A DNA stretch of 62,934 nt, filler included, from Folioceros fuciformis (lineage: Eukaryota), in assembly GCA_049999805.1 (NCBI GenBank). It is 6 parts of 6 records of this genome, joined end to end, with 100 filler letters (N's around TTAATTAATTAA, not from the genome) between each part and the next. Parts side by side here need not be neighbours in the genome. Positions count along the whole stretch, not along the records: positions 17,609 to 47,842 come from JBNGIO010001338.1; 5 more parts are not named here. The stretch is one strand, 5' to 3'. The position numbers and the translations under genes were made by a program. The notes under the pieces were generated by a model that had not been told where the DNA came from, made no database searches, and was given only the letters and a program-made list of their open reading frames with translations. Numbering within the stretch: the stretch's first letter is position 1; each line of letters starts with the position of its first letter. Below, one piece after another: positions 1 to 62,934 of this stretch.

Positions 1-1600
1 TCTTGGTTCGTGAGTCGCTTATGTTTGCCCTCGACTTCTTCTTGTACAGACGAGTGGAGGGTGTCTGCCGCTGGGCCTCCCGGTATGCTGCTACTTGTAC
101 TGAACTCTCGCCGTCCTGGTATCATCGGGTATTTAGGATTGCATCGTTGAATCCATCCATCACCTCTTGAGGCAGGACGTACCAAACGAGGTTGGACCCA
201 CAGCGGGAATGGTCCGAAGAAGACTTCAAGAGCTCTGTCTTCCTGGCAATGTTGAACCCTATCAAGTTCACCATTGTCCTTTGGTCCGTCACCCGAGCGT
301 AAGTGACAAGCAAAGCATACAACACTCCACATGTCCCGAACCAAACCATGTCCTGTTGTATCTACCTTGCTGATTGTGGTGCCTCCTGCCTTTCAGATTG
401 CACAACGTAGCGCCCTTGTTCAAGGTGAAAACAAGTTTGCATTGGGTGGGCAACACTCGTGCTGTAGGGCTCATTGCGGCCCTCACCTGGTTCCTGTCAA
501 ACTGGAAGGGCATGTTCGTGCGTCAACTGGCAAGCGAACACAGGACCGACGCAGTAAGCCACTTCAACTACTGAAACAAAAGGGTCTCCACCATTGCCTG
601 TTCTTGACACATGTAGCCCCCTCTCTTGCAGCCTCGGATTGTTGCCGCTGACAAAGTTGTCTCTCTGCTGCTCTACTACTTGGCTCTATCTGCTGCTGGA
701 GAGATCACGGGCTTCGGCCTGCGTTCTCTCCTGGCAGTTGGAGGTATTTCAAGTAAGGATCCCGTCTGTTTCAGCTGTGAACACTTGACTCCATTGGTGT
801 TCTGCGTCTCATCCAACAGCTTTCTCTCTCAGGTATAGCTGTCGGACTAGCTGCCAAGGAGATTGTGAGCAACTTCTTTGGCGGCACTGTACTCTTCGTA
901 ACCCGCCCCTTCGTGATCGGCGAGCGAATCAAGGTTGGTGCCGTCTTCTGCAGTTTGATGCAATGCCACGGCCCTTCCCCACTGACAGATCACGGAACTA
1001 AGCTACCCGGCCTCACGCTTGTTGCAGGCTGGGCAATTTTCAGGGCAGGTGCAGGATATTGGGTTCCTCCAAACAAAGATTCTTGGGTTCGATAAAGTCC
1101 CCATTCTTGTTCCCAACCAAGCCTTCATCAACCAGGTGATCACCAACTACTCCAGAGCCAAGGGTAAACTTATGGACGTTGTGTTCCCAGTGCGAAATCA
1201 GGATGTGTTCCTGGTGGAGAAGATCACAGCTCGAGTTCTGGAGTATCTGAGAACTCACCCGGACGTGGACAAAGGAATGGGAGCTCCAACCTGCCACTTG
1301 AAATCCCTGGGTTCTATGGGCACGGAGATTGCTCTCACATGTGTCATTCCAACCAAGGTTAGTTTCAGTATGTCACGTCCCTGCTTGGCTTGATCCACGG
1401 CCATCTCGAGCTTTCCTCATCAAACAACCGTTCCATCACAGAGTGGAGTCGATTTCTACCAAGCCCAGCAACGAATCGTCCTGCGAGTGGCTCAGATTAT
1501 TGTGGAGGAAGGAGCGTCCCTGGGATCTAATGCACCGTTTTCGCCCTCTGTACCATCTTCCGAAGTTGTCGTACAGGGTCCAGTTCCTGCTACCCAGTGA
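1..1600 (+). CDS. MscS-like mechanosensitive ion channel (MSL1-like), multi-exon, 5' end outside window
   Basis: Spliced exons read ...GFGLRSLLAVGGIS/IAVGLAAKEIVSNFFGGTVLFVTRPFVIGERIK/AGQFSGQVQDIGFLQTKILGFDKVPILVPNQAFINQVITNYSR..., the MscS TM3 and beta domain; GT-AG introns; last exon 1442-1600 ends in TGA. Confidence 0.85.
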
Positions 1601-1879
1601 CATGAGCAAAATCAACGACTTTTGCCGTCGTTCGACATATTTTTCTAATACTCGAAACTTACAGCAAACGCTTCCGAAAAAGTTTCTCACTTCACTGTGC
1701 TTACACCTCGCATTGAAAAATAATCGAAAATTTCATATCCTTCCTCAAGAGGTGAATACACGTCATCCCTCCCATCTCAAATTTATGCGGGCGACCGCTC
1801 GTCCCCAACACATTAAGTGGTACAAAACCGAGCAGGTGGCCATACATACTCTATTGAAAACCACCCGCTCCCTACTTCC

Positions 1880-2776
1880 TTAAGACTCCGTCTGCTCGCG
1901 AAGCCTTCTGATGGTGCTGCGCACCGTCACAGCACTGGCCGTGCTGCAGGATGAGGCAACGACGGGTGTCAGAAAGAGAGCCTTTCGGAGACTTACAATT
2001 CCAAATATGATAAAAAACTCCGAACCACAACTCACTTCAGAGTGTAAGCTCCGCCGGCCTTCACCTTCCCGCAATCTTTGCAGTTCCAAATACCCACAGC
2101 TTTCCTCTTTACTGCGAACTGCAGAACAATACGGGCTCCAGGTAACGTCAGGGTAAGTTAAACAAATTCCTGAGCATAACCCTAGAGACAGGACAGGCAT
2201 TACAAAGTTCTCCTCGGGAAAAGAAAGGCACTGCAGAGCAATTCCACAATTTTCCTCAAGAAAAACAAACAGGAAGTTCGGAACACAAACAAAGCTGCGC
2301 TGAGGCTGGGGGAGTCCTTCAGATTTAAAAAGCTCAATTTTGCCATCCTCATGGAGAAATAGGTGTTGGATCTTAGTTTCACATCATCGGTACCCAAACC
2401 CCAGCCAGGGCCAGCCGTAAGGCTACCGAGCCAAAACCACCGTAACAGCCATACCTTGCCACAAAACTCGCAGAAGTATTTCGCGTGTTGGGACACCTCC
2501 ATCTTCTTAATTTGCTTCCGCAAACTGGCACCATAACGCGTGCCTGCAGCAACGAATCGCTTCAGCATCTCCATCAACCAAGCATCAACGCCCTGGCCCT
2601 TAAGCTGCAAAAACCAATAGCGCCATGACGTACCGTATTTGCCGACGATACCGGCCTTCTTCGTCCGCTTAGTCTGCAAACAGCATCACAACAGAGCCTC
2701 TCTCAGCAACGAGGCCGCCGCTTCCCAAGACTCTGAACAACTGTTACCCGCGGTAGGGAGCAAAGTCACGCACCAT
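1880..2776 (-). CDS. RPL37A: 60S ribosomal protein L37a (eL43), 5 coding exons
   Basis: ATG at 2776 followed directly by an intron; exons give [92 protein letters not shown]2-C2 zinc finger. Confidence 0.97.
2313..2394 (-). ncRNA. Intronic box C/D snoRNA, U36/snR47-like (18S rRNA 2'-O-methylation guide)
   Basis: Minus strand: box C ATGATGT (2387-2381), C'-like ATGAGGA, box D CTGA (2322-2319). The guide TGAGCTTTTTAA is complementary to the conserved 18S sequence TTAAAAAGCTCG. Short terminal stem; same strand as host; lies in the gene's one long (~335 nt) intron. Confidence 0.8.
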
Positions 2777-2888
2777 GCTTGCCGGTCCGGAGCTTCAGCC
2801 ACGCGCTCAGATCGACTACAGCAGGGGAGTGAAGAAAGACCCCACACAGTGGATCGAGAAGTACAAATATATGAAGGGGAAGGGGAAC

Positions 2889-2911
2889 AAACCCTAAAAC
2901 AGAAACCCTAA
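2889..2911. promoter_or_regulatory. Two telo-boxes (AAACCCTAA) in the RPL37a / FG-GAP divergent promoter
   Basis: AAACCCTAA at 2889-2897 and 2903-2911; telo-boxes are established cis-elements of plant translation-machinery genes. Confidence 0.6.
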
Positions 2912-2984
2912 CATGAACGGAACAGGAGCACCGACTAGTTCGTGAGAGGTGACCAGACGGTCCGATGCTAACTTCGGGGCCAGG

Positions 2985-5123
2985 ATGCGGAAGCGGGATC
3001 TGGGGATCGTGTTGCTGGCTGCGTTCGCTCTGTTCTTCGCTTTGCAGAATGAAGGAAGCTTCTCTTTCAGGGAAGCTTGGTACCATCCCAGGGACGATGA
3101 CACTCCGATGAAGTATGAGACCGAGCGGGTACCTCCACCGCTCGTGACTGATTTGAATGGGGACGGCAAAAGCGAGGTCATCGTGGCCACAGCGGATGCA
3201 AAGCTCAAGGTTCTGGATCCCCGGCGGCCACGTCCGGATCGGGGTTTCGTGGATGCCAGGTTGCTGAAGGAGGTGTCTCTGCTCCCGGACAAAGTGCGGG
3301 TGGCCGCGGGGAGGAGGCCTGTGGCCATGGCAGCTGGAGTTGTGCAGAGGTCGTACAACGGGAAGCGGAAGCAGGTCCTGGTGGTGGTGACGTCGGGCTG
3401 GGCCATTCTTTGCTTCGACCACAACCTGAACAAGATCTGGGAAAAGAATCTCCTGGATCGGTTCCCGCATGGTGCTCATCACAGGGAGGTGGCCATCTCC
3501 ATCAGCAACTACACCTTGAAGCACGGGGACACGGGCATGGTGATTGTGGGGGGGAGTATGGAGGTACAGCAGCTGTATTTGGATCCGTTCGAAGAGGAGC
3601 TGCATGTGGAGATGGAGGGGAATAGGCATTCTGCAAGTGCGGGGGCGGATGAGAGTGTCGATGGGACGAACAGCACGGCTTCGACAAACACGAGGCACTT
3701 CTCTTACTATGCTTTCGCGGGGCTTACAGGGGAGCTGCGATGGAGTCACCGGGGGGAGGACTTTCACAGGGGTCCTGGTTCGTTGCAGGATGTGGTTCCG
3801 CAGCACTTTTACAAGTTGGATGCGGCGTCCCTTAATGCGAAGCATACATCAGAGAGGGAGTGCCGACGGTATCGTGAGTCGGTGCTTGCCGTGTTGCCGC
3901 ATCGGTGGGATAGGTTGGAGGATACACGTTTGGAGCTGGCTTACTTTCCTCCCAGGGTCAGACGCAAGCATCACAAGGACCAGGGAGGGAAGAAGGATTC
4001 TTTCCATGCGTCGCACGATAAGGCTCCCGAAAAGGCTGTTCCAGGGAAGGACTCGTCGAACAAGTTCGCTCAGGCTCTGAGCAAGGCTGCTCACTTGGCA
4101 GGCACAACGAAAGGGCAAAGGAGAGGTTTTTGGGTCTCCACCATGATCACGAACCACACTTCCTCGTCGTTGGTGCCCAATGTGGTAGTGGCTCACCTGA
4201 AGAGGGGCATTGAGGCGGTGCACTTGGCCACTGGACGAACTATCTGCAAGCTTTATTTGACAGAAGGAGGCTTGCACGCGGACATTAATGGAGATGGGGT
4301 GTTGGACCATGTGCAGGCCGTTGGTAGCCTTGGTGCACGGTTTGTGCCTACAGGGATGACCGAAGTTTTGAGACCATGCTGGGCCGTGGCAACGTCGGGG
4401 GTTCCTGTGCGAGAGCAGCTGTTTCACGGCCCTATTTGCAGGCACTCAGCTTTATCAAATATCTTTCAAAATGGAGGTCAGTTCGCCAACTCATTTGGAG
4501 GTCGTTCCTACAGACGGTCTGTGGAGGCAGGGCCTGTGATGGTTGCTACCCCCGTGCTCTTTCCTCGGAGGGACGTGCACAGACGTCGTACCCATGGGGA
4601 TGTCATTTTCCTAACCAGTAAGGGAGATGTAACATCCTACAGCGTGCCTCCCGATCATGGGGCTCACAATCACACAGAGCCTTTCCGTCCCGTGTGGCAA
4701 GTCGCAACAGAAGCCTCTTGGATGGATCCGTCGCTTCCCGCCGGCACAGTGGCGGACAGTATTGTGCCCAGCCTGGAAGCTCTTCCTTTGAGGACCCATG
4801 GTCCTCCGGAAGCGATATTGGCTGCCGGCGAGACAGCGGCTGTCATACTGTCCCCTTCTGGGAACAAGCTCGCGGTCGTAAATCTGCCTGAAGCACCTCA
4901 AGCTACCCTCGTCTACGCTGATTTTTCAGGTGATGGTTTGAATGACCTAATTCTGTTCGGATCTGACGGTGTCTACGGCTTTGAGCAAACTCGTCAACCT
5001 GGAGCTCTTCTTTTCAGCTCTCTCCTCGCCTTTCTGATAATAGTCATTGTGGTCATTTTCATCACTCAACATTTGAATGGTGCTAGAGGGAAGCCTAGAG
5101 TCGTAGACCGAAGTCTTACGTAG
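2985..5123 (+). CDS. FG-GAP repeat membrane protein (NERD1/At3g51050-like), intronless
   Basis: Starts MRKRDLGIVLLAAFALFF (signal anchor); FG-GAP/Ca-binding motifs DLNGDGKSEV, DINGDGVLDHV, DFSGDGLNDLI; C-terminal TM helix; single ORF. Confidence 0.88.
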   Translation: MRKRDLGIVLLAAFALFFALQNEGSFSFREAWYHPRDDDTPMKYETERVPPPLVTDLNGDGKSEVIVATADAKLKVLDPRRPRPDRGFVDARLLKEVSLLPDKVRVAAGRRPVAMAAGVVQRSYNGKRKQVLVVVTSGWAILCFDHNLNKIWEKNLLDRFPHGAHHREVAISISNYTLKHGDTGMVIVGGSMEVQQLYLDPFEEELHVEMEGNRHSASAGADESVDGTNSTASTNTRHFSYYAFAGLTGELRWSHRGEDFHRGPGSLQDVVPQHFYKLDAASLNAKHTSERECRRYRESVLAVLPHRWDRLEDTRLELAYFPPRVRRKHHKDQGGKKDSFHASHDKAPEKAVPGKDSSNKFAQALSKAAHLAGTTKGQRRGFWVSTMITNHTSSSLVPNVVVAHLKRGIEAVHLATGRTICKLYLTEGGLHADINGDGVLDHVQAVGSLGARFVPTGMTEVLRPCWAVATSGVPVREQLFHGPICRHSALSNIFQNGGQFANSFGGRSYRRSVEAGPVMVATPVLFPRRDVHRRRTHGDVIFLTSKGDVTSYSVPPDHGAHNHTEPFRPVWQVATEASWMDPSLPAGTVADSIVPSLEALPLRTHGPPEAILAAGETAAVILSPSGNKLAVVNLPEAPQATLVYADFSGDGLNDLILFGSDGVYGFEQTRQPGALLFSSLLAFLIIVIVVIFITQHLNGARGKPRVVDRSLT

Positions 5124-5560
5124 GCTGACATTGTATTTAAACATAGCTTCGACCGCTGTAAGTGTACCATCACGATCTGCTGCACACGATCATGAGCATT
5201 CAATTGGACCTCAAGGTGCCAGGTGAGAGATGGACTAGGCTCACGTAGCCCAAAAAGCTTCACATATGAAAGTTTGAGGTAACCCTAGACTAGTTCGTAC
5301 TCTGTGAAAGGCTAAATGGCAAACGCTCTTTGGATGGATCACACACTGCCGCGAGAAAATGATAAGAAACAAGTCTAGTCTGCTTGCTCTGCGCAGTGGT
5401 CTGGCTCAGTGGCATCAGGGCTCCTCGACCTGTGCAGGTAATTAACCTTCACCATCTGCCAGCAGACCTTGTCGCAAACGCAACTGCAGCCCAACATGGC
5501 ATAAGGCCGCGTGGGTTTCCATTCCTTACTCCCAACCAATCTCCAGCCAACCGACTGGTC

Positions 5561-6408
5561 CTAAAAATCAAGTCCATTTTCCCTTGCAGCATCAGCCAGG
5601 GCCTGAATCCTGCCATGGTACACAAAACCGCCCCTATCAAAGGCAACCTTGCTGATCCCCTTCTCTGCGCACACCTTGGCTATCTCTGCACCTACTCTCT
5701 TGGCGGCCTCCTGACAAGCAGCATAACAAACCGCATTAGCCTAGTGAAGCGAAACAAGGGCACACGGCACGGCTCAGAAACAAACATCACTGCATCCACA
5801 GGCACTCACAATCGTAGGCCCCGCAGACAGCTCCAACTCCTGCCGCAGCGCCTTTTGTGCAGTCGACGCCGCGGCCAGGGTGGAGGAGATAGTGTCATCA
5901 ATAACTTGCGCATAAATGTGCTTGTTGGATCGGAAAACTGCGAGCCGTGGCCTTTCGGCGGTCCCGTTCAACTGCAAAACGGAGCGCAACAGCAAGAGCA
6001 CGTGAAAACCCTGTCATCTCCGTCCCAACCAGCTGACAATGCTTGACCATGACACCGCACCTTCTTCCGAATGCGCCTGTGCCTCACTTTGGTGGACTCC
6101 CGCCGTGTAGGATTCCTGGCCTCAATCCTCAACGGCGCCTGCAGCAACCCTGCTTCCACGCATACATTTCATGCCCGTCATCCACCAAGCACCAAACGCT
6201 GCCACCGAGACGTCTTCCTGATAACTACGCAGCACACACAAAGTAGCTCACCTATGGAGCGCGAGGGAGCTGCAGCCGCAGCTGGCAGCCGGCACGCGAA
6301 GCTCGTCGAAGAAGATAGCCCGGAAAAATCCTTCACGGAAGACCCGGCGTTGATGGAGAGCGACGCCAGGGACGTTGCCACCGCTGCCATCGCCGTTGCA
6401 GCGGCCAT
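5561..6408 (-). CDS. RPL18: Plastid 50S ribosomal protein L18 (uL18c) with transit peptide, 4 exons
   Basis: Ser/Ala-rich N-terminus, then [34 protein letters not shown].../[49 protein letters not shown]. Confidence 0.93.
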
Positions 6409-6930
6409 GTCTGGAACTTCCTCCGTCTTCCTTCGCCTTCCGTCTTCTCTCCCTCTCGCCCCTATCCAGTTCTTTCTTTCTTTCTCACGACTCGGATTTT
6501 CTATTCACCATATGGCGAAAAGAATGAAGTAACAAAGGAAAAAGGCTTTACAGGACACCACACTTACTTTTCTGTCTTGTCGACTGTCCCACCAGCTCGC
6601 CAGCAACCGAAGGACCGACCAGTGGCTTCCTTCTGAGACTGTCTTGGCGACTTGACCTCAGTGCATACAGGACCTTGCTTCGAATTCGGGAAACTTCCCG
6701 GGAAACGTCCAGCGGCACGCAAGGAACTTATGGACGGCGGGCGGTTACCGGCGGGGAAGCCCATAAAACAGCTCGGGAAGACGATGTCGAGGCATCACGA
6801 GCATCACGGCATCCCACCCGGACCGACAGAGTGAGAGCAAGAGCCAGATTCCGAGCGTACTGTAAGAGAAGGTGTTGCTTTTGAACTGCTGGGAGTTTGA
6901 ACGTGGTTGAAACTGCCCGCTGTGTCGACG

Positions 6931-7675
6931 ATGGCGAGCAAGATCCAGCTCTACAGCCTGGCCACTCCGAACGGGGAGAAGGTACGAGAACAGACTTGGC
7001 TTCGAGCTTGAGCTGCAAATTTGGCAAGGAGAGCGGGTTTCTCATGTTTGCTGCTGCGTTTGGATTTTGCAGATAAGCATCGCGTTGGAGGAAGCCGGGC
7101 TGGAGTACGACGCACACACGGTGAACATTTGGAAGAACGAGCAATTCGCTCCGGAGTTCGTCGCATTGAACCCTAATTCCAAGATTCCTGCGATCGTCGA
7201 CCCCAACGGGCCAGGAGGGAAGCCTCTCTCTGTCTGGGAGAGTGGAGCCATTTTACAGTACATAGCGGAGAAGACCGGGAAGCTGCTGTCGACGGATGAG
7301 GCGCTCAAGTGGGAGGCCATTCAGTGGGTGTACTTCCAAGTTGCGGGGATCGGGCCCATGCTAGGACAGTTCGGGCACTTCAACAGGCTTCCTAAGGAGA
7401 AGATGGACCATCCTTACCCCGTGGAGCGCTACAGGACCGAGGTGCTCCGTCTGTTCCAGGTGCTGGAGACCCGCCTGCAAGGAAGGACGTACCTCGTCGG
7501 GGAGGAGTACACCATAGCCGACATCGCTTCTTTCCCCTGGCTCTGGCTCTACTACTCGCATCCCCAGCTGAAGGATCCTTTGAACATAGCTGCCTTGCCG
7601 AACGTGGTAGCATGGCTAGAGCGCATTGCTGCAAGGCCCGCCACCAAGCGCGGCCTCGGTGTCTGTCCGTTCTAG
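6931..7675 (+). CDS. Glutathione S-transferase, Ure2p/Nu (YfcG-like) class, 2 exons
   Basis: Exon 1 MASKIQLYSLATPNGEK (TPNG motif), intron 6982-7072, exon 2 with LNPNSKIPAIVD, WESGAILQY, GPMLGQFGHF, YTIADIA. Confidence 0.88.
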
Positions 7676-7973
7676 TCTGGCTCTGCGCCTAATGTGTATC
7701 CATCAAAGTTGGGTCCTAACAATTCGTAAATAGAAAATACGGTTTTAGGTCCTGACATTTTGTATAAGGCAACCGAGTACTGTATTTGAGGTGGAGCTAT
7801 AGGTGGGGTAGACACCACGAGTGTGTCTTTGTTTATAGTACCTGATTTCCTTAATCCATATGAGGTGAACCGCTTTGCCTTCCGTTTCCTGTGCACTGTG
7901 CCGTGGTTCGCCAAGTCACGTATAGAGTAAGGAAATCCTTGGAGGCCTACCGTGAGCATACGAAGTTCTGGTC

Positions 7974-10633
7974 ATGTCTGAAAGAGCTAGCAAGCGAGCG
8001 AGGCACAAGAAGGTGCGTGATGGAATTGAGAACGCGGTTGGGTTGATTGGCTGGTTGGACTGCCATCCGGTGTGGTGATTTTGGAGGGTGTGTGCGCGCG
8101 TGCAGCAGCAGGAAGAGGTCTATTACGATGTCCCCGATGAGGCGGTGGAGGACTACGTGGAGGAGGATGAGACCGGTGGGTTTTGATGCTTTGCTTAGGT
8201 CGGAGAAGGTTTCAAAGGATGAGGTTGGCAGATTGTGGGGCTGATGCTGTGGTCGTTGGTGTGGAGCAGGGGCGGATGTGGGGAAGAGGAAGGATTTCAC
8301 TCAGCTGGAATTGAAGTCGGACCATGAGAACAGGCCGATGTGGGTTTGTGCTGATGGAAGAATATTTCTGGAGACATTTTCCTCGTTATATAAGCAGGCC
8401 TACGACTTCCTCATCGCCATTGCTGAGCCCGTGTGCAGGTGTGGTGCCTGGTGCTGGTGCTGGTGCTGGTGATGGGATTGGGGTTGGGGTATGTGGATGA
8501 GGATGAGGATGGAATCAACAGAATTGGTTGTTGGATTGGGTTCTTACTGTTGCATCTCATGTACCAGGCCGGAATGCATGCACGAGTACAGCTTGACCCC
8601 GCATTCGCTCTATGCTGCGGTGTCGGTTGGGCTGGAAACAGAGACTATTATCACAGTTCTGGATAGATTGTCCAAGACAAAGCTCCCGAAGGAGATCATT
8701 GATTTCATACGAGATTCCACTCTCAACTACGGGAAAGTCAAGCTTGTTCTGCAAAAGAATCGTTACTTTGTGGAATCCGGGTTTCCTGAGGTACGTTGGT
8801 TCCAGGGTTTACGCGTGGTAGCTTGAAATGCTTGTCCGTCTCGGTGGTTTGATGTCGACCTTGTACCCCAGGTTTTGCAGAAGCTCCTGAAGGACGATGT
8901 CGTCGCTCGTGCCAGGATCACGATTAATGATGTGGGGATTATTTGGCCGTCGTTCTTCCGTTGTGGTTGGTCTATAGCTCTTCGATTTGCTCTGTCCACG
9001 GTTCTGCGTCTGACCTCTGCGCGGACGACTGTGTGCAAGGTCAGGCACTCCCTGTCCAATCTTTCACCACCAGCAAAGGTCTCCATGAAGTTGGAGGAAT
9101 TGCAGAGGAATTCCTTGGACCTGATGGGGGTGCCACGGAAGAGAAGGAATTACACTCATTTGAAATTGATCCTACCCAGGTGGGTTTCCTGTCATCAAAC
9201 TGTTTGATGGAGGCACATGATTCGTTGTCCCCTCAAGATGCTTAACTGATCTGAATGCAATTTGGTGAAATCAGGTTGAGCTCGTCAAACGACGCTGCCT
9301 TCCAGACGCGCTTAACTATCCGATGCTGGAAGAGTATGACTTCAGAAATGATACTGTATGTGTCATCCTGGTGTCTGCAGCTGCTGATATCTTCGATTGA
9401 CCCTTTGCTGCCCAGATACTGGTATTCTGGCCCTGTTGGTTGTTGAGAGAACACGATTTCACTTGTCTCGCAGGTGAATCCAGATTTGAGCATTGAGCTA
9501 AAACCCCAAGCCCAGCCAAGACCATACCAAGAAAAGAGCTTGAGCAAAATGTTTGGCAATGGTAATGTGCTTTGCCTCTTTTATAACAAAAGTATGCCTC
9601 CAGATTATCTGGCATTGCCTCCCCATGTAGATATAGCAACTACCTGGGAAGACGTACGAATCTGACCGAGCTGGCAAGCTGTTCTGGTGATAACCTGTTG
9701 ACGTTTTTGGCTTCTTTAAACAGGGCGTGCAAGATCCGGAATCATCGTTCTACCCTGTGGTGCTGGAAAATCTCTCGTTGGAGTATCTGCAGCTTGCCGT
9801 ATACGAAAAAGTTGCCTGTGCCTGGCAACGAACGCCGTCTCTGTGGATCAGTGGGCTTTTCAGTTTAAACTGTGGTCGACAGTGCGAGATGACCAGATTA
9901 CCAGGTTCACTTCGGAGAGTAAAGAAAGGCTTAGAGGTCCTGTGGGTGTGGTGGTTACCACTTACAATATGATTGCTTTTGGCGGCAAGCGGTCTGAAGA
10001 GTCGGAGAAGATTATTGAGGAAATTCGGAATCGAGAATGGGGCCTACTTCTGATGGACGAGGTATGTGTGTGGGGAACGCCAGGTGTATGTGCAACGCCT
10101 AACAGTGAAGCTATATTGAGGCTCTCTCTCACAGCTAGGGAAGGGAAGGACTTTCTTATATGATCTCCATTGTGTTTCAATAGGTACATGTGGTTCCAGC
10201 TCATATGTTCAGAAAGGTCATCAGCATCACCAGATCCCACTGCAAGTTGGGTCTAACTGGTATTTTTCTCGTTTTCCTTCTTCCAGATTCCTCTTGTCGA
10301 ATATAGGCAGTTGTAAAAGCTTCTAAGGTTCAGCACTGACATTAGTACCGCAAATGGCTTTCCTTCATGAACAGCTACACTGGTTAGAGAAGATGAGCGT
10401 ATCAGTGATTTGAACTTCTTGATTGGGCCAAAGTTATATGAAGCGAATTGGCTGGATCTTGTCAAGGGAGGCTATATTGCAAATGTTCAATGTGCCGAAG
10501 TTTGGTGCCCCATGACAAAAGAGTTTTTGGCAGAGTATCTCAAGAAGGAAAATTCTCGAAAGAAGCAGGTCAAGCGTGTTTCTACTTTCTTGCATGCGTG
10601 AGATTTTGCAGGACCTGTACTCTAAGGGATGGG
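7974..10633 (+). CDS. XPB: TFIIH helicase XPB, N-terminal two-thirds (truncated at contig end)
   Basis: Exons contain [54 protein letters not shown] (Walker A), LLLMDEVH (DEVH box), [12 protein letters not shown]; last exon ends ENSRKKQ at 10568 followed by a GT donor. Confidence 0.95.
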
Positions 10634-10733
10634 NNNNNNNNNNNNNNNNNNNNNNNNNNNNNNNNNNNNNNNNNNNNTTAATTAATTAANNNNNNNNNNN
10701 NNNNNNNNNNNNNNNNNNNNNNNNNNNNNNNNN
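10634..10733. other. Artificial contig spacer N44-TTAATTAATTAA-N44 (also 17509-17608, 47843-47942, 52712-52811, 60364-60463)
   Basis: Five identical 100-nt spacers with a six-frame stop linker. Confidence 0.99.
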
Positions 10734-13700
10734 AATGAAGAGGGGGTTGCGGGTTTGGGTGGGCCTGGGGCCAGGACCTCTGCGGCGCCCTTCGATGATG
10801 TCTTGAGCGGAGGAACAGGAACAGGGTCTTCCTCCAGCTCTCCTGTCGATGAATTACTGGGTGGAATTGGAATTGCTCCCGGCGGAGGCGGAAGTGGAGG
10901 ATTTGTGGGACGAGGGGCAAGTGTGCATGCTGCGGAGGCGACCAGGGCCAACAAGTACGTATTGCTAGCTGCTTTCTCGGTCACCCCTTCCCGACTATGG
11001 CTGTAGCACCATGTGTTGAAGCTTCTGCGTGTGTGAGCATGCGCTATCATGCTTGGTGGAGAGGTTTTGGGAAGCATGCTGGCTCCTTGTCCTCACCTCG
11101 ATGCTGTTTTGGATGCGGTTTGGGTGCTGCGCAAGGCAAGGCTGGTCTTTCCTTTCCGTCCTGCTCTTCCGAGGCATGTTGTGGTGTGGTGTCCTGTGAT
11201 GTGCAGCTTTAACGTGCAGCATGTTATTGTCATGCTTTGTAGAGAGCTGCTGAGCAGCACATGCTGACTGGCCGGCTGGTGCCTCCGCGATACTTGACGC
11301 TTGTGCAAAGCAGGCCTTCTCCCCATCCTTCTCCCTAGACGTGTTCCCTGTCATTCATGCTCTTGATCTTTTGCACGCCTTAGGTCAGTTGTATGTAGCT
11401 TGTGCGTGCTCTCTGGTGGATGTGGAAGTGATAGGGTTGTGGGCTCTCACGCTCTTGTTTCTCCTTCTCATGCCTGCACGCTGCTCCGCAGTCGGAATGC
11501 AGGTTCGCAGCCTTCGCAACATGCAGATACCGTTCATCCGTTCGAGGTGGGAGAGGGAGCTGGTATTGTCGATCCTCCACTCTTTCTTTGGCAGCAGCAG
11601 TCAGGTCGCACGGCGAGTGATGCTGTACAGAGCTCGTTGGAGCGTGCCAATTCTTCTGACTGGGATGATAGCGACGGATTTGGTGTACCGCAATTTGCAA
11701 GGTCAGCACGCTCTCTTAGAGAGCAGCGCAGGCAGTCGATGGGCTCAGCGTCACAGCCAATCAGCAGAGAAGGCTCAGGGAATTTCACTGCCTCCTTTAA
11801 CTCGGAGCATCCGTCGGCCTTGGAGAAAGACAGGAAACAACCCGCGTCTGAGCCGGGTTGGGTGACGATTGACGACGTGACGCTTAAGACAGCACCTTCA
11901 AGTCAGCCTCCACCGGCTCGCCGAGCACCAAGACCAGGGAGGATGCGCTTTGGCCATTTGAATGGATACCCTGGCAATGCAAGCATTTATGAGCCCATGG
12001 ATCAGAACTCTGGGCCCTCCAGTAGAGGATCTTCTCCGTCGGGCCCGGCCGTCACTAGTGATGTCACGGCTGCAGCACCAGCCAGGGGTGTAGAAGGGTT
12101 GGAGGATTTTGTCTCGGGTGTGCCACGCAAGTCAGGCTCCAACACATCTCCAGAAGGGGAATTGGAGAGTGGACAGATTCCTACTGAGGCTCCCACTGAA
12201 ATAAGGGATGCCATGGAGCGAGCAGAGGTTAAAATAAGGCTAGCCAAGGAAGCTCGTGAAAAGGGAAGAGAAGAGAAGCTGCGAGAGGCTATGATAGCTA
12301 AAGCCATAGCCAGAGAAAAAGAAGAGCGTGAGGCCAAGGAAGAGAGGGAAAGAGAAAGGTTGCGGATGGAACAGCTGAAGGAGCGGGAGAGAGAACGGGA
12401 GAAAGATCGAGCAGCTGAAAGAGCTGCATTGGAGATGGCAGCAGCGGAAGCAAGGGAACGAGCAGCCACTGAGGCTCGGGAGAAAGCAGAGAAGGCTGCT
12501 GTGGAAAAAGCCACAGCTGAAGCAAGAGAGAGGGCAGCTGCCCGAGCTGCTGCTGCTGGTGCAGAGAAGGCAGCGGCTGAACGTGCTGCTGCTGCAGAGA
12601 AGGCAGCCGCTGAGCGTGCAGCTGCTGCAGAGAAGGCAGCGGCTGAGCGTGCAGCTGCTGCAGAGAGAGCTGCCGCAGAAGCTCGTGAAAGGATGGAGAG
12701 AGAGCGTGCAAAGGACCAACAGCGTATGGGGAATGACTTTCAAAAACTATTCAGCACTCGAGCGAACAGTGATACACAGAACCGCCCATCCAATCAGGTG
12801 AATATCGTTCTTTCATATCTCCAGCTGGGAAGCCACTTCTCTTGATTTCCTTTGCTGACCATTGTCAGGACCATTCATCGAGTCAGAGAGCCAGTCAGGC
12901 CTTTGTCAATGAGCAGCAACGCAGAGCGTCATCCTCAACAGCTGGTGTGAGTAAAGGGCCATCCACTACTGCAAATACGGCTGACGACTGGACCTCCCTT
13001 TTCAGTGAGAAACTATGGATCCTTTCCCGGTTTGTTGGCATAAATGGTCAAGGACAGGCATCCTCCATAGCATGCTCTGACACCGTGATGATACAGGTCC
13101 TCCTGTGCAAGAAGACTTCCAGGAGGTAGATGGGGAGGCTCCAGATCGGAGGAAAGCAAGATGGGAGCGCCATCAACGAACAATGGAGCGGGCGGTATGT
13201 TTGATTCATCTCGGGCATCTCGTCCTGAATGTCCCAAGGCCTTCAGTTCAGCTGTAGGGCTACGCTCTGCCTTGTAGCCACTCAGGGCCTGATGTAGCAT
13301 CGGTTTTGCAGGCCAAGGCGCTAGCAGAGAAAAATCAGAGGGAGCTGGACATGCAGCGGGAGCAAGCTGAGAAGCATGTGAGCAATATAACTCATTTCGC
13401 CTAGCAGAAGTTAGCAAGTGCCAACTCGTGTTGTTCCTGCTTCCCCTTCATTATTTTACGAATTGCTGTGGCTTTTGATGTTTGCAGAGGGCTGGGGAGG
13501 TACTTGATGCGGAGATACGTAAGTGGGCAGCGGGGAAGGAGGGGAACCTTCGTGCTTTGCTGTCCAGCCTGCAATACGTAAGGCAGCACACATGTATTCC
13601 GGCGGCGTTCATTTGTGGATCGGACTCTGAAGTGTTCATGGATGGCACATCATCGTCTAATGATTCGGAGTGGCTTGTTGGCAGGTTCTGTGGCCAGAGT

Positions 13701-14009
13701 GTGGATGGCAACAGGTATCTTTGACAGACTTGATGACAGCTGCATCTGTGAAGAAAGTATACAGGAAGGCAACCTTGTGTGTGCACCCAGACAAGGTCCA
13801 GCAGAAAGGGGCCACAGTGCAGCAGAAGTACATTGCAGAGAAAGTATTCGATCTACTTAAGGTACTGAAAGGACACTTGAGATTCGACTTTGCAACCCAG
13901 TCTTTCGTCTACTGTGGGATTTTCGAGATTCCTGTAGTGTCAGCTCTGAAACTTTGGATCGGCAATGCAGGAAGCGTGGAACAAGTTCAATTCGGAAGAG
14001 CTGTTCTGA
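10734..14009 (+). CDS. Auxilin-like J-domain protein, multi-exon, 5' truncated
   Basis: E/R/A-rich coiled coil followed by [41 protein letters not shown]...[18 protein letters not shown]...[24 protein letters not shown] motif. Confidence 0.92.
12561..12659 (+). repeat. Three 33-bp coding tandem repeats ([11 protein letters not shown]) in the auxilin-like gene
   Basis: gcagagaaggcagc(g/c)gctga(a/g)cgtgc(t/a)gctgct repeated three times. Confidence 0.85.
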
Positions 14010-14404
14010 CAGGAGGCTGGTCATGCTTGTGGCGTTTATTTTTCGTAGCATGGGCTTCCCGTGGGAGGGCATCTGCAACTGGCTTCCTGTAGGGCCTCGA
14101 ACCTTTAGTCTATCTGAGGTGTAGGCTCTCTGCAGGCGGTTGCGACTGCACGCGACGTTCTCCATTTTTCCCATTTCTGCCAAAGACACTTATTTATGGA
14201 CAATTGCTGTTCTGTGCACAGCATCCCAAATTGGGACATTAAAAATAAGTGGCACAAGAAGATCGATGAGCCTGAGCTCACCTTTCAGCCAAAGAGATGC
14301 ATATGCTCGAAGTTTCTCGGAGGGAGCCTCTCCTGCCCAAGGGAATCCACTATCTAGGCCCACAGCTTGCTGAAAGCAAGCCGACCGCGTCGTTGTCCGG
14401 TGGC

Positions 14405-15750
14405 ATTCAATTTCAATTATCAATCATATTGAAATGCTTCAATTTCAATAATGATGTAAGTGAAATTAAATAAAAATGAAAAGTTAGAATAAGGGAAAAA
14501 ATTAATGTATATCTGCCTTGCGGAACATGCAAGTGTGCATATGCTTCCAAGCAAGTAGAAACTCATAAGAAAAGTGCATGTGCTGCCATGGAGAAACTCT
14601 TAAGAAAGGTGGAGTTGTAGCAACCACTAATATTTTCTGAAATGAGTGGTGACCATGGTTCTCTCTTCTAGAATGTTTGTGAAATGAGTAGAAGAATGTT
14701 TGTGAAATGAGTGGTGTGTATGGTTCCCAAGAGAATCTCCTAGGGAGGGGAGGTGGAGTTGCAACAACCACTAGTACTTCATGAAATGATTGGTGGGCTT
14801 GGTTCCTTCTTCAAGAGAAACTCCTCATAAGGGTGGAGTTGTAGCAACCACTAGTCCTTTGTAAAATGAGTATTGTAGCAACCACTAGTGCTTTGTGAAA
14901 TGCATGGTTCACAACTTAAGCAATTGAATTGCTTGATTGTGGAATATAAAATGCTAGGGTAGAGGCTTTGAGGCCACTCACTCATCCACCCATGAGAAGA
15001 AGCTCTATTGCAAGCTTGGTGTGGGGGTATGACTATGTAGACATGGAGAGCATAGAGAGAGACTTGTTGATGTTCAAGCAAAGAGAGAGTGATTGAAACT
15101 TTGGACAACTAGACACTACCCTTTGACTCTCTCTCTATGAGATGCTCTCTAAACTCTAAACCCTAAACATCAACAAGTTATTTTAAAGCTTAAACTTAGA
15201 CCTCGCTTAGTGTCTCCAAATCTTGAGATGACTGAAGCCATTGGCAAACCTTCCCCTGTAACACTTCGCGAATGGTTGAATTTGATACATTATTACACAC
15301 TTTTATATCCTTCTTTGGATCATAGATTGTTGCTGAGTTTCGACTTCGAAAACTCAAATGCTCCCTAGCATTCTTCATCCTTCTTCAAGAGATCACTACT
15401 TCAAGAGATCAATCACCGGGGCAACAATCTTAACAAATATTTGTACAAATCCAATCTACATGTTAGCCAATCCCAAAAAACACACATAGCTCAAGCACAT
15501 TTGTCCGTGGCACCCACCTCTCTGTGGCTCTTAGCTTATTAGACATTCTTATACTATCAACTAAGACAATGAAGAACTGCAAAATTCACTAAACCCACGC
15601 ATAGTAAAATAGTTAAATTATAATAAAATACAATTTAAATAATTCAATTGCAACAAAATAACTCAATCACACTAAAATAAGTGAATTCAAATAAAATAAC
15701 TCAATAATACCAAAATAATCATACAATAAAATAACTCAGTAAACAACTGG
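14405..15750. mobile_element. AT-rich intergenic island with short dispersed repeats, probable TE remnant
   Basis: Abrupt AT-rich composition between two convergent genes; ggtggagttgtagcaaccacta-type motif at 14608, 14752, 14832 and partially at 14873; aaaataactca repeats at 15656-15740; no intact ORF. Confidence 0.35.
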
Positions 15751-16017
15751 ATCCCTGAAAAGAGATGATCTTGCTGCTAAGCCACACTCTCGTCGGGAAA
15801 ATTGAGGTTTGATTCACCTACATTATGTACAGTACCGAAAAAATAATTCTCACAGTCGAATGACTTAATTCCTATGTAGCCTCTAACAAGCATTTTCATA
15901 GTTTCGAGCAGTTATCCTGCGGAGAAACCTTGACAGCCGTTGTTGGAAAATCAAACAGAGATAGAACCAGCGACATGGGTAGGAGTCGCGATAGATGAGA
16001 ATCGTAGGGTGACAAAG

Positions 16018-17483
<1,466 letters not shown>

Positions 17484-20417
17484 CTGAAATGCACCACAAC
17501 CACGCACTNNNNNNNNNNNNNNNNNNNNNNNNNNNNNNNNNNNNNNNNNNNNTTAATTAATTAANNNNNNNNNNNNNNNNNNNNNNNNNNNNNNNNNNNN
17601 NNNNNNNNCTTGCTCCCAACGGGTTGGGGCAAGTGAGCGATTGTAGTCGTCCTCCTTGGCGTCAATCCAGTCTTGTAAGTTCTGCCTCCTTCTCGCTCTC
17701 CTTGCTAGCCTCTCACATTTCTTGAGACCAGGCATTTCTGATGCTACTAATCCTCCTTGCTTGCATTCTTGCAGGTGTAACACCTGAAGGCATCTACGCA
17801 CAAGGTGGCTACAGCATTTCAGAAGCACCCATCCAGGATCCAAGAATACTAGGGCTAGTCTTGATGCGAAAAAGAAACATTCAGCAGATTGACGTGCCAA
17901 AGTAGCACACGGCGTAGATCAGAAATAAAGGCTCTAATAAGCAGAGTCGATAGAGAAAGCATCGGTCGTGCGTAGTGCACCGTGCGAAAGCATCGGTCGT
18001 GCGTGCGTCTTGCAACTGACACTTACACGTACATGTCCCGTGAAAGAGACATGACAGTTATAACGGTTAGGGTTAACTGACCTAGACCTGAACCTAACTA
18101 AGGATAATTAATACCCTATCAAGCCCGAAGACTACCTATTTCTCTAACGCGTTTTTCCATTTCCTATGGAAGGTGAAACGCGGCACCAGGCCAGATTGGG
18201 GAGCAGTCATGCTCTCAGCTTACGAGCATCATCGGACAAGCTTCTCCGTCCCAACCAGTAGGATGTGGGAGGTTCTTGACATACCTATGTGAGCACCTAC
18301 TTGGTGCATCTTTGGGAAGCACATGGGCTGCTGTCCGCAGGAGAGTTGGAGGAGGCTCACCAGCCTTTTGAGGTGGTACCTCTCCGCGATGGGGTGCAAG
18401 ACTCCAAGTCTCAAGGGAAGATCAAGGGGGAGCAAACGAGAGGCACTAGCAGCAAGGGTCCAATTGCCCTTCCTGGGCCTTCCATCTAGGTATCTGACCT
18501 TCTGGCAGATCTGGTGGTCCCTCTCCAAAACTATTAGACCTCTCTGTCTGTAAGCCCTCTTGTCTTGCCTCGTCTTGTCGAGCTGATAGATTTCGTTCCT
18601 CTGTCTCCTCATTCGCATGACTCCTGGACAGCTACTACCAACCCTTCATCAGGAAACCTATCATCCGTCTTCCTGACGGATCCCACTGTTTTCAAGCGAG
18701 AGATGAAGTTTGCATTCACATGTTTCTTCCCAGCCCTTGTCTCTACCTCAAAGTCAAACTCCTGTAGAAGTAGAACCCAACGTGCCAACCTTCCTGACAG
18801 ATCTGGCTTATTGACCAAATACTTGAGGGCAAAATGGTCCACATGAAACACCACCTTGCAAGCCAAAAGATAATGCCTGAACTTCTTACAAGAATAGATA
18901 ATTCCAAGAGCCTCCCTCTCTGTGGTGGTGTAGTTCTTCTCAGCATCTGACAATTGCCTCTTAGCATAAAAGATGGGTTGATCCCTCTTCTTGTCATCTA
19001 GTTGACTCAAGACAACTCCAATAGCATACGCTGATACATCAACATAGACATGAAAGGGCTTCTCCCAATTTGGTGGCCTTAAGGTAGGGGCCTCCACCAA
19101 ACTTCCCTTCAACTCCTGAAATGCAGCCTCCTTCTCATTTGTCCACACAAACTCCTCATCCTTCTTGGTTAGCTGCGTCAGGACTGCAGCCTTCTTAGCA
19201 AAATTCATAATGAATCTCCTATAGTAGCCAACTAGCCCCACAAAAGCTCTAACTTGTCGGACTGTTCGAGGTGCCTCCAACTTAGAGATTATCCTGACCT
19301 TCTCCATGTCCACTTGCAGTCCCCTAGCTGAAACCCTATGATCCAAAAGGATACCCTCCAGCATCCCAAAGAAACATTCGTCTGGTTGCAGCTTGAAACT
19401 TGTGTCTCTACATCGCTGCAAACAGCTCCTCAAATTTCCTCAATCTAGGGTCCTTCTCCCAAAAACACAAAAGTCATCCAAAAAGACCTCCATGAATTTC
19501 CTAAGGTAGTCCTTGAAAATGGTATTTCACTACCCTTTGGAAAGTTGCTGGGGCATTACACAGCCCAAATGGCAACTTGGCACAAGCAAAGGTACCCCAA
19601 TCTGTCGTGAAAGTAGTCTTGTCTCTATCCTCCAGCCTTAGTGAAATCTGGTTGTACCCTAAGTATCCATGTAAGAAGCTTATACATCTCATGGCCAACG
19701 ACCGTATCCAACACACTATGCATGAATGGAAGTGGGTGATGGTCCTTCTTGGTTGCTTCATTGAGCCTCCTAAATTCTTGAGAAACCCTCACCTTCCCTA
19801 GCTGTTTCTTAGGTACTGCCACAATAGGTGCCACCCATTCACTTGTCAGAATTGGATAGACTACCCTAGCCTCTAGGTACTGGTCTAGCTGCTCCTTCAC
19901 TAGCATGGAGTATTTGGGGTTGAGCCTATACTGCTTTACCCGGACAGGTGTGCTACCCTCCTTCTGATCTATCCGGTGAAGTCCCAACTCCTCAGGTATT
20001 CCTGTCATATCTGTCACCTTGAAGGCAAAAACATCTATATACTCTATTAGCAATGCCTTCAGTTTCTCCTTCTCCTCTGCTGATAAATGTTTGGATATCT
20101 TAACATGTTTCCCTTCTGCCAGCAATAGATCCTCCACCGTGTTAGGATCCACATACCCCCCTTCTAGACTACTCGCTACACTCACTCCTGACCCCTCATC
20201 AGGAAAGTCATAATCATAGGCCTTGCCCTTCCAAAAGGCAGCGCCTTCCCTATGTACCTCATCCTCCTCAAAACCCTCATCTGACTCTTGGCAAGTATGG
20301 TAACAAGAGACCTCCTCATCTGTTAGCACCATCTGGACAGATGTCCCCAACTTGCTGTAAACTTCAACACCAGTTGCTGATGAAGTCCCACTTCCAGACG
20401 TGTACTCTGGAGAATAG

Positions 20418-20488
20418 GGATAAGTATCCCCTCCATACGGCATCCTACTCCAGGATAAGTATCCCCTCCATATGGCATCCTACTCCAG
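20418..20488. repeat. 35-bp tandem duplication inside gypsy pol (causes a frameshift)
   Basis: ggataagtatcccctccata(c/t)ggcatcctactcca occurs twice in tandem. Confidence 0.85.
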
Positions 20489-23400
20489 GTCACAAACACC
20501 TTTTCGACAGATCCTCCCTGTCCTGACTTAAAGGTTACACCCTTTCTTTCAAAATCAAACACACAACCTGCCCCATACAACCAAGGCCTTCCCAACAGCA
20601 CCTTGTATCCCAAGTTTGAAACAGGCTTCATGATAATGTAGGTTAATCTGAAAGTAATTCCTCCTATTACCGTGGGCACGTTCCTCAACACTCCCAACGG
20701 CTTCCTTTTGGTTTGATCTGCCATTCTCAAGTAGACCCTTAAAGGACTGAACTCTGTAAACCCCAACTTATAAGCTGTGTCTTCCATCATGAGGTTTACT
20801 CCCGACCCTATGTCAATTGGCACATCTGGCACCAAGTAGCCAGCTATCTCTATCTCAATTTCAGGAGTGCCACAATCCACAAGTTCCACAACCTGCATTC
20901 ACCACATACCTCACATCTCTCCCATGTAGTGACTCCGGCATCCCTCGGATGGCCTCCTTCAACACTTCCCTAGTTTTGGGGCTAACTGACAGAAGTTGCC
21001 TCAAGCTCACCACAAACTCTTGATCTAACAGGGCCTCCGCAAACCCTGCCACCTTCATGGCCAAAGCCTCTCGGGCTGTCTCCACCTCTTGGGGAGTGAT
21101 TACCTCCCCTCCTCCTCCTTGCTGGCAATCCTCTACTTCCGTTTGCTCTCCCACCGGAGGAGTACTCTCTACCGCTCCTGTCACCAAAGGCTCTGAAAAT
21201 GAAACCGTCTTAGCCTTCTTCATCAACCTATCCAATTCCTCCTCTAACATCACAGCTACTTCCTGACTAATGTCAAGAGGAAACAATGACTCTCCTGTCC
21301 TAACCGAATCCTCTTCAGTCGGATCTTCCTCCTTCCAGTCTGTAGTATCCTGCTCTTGCACACTCTTGTCTGTCAGAACTGACTCTTTCCCAGTATACAG
21401 ATCCTTTTGCCCCACAGACAGATCGTTCTGTCTGACAGAAAAATCCTCCTTCTCCTTTTCAGCCAATGTTGCCCTCCTTGTCTCAGCAGCCCAAGGAGGA
21501 CTGTCCTTTTCCTTCTTCCTCTAGTCCTTCCTACTTCGATTATATCCCTTTTTCCATTCCTTCTCTCTCCTCTTTGACCTTGTGACAACCCTTGCCACTT
21601 AAATTTCCTCACCATCACTGTACTCACTGGCATAGCCTTCCTCCACAATCCTTGAGTACATCTCAAATTCAGTCTCAACTGCCTCCTCAGCCTCTACGAA
21701 CAGAATTGGTGCACTTGTCATCAGGATAGATCGTTCTGTCATGACAGTAGCACCCTCCGAGGTTGCCTTGGTGATCCTTACTCCTGATGTCCTAGGAGGT
21801 ACGTCTTTGGAATCCCCGTACACCTAGGATCTCCTGCTCTATGTCCTGGGTCCTTACAGATCTGACAGAATGGTACAGAACCAATCTGTCGGCGCGGTTC
21901 TTGACAATCCATTGCGTAATGACCTGTCACCCCACAATTGTAACACCCTCTTGGAGGAACAGTTAGAGGTTTCTGCAATGGATCATGCCTCCATGATCCG
22001 GGTGAAGATAGCCTCCCACACTTCATTGCAGGAGGTGCTGCCGGCTGGTAAGATGGCCTCAATGATTGCGAGAAGCGAGGGGCTGTCATAGCCTGCACTT
22101 GGTAAGAATGATCCACATACCAAAAGTCACCTGGCATGTAAGCTTCCACCTGATTGACAGCATGTCTTGGTGCTCTAGCACACTCTCTATTGGTATGACC
22201 TGCTTGTTGACAAATTGAGCAATATACCGCATGCCTCCCAGGAGATGGGGATCTCCTTGGTGCTTGGTTGCGAATAGTCTTCACCTCAAGCTCTGCCAAA
22301 CGCTTGGTCAATGCCTCAATCTTGCCCTCCGCAACACTTCCACCCGTAGGTTCTTACAACTCTATCCATCCTGTAAGATCCCTTTCCTCTCCTATTCTTC
22401 TCAGCCGACCTCTTAGCCTCTTCTAGATGTCTCCTATGAACTCTATCCATATCCTTCTTGATCCTCCGTTCATAGCCACGATCCGACTCCTCGTTAGAAT
22501 ACCCATCTGACCCATAGCTGTCAAGTTCCACATCTGAAAGAGAACGAGATGTAGACCTGGATGAAGAATTGGGGTTAGAGTGTCTCCTTCCTCCACGGCT
22601 CTTAGATTCCCACTGCCTCCTCCTTCTCTTGTTCATCTTCGTCGTCTCGTAGTCTTCAGCAGCTTTGATGGCTCCTTCCAAAGTTGTCACACCCCTTCGA
22701 CAGTAGGTCTCCATCTTCTCAGGCAAGCCAACAGCAAACCAATCGAAGGCTTACTCATCCGAATATCCAAGTGTACTCTGCTCTCCAGGTCCTCCTGACC
22801 TTCTAGGGACCCTATCGAGGTAGCTATAGAACCTCTATATGTAAGAATATAGATCCTCTTTCCTACCTCTCCTTAGTGTCCTTAATCTAGCAAAGGTACC
22901 TGTATGATGACCATGACTCAACCCTCTAAACCTAGTAAAAAATTCAGACTTGAGGCTCCCCCAACTCAATGGTGTGGTACTACTATACCGTCCTACTGTA
23001 TAGCCCTGGGAATCGCCTTAGCCTATCAGTTTCTATCCCCTCAAGGTTAGCATTAGATAAAGTCCCTCAAGTCCTAATAAAAGCATCTGCATCTTCTCCT
23101 CTCTTTCCCTCTCCAAACTTAGCATAATGCTAACGACTATGTGAGTGGACAGCACTTCCACCAATAGCACCTGACCCACTCATCCTAACCGACTATACAA
23201 CAACTACTAACTGGCTGACAGATGTTTGAGTGCCTACTAACGGACTGACAGATGACTGGTAAATTGCTGACAAACTGGTAGCCTGTTGGGCAACAGAGAG
23301 ACTTGTAGCTACCTGCTGGACAGATCCAAAGCTCTGACAGATGTTGGCAGATGTGACTGAACTATCCCATAAGGATGTTCCCTCTTAGATGATCCCGTAG

Positions 23401-23648
23401 GAACCTCTTGGATCACTCGTTTTCCCCCCTTCAGCCTCTCTTGCCCACTCGTCGCTACTTCCGTGAAAACCTCTCTCGGCCCACTCGTCACTCCTTCCTT
23501 CACGGATCACAATCCTCCGTGTAGCTCGCTAATCTCTCGGCGAAAAGGTGTCTCTCCTCCTTCCAGCTCCACGTTCACCACGAACACCAAACATGGATGC
23601 CCATGGTGCTCAAGCACTCCAGACACACAGAAGCAACACACAAACTCA

Positions 23649-23667
23649 CTCCCCGACAGCGGCGCCA
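23649..23667 (-). promoter_or_regulatory. Primer-binding site, tRNA-Asp-like
   Basis: Minus strand TGGCGCCGCTGTCGGGGA directly after ...CACA-TTTT; resembles the Athila tRNA-Asp PBS TGGCGCCGTTGCCGGGGA. Confidence 0.8.
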
Positions 23668-24599
23668 AAAATGTGGCGGCCGGATCGGGGAGTGGGACTG
23701 TCCCTGAAATCCGGCAGCCACACTAGGAGATAAATTGTCCCCGAGATCCGGCCGCCACGAGACCAATTTATCTTGGAAACCACTAGCACGGAAGAAAAGA
23801 CAAACATTCTACTAATTGGATTCTTGATAATAGCAAATGCTAGTGTGGATTGGAGAGTTCTCGACAGACACATCAATCAAGTCCGCTTCTTTCCTTCCCT
23901 TTCGTCATGTCTGGATGGTATCGCATCAACCAAACGCCTTTCATAAGGAATGAAACACAACTGATTCCTGGTCAGAGAACTGCTGCTTGGTGATAATCCA
24001 ATGCAGATGTTGTTGCTCATCCTCAAATTGCTCCCAGACTGCGCACACGCGCAAAATTTGGAGATTTGGTTTCCGCAATACAAGATGCGGATTTCATCGG
24101 TACAATAAGATCACAAAAGGATAGCACAACGGAACTGATGCCGCAGCAGCTCTTCCGTTCTCGCAAGTAACGCATCTGGCTCTCCTTTGCTCGCTAGAAA
24201 GGACCTCCCAATGAGCCTGCTGCGAAAAACAAAAGGAAACGCCATAGGGGAAAGCAGATATGGTGCCTGACCATCCCTGATTCCCTGCCTTCGTGGAATT
24301 CTGAAACCGGCAAGCTTCCAAGCCAGGGCGCTCGAAAGACGGTAAACATCCAGCTTTCACCACATGCACAGGTCAGGAATGCCGAGATCTGCGTGAAGGA
24401 CGCTCATGGATCACATGCAAGCTGCCAGGAGCTCGCACTTCCGGCAAGCAACGAATGGCGAGAGCAAGTTCCAGGAGCCTGCGACGCCCAACCTGGAAGC
24501 TATTACCGAACCTAGGATTGCCGAGCCCATGCTCGGCCCTGGCAAAGGAGCAATAACCGGTAGAATACACGCTCGAGCACTGACTTTTCTTCATTTTTC

Positions 24600-27500
24600 T
24601 CAAGGCCGACCCTTACAACTACAACAACCACCGGCGAATCGATGCACACGGTACCCGTCCCCTTCAACGATGTCTCTCTGTTCAAGCCTTGACATGATCT
24701 CTGTGGAGTTGTGGCAGTCACTGCACATGCGTAGGTTCTTCGTTACAACCAGAGGAGTCCCACTCGGGGTGTTCAAGAGACCAAATGCCAGAGCTAGCTT
24801 CTCAGCATGCCCACAAAGAGCATCTTCCTTTTCCTTTTCAGACATAGGCTTCAACACCAACTTTGTGTGAGGTACATGGCCTCCTTCCTGCTTCATACGC
24901 GCATTCGTGCTCTCTACCTTCAGCGCAATATCTTCTCTCTTTTCCCCCACCACGAACCTGTGAACCTGCGTATTCACCTCGACGGTCGCCACTGCAGGTT
25001 TCTTGTTAGCTCCTGCTAGCCTTCTCTGTCTTTCAACCCTTTCTACATCGCTCCACCTACCTGCACCTGCGTAAGCCTTAGCCATGAGCACATAAGCAGA
25101 AGAATTTTGAGGGTCCAGCGTAACAATGCTGTCAAAGCACCACATCGCCCTCTTTACATCCCCGTGACTTTTGCAGGAATTCAAAAAAGATGTCAAGCCC
25201 ACAACATTACTTTGCCCTTCACAGGATAATAGCATCTCCTCTGCCTCGTCTAAATGGCCCGCCCGCCCAAGAAGATCAATCATGCAAATGTAGTGCTCAA
25301 TAGTAGGTTTGATGCCATGCCGTTCAGCCATGGAATCGAAGTGCTTGCGACCCTCGTGTACCAGTCCCTCATGACTGCATGCTACTAAAAGGCAAGTAAA
25401 AGTAGCATCACTAGGCTGAATTCCGGCAGCTAACATCTCCTCAAAACAAGCGAGTGCCTTGTGCCCTTCATCACAAGTGCCATACCCAGATATCAGAGCG
25501 GTCCATGTCACAACATTCTTGGTATTCATGCTGTCAAAAACGTGCCGTGCGTCTTCCAACTCACCACACTTCGCGTACATGTCTACCAGGGAGGTGCCCA
25601 CCACTACGTTATCCAGCAGTCCTCTTCCCACAATCTCAGCGTGCAGCAGCCTCCCCTTTTGTAAGGCGCCAGAGCTTGCACAGGCCTTCAGCAGGCAAGC
25701 AAAAGTAAAATCGTCAGCCAACACAAGGTCCGCCTCCTCCATTTGTGCATACACAACAAGAGCCTCTTGGCCGAGTCCTTGCTGTACATACCCAGCAATC
25801 AGGGCGGTCCAGGTCACCAGATTCTTTGTGGCCAAGCTGTCAAAAACTTGGCGTGCATCTTCCAGTTCACCACATTTTGCATACATGTCCACCAGGCAGG
25901 CGCCCACCACCAGATCATCCAGCAGTCCTCTTTCAACAATCTGCGAGTGCAGCTGCTTGCCCTGGTGCAAGGCACCAATGCTCGCGCAGGCCTTCAGAAG
26001 GCAAGCAAAAGTAGTAACTTCAGTCAAAATGAGGCCCGCCTCTTCCATTTGTCCATAAAGAACAAGCGCCTCTTGACCGAGTCCTTGCTGTGTATATCCA
26101 GCGATCAAGGCATTCCATGTCACCACGTTCTTCGTCTTCATGTTGTCAAACACCAGGCGTGCATCTTCCAGTTCACCACATTTAGCGTACATGTCCACCA
26201 GACACGTGCCCAGCACCACATTATCCAGCAGTCCCCTTTCAACAATCTGTGAGTGCAGCTGCCTGCCCTTCTGTAAAGCACTAATGCTTGCACTGGCCTT
26301 CAGAAGGCAAGTAAAAGTAACATGGTCAGCCGAAATCCGGCCCTCCTGTTTCATTCGTTCAAACATGTCTAGAGCCATTTGTCCGAGCCCGTGTTGTGCA
26401 TACCCAGCGATCAAGGCATTCCATGTCGCCACATCCTTTCTGGCCAAGCTTTCAAAAACCTGGCGTGCATCTTCCAGTTCACCACATTTTGCATACATGT
26501 CTACCAGGCAGGTGCCCACCACAATGTCACTCAGCAGTCCTCTTTCAACAATCTGTGAGTGCAGCTGTTTGCCCTTCTGCAAGGCACCAGTACTGGCACA
26601 AACGTTCAGAAGGCAAGCAAAAGTAACATGGTTAGCCAAAATCAGCCCCTCCAGCTCCATTTGCCCATACACAACTAGTGCCTCATGTCCAAACCCTTGC
26701 TCAGCATACCCAGACATCAAGGCATTCCATGTCACCACATCCTTTGAGACCATGCTGTCAAAAACCTTGCGTGCATCCTTCAGTTTACCACGTTTTGAAT
26801 ACCCAGCAATTAGGGTATTCCATGTGACCACGTCCTTCGTGTCCATGTTGTCAACCACGTGCCGCGCATCCTTCAGATCGCCACATTTTGCATACATGTC
26901 CACCAGACAGTTGGAAACAAACATGTTCGCGGAAAAGCCACTGTGCAACACATCACAGTGCACTTTTCTGCCAGATTCCAAGTCGGCGGCAAATGCACAA
27001 GCTTGTAGGGCAGCTACAAAGACGTGACCATTTGGCTTCACTCCTGATTTACGCATCTCATGGTACAGTTGTATAGCCTCATCAGGTTTCCCATGTTTAG
27101 CATATGCAAAGATGATGGAACCCCACGTGACAACATCTGGTTTGCCTACCTCGGTGAACACATCCATGGCCTCCTCTAGTCTACCTCCACATGCATACAT
27201 GCGCAAAATATGGTTCCCCAAGTACGCATTCGATGCGTACCCAAGTTCGACAGTAAGATCATGAACTCGTCTCCCCATAACCAAATCCTTCCTAGCTGTA
27301 CACAGATTCAGCACGGTGCCAAATAGAGACTGGGCGACCGCAGAGTCTGTCTGCACCAGAGATTCCAGGGCTCCAACGGCATCAGAAAGCTTCCCCTGCT
27401 GGCATAACGTTATCACTGTTGCAGCCGTAACGACGCCCATTTCCGAACCTGCACGGCTGCCAGATTCAGACTTATCCAGGGAGCTGAACTGAGAAGGGCT

Positions 27501-27908
27501 GGCACCAATACCCACCTGCGTATCTAGTGAAACGAGCTGCTCATCAACCCACTCTGGCTTTAGCCTGCTGTTCAACCACAGCACCTCGCCGGACCCCTTA
27601 CGCCGGAAGTCAGGCGAACGGGAGCTCTTCTTATCTCGTCTGTTGTCCCACCACATGGTAGGGTCCAGGAAAAATTGTTGCCACAATTGTTCTTGCTCTT
27701 GCCAGCGAGCATTGCTGGAAAGATCGTCCACACCCACACCTTTTCTCGGAAGAGGAAGTGCAGGGCTCCTCACACTGCTGCACCTGGAGGCTTCCTTTGC
27801 CAGGGATTGACTCCCTGCGATTAGGTGGGTAGGAGCTCCTCGAAAAATCACTGTACACGCACCAATTTGTTGGACACACAAGCTTTCCGGTTGCCATGCT
27901 GTGGCCAT
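24600..27908 (-). CDS. PLS-class PPR protein with E1-E2-DYW:KP domain ending in GRP (putative U-to-C RNA editing factor) and N-terminal PDF motif; intronless
   Basis: Repeated P-L-S triplets (VVTWNALIAGY / TFACLLKACA / LVDMYAKCGELEDA); PG-box variant KKPAVATVEV; HAEKLA in place of HSEKLA; CSDCH; C-terminus CSCKGRP. Confidence 0.95.
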   Translation of the reverse strand: MATAWQPESLCVQQIGACTVIFRGAPTHLIAGSQSLAKEASRCSSVRSPALPLPRKGVGVDDLSSNARWQEQEQLWQQFFLDPTMWWDNRRDKKSSRSPDFRRKGSGEVLWLNSRLKPEWVDEQLVSLDTQVGIGASPSQFSSLDKSESGSRAGSEMGVVTAATVITLCQQGKLSDAVGALESLVQTDSAVAQSLFGTVLNLCTARKDLVMGRRVHDLTVELGYASNAYLGNHILRMYACGGRLEEAMDVFTEVGKPDVVTWGSIIFAYAKHGKPDEAIQLYHEMRKSGVKPNGHVFVAALQACAFAADLESGRKVHCDVLHSGFSANMFVSNCLVDMYAKCGDLKDARHVVDNMDTKDVVTWNTLIAGYSKRGKLKDARKVFDSMVSKDVVTWNALMSGYAEQGFGHEALVVYGQMELEGLILANHVTFACLLNVCASTGALQKGKQLHSQIVERGLLSDIVVGTCLVDMYAKCGELEDARQVFESLARKDVATWNALIAGYAQHGLGQMALDMFERMKQEGRISADHVTFTCLLKASASISALQKGRQLHSQIVERGLLDNVVLGTCLVDMYAKCGELEDARLVFDNMKTKNVVTWNALIAGYTQQGLGQEALVLYGQMEEAGLILTEVTTFACLLKACASIGALHQGKQLHSQIVERGLLDDLVVGACLVDMYAKCGELEDARQVFDSLATKNLVTWTALIAGYVQQGLGQEALVVYAQMEEADLVLADDFTFACLLKACASSGALQKGRLLHAEIVGRGLLDNVVVGTSLVDMYAKCGELEDARHVFDSMNTKNVVTWTALISGYGTCDEGHKALACFEEMLAAGIQPSDATFTCLLVACSHEGLVHEGRKHFDSMAERHGIKPTIEHYICMIDLLGRAGHLDEAEEMLLSCEGQSNVVGLTSFLNSCKSHGDVKRAMWCFDSIVTLDPQNSSAYVLMAKAYAGAGRWSDVERVERQRRLAGANKKPAVATVEVNTQVHRFVVGEKREDIALKVESTNARMKQEGGHVPHTKLVLKPMSEKEKEDALCGHAEKLALAFGLLNTPSGTPLVVTKNLRMCSDCHNSTEIMSRLEQRDIVEGDGYRVHRFAGGCCSCKGRP

Positions 27909-28441
27909 CACTCAGAGACAGCTGGTGGGAAGAAGATCTAACGACAGGCTATGGTAGAACGCCCCAGCACTGTGCTGGACTGGCTCCAATGGGCAGCCTT
28001 CCAAACAACGCAGCCCGCCAACACACGTCGTTCGTGGCAAAACAAACATCCACTCTCATGTAGTACATGCCATTTTTTTAATTATTTGCTGGAAACAGTG
28101 TACCAAGCATTTGTCCTATTTGTAGGAGAACTTTTGATCGCAAACGAACGTTTCCCACAGTGGAAGAGTAGTTTGGTGTGCCAGGCCCCTTGCCATGCCC
28201 AGGCATGGGAGTTCTGACATGAACAATAACAGTTCGGTGTGTTCGACCACCTTACTTTGGATGCTACGCTGTACGCTCATCACCCCGCTTCATTCCTGGC
28301 CGCTTCCAGGACTCATTGCCGGGGCCCGCTCCAGCTCTCCCTCCTCGGCCCCGTCTGGAGTCAATTCTATACCGTAAGCCGCGACAAAATTGGCATCCTA
28401 ATTGTACTCAAATAAAATTCAGCTACGTCAACAACCATAGC

Positions 28442-29461
28442 CTAGTCTACAATCCCATTGACCGCTTCTACATCTACGTCACCCATTCCTGCATCCTCCT
28501 CCTCTTCGCTGTCAAGGTCGCCATCAACCTCACGATTGGCGTCTCCAAGCTTCTGCAACGTCTCTGCCAGTAGTCTGTCATCTCTCTCACTAACAGCCCT
28601 TGGAGCCTCCTTCACGGTAAGTTTTCCGAGGTGCTTCTCAATTTCCTTGGTGCAACATTTCACAGCTGTATTGAGCACCTCTAAGCCAAGATCCTTATCA
28701 AGAGTCTGAGTTGTAAGGACATACAAGGGTGGAGCAACGAGCTTGATCTTGACGGGACACTCCGGTGTTCCAGCTCTCTCGGCAGCTCTCATGGCCTCCT
28801 TGATATGCAGCACACCGTCATACTGGAAGCACTTGAGCTCAATATCCGCCCGGATCTTCAAGGGCTGAGGAGTCATCCTCCGCCTAATATTCTTAATCAA
28901 AGCTTCCTTCACCTCCTCTGTCATGGCAGGCTCGGTTCTAGTCACCGTCTGTCCGTCTGCACCGACTTCTGTGACTTCCCTCGTCAGGCCATTCAGCACA
29001 GAGTCAGGATCAGCCACAATCTGCCTAAAAGCCTCAAAGGCATGTCCATAGCGCCTGTAGAGCGGCCAGGCCACATGGATGTACAGATCCTCCAAATCAA
29101 CCTCCATTGTTTCTGCAACGTGTCTCATGATAGAATGCACCAACTTGCTCTTGTTAAAGCGGTCGTCACAGACAGTGATGTCCTCTTCCGACACCCTTCG
29201 CTTGCTGAGATCAATATAGCCTTTGTCCTTGTCCACCCTAAGTACCATCACCGGCTCCTGGCGGCCAACCTTGATGAGGCTGCTGATACTTCTGATCCGG
29301 CGCCGTGACAACTCCGACAGTAAAATCATCCCTTCTATGTTGTTGTACTCCAGAAGAGCAACATAAGCCCCCATCTCCGCAATATTCTTCACCTGCACCA
29401 TCACCACATCGTCCACCTCAGGAAACCGCGCCTCGTACATGCGGCAATCCGTGATCGTCAT
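28442..29461 (-). CDS. EIF2S1: Eukaryotic translation initiation factor 2 alpha; CDS intronless, probable 5'UTR intron ~29499-29569
   Basis: CRMYEARFPEVDDVVMVQV S1 domain; phosphorylation loop LLSELSRRRIRSI; KGYIDLSKRRV. Confidence 0.96.
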   Translation of the reverse strand: MTITDCRMYEARFPEVDDVVMVQVKNIAEMGAYVALLEYNNIEGMILLSELSRRRIRSISSLIKVGRQEPVMVLRVDKDKGYIDLSKRRVSEEDITVCDDRFNKSKLVHSIMRHVAETMEVDLEDLYIHVAWPLYRRYGHAFEAFRQIVADPDSVLNGLTREVTEVGADGQTVTRTEPAMTEEVKEALIKNIRRRMTPQPLKIRADIELKCFQYDGVLHIKEAMRAAERAGTPECPVKIKLVAPPLYVLTTQTLDKDLGLEVLNTAVKCCTKEIEKHLGKLTVKEAPRAVSERDDRLLAETLQKLGDANREVDGDLDSEEEEDAGMGDVDVEAVNGIVD

Positions 29462-30232
29462 GGTTGCTACTCCGTCCGACCGGAGCGAAGCGAGACTGCT
29501 ACATACAGACAAACCTAGCAGAGTGAAAAAATTCTCCCCGTTGTACACTCGGAAGTTTTTCAGCCTCACGTAAACTTCGTATTAACGTAGGCGTTGGTTT
29601 GAAGTTCCGGGCTCGGCCGTCTGGCCGGGGAGATACACACGTCCTACAAGAGTCGCAACTGCCGAAGTTCCCGCCATTTCTCTCGCACGCTAATCGCCTG
29701 CAAGCCTGGCGCCCATGGTTTGGAGCGTCCAGGCGTTGTGGGTGTGAATGGACATTGCTTGGCGACGTGCATGATATGCAAGGATGCTGGATGATGAGCG
29801 AGAGGCGAAGGCGAGTAAGACATGCAGGGACCAAGTGAAACTTTTCAGTGCATGAGCACGACAGGTTTGCTGTCATCGAGGGAAGCTCAGATCAGATTGC
29901 GTCGAAGCGGGAAGCAAAGCTCGGCTTATTCTCTCCGGAGCCATGCCTGCGGGAGCTTGATGAGGACGAAGCGCGGTACAAAAGATGCGATTCAGCTCCC
30001 CAGCTGGTCCAGTACCTAGCATGAACCGGTCCGGTCCGATGTGAGATAGCTGGAGGGGCGTTCAGGGCGGGGGTGGCGAGGATCTCTGGAGGGCTGGCTG
30101 GGACATGAGATTGAAACGAAAGAAGAGCTAAAGCCTCTTCTTTTCGTACTCTGCCTCCCCTGTTTGCGTGTTGGATATACTTCCCGTGCATTGCACGTTT
30201 CTGGGACAGGCTGGATCTGTCTCTGGAGGAGA

Positions 30233-33200
30233 ATGACTTCGAGACAGGCAGGGCAGGATGGTGCTGATGGGAAGCTCTTTGCTGGAGTGCGGTTTGTGCT
30301 TGCGGGCTTTGATGAGCCCTCCGAGCTAGAGGTATGAGGGGTGTTGTCACGGCGCCGTGGGCCTGGACGCTGTAGAATTGGACGAAGTAAAGTATGTTCC
30401 TGACGATGTTGGCACGTGCGCAGTTTCTCACCGAGCTCGAACGAAATGGGGGCCAGAATATGGGGCGGTATTCTGCCGGTTGCACGCATGTTATCGTTTG
30501 TGACCTCACTCTCGTAAGCGTCTTGAAGAGCTTGTGTGTTTCTTGTGTGTCCTGGATGCTACCTTGTTATGGGCTTTGTGTCTTTGAGCGTCCCGACTTT
30601 CCTGTTCGTTGAAGGGCGGAAGCGTTGTATGCACAGGATGAGCCAATCTGTGCAGCAGCGCTGAAGGACGGAAAAGAGCTCGTCACAGAGTACTGGGTCG
30701 CAGACTGCCTACAATTCGGCACACTGATGGACACTGACACTGTAATCCACTTCTCAGAAAGGACTTTGTGTGGTCTCTTTTGTTTCTTAGAATTGTTACA
30801 GGGTGTGTTTTCCGAGACAGGTGAGTTGAACTCAAAGGTTTGGAGCTTACCCTCGGCAACGTGGCATGTAGGTTTTATACAGACCTCTGAAGGATTTAAA
30901 TGGTATCCCGGGAAGTGAAAAGCTGGTTCTGTGCCTCACTGGTTATCAGGGCCAGATGCGAACTGACATCATGGTAACAGGTCCTTGGCACCTCCGCGGT
31001 TCGTTTTCTCACAGCCAAGAGGGGAGCAGAAGCTCAGGACAAGTGAGACGCTCGAGGCCCTAACAATATGTCACTTCTGTTGACAGAGAATGGTTGACAT
31101 GATGGGGGCTAGATTCACGAAGCCACTTCTGGCGGCTGAAGTTACTCATTTGATATGCTACAAGTTTGAGGGTGAGTATATGACGAACACGCTGCTTAGT
31201 CTTGGCGATGCTTTCATAGCTGTCAGAAGTCGTCTTGATGGCTCTCGTTTTGGGATATGGTGTTCCCCTGTGTATGAGCAGCTTCTTTTCTTTTGGCTGC
31301 TCAGGTGAGAAATTTCAGCTTGCAAACCGGCTGAACATAGAGTTAGTGAATCACCGGTGGCTTGAGGATTGGTACATTTTCTGCATTTTCCCTTGAATGT
31401 TTTTGAACCAGTTACTAAATAGTTCTCCTTGAAATTGTGGCTAATAAGGATTTCCTGATCTGTTGATCACTGCCGTCGTATCTGGAATCTTTTTTATGCT
31501 AACTTGTGGGTGACCATCTTGTGACTGTTCCACACACTTCAGCTTGCTGGCATGGAAGGTGCTTCCTGAGACTGGCTACCGGAAAAGGTGCGAATTCATT
31601 GTTCATGTGGTCTACAGCAGAACAATGTTGCTTTCTGTGTTGGCGGGTATAACAAGAGAAGCAAATGCTTTGTCACAGTGGTTTCGAGTTGGAGTTTGGA
31701 AGTGTAGTTGCAAATGATTCTGAGGAAAATGGCACGCCAGAGAGCACTTGTAGGACAGATTCAAAGACTCCTCGTTGTGGGCCTGGTTCCAATGATGCCA
31801 CCTCTACCACTCCCAAAAATTCAGACAAACAAGGCACCAGGGATAAGACACCTCGAAGTTGCCCTTCAACTAAATCCAGGAGAATGGTAAGTCCTGGGTC
31901 CAGAATTCAGATGCTGCAGTCGAGTAGGAAAGGAAAGCAGTTGAACTTTCAATCCTCTCATTCGCCAATGAGAGGGCTATCTGTTGCTGAGCATCAAACT
32001 AAATCTACAGTACACAGCATTCCCATGCTGCCTAGCTCCAGTAAGGGGCAGGCTCTGGTCTCTGGGATAGAGACTGGAGAGAATTGCAGTTTGCGTCATG
32101 ATGGGACCAGGGCGCCCCAGAGGCACGGACTTCAGGTCTGTGAACAAGCTTCTGGAGCCACAGATGGGGGTGAGGAACTGAGGGGTGGGGAAGCTGGCCT
32201 TGCCATGAATGGAAGAAGCAAGACTGACGGAGCCGAGGAAGTGCTCCTGCAGGTGAATGAGAGAAGGGTTACCACTTTTAATGCACAATCTCGGCCAGCC
32301 GCATCTACAGCAATCAAAATGGATGAAGCAGATTGCGAGAATGGAGCAGCAGATCAGCAACCAGATTGCGGGATATCAAGCAATCGTGATGCAATGGGGA
32401 AAGAAATTGTAATTCACCACATTCAGGACCTGAAGGAAGGAAATGGGGACAGGTGCTCCAGAGAGGCTGGGAACGATATCTTTCAAGCAGCTGCCAAGAG
32501 CCCAGAGACTCACAACTATGAAATGGGTTGTGATTCTGACCAGCAGGGGAGTAGAACGGTGCAGACTGCAACATCCACCAAGCACAATCCAATCGCAACA
32601 GTTGCTGCAAGTGACCTGCTTGAGGTCAATGCAGGAGCGGACCCCACAAGTGCGGACAAAAGTGATGTGCTCAAGGCTGAACTAAGAACTTGCAGAGCAC
32701 AAGCGTTAGAAAAAACAAGCAAGGAGTCTGGACATTTCGATGAGCAGTGTGCAAAGTCTTCAGCTGATGGCCTCATACACTCAGAGAGCAATACACAAAT
32801 GATTGAGGAGACGGCATTAGCTGTTCTCAAGAGTTTTGGCAAGTCCGGTCTCTGCAAGACGGGTGATTCACCAGACGACATGGAAATTTTGCAGGAGTCA
32901 AGACAGCTCAATCAGATAATCGCTTCTACCAGTATGCTCAGTGCTGGAAAGAGGAAGCTAAGTGACGCATCTCTGCCAGTATCAAATGCGGAAGATCTCA
33001 GTCAGGATCTACTTGTGGCTCAGGAAACAAAAAACGCTGTCAGACGAGATCTGACATCAGAACTGCAGGCTGATTTGGAAGGTGATGAAAATACTCCATC
33101 CCCCTGGAGAATCAAAAAAGCAAAACTGGACCCTGTTTTTGTCAGCCCTGTTGCTGGGGTTCTAGAGGCAGACAGTACCCTAGATTCAGGTACACGGCAG

Positions 33201-35987
33201 AAATCTTCTGCAAAACCTAAGTATGCTGGACTGATAAGAAAGCTTCTGGGGTCGGACTGTGTAAAGCAGCCCACTGACTTTTATGATGTGGGGACGGAGT
33301 TCTGTGCTGACTTTGGGCAGGCAGGTACAACACCAGAAACAAACAGGGCTCGTAGTTTATCAGCATCTGGGGTGCAGTCAGTTAACGAGGACGAAGTGCT
33401 GCAGGAGGCCCTTTTGGGCCAAGGACATGCAAAGGAACCTCCTATTCCAGGGAAGACTGGGCTGCAGTCTGCTTCGAAGAAAAAAGCAGATCAAGTAACA
33501 GTCGCAGTCACACCTCTGAAACGCCCTTTTGGCTCTCTAGCTAATACTCAATCAAACAGCAGGGCTTCACCTTCGGGAACAACAAAGACTCCCAAACTTG
33601 TGGGAGTGCTGAAGCCACGTGATACGCAGACTGTGAAACGGCCTGTTTTGCAGAGAAATGCACATGGTGACCCTGAAACAAAGGCTGGTAGTTTAGAGTT
33701 GCCAAAATTTCCACAACTCCTGGCTGATGTACGACGTGATGTTGAGGACAAGAGTACCCATCAGGGCAAAGTGGGAGTTCTTGTACGAGAGGATTCACAG
33801 AAGAGCTCTGGTCCAAATGAGTGGACATGCCTTTTTGCTGGAAATCCACCATCGAGCCCACTGGTCAAAGGTGCAGGCATAACTGCTGCAAGTGATCTGG
33901 ACACCAGCAAAATCAAGGAATGGGGGCCGGAGATGAAAGTGCCTACAGGTGGCCTGGATTCCTCAATGCCTGAAGAAAGGTTGCCTTCATCTGGTGACAG
34001 ACTCAAAGCTCAAGTGCAGACCACCGTAACCCCAAAAGTCCGGGCAAGGCTAACGAAGCGGAAAGCAACAAGGGGGCCAACGGAGGTTGAAGCTGTGCGG
34101 CTTGGTTCAGAATCACCTACGCCTGCTGCAGTCTGTGAAACAGGCAGGAGCCGGAGAGAGCTATGCATGCACAAGGAACTATTGAACGATGTTTCTGAGG
34201 CTGTTATTGAAGATGGTCAACGTGAAGAAGGGTTGCTCTCATCTGTGGACAGACTTGGTCAAGCTCAAATTGAAACTACCGTAATTCCAAAAGTTAAGGT
34301 AAGGCAGAAGAAGCAGAAGGCAACGACACGGGTGCCCAAGGAGGTTGAGGTTGTACCTCTTGGTGTAGAAGCACCTATGCCTGCTGCAATCTGTGAGACA
34401 GGCAGGAGCTCAAGGCAGCCTTGCATGAACAAGGTTTCAGTGAAAGGTATACCTGACGCTGTTATTGAAGATGATCACTCTGAACAAAGGTTGCAGTCAT
34501 CTTTTGACAGACTTTATGAAGCACAAATTGAAAATACTTTGACTCCGAAAGTCAAGGTAAGGCAAAAAAAGCAGAAGACAGTGATGAAGGAGGTTGAGGC
34601 TGTGCAGCTTGGTTTGGAAGCACCTGCCCCTGCTGAAGTTTGTGAGACGGGCAGAAGCTCGAGGCAGGCACGATGCATCATTAAGGAAGCAGTGAGAGAT
34701 GTAGCAGAGGCTGAGATTGAAGATGAATGTGGAGTACCGGCTTCGGAGGACAAAGTTGCAGAACCCAAGTGTTTGAAAAAGGATACGAAAAGGTGGTTTG
34801 CACTGGCAGGAAGGACTAAAGAAAAAGACAGATTCAGAAGTATCCTTAAGAAGATTGGTGGAAAGCTAGTCAAAGATGGTCACAAATGGAATGACCAATC
34901 TACTCATGTGATACTTCCTGCCCCACTGCGTCGGACAGAGAAGTTCTTTGCGGGAGCAGCAGCAGGCAGGTCAGAGCAAGGAGATTTTACCTGCTGTTGG
35001 AGTTATCCACATGCTTTGTCCTGCCAATAGTAGACTTAGCATGTGTTGTGCTGTCCATCAGGTGGTTGCTGAAAGCAGATTACTTGGAGGCAAGCATGGG
35101 AGCAAAGATGTTTGTCGAAGAACTGGATTATGAGTGGCATGGTGCTGGCTACAATGTGGAAGGTAACATTGGCCTTGATGCGCCTAGGAAATGGCGTAGG
35201 CACAGGGAGGAGACTGGTTGTGGTGCCTTTCACAGTTTGCGAATAGTTGTATACGGAGAATGCACTGCTCCTACTGTGGTATGTCCAAAAATCTCACCAT
35301 TGAATCAAGTTGTGTTGACTGTTTTTTGCTTTCCTGAGCTATTTTTCCTTGGCATTGACATTCCTGTGGGAAATGCTTCAGGATACTTTGAGACGTGTCA
35401 TCAAAGCAGGGGGAGGCAGGTTGCTTGCCACTGCTCCACCATACGGGCCTGATTTATCTGGTGTAGATTTCGCCCTTCTCAACCGTACCATATCTGCAGA
35501 AGACAAATGGGTAAAGGCATTTGTAGATTCTGGAATTGCTTGTGTGACAGTCGACTACCTCATAGACTACGTGTGCAAGCCATCAGCATCACTTGAAACG
35601 CATATTCTGCATGGGACAAGCAAAGCTGTTGCAGATGCTCGAAAGCTCCTTGAAAGCAACATTGCAGCTGCTGCTAAAAGATTCCAGGCAGGTCAAGTTT
35701 CAGGATCAGGAACTTGTGAGCAGGAACCGGAACCGAAACAGCCTCCCTCGGAAGTACACAAAGGTGAGGAAATCAGTGTAGAAAGTGACGACATTTTCTG
35801 CTCGGTTTGCAAGAAAGGAGATAGAGAGGAGGTGATGATGCTCTGTGGAGATGATAAAGGACGAGGATGTGGGCTGGCTATGCATATCTATTGCTGTAAA
35901 CCTCCATTGTCGGAGGTTCCAGAAGAGGACTGGTTTTGTAACAAGTGTTCGAAGCTTCCCCGGAAACCTAGGCGTGTAAATAAATAG
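30233..35987 (+). CDS. BRCT-domain protein At4g02110/BCP1-like: N-terminal tandem BRCT, long disordered exon, C-terminal tandem BRCT and PHD finger
   Basis: LFAGVRFVLAGF...CTHVIV; CLTGYQGQMRTDIM; VTHLICYKFEG; VNHRWLED; STHVILPAPLRRTEKFFAGAAAGRWLLKADYL; PHD CSVCKKGDREEVMMLCGDDKGRGCGLAMHIYCCKPPL...WFCNKC. Confidence 0.88.
33970..34727 (+). repeat. Three diverged ~255-bp (~85 aa) coding repeats in the BRCT protein
   Basis: Each unit reads roughly EERLxSSxDRLxxAQIETTxxPKVKVRQKKQK...EVEAVxLGxEAPxPAxVCETGRSSRQ...AVIED. Confidence 0.85.
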
Positions 35988-36511
35988 TACATTGCCTGCC
36001 GACGGTTTTATGCATTCTTGTAGACATGTAGTAGGAACAGAAGTTGCTGTCTGTGGACTTCAAACTATTATAATTGATTAAACATACTGCACGAGTACTA
36101 CTCTGTTTTCCATGCCGTCATTGTTTTTCGGTTGGTCGTTTGTTCTTATCGCAGCAGTGGGTACGGATGCGTAGGAATGGCTGCAAATTATAATAGAATT
36201 GAATTTTCAGCACGTGGTCAGGAATCGGTTCTACTTTTGCATTGTCCTTTTCGGTTATTCCCACCAGGATGTCGAAATAAGCTGGACGGGTTTTGTCTCA
36301 CATGGGACGGAAAACGTACCAGTGAGCACACTATCCGATAAGCTGGGAAATCACAGTACCATGTAATATATTTTGGAAAATTGGTCCTTCCCACATTCCA
36401 CTCATCCTGAGGCGCGGAGCTATGCTACAGGCAGGCCTTGAAAAACCAGAACGCAGCAGTCTACGGATGAAGGAGCTCCGATGGTGCAGGATCTCAGTCC
36501 AATAATATCAG

Positions 36512-39158
36512 TCAAGAACTGAAACTACTTACTGGACGTTCCCCATTAATGTGACGAACCAATACGTCTGACAATTTACCCTCAGCCTGCAACCAGATCA
36601 GAACAGCAAGTGCATAAAATGTTAGGGTGATACGGAACCCTCATTTGGCGTTAGAAAGGAGAGCTCAAAATAACTGATCACCTGGAAATGTCGCATGTGC
36701 AAAATGGGTTCCGAGCCAAGTTCAGCCACTGTTTGAGCCCCAAGAGCTGTGCCAACGGTCCGGGCTCTGTAGGTTGCCAAGAAGGCTTCCGCAGCTGTAT
36801 CTAGCGACCGGCAGACCTTCAATAAAGCCTCCAATGAATTCATCTGCAGCATCCGAGCAGTTCAAAGTATGACCACAGATGTTCAAAGCCAGAATGCACA
36901 CCAGAACCCAAGAAGATGGCAATCACCTTCATGAAGGGACAAGATGCGCATCCTCCTGTGATGGAGCACCCTTCTCCAGCAGCGATTCCAGGAACAATGG
37001 TCATCTCAGGCAGGCTGGATATGCTCAGCCCATTGGACGTTGGGCTGATGGCATCAGAAGAAACAGGGAAAACGATTTCTACTTCTACGTTAGCTAAGCT
37101 TGTGCTTGCCTGCAGGTTCGCAGAAAGAAGCTCTCGGACTGCTCCGACAATGGAGGTTATCATGCCAGACTCTGTTCCCAAGACAAACTGCAGCCGGTCG
37201 TTGAACCCTCGTTGCAGAGACTCCTTCACCCGTGCAGTGATGAAGTCCAGAATGTTCTGTGTGGAACCAACGACTCCCATTCCTCTTGCTTTGGCCTCCA
37301 TTGCCAGAGCAAACATCTCGCCGGGCACTTCGAAGTGCGCAGTTTGATAGGCATCAGGGTACCCTACCCTGACTCGTGACACCACATCTTTCCCGAACAG
37401 GTCGTGCACAATGCAAGCCCCATCCTGCCGCCAACATACGAGAGAAGCCTCAAAAAATGTGGCACCTCTGACACAGCACCTGAGAGCAAGAAACGAGCAG
37501 TGGCAAGCTCACCTGGAAATAATGAAGGCGAGGCAGTAGTTCAGCTACGGTCTTTCGATTATGCGCAGGATGAACAGCTGCAATCTCCTCATCAGACAAC
37601 GTACAAAGTGTCCTGAAAAGTTCAGCTAAGTTTGCACCCATGTAGGAATCTGGTCCATACCAAACTGTCAGTCCTGGTACTTGCGAGAATGCCTGTGCCC
37701 CCACCCAAACAAACACAAGACTATAAATGCTACGGAGATAAAGAAATCAGCCAGCCTGGCTCAACGAGACATGAAAACACCACAATCACGCACCTGCAGA
37801 ACAGTCTGCACCACATTCGAGGAGGTGCATGTGATGGTGGGCACCAGCGAGTGGGCTTGAGCCTTGGTCTCCAGCGACGTGTTTATATATATGACATGCA
37901 GTGACGGCTTTGTAGTAGAGGCTGCTTCCAAGAAGCTGTAATACGCTGGCGTGTGTGCAGCCTCAGCCAGGGAGCACCCAATGTGGTCTCCAGACATCCG
38001 ATATACGCCAACCTGAAATACCCAGTCCCAAATTCCAATTCTACCCATCAGTACAGCAGGCTCCAACAACCTAACCTGCAAAGAACAAGACAGAGCAGAA
38101 AGCCCACCAACCTCATCAAACCCGGCTCGATCAAGAATAGCCCGAACGTTCTCAGACATGAAATCCACCCCCAGAACCGCAATCTTCCGACACCCCGCCT
38201 CCGCCATCTTCACGGCACGATCCGCCATGACAAGGGAATCCGAAATGAAGATATGCGGCCATTCCTTCTGCGCAGCCACAAGCACTCCTTGCACCTCCGG
38301 GTCCATGTAGAAGTGAGCCACGATCCCTACCTTCTTCTCTCTGAGCAAGCCCACGAGCTCCGCGACCTTCCCGGCGTCCGGCGACAAATACTTCACCTGC
38401 GCCAGCGCGAAATCCCCCTGGGCCGTAACGCCCTGCGCAGTCACCAGCAAAGAGGGGAAGGGATCGAAAGACGGCAAGCCCGCCCGCTGCGCGACGGCCA
38501 TGCGCGTCCGCTTCTTCATCGTCACCAGGACGTTGAACCAGGTATTGATACGGGACCCGGATCCTGTCCCAAAGCCCAGACTCTTGAGCGCGTCGTCAGG
38601 CAGCGCCAGCACCTCCTCCGGCCTGGCACCGTCAACGACCCGCAGCAACAAAGCGCAGAGTCCCCGCGTGAAAGCGGAGTCGCTGTCGGCCCGGAACCGC
38701 ATCCGGCCATAGGATCCCAGCTCCGCCGTCACCCACACCTGCGCCGTGCAGCCCAGCACACGGTTCTCCGCGATGCGCAATCCCGCCGGCATGCGGGGCA
38801 TCGCCTCCGCCATCTCCAGCACCCGCTTCATCCTCTCCTTCCCATTCTCCCCAGCCGCCACCACCTCCCGCACCAAATTTTCCAAAACAAGCAGCACTTC
38901 CCGCTCCTGCTCCTCCTCCGCCGCCACAACTGCAGCTGCCGCCGTCGCCACCACGTGATCTCCCAAGCTGCATCTTGCTCCCCCGGCCCAATGCCTACTG
39001 CAATTCTCCTTCCTCACGGCCCCCGGGTGAGCCACACTCTGCCCCCACGCCACCTGCCGCCGCCATTGCTGCTGCTGCGAGTGCGCACTCGAGGAAACAG
39101 CGTTCGCCAGCGCAGTCGCAGCGCCGGCTACTTCCCGCACCACCAAGGCTGCGGCCAT
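36512..39158 (-). CDS. QS: Plastid quinolinate synthase (SufE-NadA fusion, SufE3/QS), multi-exon
   Basis: SufE domain NRVLGCTAQVWV...FRADSDS; NadA domain VAHFYMDPEVQG, GCSLAEAA, TITCTSSNVVQT, WYGPDSYMGAN, AHFEVPGEMF, VLGTESGM, GEGCSITGGCASCPFMK/MNSL. Start codon choice is tentative. Confidence 0.93.
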
Positions 39159-40133
39159 GGCTGTTGATCCCACCTCCTGCTCCTCCTCCACCTCGCGGAC
39201 GCCTTCACTAGCCACTAAGCCTTACCGCAACCGCGATAAACCGCCCAAGGGACCAACCGGTCTACAACTCTCCGTACCTCACCCCCGCGACACCTGGAAT
39301 GAGAAGGAAGATATAGCCCGGGAGCACGCCCGGCCCCGAATTCAGCCTCGCGCCGCGACTCGAGATTCAGAGCCACCAGAATGCCAGCGGCCCAGGCCCG
39401 GGAGACGTGGGAGTTCGTTGCTGCGACTGCGGCTTCCTGCGGGCCACCCGGCAGCTCCACACACGCCTTTGAATACAGATCCCGGAATCTTCACCTGGCA
39501 ACGACCTCCGGAATCCCCAGCGCCTGCCATGACCATGACCCTGACCAGAACCTGTCCTGTCACATATTGTAACTGTTGTTTTTCGTAGTGGTCGCCATCT
39601 CTACCTGGGATGGCGGAGGTTAGGGTTTGGCGGCTCTTCGGCCTTGGCAAATGGGGACAAGGAATGGAGGACAGGCGCCGTTGCCTTACCGGTTCTTCCA
39701 CTGCTTCCAAGCGCTTCCGTGTAATCCAGAGAACTGGTACAGGCACTTGTCTCTGTCGTGACGCTCACGGAAGCGACGAAAGCAACGCGATTGCTGGCTA
39801 ATGCGAGAACACGCAACCCTGCCGGCATTGTCATTGGTTTCTGGATATTGCGCAGTACTACAAGATGTTGGCGGCAGCGGATGTGTGCAGGCGAGGTGGC
39901 AGGAAAAGTCCCCCGCCCGGGAACGACGGAGTTCATGGACTCCACGATGCAACTTGTTTGATTGTTTTGTATATACTGTACAGCATTGTAAAGCTACCAT
40001 GCATCTGTCGGTGTTAGTATACACAGAAAACCGAGGATGTGGAGCCCAGCCGGGGAGATGTGATAAGCATCCCACAGCGGTCTGTACAAGTGCTTTGTCA
40101 CAATACTTGGCCTCACTGCTGTGTGTTGAATGC

Positions 40134-43100
40134 TCAGTTTTGTTTGGCCTGGAGGCTGGCCACCAGCTTCTCCGTCTTCCTTATTCCACGCTCGAAAATG
40201 TCGAGGAACTGTCCAGGGACTGCTTAGAATGGTTCACGGACAACTGTGGATATCCATGAATGATATGTAGACTTGAACGTACCTTTCTAATCTCGTCTTC
40301 AGTGATGATGAGATGAGGGGAAAGCATTATAGTATCCCCGGCAACTCGGACCAGCAGTCCATCCTCTGCGCAGAACTCCAAGAAGCGAGAGCCCACGGCT
40401 GCACATCCAATCCGCTTATGATGTGCACCGACGCTTCCTGGAAGAGTTGAATGAACCAGAATCGAGATTCAGGCAGGAGGATGGCAATGGCTTACCCCAC
40501 GCTGCTGGAAAGGGAGTTCCCTTCTTGTCGGCTGCAAACTCCACTGCCATGACCAACTCTAAGCCTCGAATCTGTGAAAACCCCATGGCATGGAATGTCA
40601 AACGTTGGAGGCTTAGTTTCAGGCATCAACACAGACACAACTTTGGCATGAACGATCTCAACCTCGCCGATGATTGGGCTGTCAGACAGGGCCCTTAAGC
40701 CATTCTGGAACAGCGGAGAAACCTTCTTCACATGTCCAGGAATATCTCTTTCCCTGTCAGGGAAGTGTACAGTCAGTAGACAACTTCTGAAACAATCGCT
40801 GAGAAATTACGGTATGAAAGGGGAGGGACAGCTACTTGTATATGCGTATGGCCTCCAAGGATACTGCAGCAGCAACGGGATGTCCAGAAAATGTGAACCC
40901 ATGTCCGAAGTTTCCTGCAACAGAGCGACTTGTCAGAGAAAGTGCTTACAAAAGGTGAAGGACTGTGGCAAGTGGGGCACATGATCTGCTAACCAAGCCG
41001 TTTGCTTTCGTTGGCTATGACTTCCGCAATGGGTTCACTGATTAAGACTGCACCAATAGGCTGGTACGCTGAGGACAGAGCCTGGCAATGATCCAAAAGT
41101 TGTCATTTTTCCAATCCAGGAGGCTGAAACAGCTTCATACAAGGTGAACTTCTAAGGGAAATGGCAAATGCACCTTCGCTAAGCTGACGAGATCAGGCTT
41201 CAGATTGAAGTACTCGCTGCCAAACATTGTTCCCAGCCTTCCAAACCCAGTCACAACCTGCACGTCAAACATCAACGTAGTGATAACCTCTCGCCTGGAG
41301 CCAAGCAAACTCTAACTTCCAGACAAGCGTCCAGGTTACATGCCACCTTTACCTCATCAGCTATAAAGAGAATGTCATACTTCTTCAAGATCTTTTGGAC
41401 CTGCAAAGAGCCATCATGGGCTAAGCTGATTAAAAACTTCTAACAAGAACCCTCTGAATGCAAGCAGACCATGGTAATTGGCAAAGAAAGGAAACCTTTT
41501 CAAAGTATGTTTTAGGCGGTGGAATAACTCCCCCCGCACCCATCACAGGTTCCGCAATGAAGGCAGCAACCTGCACCAGGCGACTACGAGCATGAATACT
41601 ACACCAGGGCTTCAAATTTAGCAGTTGAGAGAGAGGGCACAGTGCTTGAACAAATGCAGCTCACTTCAAGAATCACATTACCGTATCTGCTCCTTCTTTT
41701 AGGATGAGACGCTCCAAATTATCTGCTAACCTTGTTGCAAATTCTTCCTCGCTTTCACCTTTGTCATGACAAACGGAGCTCATTCCAAGAGGCATTTCAT
41801 CAAGAACAAAGCCCACCACCCGACCTCCTTTAAGTGTGACATACCAGGTAAATGGTACCGCCAGTAATGTGGGCAATCTGCACGTAATACGAAGTCAACT
41901 GGTACATCGAAGCTGTGATGCATAGCCGGTAACCTGAACAACGATACCACGAGGTCAGGAACGAGACTCAACAAGGACACTGCAGGCATGGATGAGAGCC
42001 GCGCCTCATGGGTAAGCCCACACCTTACCCGGAAAGTCCTGCTGATAAATACGTCACGCCATGGTACCTGAGAGAAACGTAGGTCATGATCAGACAACAC
42101 ACATTTCATCTGAACGAGGGTGGAGCATGCCTGTAAACAATGGGACCCACGCTTTCTCCCTGGCGATAAACTTCTTCTTTTGAGGTCTTCCCAAAGCATT
42201 ATTGTAGTACCATACCAACTTCACCTGCGCATGTCCCGAAGGAAAACAGACACGTGAAAAGAGCTTCAGAAGAGCCAAAGAGCGAACTGCCAAGAGCATG
42301 ACTGTCTACGTGTATCCAACTTGTCAATGTGTCCGAGAATACACAAAACAAATCTCACTTGAGTGTCGTTGGACTCGGACCCGCTTCCAGTAAAGAACAC
42401 CTTCCCAATTTTCGTAGGCTTGAAGAGGTCGATCAGTGCACTGGCAAGTTCCTGGCAATTAAATGTGACCACTGTCACCAAAAACCTAAACAAGACCAGT
42501 CCTCGAGGATCAGGCGAATGTCCAGTGCAAACCACCCCCGTCACGCAGCCATACCAAAGTCGGAGCTGTTGAACGATTCCAGAAAGAATGATAAAACGGA
42601 AGAGTTCTCAATTGTTTCTCAGCAGCGTCAACCAATCGTTGTTCACTGCCACCTGGGAGGCAAGCAAAGACTGAAGAGGTAAGCAACTCCCAATGTACCA
42701 CACTGCCATACAAACGCATCTAACCAGAAACCACACACAAACGCACCTAATGCTGTGCACCAGAGACCAGCAAGGGCATCGATGTACTCCTTCCCATACT
42801 CATCATAAACGTAGATTCCCTGCGCAGTAAGAGACCACAGGAATCAGACAAAATGCCTCAACACAACACCCGACACATAAAACATAGGAGACTGAGTCAG
42901 ATACCAACCTTAGACCTGGCAATTATGAGTGGACTCTTCTCCAACTCCAGCGTCCCCGGGGTGAAGGGAGCCAGCAGACCATGCCCTCTGCACCAAGTCG
43001 GAGCATGTCACGCACAAATCGTCATCATCATGCACACACAATAAGTAATCCGATACCATGCCGACAAGATGCAGCATCTACAGATCCGCGGCAAATGAGC

Positions 43101-43238
43101 ATACTTCTCTTCCACAAACCTGTCAGGGGTGGCGGGGAGACCCTTCCCCGCATTCTCCGTCGTCTGGTTCGGCAACGACTTGAGCACACCCTTCACCCCC
43201 GAATTCGTCCTTGCTAGAGGGGCACCCGGACCTGCCAT
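40134..43238 (-). CDS. POP2: Gamma-aminobutyrate transaminase (class III PLP aminotransferase), ~18 exons
   Basis: [89 protein letters not shown]-lysine [17 protein letters not shown]; last exon [24 protein letters not shown]. Confidence 0.92.
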
Positions 43239-44157
43239 TTCAGCAAAACCGAACGCCTGCAAGCCAACCTAAAACCCGATTCTCACCGGAATTCAGGTCT
43301 CTCCCGCAAGCCCTGGATCAAACAAGGCAGCCAGCTACATGAGATCAGGAGCAGAACGTGTTTACATCATCAAATGGCCTAGGCTTGGCAGCAAAGGCAA
43401 GCAGGAGCAGGCAGAGTACCTTCCACAAACCTGCCGCGTTGGAGGCTCTGACGAACACCCAAAGAGACGACGAGCAGACAGGTAAGCCCACGCCAACACC
43501 AGAAGACGAAGCCAAGGAGGAGATCACATGTACGTCTATTCAGTGACACTTTACAGGCAACATATTGCCAATTGGCACTATCCACGTGCCGACTACCTAC
43601 CCAACATTAGAGTACTTTTAGGGGACTATTTAATGAGGGCACAAGGAAAGAGGCGGGCAAGGTTGGGCCGGGCAACTGGTCAGCCTGTAGGTAGGAAGCA
43701 CATGGATTACGACGAATCAAGAGATTAAATCGTCATTTTTCATCGCCTTCTCCTGCATGTAATTGTACGACACTGTTGTCCCTCGAGGCACTCTCTCTCC
43801 CGGCTAAGGAAGATCGTCGGCAGATGTGCCCCTTGGGCCGCAGTTTTGTTCCTTCCGGCATTCGGTTAGAGCCATTTGATCGGAGAGTGCTGAGCAAGAA
43901 AGAGACTCGAGGAGCTAGACATGCACGTGCGCATGCACCACAGGCTGCTGGCAGCGAAGGGACTGCTGGCTTCGGCGGAGCCCACTTGTCACTATCTTGA
44001 CACGCTCGACACAGGAGATGAGACACCGGCGAGTGGCGTGTACCAGGAAGCGGATTCGCTCTCGGAAGAGCGGCACGTTGAACTCTAGCAGACGAGACTC
44101 AGAATTTCAACGATTTTCAAGTTCCCTACAGAACGTCCCGCATTTGAATAGAGGGCG

Positions 44158-47100
44158 TCATTCGTGCAGAAACGCGCGCCCCAAATTGGATGCAAGAGCG
44201 AGCTTCACTCTGTCCAGAGAGACTTGATCGCCGTGCGCAACATCCAAGTCTCCACGCACCTTCGCTAAGGTAAGTGCTTGGATGCAGTTCAGCAGGGTGA
44301 AGGACTCTGCTGCGCTTACAAGAACGTGATCTGGCCACTCAAGAAGCTCCACCTGATTGCAACATGAACGTGAAGTTAGCGATGAGAAGAGACTGGACAA
44401 CCGGGAGCGCCTGGCAAGAATACTCACGGAGTCTTGGAGGAGAGACGTCCAAAACCTCTGAGGGGTTACTCCAGGCTTGAGAAGCTGCAAAAGATGCCAC
44501 ATGACACTTGGTTACGAGGGGGGCCATAACCTTATTCCCGCCACAGACATTAAATTTCGAGAGCACTTTACCTGCAATAAGCACTCTGCCGCTTGCCGCG
44601 CGACTGTCGCGAGTTTTTGATGTTCAACGTCTTTGGGTCGAGACTCTCTGATATACTGCAAAGCTTTCTTGAGATCCCTGTACCTGCACTTCCACGGGTA
44701 CTTGAGCGATGTCTGCAAGCTCAACTTGACCCACACTGAGCGGAAGGTATGATGAAGTGGAAACAAACCTGTGAAGAAACTGAAAGCCTCCTACGGAATG
44801 GACCTCTGAACCCAACAGATCCACCAAGCCCTCCAATTGCTGCCTCGAGACCAGCACACAAGAATAGTTCACCCCAAGGCACTGCATGACGTCCACCGCA
44901 CACTACTGAAGTACAGTCCCTTTTGTGCTCACCTCAAGCGCATTGCTGCTCGTAGATTGAATTTGAGCAAATGACTGCAACAGTTGATCGGCGATGGCCG
45001 AAAGCCGGTGATCATCGTGCGCTCTTCGCAACCATGCGATTCCAGCTCCTTTTCTACCTTGCTTCCAGTTATGGACTCCGATCACCTGCAGAAGAATGAA
45101 ACTCCTCGTCTCAAGTCCCTGAAGTAAATACCAGACCGATTCGCCGATGCGTTTGAACGGAGGGTTTGGGGTTGGAAGAGGCAACTCTCACCCTACAGAT
45201 GACAGTTCCCACTTCGTCGAGCTCGTAGAGGCGACATATATCCAGAGCCTGAGGCATGCAACCAGCTCAGAGAAATAAGAGATGACGAAAATCAGCTCCA
45301 CAGTACTAAAGCTTTCAGAGCAAAATCACCGATTACCTTCAACGCAAGCCGATAATGTTTGTACACTGGCTGCTTCAGAAGTAAAACTTTCAGTGTTCCC
45401 AGGCCTTGTCTTGGACAGGATGCCAGGTACACAGGAGCAAGCTGAGATCCTATCGGCAGAGTCAGGACACCACTATGGGCTCAGCACAAGCTCTACAGAT
45501 TCCTCCACGAATCTAAACAACTTGCCTGCCATGTGAGAGGATGCGACGACAAAACTTGGGCATAGTGGAGTCGATAGTTTTCTTCTAGACTTATTCCTCC
45601 TAGAGCCTCTCTTTCCTGCCGCAAAACCTCTTGGGCATGGATGCTATGTGCTGTAAGGAGTTCGACAATATGTGCGCTCATCCTGAATCAGGCACCTGAC
45701 TGTTCAGCGTTTCCAGGGTGGAGTGGAGGAGCACGAAATGCAAATCAGCTCGAAAAAAAAAGGCGTGATAACCCATTCAAAAGTGCCGACACTTTTGTCT
45801 CACCAGGGATCGAAGAGATGTGCACACTCTGCAAGAACCACCTGATGCAAAAGTACAAGTTGAGTATTCCAAAGACTAAAAAGCATCCTGAAGATGAGAA
45901 CGCGAAAAAGAGGCGAACCTCTGTATCATCACCGATGATCGCAAGAATCAGCTCCTGAAGAGGATCATCTTCAGGTGGAGGCTTTTGTTGTATACATCTT
46001 GACGCCACATTACGCAATCCTTCTAGTGCCTGGAAACAATGACCCCACACATAAGTTAGATGAGAGGACATCATCCACAGCTTCAGGCAGTTAAGGAGTT
46101 TCAACCAGTATACCATAGCTGATGCCCTGGCGTATAAACCATGCGCTACAAGCACCTCCATCCAATAAGATGTGGATGCTGCAAGCACTTCCGCATTTCC
46201 TAGAAGTATTTGCAGCAGTGTCTTCAGGCCCTTGACAGTGGCACGGTTTTCACACTCACCCCAGTGCGCACTGGAATCTAGCATGGCAATTTGACTGCGC
46301 CACTTTTCCCATGCCTGCATGAGACTCACTTGTCAGGAAGCACCGAAGCGAATGGCCCTGAATCGTAAAGCTTGTTCCAGATGATGATGCATTGCCTTAG
46401 AGAACTCCGGTTTGAAGATAAAGGCTACACCAGGTGCACCATCTGGTACACTAGGACGAAGCCGAGGCATTTTAGAGACAAGCACAGCAACTGTTTCCAC
46501 CAGGCCATTTTCTTTCTGCACAAGATAACAGAATGTGGCACAAGAGGTGATCATTCGTCAGATATCCCCATCAATTGCAACCCTAGCTCAATGGAACCAC
46601 TGGGTAGGTCTACCAAGATACTTATCATATCATGCTTGCAATTCATCAGGGCTAGGCTACAGTACCGTTCGGTCATCAATCTGGTCATGCTGATACGACC
46701 CATGCACTCGCAAAAGATCCACCTGCCGCAAAAGACAACAGCCCTATTTTACGGTGTCCTAAGGACCACTGTCTGTTGAAGCAATGTCGGGAAAATCAGA
46801 ATCAGTTACAAAAAGGCTTCACTTGCCTAGAGATACAGACCACAATATCAAGCCAGCCCACAGCTAGTGCAGACGCTATTCCATTCCAGTACTCTTCGTC
46901 TTCCTCTGGAAACTGCAAACCACAACACCACATACTAGTTGCGGTCTTGGCCCTTGAACAACCCCTTCACGCTGATACACCAAGCCCCTTAATCCACGTG
47001 AACGTGGCCGGTATACTTCACTCTAATGACACATACCTGTAATCTAGCGAGGCTTTGCTGGAGAATAACAAGCTTCCTGTGAAGCGATGCTTCAAAATTC

Positions 47101-47684
47101 GAACAGACCTGATCATAGCTCTGCAACGACAAAGCACAACGAACATAATCTCGCAAAATGGTCAGCTTCCAGACTATATCAACCAGATACCCAATTATCC
47201 ACTACCACTACCGCAGAACTCACCCTCAGCCAATCTGCAAGCCGCTCAGAGTGCCATGTTGCAGCACCCTTGTCTACAAAGAATATCTCAGCCAAGTCCC
47301 ACATACCCAATTATCCACTACCACTACCGCAGAACTCACCCTCAGCCAATCTGCAAGCCGCTCAGAGTGCCATGTGGCAGCACCCTTGTCTACAAAGAAT
47401 ATCTCAGCCAAGTCCCACACAGCCTTCACCACAGCGCCCTCCGCAAAATCCTGTTCCACATCGAGAGCGGACTCCTGTCAAGAGCTTGGATTTTCGACAC
47501 TTATGCGTCAAATGCCCCATCCAGTACTTGCAATAAGCCCAGCCGAAAATCCAGAAAGGGCTCAAACCAGCCATCATCTCAACCTTGCCTTAGCTGGTTT
47601 AGATGGCTGACTCAACGATGGGACCTCGTCCGGACCAAGTACTTTACTTATACTGCGGCTGTACTCCAAAACATGTTCCCACCT
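44158..47684 (-). CDS. NUP85: Nucleoporin Nup85, multi-exon, 5' end lost at gap
   Basis: WEHVLEYSRSI, VKAVWDLAEIFFVDK...ERLADWL, ENGLVETVAVLVSKMPRLRP, AWEKWRSQI, WMSAHIVELL, LGGISLEENYRLHYAQVLSSHPLTWQ, C-terminus VKLALASNLGRAFLHE*. Confidence 0.88.
47187..47418. repeat. 116-bp tandem duplication spanning a Nup85 exon end and splice donor
   Basis: 47187-47302 and 47303-47418 are identical except for one base. Confidence 0.92.
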
Positions 47685-47942
47685 GTGCATATATACGTCA
47701 GCAAGCAAAAGCAGCAACAATACCAGACACGCACGACCCATCAAAGACTGCGATGTCGACGCAACACGAAAATTGAGTCTCTTCTACGTCCTCACCAGTC
47801 CAGAGACATTCCCCGGTAGGGACCATCCCCCTCCGACAGCAANNNNNNNNNNNNNNNNNNNNNNNNNNNNNNNNNNNNNNNNNNNNTTAATTAATTAANN
47901 NNNNNNNNNNNNNNNNNNNNNNNNNNNNNNNNNNNNNNNNNN

Positions 47943-50614
47943 CAGGGGCCGTAAAGGGTCTCCTAATAACCGGGGGAGGGGCATGATGATGGGTCATGAT
48001 GGTCGTGTTCCATGTATGAATAACCAGGGTTCTGGTCAAATGCCTAGGTCAATGATGCCAGCGCAAGGGAAGCTTGTACGAGGTGTCAGAGGAATGGGAG
48101 CCAAAGGAGGACGGGTCAGTGGTACAAGAGATGGAAGGGGGATCATGTCTCCTATTATGGGTGCAAGACCAGGACCAGGCCTGGGACCTGGGCCTGGGAT
48201 GGGCCATCATTTCGGTCACCTGGGGCCTCCGGGACTTCCAGGTATGGGACCTGGAATGGGGCCAGGACCTGGCCTGGGACCTGGAGTGTTTCCTTTACCC
48301 CCTTTTGGTGGCCCCATGGGGTGGGGTGGCCGAGGAGGGGGAGATATGGGCATGATGGGTGGCCCTCCTCCTGGACCTGGGCCAGGTCTAAGGTTTGGAC
48401 CTGGGCCTGTTCCTGGTCCAAACATGTTCTTTAATCCACCCGGCAGAGGGGCAGGTCCTGGTGGAATGCCTGGGGTCATGTTTGGAGCTGGTCCTCCCTA
48501 TGGGGGGCGTGGATTGCCTGCAGAGAGGGGCCATGCTGCTCTAAGAGGAGGAGGAAGACTCCACCCTCCAGCTGGCAGGGGACCATCCAGAGGAGAGCAA
48601 AATGATTACTCCCAGCATTTTGTGGATACTGGGTTGCGACCACAGAATTTTATTAGGGATGTGGATCTAGCAGACAGGTTTGAGGAGTACCCTAAGCTCA
48701 AGGAGCTGATTTCGAGAAAGGATAAACTTATTGCTGACAATGCCTGTCCACCGATGTACTTGCAATGTGACCTGCGCACTACAGAGCTACGGCCAGAATT
48801 GTTCGGTACGAAATTCGATGTGATTCTTGTAGATCCACCCTGGGAGGAATATGTACGCCGGGCCCCTGGGGTTGGAGACTCAATGGAGTGGTGGTCGTAT
48901 GAAGATATTCAGAATCTTCGGATTGAGGTAAAAGGCTGAAGTTTGAATGACACGGACAATGTGATTGGAAGGTGTTAAACTCCTACCGTAGAAAATGTTT
49001 TAACGTTGATTTTGGTTTTGCTTCATGTGCTGTAGGCGATTGCGGATACACCTGCGTTCATTTTCTTGTGGGTGGGAGATGCAGAGGGCCTTGACCAGGG
49101 GCGCCTCTGTTTGAAAAAGGTAGGACAGATGCTCTGTTGTTTTCATTTGAAGGGGTGGTGGATGTGCGGGCTCTGAGTATGCTGGCTTTGGATGTTCGCG
49201 GCTCATTCCCAGGCTTTGGACTAGAGGTACCTGCAATGACATTGAAGAATTCTGTGCAGTGGGGTTTCCGGAGGTGTGAAGACGTATGCTGGGTGAAGAC
49301 GAACAGAGAAAATCCTACTCCAGCTTTGCGACATGATGCAAATACACTGTTCCAGCACTCCAAAGTATGAACAAGGAGTCTGGCCTCCCATTTTGGATTT
49401 AGTGAGCTACTTGGTTTTCTGCATCAGTATGTGGTATGTTGTGCATATCACGGAGTATTTCTTGCTGGACAAAAGCCTTCCCTGTACAGACAGGAAGCTG
49501 AGTGGGCTCGATTGGATGTTGCAGGAGCACTGCTTGATGGGCATAAAAGGCACAGTTCGACGGAGCACGGATGGGCACATAATCCACGCCAACGTGGATA
49601 CGGACATCATCATATCGGAGGAGCCAGCTTATGGTATGTGATTCGCTCCTGGCTGAGAAGCATGTCCCTTTTGTGTTTTATGCGGTGAATATTGTACACG
49701 GTTCGTAATTTTTGACTTCTTTGTTGGAGACGTTTGTTTACTGTGGTAACGAGTGTATGTGCCTCTATCCTTTGCAGGTTCTACTGCAAAGCCAGAAGAG
49801 TTGTATCATATTATTGAGCATTTTGCTCAAGGCCAGCGACGGATTGAGCTTTTTGGAGAGGACCACAATATCCGTGCAGGGTGGCTGACAGTGGGGAAGA
49901 GCCTTAGCTCTTCTAATTTCAATCCAATGGTGACCTGCTGCAATTTACTACCCTTCCTCATCAGTTTGTGTCAAATCAGTTATCTTTTTAGTTTTGCCGT
50001 GAGGTAGTGAATGGCGATCTCAAGACTGTGATCCGTTTATGCAGACATATGTGAAGTATTATGCCGATGGCGATGGAAAGGTGTGGCATGGTGGCAGAGG
50101 GAATCCTCCAGTCGATGCTCCTCACCTAGTAGGCACTACCCCAGAGATAGAGTCTCTTCGTCCAAAGTCACCACCACCCAGGGCCCAGCAACCTTCTCCT
50201 GCAGCAAATTCTGCTTCTCAACCTTCTGCGTCGAACTCTATTAGTAAGAAAACTGGCCATGGTGGTCCTCAAAGTGGGGTTCAACAGGGGGCAGGCAATT
50301 TGGCTCCTGGTGCTGGGCATGGAACCCTTGCCATTCCTGTCACCAATGTCAATGCTTTGCACTTAGGCCAGGCTACAGGTGTAGGCAGGGGGGGAGGTCA
50401 TGGTCAGGTTCCCAAGCCACGTCAAGTACCGCCCGGAGGCATCCCAAAGCCTTTAGGGGCAGGTCCAGGAATGACAAACCCTGATTTGGTGCTGGATGAG
50501 GAGCCAACTTCGTCTAGGAGGGAGTTACGTGACCTCTCAGGAGATGATGGTGGTGGTGGGTTGGAAGCTGAGCAGCCCAAGGGCTCTGACATAGAAACGC
50601 CTCCATCCTCCTAG
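47943..50614 (+). CDS. MTB: m6A methyltransferase subunit MTB (METTL14 homologue), 5' truncated
   Basis: G/P-rich region, then [22 protein letters not shown]...[86 protein letters not shown]. Confidence 0.95.
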
Positions 50615-52217
50615 GATGATGGTGAGTATTCTGGGGACTTCCCTTGGAGAAAGAGCTGCCTGGATTGGCATCATTTGTGAGTAGTCAGGATCATTGGTCC
50701 ACTTGTAATGGTGCATTTTACAGGTTATCCCACCCGAGGGCAAAGTTCTTTCACCTCCGTGGGGGTGTTTCACATTGTGGTCTTCTAAGGTGGTGCTGTC
50801 TGTGAAGGAAAGAAATTGTGTGAAGTCACTTTCTCTGTCTAACAACCAAGTTTCCGCTCCGCCCGCCCTCCTGCAAGCACCATTTGTTTCACTAGGCTTC
50901 GATTCTTTTAAACTTTGGTCGGCTGATTGGAGAGCTGTGAACTCAGCCCTGACTAAGCTGTAAATTATGTATATACCATTGTAGACTGGATGATTTTAGA
51001 GTTGTGAATACCGGCGACTAGACATTCTTTCAGCACCTGACGGTTGAGTATTTAACCAATTGACAATTTTTTTCAGTGTGGTTTGTGCCACCTTTCGACG
51101 TATCAAGCGTGTCTTGTTCGCAGAGCCTATCGAGAGGTGAGCATAGGCCCGGTTTCTTAGCTGTTTGGGATGCTCTTGCCCACTTCCTGTCTTGTTGGGT
51201 ACCACTTCTTGATTTGTCCTCTGCCACAGCAGATTTAATAACTGCTTTGTGACTCATCCTCCCTAGAGTCTTGTGATGAGCATCGTCAAGTCCTATGGCC
51301 GGATCATATCTAAAGCACGCGCTAATCAATACGTACAGATAGATCGCAGAGTGTTGATGTACTTAACTGAAGCTGTTCTTGGCTGGTCTGATTTGTCTCG
51401 AGCACTTTACTTCACACGCTCATCACTTTTTTTTTCGTGTTTTCAATTTATTCACTCCGTGCGTCAATTTGTTTTTCACGCTTTCACGTTATCCACTGCG
51501 TCCTCACTTCACAAATGGACATGGGCCCAGAAGACGAGTGATAGCCCACGCTGACAAACGCGTGGCATGCGTACGCACAGTACAAGCAGAATGTCTTCTC
51601 CTTTCCCACAGAAGAGCACGGCAGTCAGGTGTGATACCGACGTACTTTGCTGGAGCAGTGAAGTGATGGTAAAGGAGGAGCATGGGTTGGAAGTACATAC
51701 TGTAGTTGTACACAACTGCAACTGCATGCATTGAAGATACAATTTCTACTTAACAAAAAGCATCACAGACTAGATTCTCTACCGTTGTTGAAGGCAAACA
51801 GTCATACTGTAGCCTTGGAGCAACCCTCATGTCTTATTGTTGACGAGGAACCTTGGGCAACAGAAGAGCAACACTGAAGAGGCGAGGCCTCCATTTCAGT
51901 CTCAGCCCATAACAAGTGGACACTTCACTCTCAGGGTGCATGCCGTCCAAGATGATGCACCCATCAATGAGCTCAGGTAATTTAAGGGACCGAACAAGCC
52001 GGCAAGGTCAAAAAATTCAGGAAAATCGCATCTCTGGCCTTGGAATTGGATTGCTCCACACATCCGAAAACTGCCCGTGGATACAACAGGTCCGCTCAAA
52101 TGGATCCTTCAGGCTGCTCTGCTCTGCTGTTTGGGGGCAGGAAGGGCCACACCACTCGAGAAACTCACCTCCACCGGACCTGCTCCCCCCAACAGCCAAC
52201 GCTCCCAAGGTGTATCC

Positions 52218-52711
52218 TCACATGGACTTGACCTTCTTGGAAGCCGGCTTCCGAAGCACATCAAAAATGTCATCCAACCCCTTCGTGGTACCCAACAACA
52301 CGATGAACAGTAGGCCGAGGTAGGTGCCAACTGCAAGCATGGTCAAAATGTCGAAAGTCACGCCTGCAACTTCCTGAACGCTCAGCGTTGCCTTCACGGG
52401 GTCGTAGAACACGAACGCTTCGTCCAAGGTTTCGTACCTCACCGAGACATCGCTTGTCCTCTCCGAGAGCTCTTCAAACAGGGCACTCACAACCGAGCTG
52501 TTCTTGGGCAAGAAGGGAGCAACACGGGGAGTGCGGGCCAGGAAATTCAACCAAGCTCGCACGTAAAGAGGACTAACTGCCAAACCACTTCCCTCTGCAA
52601 AAACCTCCACATCCTTCAACCCGTAAACAAGCTTGGCGAGCCCCTCAGCTGCAACCTTCACAGCACGCAACACATTCCTATCGCTCACAACCCCCCGCCC
52701 GTCAAACATCC
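52218..52711 (-). CDS. Nicalin-like protein, C-terminal part
   Basis: VKVAAEGLAKLVYG...LARTPRVAPFL...FVFYD...VAGVTFD followed by a TM helix and a KKVKSM tail, resembling the plant nicalin C-terminus. Confidence 0.8.
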
Positions 52712-52811
52712 NNNNNNNNNNNNNNNNNNNNNNNNNNNNNNNNNNNNNNNNNNNNTTAATTAATTAANNNNNNNNNNNNNNNNNNNNNNNNNNNNNNNNN
52801 NNNNNNNNNNN

Positions 52812-55800
52812 CAATTCCTCTTGCTAACCCCACCTGTTTGTCTGCAAATATACAAGGTCGACCAGTTAATGAATGGTACCTTGATATTGGTGCAACAACG
52901 CACATATGCTTTGATAGAAATGCTTTTGTCACATATAGACTAGTAGACAATCAATTTGTCTACCTTGGTGATGATAGATCACTTGTGTCTCCGAGAAAAG
53001 GCACAGTAAAAATTCCAATTCCCTTTGGAATCACACTTATATTGAAAGATGTATATTATGTCCCTAAAATGACTAGGAATCTCATCTCTATTAGGAAGCT
53101 AAACTTGGATAACAATACTCACATCCTGTTTACCCCTACAGAGTGCAGGATCATTGATGCTTTTGATCCCTGCAAGATTCTAGCTTTTGGGTCATCAGAA
53201 CATGACCTATTTTGTCTACACACACGTAGTCACACAGCAAAGACACACTTAGCTTCTAACTCTTCAGAAGCAATTAATAAGCTAGAAGAAAAGGCTAAGT
53301 TATGGCATGCTTGCCTTGGTCACCCTCATAGTGCAAAGCTACAAAAACTTGCTAGTAGTGAGCTATACAGTGATGGAAAAATAGGCAGCTTGCCACCTCT
53401 ACCTCTGTGTGAAACCTGTGTGTTGTCGAAACGTCATCAAGCAGCTTTCAGGAACAAATCTCCTCACAGAGCTTCCGATGTTCTGGAGCTTGTCCACACT
53501 GATATATGTGGGCCATTGTCTCAACCTTCAATTGGTGGTGGCAAATATTTCCTCACATTCACTGATGACAAAACCAGGTTTGTCATGGCCTACATCCTAC
53601 AGGCCAAGAGTGAGTGTTTCTCTCTATTCAAGGACTATATGAAATATACAAAGAGATGGACTAGCAAATAACTAAAAACCCTCCAATCTGATAATGGTGG
53701 AGAATTCACATCTAATGAATTCCAGGCCTATTGTGTTGCTGAGGGAATAGGTAGACAACTTACAGTTGTTTACACACCATAGCAAAATGGTGTTGCTGAG
53801 CACTAGAATCAGACGTTGCAGGAAATAGTTTCCTCTATGTTACATCAGGCCTCTCTGCCACTTCTGTATTGGGCTGAGGCCCTTATGACAGCTGTGTACT
53901 TGCGTAATAGGCTGCCTACCACTGCCGTTGTGAGGCAAACCCCCTACGAGGCCTTCTTTGGCAGAAAACCAGCTATCTTGCATCTTCGCACCTTTGGTTG
54001 CCTTGCTTATGCTTTTGTTCCTAAAGCCAAGCGCACCAAGTTAGCTGCTAAAGCCAAGAAATATCTCATGATAGGCTATACTGAAGGTATTAAAGCATAT
54101 AAATTATATGATGTACCTCAGAATTAGGTGGCTTATGTCCGCAGCGTGATTTTTGATGAAACACGTTTCTGGCAGCCAGTGGGAGCACTTCCCACCTCCC
54201 AAGAGGGTTTTGACTTGTATGCTCTTTCTGACATCACATTTTTTCTTGACCTTCCACATGAGGAGATTGCTCCTGCAAGGGGGGGAAGATAATCAGCAAA
54301 ATGATGGATAGGGTGTAGAGCAGGCAGATGAAATAGCAGTACCTGATCTTGCTGCTAACTTACAGGATCCACCTCCTCATGTTGTTGTTGATCCTGAACC
54401 CCTTGTTCTTAATGACGATGATGGTCCTAATCCAGATCTAGATCTTGACCCTGATGATGAGGATATACTTGAACCTGTTTGTCGTTATCCCGCAAGAGAA
54501 AGACGGGAACCAGACTATTATCAGTCTCAAGATTTCAGGATACCCTATGTACAAGCTAGTGCTCTTGATCCCGTAGAGCCTCAGTCTTATGAAGAAGCCT
54601 TAAGTAACCCTGATGCTGCAGAATGGAAAAAGGCTATTCAGTCTGAATATGATTCATTGATAAAAAATGGAACATGGGAATTAGCAAAGTTACCCCTTGG
54701 ATGCAAGCCTGTATCTTGCAAGTGGGTTTTTAAACTAAAGGTTAAAACAAATGGTACCTTTGATCGCTATAAAGCTCGGCTAGTTGCCCGAGGCTTCTCT
54801 CAAGTGCCAGGTCTAGACTATCTAGAAACGTATGCTCCTGTTATGAAGATGGCTACCTTTTGCACTATCTATGCACTTGCAGCACACTATGATTATGAGT
54901 TAGATATGTTTGATGTAAAGACAGCTTTCTTACATGGAAAACTGGACACTGAAATATACATGCAACAACCACCTGGATATGAGGTGAAAGGAAAAGAAGA
55001 CTATGTCCTACGCCTAATTAAAACCTTATATGGGTTGAAACAATCTGCCCTTAAGTGGAATGTTGTTTTTGATGAAGAATTGCAATCCCTAGGTTTGGTT
55101 AAATGTGTCTCAGATGGAAGCTTTTACGTTTACAGATCTAAAGCTGTAGTATGTTACCTTGCTGTATATGTAGATGATCTTATATTGGCCTATAGCAGCC
55201 CTACCTTCATCAAAGACATAAACAAGGTGTTGTCAACCAAATTTGAGATGACACACCTAGGTGCTCTACAAAGTTGCCTTGGTATATTGATTCAGCGTGA
55301 CAGGTAGAAAAGGACTATTTCGTGAACACAACCACGATACCTGTTAAATAGTGCTGAACAACTTGGTTTGAAGGATGCCAAACCATCAGCTACTCCTTTA
55401 CCTTGTGGACTGAAAATGAGCAAGTCAATGTGTCTTGAAACACAAACACAAAAGGATCAAATGCGATCAATACCCTACAGACAAGCTATAGGAAAACTTA
55501 TCTATGCTGCAAATACTACAAGACCAAAAGTAGCTTATGCTATGAGTGTGCTTTCACAGTATTTGGAAAATCCAAGCCAAACACACTGGACAAGTGTTAA
55601 AAGAGTTTTCAGATACCTAAAAGGCACTCATAACATTGGCATAAGGTATAGAAATATACATGGAGTAACCTTACAGCTGGATGTCTTCACAGACTCAGAT
55701 TATGCTGGGGACATAGATACACGAAAATCAGTTTCTGGCTATGTAGTAATGATAGCAGGAGGACCAATCTGCTGGTCCAGTAAAAAACAGCCTATTGTGG

Positions 55801-56133
55801 CTTTATTAAGAACAGAGGCTGAGTATCGTGTACTTACAATTGCTGCAAAGGAAATTGCTTGGTGTAAATTGATGTTTAAGGAACTTGGATTCCCACTTCC
55901 CACCTGCACCACAATAAAAACAAACAATCAAGGATCCATGAGTCTTACTCATAATCCAATATTTCACTCCAGAACCAAACATGTGTAAGTCGAATACCAC
56001 TTCATACGTGACTTTATCAAATCTGGATAGATTGATCTGGAGTATGTGCCAACAGCTGAAAACCCAGCATACATTTTAACTAAGTCCCTAGGAAGGGAAC
56101 TTCACGAAAAGCACATGAAAGTCCTTGGCATGG
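52812..56133 (+). mobile_element. Degenerate Ty1/copia retrotransposon pol (PR-IN-RT-RH)
   Basis: PR WYLDIGATTHIC; GAG-pre-integrase LWHACLGHP...CETC; IN LELVHTDICGP, SDNGGEF; RT YKARLVARGFSQ, DVKTAFLHG, LYGLKQS, YVDD; RH DSDYAGDIDTRKS; in-frame stops at ~53669, 53780, 54125, 55305, 55986. Confidence 0.95.
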
Positions 56134-57375
56134 GGAGCCATGAAGGCAGCCCCATTGCCATCATGTCTAAGACCTAGCCAACCAAGCTAGTCACAAACCC
56201 AGTTATTGCTGTCGTCATTGCCTGAATTTCTTGGTGGAGATTGGAAAGATCTCCTCTCAGAGCTCGTTGAATCATCATGTTTATCTCAGGAATCACAATC
56301 CATAGACTCTGAAGAGAAAGTCTTATTCTCATTGCAAGGAGAAAACCTTTTCCTCCTCTCCTAATAAGAGAGTCTCTCTTTTGTTTCAAAATTGTTCTCT
56401 TCTTCCAATCTATCTTTAGACCCTGTTTGAAGGACAGTGGGAGTATGGTTCACAGGCAATCAACACAGGTCAGCAGGGGGTTAGTGTCAATAGGATCGAC
56501 TCCAGTCTACGTGCAAGTGTAGGAGAGGAGAGGAGAGAAGAGAGGGTGGTATTGGTGATCACAACCATGAAAACAATACACATCACCACTGTCTTACTAT
56601 GGAGGTCCGAGGTCTCCATTTAAGTAGTACATTTAGGGCTACACAACTTCCAGGTTCAATATGGGATAATCTACACTATCCTAAGTTCACTAATAACTAG
56701 AACTAGTCTAGTATGAACCCAACTGGGATAACTAACACCACATGAGTTTAGCTCATATAGAGCTCGATAACTCAACATATACCCATATATCCGAGCATGG
56801 TCGGTTCCTTCACAAGGTGCCGTATCTCAAGCTCCGTTAGTGGAAACATGGTTGGATCCCTTGGTGGGACCTTGGCTATCAAGTCATGAAGCTCCAAGAC
56901 TCGACACTTCGTGGCCTTGAGCGCTTCCTCGACCTCTTCACACTTCTTCATTGTCTGGAGGAGATAGCACACCAAGTTTTTGTCTGACTGTGTGGGCCAT
57001 TCTGCAGGCTTCTTTGCTGCTTGTGTCTTGCTAGTCTCAAAGGAGTTGCTCTACTGTTGCGATGACTCCTCCCATGGGTGCTTCTCACAACCTATGCCTC
57101 CGTTCTTCTTGCGCGGCATTGCTACTTGTAACAGGACAACTTCCGCAGCCGCTATTCATAGCGTTGGTGAGGCGAGAGAGAGGCGCACAGCTCCATCCTC
57201 AGCCATCTCTGAGGCTTCGTGCTGTCCTTGCCTGAAGCTGGATCGATAGTCATGCCGCCTGCATGTTTTCCCACTCGCGTTGTATTAATGCCTTGCATGC
57301 CCGTTCCATCACGAGGGAGTGCCAGGGTTTATAACCTACTAGGATTTATGCAACTGCCTTTAACCTCGTTAGGTT

Positions 57376-57461
57376 AAGAGGGGGTGTTGAGGTTATTTAA
57401 ATAACCATGGGTTAACCTAACTCGGTTAAACATATACCTTTAGGGTTTAACAAACCCAACA
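57376..57461 (+). mobile_element. Candidate polypurine tract and 3' LTR start of the copia element
   Basis: AAGAGGGGG (57376-57384) immediately followed by TGTTG; first CAACA ends at 57461. LTR end uncertain. Confidence 0.45.
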
Positions 57462-57559
57462 CTATATAAGATACAATTTTGTATACATTTAATTAAGTCC
57501 TTTTGTTGCATTGCTTTCAAGCATTCCTTGTTTAAGTAAGTCTTGAACAAATGCATAAG

Positions 57560-58640
57560 TAACACTCCCGCCTAAGGTCTTCTACTTGGATGGCTAATTG
57601 TTCCCTCTCCACTCACTCTTGTTGCCCTGCTTCAAGGTGTTGCTAAAGTTCCTGGTTTGCTTTAGCACTCTGTATCTCCAACTCATCTAGCTTGCCTTGT
57701 AAATCCTTTGCAAGGTAGACTTGTTCCAGCAGTTGTTCCTCTACCACCTTCCTAGTTTCCTTAGACTGCGCGAGCACCCTTCAACATACAATGATCTCAT
57801 GTGATAAACTTTGTAAGGAAGTCTACAACATGGTCACCTGTTGGGTCAACTTCTCCAGTTCCTACCTTTGCTCGCCATCCTTGAGGAAATACCATCCTCA
57901 CTCCTTCTCCAATTCCTGCACTTTGGATTCCAATCGTGCCCGGTCTGCATCCCGACTTATGTCCTCCTGTAGTAGGGCTGCAATCACTGTACGGGCCTCT
58001 CCCCAATTGATGTTTTGCAACTATTGGCCACATCGGATGATGTTGCCCCACACTCCCAACGAAGCGTCGTTACCTTGGCTTGTAGCGTGTGCTCTTTGCG
58101 CTTCCCCCAAATTCATTGGGCTCCTTCTCCCGAGATCTAGTGCTCTGCAAAAGGTTGTTTCGCCTCCTCCAACCCCTCATGTCAACAACCCTTCTGTCCT
58201 CCATAAGTGCACCAAATAAGTTGAGAGATAGCAAGGACATGCACTCCCCTCATCCCTTCCATTTGGCTTGAGCAACTTCTCCCTATGGTAGGTATACGCC
58301 TCATACATAATCAACCCCCAATTTGGCTTTGCTCCTTAAGTCACTCTCCAAAGGAAGTGGAGGAAAGCATTGCTGAAATATGAGGTACACTGATAGTTCA
58401 CTAATCCTAGAACCACCTTAGTGAACAACCTCCATTTGAGCTCCTTGATCCTCTATCTCCCTAGCTCCCCTCCAAACATCAATTCTAGTGCTCCTAGTGG
58501 CTGGGTGGTGATGGGTGACCTCCGCCCATCTATGGTTTTATCCAAGATCCCAATACCATCACTCTCCTCTTTTGACCTCCCGTACACTTGTCGGATGCTC
58601 TGGACAGTCCAACATTAAGGGTCAATGTGGAGTCCACATG
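57560..58640 (-). pseudogene. Decayed retrotransposon accessory ORF (homologous to the ORF at 18128-18390 +), with C-terminal coiled coil
   Basis: Translates CTSYFSNAFLHFLWRVT*GAKPNWGLIMYEAYTYHREKLLKPNGRDEGSACPCYLSTYLVHLWRTEGLL.../GLEEAKQPF, then E/Q/L/K-rich heptads with stops. Confidence 0.7.
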
Positions 58641-61600
58641 ATGAATGGACCCCCTAGAAAAACGGTAGTGGTTGTTTTTTTTTTTAGTTTTGATTGAATT
58701 CCTTGGAAAGGTAATTAGGAAACTAGGTTAGACAAGATGATCAAGAGATAGGTGAGATAGGTGGTGGTGATGTTAAGAAAGTGAACAGCCATTTAGCTAA
58801 CCCATGGAGAGAGCAAAGTGGCGGGTGGGGTATTCCCTTGGGGAGGGGTATTGATGTGTGTGGAACCCTAAGTCGGGCATGTGAGGGCGAGTTGGGGCCC
58901 TCGGGAGCGTGCTTGTGGGGGTTGGGAATAGGTATGGAGGTGCCTAGACTTGCCCTGGCCTCTGCCCTAGGTGAACCGGGGGCCAAGGATCCTGAGAGTA
59001 GGCAGCCATGCAGGAGGTGGCGTGACTCCGTGGGTGCATCAGATCTGGGAGGAACCAAGCAGCCAAGGAGGCTGGTGCGCGGTCCCCAGGCTGGACGGCC
59101 GATCCGAGAGGCCTGGCGGGACGGCTAACCGGGCTAGCTGTAGCGGATCGGGGCCGAACCCGGGGTAGGGCTGGCTGCTGGATCTGCGCAGAAGGGTAAG
59201 AGCCGGCTTAGGGCGGGTAGGTGCAAAGGTGCAGGTCTCCAGGCCGGTTGCTGGAGCTTAGCAGCGGCTGGAGGCTGAGGGGTAGGACGACTTGCCAGTG
59301 TCTTTACAGGCAACCGAAAAGGCTGCCTGACATTGGCACAAGTAGGCGGCCCGACGCCAGTGTAGGCAGGCAGGCGGCCCAACCTGGACCCTGGCAGGCA
59401 GCCCAGAAGATAGGCCGGCTTGCCGGCCGACTAGCTGGCAGCTAGCCGGCTGGACCATGGCAGGCAGCCTGGAGCATGGCCGGGCCAGCAGCAGCCCGGC
59501 TATGCGATCAGCCGGGTTGGCCGGCTGGTTGCGGTTGGAGGCAGAGGGCAGGCCGCCTAGCAGGGTCAGCGGAGCAGGCCGACGGGAGGCCCACAAACAG
59601 GAGGGTCGGACAGGTGGGCCTAGCCGTAACACAGGGAGCCGCTAGTTGGTTGCAGTGGCAGATCAACCAGGCGGAGTGTAGGCAGCCGTCTGGGCGGCCA
59701 TCTTAGCCGTAGCCTGGCGGGTGGCCGGGCCAATAGTGGTCCAGCTGCGGGGGGCGTGCAGGTGCCTCAGCGGCGAGGATAGTCGGCAAGTAGGCGACAG
59801 GTGACCCTCCCGGCAGATAGCTAGTAGGGGCTGCAGGGGAATGGCAGGTTGGCTGAAGGCGATCTTCCTGGCGGATCCAGCCCAGACAAGCCTCGGGCTG
59901 ATCCGGGCTGTGCTTGTCTAGCAAAGGGAGGCCGGGGCGGAGCAAGGCGGCGGCCGGCCGGGGGAAGGCCTGACCGGAGAGGAAGGATGGGCCCAGCTAG
60001 TACAGGCTAAAGGCAACCCACCCGGCCCGGCTGCTAGCAGGTAGGCCGGCTTGCAGGCAGCCTAGCAGATGGCCGAGCCAGCAGCGGCCCGACTGCTGAG
60101 GGTAGGCAAGCGCCCCAGCAGTGTGGACACCTGGCAGGCAGGTGCCTGGCCGGATCGTCAAGACAATTGGCAAGGTCCGGCCGGGCTAGGCAGTAGGAGG
60201 TTAGCGGAGCAAGGTCAGAATCACGAGCATGGAGCAGTCTGGCGGCGGGGCTGGGGGAAGTTGACCTAGCTGTTTGGCTAGGCACCCTGGAGTTGGGTAG
60301 GCGGCCCGGCGGTAGGTTAGCAGGGGGGCTGGCTGTTGGGTCCGGCTACTTCTGCCGACCAGGNNNNNNNNNNNNNNNNNNNNNNNNNNNNNNNNNNNNN
60401 NNNNNNNTTAATTAATTAANNNNNNNNNNNNNNNNNNNNNNNNNNNNNNNNNNNNNNNNNNNNGTACCACGGCTCCCCGTCCGAGGCCCTACCAGCCCTA
60501 ACGCTGGCGCTCCTGGAGAGCAGACCCGAGCGCTCCCTCCCACAAGGCAGATCCTGCCCGGTGACAGACCACGGAGACTGCCCGAGCAGCTGCCTCTCCG
60601 CGGGGGAATCCACCACATCCCCCCTCCTGCAGCAGCACAGCCCCATGTCAAGAAACAGAGCCTTCGCTTTGCCAGACCGAGGCCTGGAAGGCGTTGGAGT
60701 CGGGGCTAGATCGTCTCTGTGCCCCAGAAGAGTATGACTCTCCTTCCATGACGAAAGAGTAGCCATCTTGACAGCAGCCATATATAGACTCCCTCAAAGT
60801 ACTGGCCTCCAACCGATCACAAAATCCGAGAACCGCAAACCCGACAGCCAATGTAAACTCCTACTCAGAACGGAATCCCTCTGTCCTCCTCCCCCCGCTC
60901 GCAAGAACCAGCTTCCCCTCGCCTTCAACCTCAATTTCCTTCAACCCCCGCACCAACCTCCGCAGCCCCCTCTCGCACCAGGGCAGCACAGCAACGCTCG
61001 CAGTTGCTCCGATCGCCGGCTGCTGCAGACGGAGGGACACAACACTCCTCTAAAACAACAAACACCGCACAGCAGACAAGAGCCGCACAACGTCTCCCAA
61101 CCGGACCCGAGGCAACGCTCGCAACGGGACTCCCCTGTCGCCAGCAACGAGCCAGGCTCCAAGATGGGATCCAAGGCCCGCAGAACGGCTATACAAGAAG
61201 AGGAAAAGGGAATGCGAGCTGGCAGAAGCGACGCTGCAGATCGGAGCCCGCAAGCTCCAGCGGGGAAGCGGCTGATGGAACAGCCTCCCTCATGCAGTCC
61301 TAGGGAAAACTCTCATCACTAGCCGAAATTGTGTTGTCGGTACCCGGTGAAACGCGCACCCGGAAACGATATACCGACGTTTCCTGCCCTACCCTGTACG
61401 CTCTACAACCCGTCGGCTCCCGTAACCGGTCAAACGCGGATAAGCACCGTCAACATGTCGTTGCCCGCACCCTGCTCTCGGAAGCCGGAGAAGGGCTGTA
61501 AGCCGTAACTGTCCCGGGTGTTGCCAGCTCACATACGGCTGGCACTACGTCACGCGATGCCCGCCCCTGTGCCAGCCGCTTTCTCGCTTGCGATCCCTCT

Positions 61601-62294
61601 CCGTTCCGTTTACCGGGCCCACCGGCGGCACATGTGGGTGGTGCAATTATCAGCTCGCGCTCTCCTCCTTGTCGCGGTACCTACGTACAGGACGGCGACA
61701 ACTTGTGTTTCACACAGGTGTTAAATACCATCTGTACCCTTTCGGCGGGACCACTTCGAATGCCACACACAGCCTAGGGTATAACACAAGAGACCTAATT
61801 CTATTACAGTTCGCTAAGGATGGATTTGTGTCATCGGACTTGGTGCCTAACAACTTCTACTGTTCTGGTATAAAAATCGACTGACTCCATAGAGCATCCA
61901 TGGGTCTCATAAAAGTACCTATCCGAGAGCAAGATGCTTAATTTTATTTTGCCTAAGCCATTTGGATACAAGTTAAGGTGGGTTGCATAAGGTAAGGTAA
62001 GCTTTCCATGACTCGCACTTGCACTTTGATATCATCCTTAAGTTATCAAGTAAAATTTTATCAAAAATAATATATAATTTTCTTATTCTTAAAATAAATC
62101 GCAAAGACAATAGGACTAGCCCCCTAGGCCATACCTTATTTGTGGTCTTGACAAATCCACCCCCCTCCACCCTTGCACCCCTCCACCTGGGTTGAGGATG
62201 ATGTGTTAGCAATTAACGATGATCTGTTAGTAGTTTAGGATGACGCATTGGCAATTCAAGATGACAAGTTTGCAAATAGAGTTTGTCCAAGATG

Positions 62295-62934
62295 TTGTGT
62301 TGGCAAACAGAGCCCATTGAGGATGATGTGTTTGTAAACATAGTTTCCTCAAAAAGATGTGCAAGCAAACAAAGTCTATTGTGGATGTTGGCAAATAGAG
62401 CTCGTCTCATCAGCGACGATGTGTTGGCAAATGGAGCTCATCTCGTCAAGGACAATGTGTTAGCAAACGGAGCTCGTCTTGTCGGGAACGATGTGTTGGC
62501 AAGACGAGCTCGTCTTGTCGGGGATGATAAGTTGGCAAGACGAGCTCATCTTGTCGGGGATGATAAGTTGGCAAATGGAGCTCAGTCTCATGAAGGACCA
62601 TTTGTTGGCAAATGTAGCTCATCTCGTTGAGGACGATGTGTTGGCAAACAAAGCTCATCTCGTGAAGGACAATGTGTTGGCAAACAGAGCTCATCTCATG
62701 GAGGACGATGTATTAGTAAACATACCTCATCTCGTCGAGGACGATGTGTTGGCAAACAAAGATCGACTCGTGGAGGACGATGTGTTCGCAAACAACGCTC
62801 ATCTCGTGGAGGACAATGTATTGGTAAACATACCTCATCTCGTCGAGGAAGATGTGTTGGCAAACAAAGATCGTCTCGTGGAGGACGATGTGTTGGCAAA
62901 CAAAGCTCATCTTGTGGAGGACAATATGTTCGCG
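62295..62934. repeat. 36-bp minisatellite, about 16 copies, running off the window end
   Basis: Unit ~gaggacgatgtgttggcaaacaaagctcatctcgtg. Confidence 0.92.

What the first reader, a model, noticed from the sequence alone, without database searches (positions are those of the whole stretch)
27534..27692. OSB-type PDF ssDNA-binding motif fused to the N-terminus of a U-to-C type PPR editing factor
Seen: between the putative targeting peptide and the first PPR lies EQLWQQFFLDPTMWWDNRRDKKSSRSPDFRRKGSGEVLWLNSRLKPEWVDEQL, in frame within an intronless ORF. Known: W..FF..P..WWDNR..K....PDF......LWL....P.WV is the ~50-aa PDF motif of plant organellar ssDNA-binding (OSB) proteins, where it mediates ssDNA binding. 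Typical PLS-DYW editing factors have no extra N-terminal domain. Inference: a PDF-PLS-DYW:KP architecture could tether reverse editing to nucleoids or transcription bubbles, or supply a built-in RNA-binding/dimerisation cofactor in lineages lacking MORF proteins. I know of no functional description of this fusion, but cannot exclude that it has been noted.
Basis: partly seen in the sequence, partly recalled or inferred. Interest (0 to 1): 0.75.

Follow-up and report, generated by a model that had tools for sequence, protein, structure and literature searches.

The report
OSB-type PDF domain on PPR editing factor
A plant RNA-editing protein carries, ahead of its RNA-reading repeats, one copy of the small domain that organelle DNA-maintenance (OSB) proteins use to hold single-stranded DNA, and the same add-on turns out to be common on editing factors of clubmosses and present in ferns, which I could not find described in print.

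Summary
Window 27534-27692, read on the minus strand, lies inside a 62-residue PDF domain (aa 68-129) of one intronless 1102-aa ORF (24600-27908, minus). The order is presequence, PDF, about 30 disordered residues, PLS-type PPR array, E motif, and a DYW domain of the KP/"GRP" kind.

A profile built only from the C-terminal repeats of 32 SSB-domain (OSB-architecture) proteins scores it 74.8 bits, against a maximum of 9.5 for 2000 shuffles. AlphaFold folds it confidently (pLDDT 94.7) into a small helix/strand/helix module. No solved structure matches it.

- 33 of 119 nearest PPR relatives carry 1-3 N-terminal PDF copies.
- In the clubmoss Diphasiastrum the figure is 29 of 37, and 14 of these end in canonical GDYW.
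- Many PDF-bearing relatives have no DYW domain at all.
- Six of eight KP-like relatives lack the PDF.
- Fern, Selaginella and one liverwort PPR proteins have it; 0 of 25 seed-plant relatives do.

The most likely role is a tethered, sequence-unspecific single-strand nucleic-acid binder that helps the editing factor. This is inferred, not shown. Ten literature searches found no description of a PDF-PPR fusion. Two key papers were not readable.

The parts
24600..27908 (-). Whole intronless ORF, 1102 aa plus stop: presequence, PDF, linker, PLS PPR array, E, DYW:KP
27912..27914 (-). In-frame TGA two codons upstream of the first ATG. It fixes M1 as the only ATG ahead of the PDF.
   Evidence: sequence read directly
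27717..27908 (-). aa 1-64, putative organelle presequence: 11 S+T, 8 A, 6 K+R, 4 D+E. It is poorly conserved against the closest PDF-bearing KP relative (16 of 53 aligned residues identical over aa 1-67).
   Evidence: the targeting role is inferred and no predictor was run
27522..27707 (-). PDF domain, aa 68-129.
   Evidence: Profile nodes 4-65 of 66 align. OSB-only profile 74.8 bits. AlphaFold pLDDT 94.7. 35 of 61 residues identical to P0200.
27426..27521 (-). Linker, aa 130-161, S/G/A-rich. Predicted disordered (pLDDT under 50 for aa 134-156) and poorly conserved (4 of 21 aligned residues identical over aa 130-160).
25167..27425 (-). PLS-class PPR array, aa 162 to about 914. The first predicted PPR helix starts at aa 162.
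   Evidence: Pfam PPR, PPR_1, PPR_2 and PPR_3
24978..25166 (-). E motif, aa 915-977
   Evidence: PF20431, E 4.3e-15
24603..24881 (-). DYW deaminase domain of the KP kind, GRP subgroup, aa 1010-1102. The KKPAVA box lies just upstream, near aa 968-973.
   Evidence: PF14432, E 9.6e-30; HAE, KNLRM and GRP end read; criteria from PMC9478123 and PMC11845758

Best explanation
The window encodes an intact, organelle-targeted PLS-class PPR editing factor with a DYW:KP (GRP-subgroup) catalytic end, so a likely U-to-C editor. Between its presequence and the PPR array it carries one PDF domain homologous to the ssDNA-binding repeats of OSB proteins.

Shown:
- The homology to the OSB repeat.
- The single reading frame.
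- A confidently predicted, independent ~60-residue fold (helix, three short strands, helix) joined to the PPR solenoid by a disordered linker of about 30 residues.
- Conservation of the PDF equal to that of the PPR part, while presequence and linker drift.
- Recurrence of the same N-terminal PDF (1-3 copies) on PLS PPR proteins of lycophytes, ferns and a leafy liverwort, whatever their C-terminal type.

Inferred: the PDF keeps the family's one known activity, sequence-unspecific binding of single-stranded nucleic acid. It would act as a flexible tether. It could hold the editing factor on single-stranded DNA exposed in nucleoids, next to nascent transcripts. Or it could grip single-stranded RNA 5' of the PPR footprint. 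Either way it would raise occupancy at the site while the PPR array gives specificity and the DYW:KP domain does the chemistry. On this reading it is an optional helper module of non-seed-plant editing factors in general, not a part of the U-to-C mechanism.
For: Identity of the motif:
- 651 hits at E<=1e-3.
- 32 of the 150 listed hits have Pfam SSB N-terminal to the matched repeats.
- Sources name such hits OSB1-like (Drosera) and OSB3 (Chenopodium, Canna).
- The OSB-only profile gives 74.8 bits against at most 9.5 for 2000 shuffles.
- The invariant residues W, W, D, R, K, P-D-F, W and P are all kept.

Independent module:
- pLDDT 94.7 for the domain alone.
- In the aa 60-330 model, PDF and PPR parts score above 89 and aa 134-156 below 50.

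Selection:
- Identity to P0200 is 35/61 in the PDF and 55/102 in the first PPRs, against 16/53 in the presequence and 4/21 in the linker.

Recurrence:
- 10 of the 150 motif hits are PPR proteins with N-terminal PDF. Named ones come from Adiantum, Ceratopteris, Pteridium, Selaginella and Diphasiastrum.
- 33 of 119 nearest full-length relatives carry it.
- PDF copies on PPR proteins cluster on a tree of 419 repeats (8 label changes against 53.3 when shuffled).

Known activity:
- The AtOSB1 PDF motif is reported sufficient for ssDNA binding (PMC6963530, passages).
- PDF motifs are described as responsible for ssDNA binding (PMC4166229, passages; PMC13393729, passages).

Context:
- MORF helpers are exclusive to seed plants (PMC13386178, passages).
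- 0 of 25 seed-plant relatives have the PDF.
Against: - No binding, localisation or editing data exist for any PDF-PPR protein.
- OSB1 and OSB2 are reported to prefer ssDNA over dsDNA or RNA (PMC4166229). That weakens the RNA-grip version.
- The PDF is dispensable for the chemistry. Six of eight KP-like relatives lack it (several Logan models may be N-terminally cut, but P0241 has a presequence running straight into the PPR array). Designer DYW:KP proteins without any PDF edit U to C in E. coli and human cells (PMC9478123, Introduction and Engineering-section passages and part 1 of 2 of the Discussion).
- No structural relative with a known binding mode was found.
- The transit-peptide cleavage site was not predicted.
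- The tree of repeats is poorly resolved (29 of 414 inner branches starred), so a single origin of the fusion is allowed but not shown.
Confidence: 0.55

Rival explanations
1. The PDF on PPR proteins is a protein-protein docking module. PDF-bearing E-type factors without a deaminase would pair through it with PDF-bearing DYW factors, or with OSB proteins, to assemble an editosome in trans. This would do the job that MORF/DYW2-type partners do in seed plants.
For: 29 of 44 PDF-bearing PPR proteins show no DYW active-site pattern, while 15 do (two of the 29, P0224 and P0285, nevertheless end in GDYW). So both 'guide only' and 'guide plus enzyme' forms share the same N-terminal module. Many carry 2-3 copies (10 of 44). 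E-class factors of seed plants are reported to need trans DYW partners (PMC13386178, Discussion passage).
Against: The only activity reported for PDF is ssDNA binding. Many 'no DYW' models may be truncated isoforms or gene-model errors, since Diphasiastrum clusters hold many isoforms of one locus. No contact evidence of any kind was obtained here.
Confidence: 0.15
2. The PDF belongs to the import or sorting signal, or is a decaying relic, and is removed or irrelevant in the mature editing factor.
For: It lies directly after the presequence. Several close KP relatives do without it.
Against: It is conserved as strongly as the PPR repeats, while the true presequence and the linker are not. It keeps every invariant residue of the family. 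It folds with pLDDT 94.7. In relatives it follows presequences of very different lengths, with the first PDF starting at residue 1 to 183 (median 70), and it occurs in up to 3 copies.
Confidence: 0.05
3. The protein acts on DNA, not RNA. The PDF would direct a PPR-DYW enzyme to single-stranded organelle DNA, for genome maintenance or base conversion there.
For: The PDF is an ssDNA binder in OSB proteins, which control mitochondrial recombination (PMC13393729, abstract and passages).
Against: The PLS-E-DYW architecture is that of RNA editing factors. KP-type domains were shown to edit RNA (PMC9478123). Nothing in the sequence distinguishes the PPR array from RNA-reading relatives.
Confidence: 0.05

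Closest known systems
OSB proteins (AtOSB1-4 and their named homologues, e.g. 'OSB1, mitochondrial-like' of Drosera and 'OSB3' of Chenopodium and Canna)
   Same: They share the same ~60-residue PDF domain with all invariant residues. They are organelle proteins with an N-terminal presequence.
   Different: OSB proteins have a central OB-fold/SSB-like domain with the PDF copies at the C-terminus. Here there is no SSB domain. The PDF is N-terminal and is followed by a PPR-E-DYW editing factor.
DYW:KP PPR proteins, GRP subgroup (candidate and designer U-to-C editors; PMC9478123, PMC11845758)
   Same: PLS array, E motif, and a DYW domain with KP in place of the PG box, HAE, KNLRM and a GRP end. 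The closest relative found, P0200 (52% identity), has the same KP/GRP end and also a PDF.
   Different: The descriptions I could read mention no N-terminal domain. Most KP-like relatives found here lack the PDF (6 of 8).
MORF/RIP helper proteins of seed-plant editosomes
   Same: Works-like comparison only: an accessory, non-catalytic element that assists PLS PPR factors. Its taxonomic range is complementary. MORF is found in seed plants only. The PDF-PPR fusion was seen here only outside seed plants.
   Different: MORFs are separate polypeptides with an unrelated fold, and they bind the PPR protein. The PDF is fused in cis and its known ligand is ssDNA. No functional equivalence has been shown.
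Hallmark-domain fusions among editing factors (PPR, MORF, ORRM and OZ combinations; PMC13386178)
   Same: The same principle: an editing-factor scaffold gains an extra nucleic-acid- or protein-binding domain by fusion.
   Different: That 364-genome survey does not contain the words OSB or PDF. The partner domain here comes from the DNA-maintenance machinery.

Membership tests
PDF motif/domain (as defined on OSB proteins) | About 50 residues with a conserved Pro-Asp-Phe signature (PMC6963530, passage) | tested here: met
   P35, D36 and F37 are invariant in 39 aligned PDF instances, the window's included, with 7 further invariant columns.
PDF motif/domain (as defined on OSB proteins) | Significant match to a profile built from the repeats of OSB-architecture proteins only | tested here: met
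   74.8 bits, E 3.9e-22. 2000 shuffles gave at most 9.5 bits.
PDF motif/domain (as defined on OSB proteins) | Binds single-stranded DNA | not testable with these tools
   Known only for AtOSB1 and AtOSB2.
OSB protein family | Central OB-fold/SSB-like domain N-terminal to the PDF copies (PMC13393729 Background passage) | tested here: not met
   No PF00436 match and no other domain except PPR, E and DYW in the 1102 aa. It is therefore not an OSB protein. Only the PDF domain is shared.
PLS-class PPR-E-DYW editing factor | Tandem PPR motifs, an E motif and a C-terminal DYW deaminase domain with HxE...CxxC | tested here: met
   PF01535 E 5.9e-110 (14 stretches), PF20431 E 4.3e-15, PF14432 E 9.6e-30. 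HAEK and CSDCH are present.
DYW:KP subtype (GRP subgroup) | PG box, active site and last triplet differ from DYW:PG: KP box, HAE, no DYW end. M92 replaces the V95 of the PG type. Lys88 is conserved (PMC9478123 Discussion part 1; PMC11845758 passages). | tested here: met
   KKPAVA, HAE, KNLRM and a C-terminal GRP were read. Placing K88 and M92 on the window's KNLRM is my own numbering.
DYW:KP subtype (GRP subgroup) | U-to-C editing activity | not testable with these tools
   Activity has been shown only for designer KP proteins.
Organelle-targeted protein | Cleavable N-terminal transit peptide ahead of the PDF | not tested
   Only composition was looked at. No targeting predictor is on hand.

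The most novel reading that the evidence does not exclude
The N-terminal PDF is the non-seed-plant answer to the MORF helpers. It would be a cis-fused ssDNA/ssRNA clamp that docks PLS editing factors, both C-to-U and U-to-C, on nucleoids or nascent transcripts. Editing would then be co-transcriptional, and this would be one of the things that let lycophytes, ferns and the window's lineage sustain hundreds to thousands of editing sites without MORF proteins.
Probability: 0.15. Interest if true: 0.8.

Novelty: new variant of a known kind. Interest (0 to 1): 0.6.

Why it matters
Plant organelle RNA editing outside seed plants works without MORF proteins, and what helps the PPR factors there is open. 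A DNA-maintenance domain fused to a large share of clubmoss editing factors (29 of 37 near relatives), and to some fern, liverwort and KP-type factors, gives a concrete and testable candidate for that help. It also suggests a physical link between nucleoids and editing.

It matters for tool building too. Designer U-to-C editors are reported to have low efficiency (PMC9478123 Discussion), and a natural accessory module is worth testing on them.

It also widens the known range of the PDF domain, which the 2026 OSB family survey I read in passages (PMC13393729) treats only within OSB proteins.

Tried and rejected
- Word-index searches with the motif alone ('longer') and with residues 60-135 of the whole protein found nothing. 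The full HMMER scan showed this was a limit of the index.
- The ESM Atlas feature search of aa 55-135 gave no usable hit.
- No whole genome is held for the window, so the copy number of PDF-PPR genes in this organism could not be counted.
- PDB by sequence gave only a chance-level hit (E 0.61). Foldseek against PDB gave no match at E<=0.001. VIA-align wide gave a best Z of 3.9, far below the level that means anything. No known fold can be named, and this does not show that the fold is new.
- Self-association of the PDF (two copies): no verdict, score 0.00, controls not run. This is not evidence either way.
- Expression: no RNA holder was listed for the gene, so nothing can be said on transcription.
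- Laid contigs of four runs were mostly ~100-base pieces at 90-95% likeness. Many distinct contigs overlie the PDF-coding stretch (33, 76, 57 and 41 contigs at place 27669). That fits many similar PDF-coding copies in related organisms, but it cannot rank depth or show expression.
- The tree of 419 PDF repeats is too poorly resolved to say whether the fusion arose once.
- Earlier notes of this scan held nothing on this fusion.
- The organism was not identified. The exact protein is not in the 15-billion collection. The best identity to any protein found is 52% (unnamed Logan contigs). The best named relatives are Diphasiastrum proteins at 41-46%.
- Literature: ten searches found no paper that links PDF or OSB with PPR proteins.
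- Zaegel et al. 2006 (PMC1785405) and Gutmann et al. 2020 (10.1016/j.molp.2019.11.002) are not held. Either could mention the fusion. No supplements were opened.

Full report
WHAT IS THERE

Window 27534-27692 (minus) translates to exactly the quoted 53 residues. The plus strand does not. They are aa 73-125 of one uninterrupted ORF of 1102 aa, 24600-27908 minus. An in-frame TGA lies two codons before the first ATG. The next in-frame Met is aa 85, inside the motif. So if the motif is translated at all, translation starts at M1.

Pfam finds 14 PPR stretches, an E motif (aa 915-977) and a DYW deaminase domain (aa 1010-1100). It finds nothing in the first 169 residues. None of the 150 best motif hits has a Pfam family on the repeat either, so Pfam has no PDF model.

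IS IT A PDF MOTIF?

Yes.

- phmmer with the 66 residues around the motif against 1.84 billion cluster representatives gave 651 proteins at E<=1e-3, 183 at E<=1e-10 and 17 at E<=1e-30. Up to 13 matched stretches occur per protein, so it is a repeat family.
- Of the 150 listed hits, 32 have a Pfam SSB domain (PF00436, E<=1e-5) lying N-terminal to the matched repeats. That is the OSB architecture.
- Members carry source names such as 'OSB1, mitochondrial-like' (Drosera capensis) and 'protein OSB3, chloroplastic/mitochondrial' (Chenopodium quinoa, Canna indica).
A profile was built only from 59 repeats of those 32 SSB-domain proteins. It scores the window protein 74.8 bits (E 3.9e-22). The best of 2000 shuffles of its first 200 residues reaches 9.5 bits.
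- A profile of 266 repeats aligns over nodes 4-65 of 66 to aa 68-129.
- In a 39-sequence alignment the window's copy keeps all ten invariant columns (W, W, D, R, K, P-D-F, W, P).

The literature I could read defines the PDF motif as about 50 residues named after conserved Pro, Asp and Phe. It is described as sufficient in AtOSB1 for ssDNA binding (PMC6963530, passages; PMC4166229, passages; PMC13393729, abstract and passages).

ANATOMY

AlphaFold2 on the 66 residues with the 39-row alignment gives pLDDT 94.7 and pTM 0.80. The elements are a helix at aa 66-81, short strands at aa 86-88, aa 101-103 and about aa 109-110 (two residues in the DSSP string), and a helix at aa 120-129.

In a model of aa 60-330 the PDF and the PPR helices (from aa 162) score above 89. 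Residues 134-156 fall below 50. The PDF is therefore an independent module on a flexible linker.

Against the closest PDF-bearing relative (P0200, 52% overall) identity by segment is:

| Segment | Identical / aligned |
|---|---|
| Presequence | 16/53 |
| PDF | 35/61 |
| Linker | 4/21 |
| First PPRs | 55/102 |

The PDF is thus under the same constraint as the PPR array. That argues against a relic or a cleaved-off piece.

Neither Foldseek, nor the wide structural search (best Z 3.9), nor a PDB sequence search finds a solved relative.

THE C-TERMINAL END

The DYW domain shows the marks that PMC9478123 (passages and part 1 of 2 of the Discussion) and PMC11845758 (passages) give for DYW:KP:
- a changed PG box (KKPAVA);
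- HAE instead of HSE;
- Met four residues after the conserved Lys (KNLRM);
- a last triplet GRP, the paper's 'GRP subgroup'.

The label 'U-to-C type' is therefore reasonable by sequence. Activity is untested.

HOW COMMON IS THE FUSION?

Ten of the 150 best motif hits are PPR proteins with the PDF at the N-terminus. Eight are named: Adiantum capillus-veneris (2), Ceratopteris richardii, Pteridium aquilinum, a Selaginella species and Diphasiastrum complanatum (3). Two are unnamed. None of the ten has a Pfam DYW domain.

A full-length search gave 4635 proteins at E<=1e-50 among 8000 scored candidates, of which 120 were listed. Scanning the 119 new ones with the PDF profile found 33 with N-terminal PDF. 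The counts by taxon are my hand tally of the names:

| Group | With PDF / total | Note |
|---|---|---|
| Diphasiastrum | 29 / 37 | |
| Calypogeia fissa (liverwort) | 1 / 1 | |
| Adiantum + Ceratopteris | 1 / 25 | one weak partial match |
| Unnamed Logan/ENA proteins | 1 / 28 | P0200 |
| JGI protein | 1 / 1 | partial |
| Unnamed eukprot transcripts | 0 / 2 | |
| Cryptomeria + 'Gb_' proteins | 0 / 22 | Gb = Ginkgo is my reading of the label |
| Angiosperms | 0 / 3 | |

Among the 44 PDF-bearing PPR proteins, copy number (at E<1e-8) is one in 33, two in 5, three in 5 and none at that threshold in 1. The first copy starts at residue 1-183, median 70.

By C-terminal type:
- 14 PDF-bearing relatives end in GDYW.
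- A pattern search finds HSE-type active sites in 13 PDF-bearing proteins, HAE in 2 (the window protein and P0200) and none in 29.
- Without PDF, the counts are 21 HSE, 6 HAE and 59 none. The pattern misses two proteins that end in GDYW.

So the PDF goes with canonical C-to-U-type, KP-type and DYW-less PLS proteins alike, and most KP-like relatives lack it. One of them, P0241, has a presequence that runs straight into the PPR array.

On a FastTree of 419 repeats the PPR-linked copies cluster (8 label changes against 53.3 in shuffles). One origin is not excluded, but only 29 of 414 inner branches are well supported.

Contigs of four public runs laid at 90% likeness or more put 33 to 76 distinct contigs over the PDF-coding stretch. 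This fits many similar copies in related organisms. It says nothing on expression.

MECHANISM

Shown: homology, frame, fold confidence, linker disorder, conservation and recurrence.

Inferred: the domain keeps the family's single-strand binding. As a tethered clamp it would raise the residence of the editing factor near its substrate. It could do so on ssDNA of nucleoids, which fits the reported preference of OSB1 and OSB2 for ssDNA over RNA. Or it could do so on RNA 5' of the PPR footprint, since the N-terminus of a PPR array faces the 5' side of its RNA (established knowledge).

It cannot be part of the catalytic mechanism. Designer KP proteins edit without it, and natural KP relatives lack it.

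The complementary distribution with MORF proteins is suggestive only. MORFs are 'exclusive to seed plants' (PMC13386178, passages), and the PDF-PPR fusion was seen here only outside seed plants.

Rivals are a protein-docking role that would bring DYW-less and DYW-bearing PDF-PPRs together, a cleaved or relic segment, and a DNA-directed function. Each is rated in its own section.

COMPARISON AND NOVELTY

- It is not an OSB protein. The defining OB/SSB-like domain is absent.
- It is a PLS-E-DYW:KP protein by sequence.
- The new element is the combination.

Ten full-text searches found no paper linking PDF or OSB with PPR proteins. A 2026 survey of editing factors in 364 genomes contains neither 'OSB' nor 'PDF'. 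A 2026 survey of 182 OSB genes contains no 'pentatricopeptide'.

Zaegel et al. 2006 and Gutmann et al. 2020 could not be read, and no supplements were opened. An earlier mention therefore cannot be excluded.

It bears only on the age of the domain, and I did not test it.

VERDICT

This is a new variant of a known kind, a widespread but apparently undescribed PDF-PLS architecture in non-seed plants. Interest 0.6.

Noticed in passing
window 28442-29461 (-): A complete eIF2-alpha (S1 plus EIF_2_alpha domains, 339 aa) is encoded in a single ORF without introns. It ends 533 bases upstream of the PPR gene's ATG, on the same strand. An intronless housekeeping gene next to an intronless PPR gene may point to retroposition or to a compact genome.
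   Followed up: partly
window 25528-26058 (+) and 26140-27027 (+): Long antisense ORFs (176 and 295 aa) run inside the PPR array. They are S-, T-, C- and P-rich and internally repetitive. They are most likely a by-product of the repeat's codon pattern, not genes.
   Followed up: no
window 31665-35030 (+): An 1121-aa ORF, low-complexity and S/K/E-rich with internal ~70-residue repeats near the end. It has no Pfam family at E<=1e-4.
   Followed up: partly
window 37761-39158 (-): An ORF with a SufE domain followed by the start of quinolinate synthase NadA, the plant SUFE3-type fusion. It is probably one exon of a larger gene.
   Followed up: partly
window 18609-19364 (-): A fragment of retrotransposon reverse transcriptase/RNase H (RT_RNaseH, E 4.5e-34).
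   Followed up: partly
whole window: The window holds 440 N (assembly gap or gaps). GC is 49.8%.
   Followed up: no
P0055 (Coptis chinensis KAF9616283.1, 1526 aa) and P0048 (Striga hermonthica CAA0829756.1, 1063 aa): Three PDF repeats sit N-terminal to a kinesin motor domain in one protein, and three sit inside a protein named 'Interactor of constitutive active ROPs 2' in the other. These are either further PDF fusions or gene models joined to a neighbouring OSB gene.
   Followed up: no
P0003 (Kingdonia uniflora KAF6142360.1, 1160 aa) and P0004 (719 aa, unnamed): Proteins made almost only of PDF repeats. phmmer counts 13 and 9 matched stretches. My local scan gives 11 and 9. No SSB domain was detected in either.
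   Followed up: no
P0198 (Diphasiastrum complanatum, 1362 aa): A second PDF lies at residues 674-737, in the middle of the protein. It looks like two PDF-PPR genes joined in one gene model, which would mean tandem PDF-PPR genes in that genome.
   Followed up: no
window 24400-28300, runs X1, X2, X3, X18: Thousands of short contigs (2840 to 22057 laid per run) match the gene at 90-95% likeness along the PPR array and the PDF. This points to a very large family of closely similar PPR genes in the related organisms. X1 matches the flanks exactly.
   Followed up: partly
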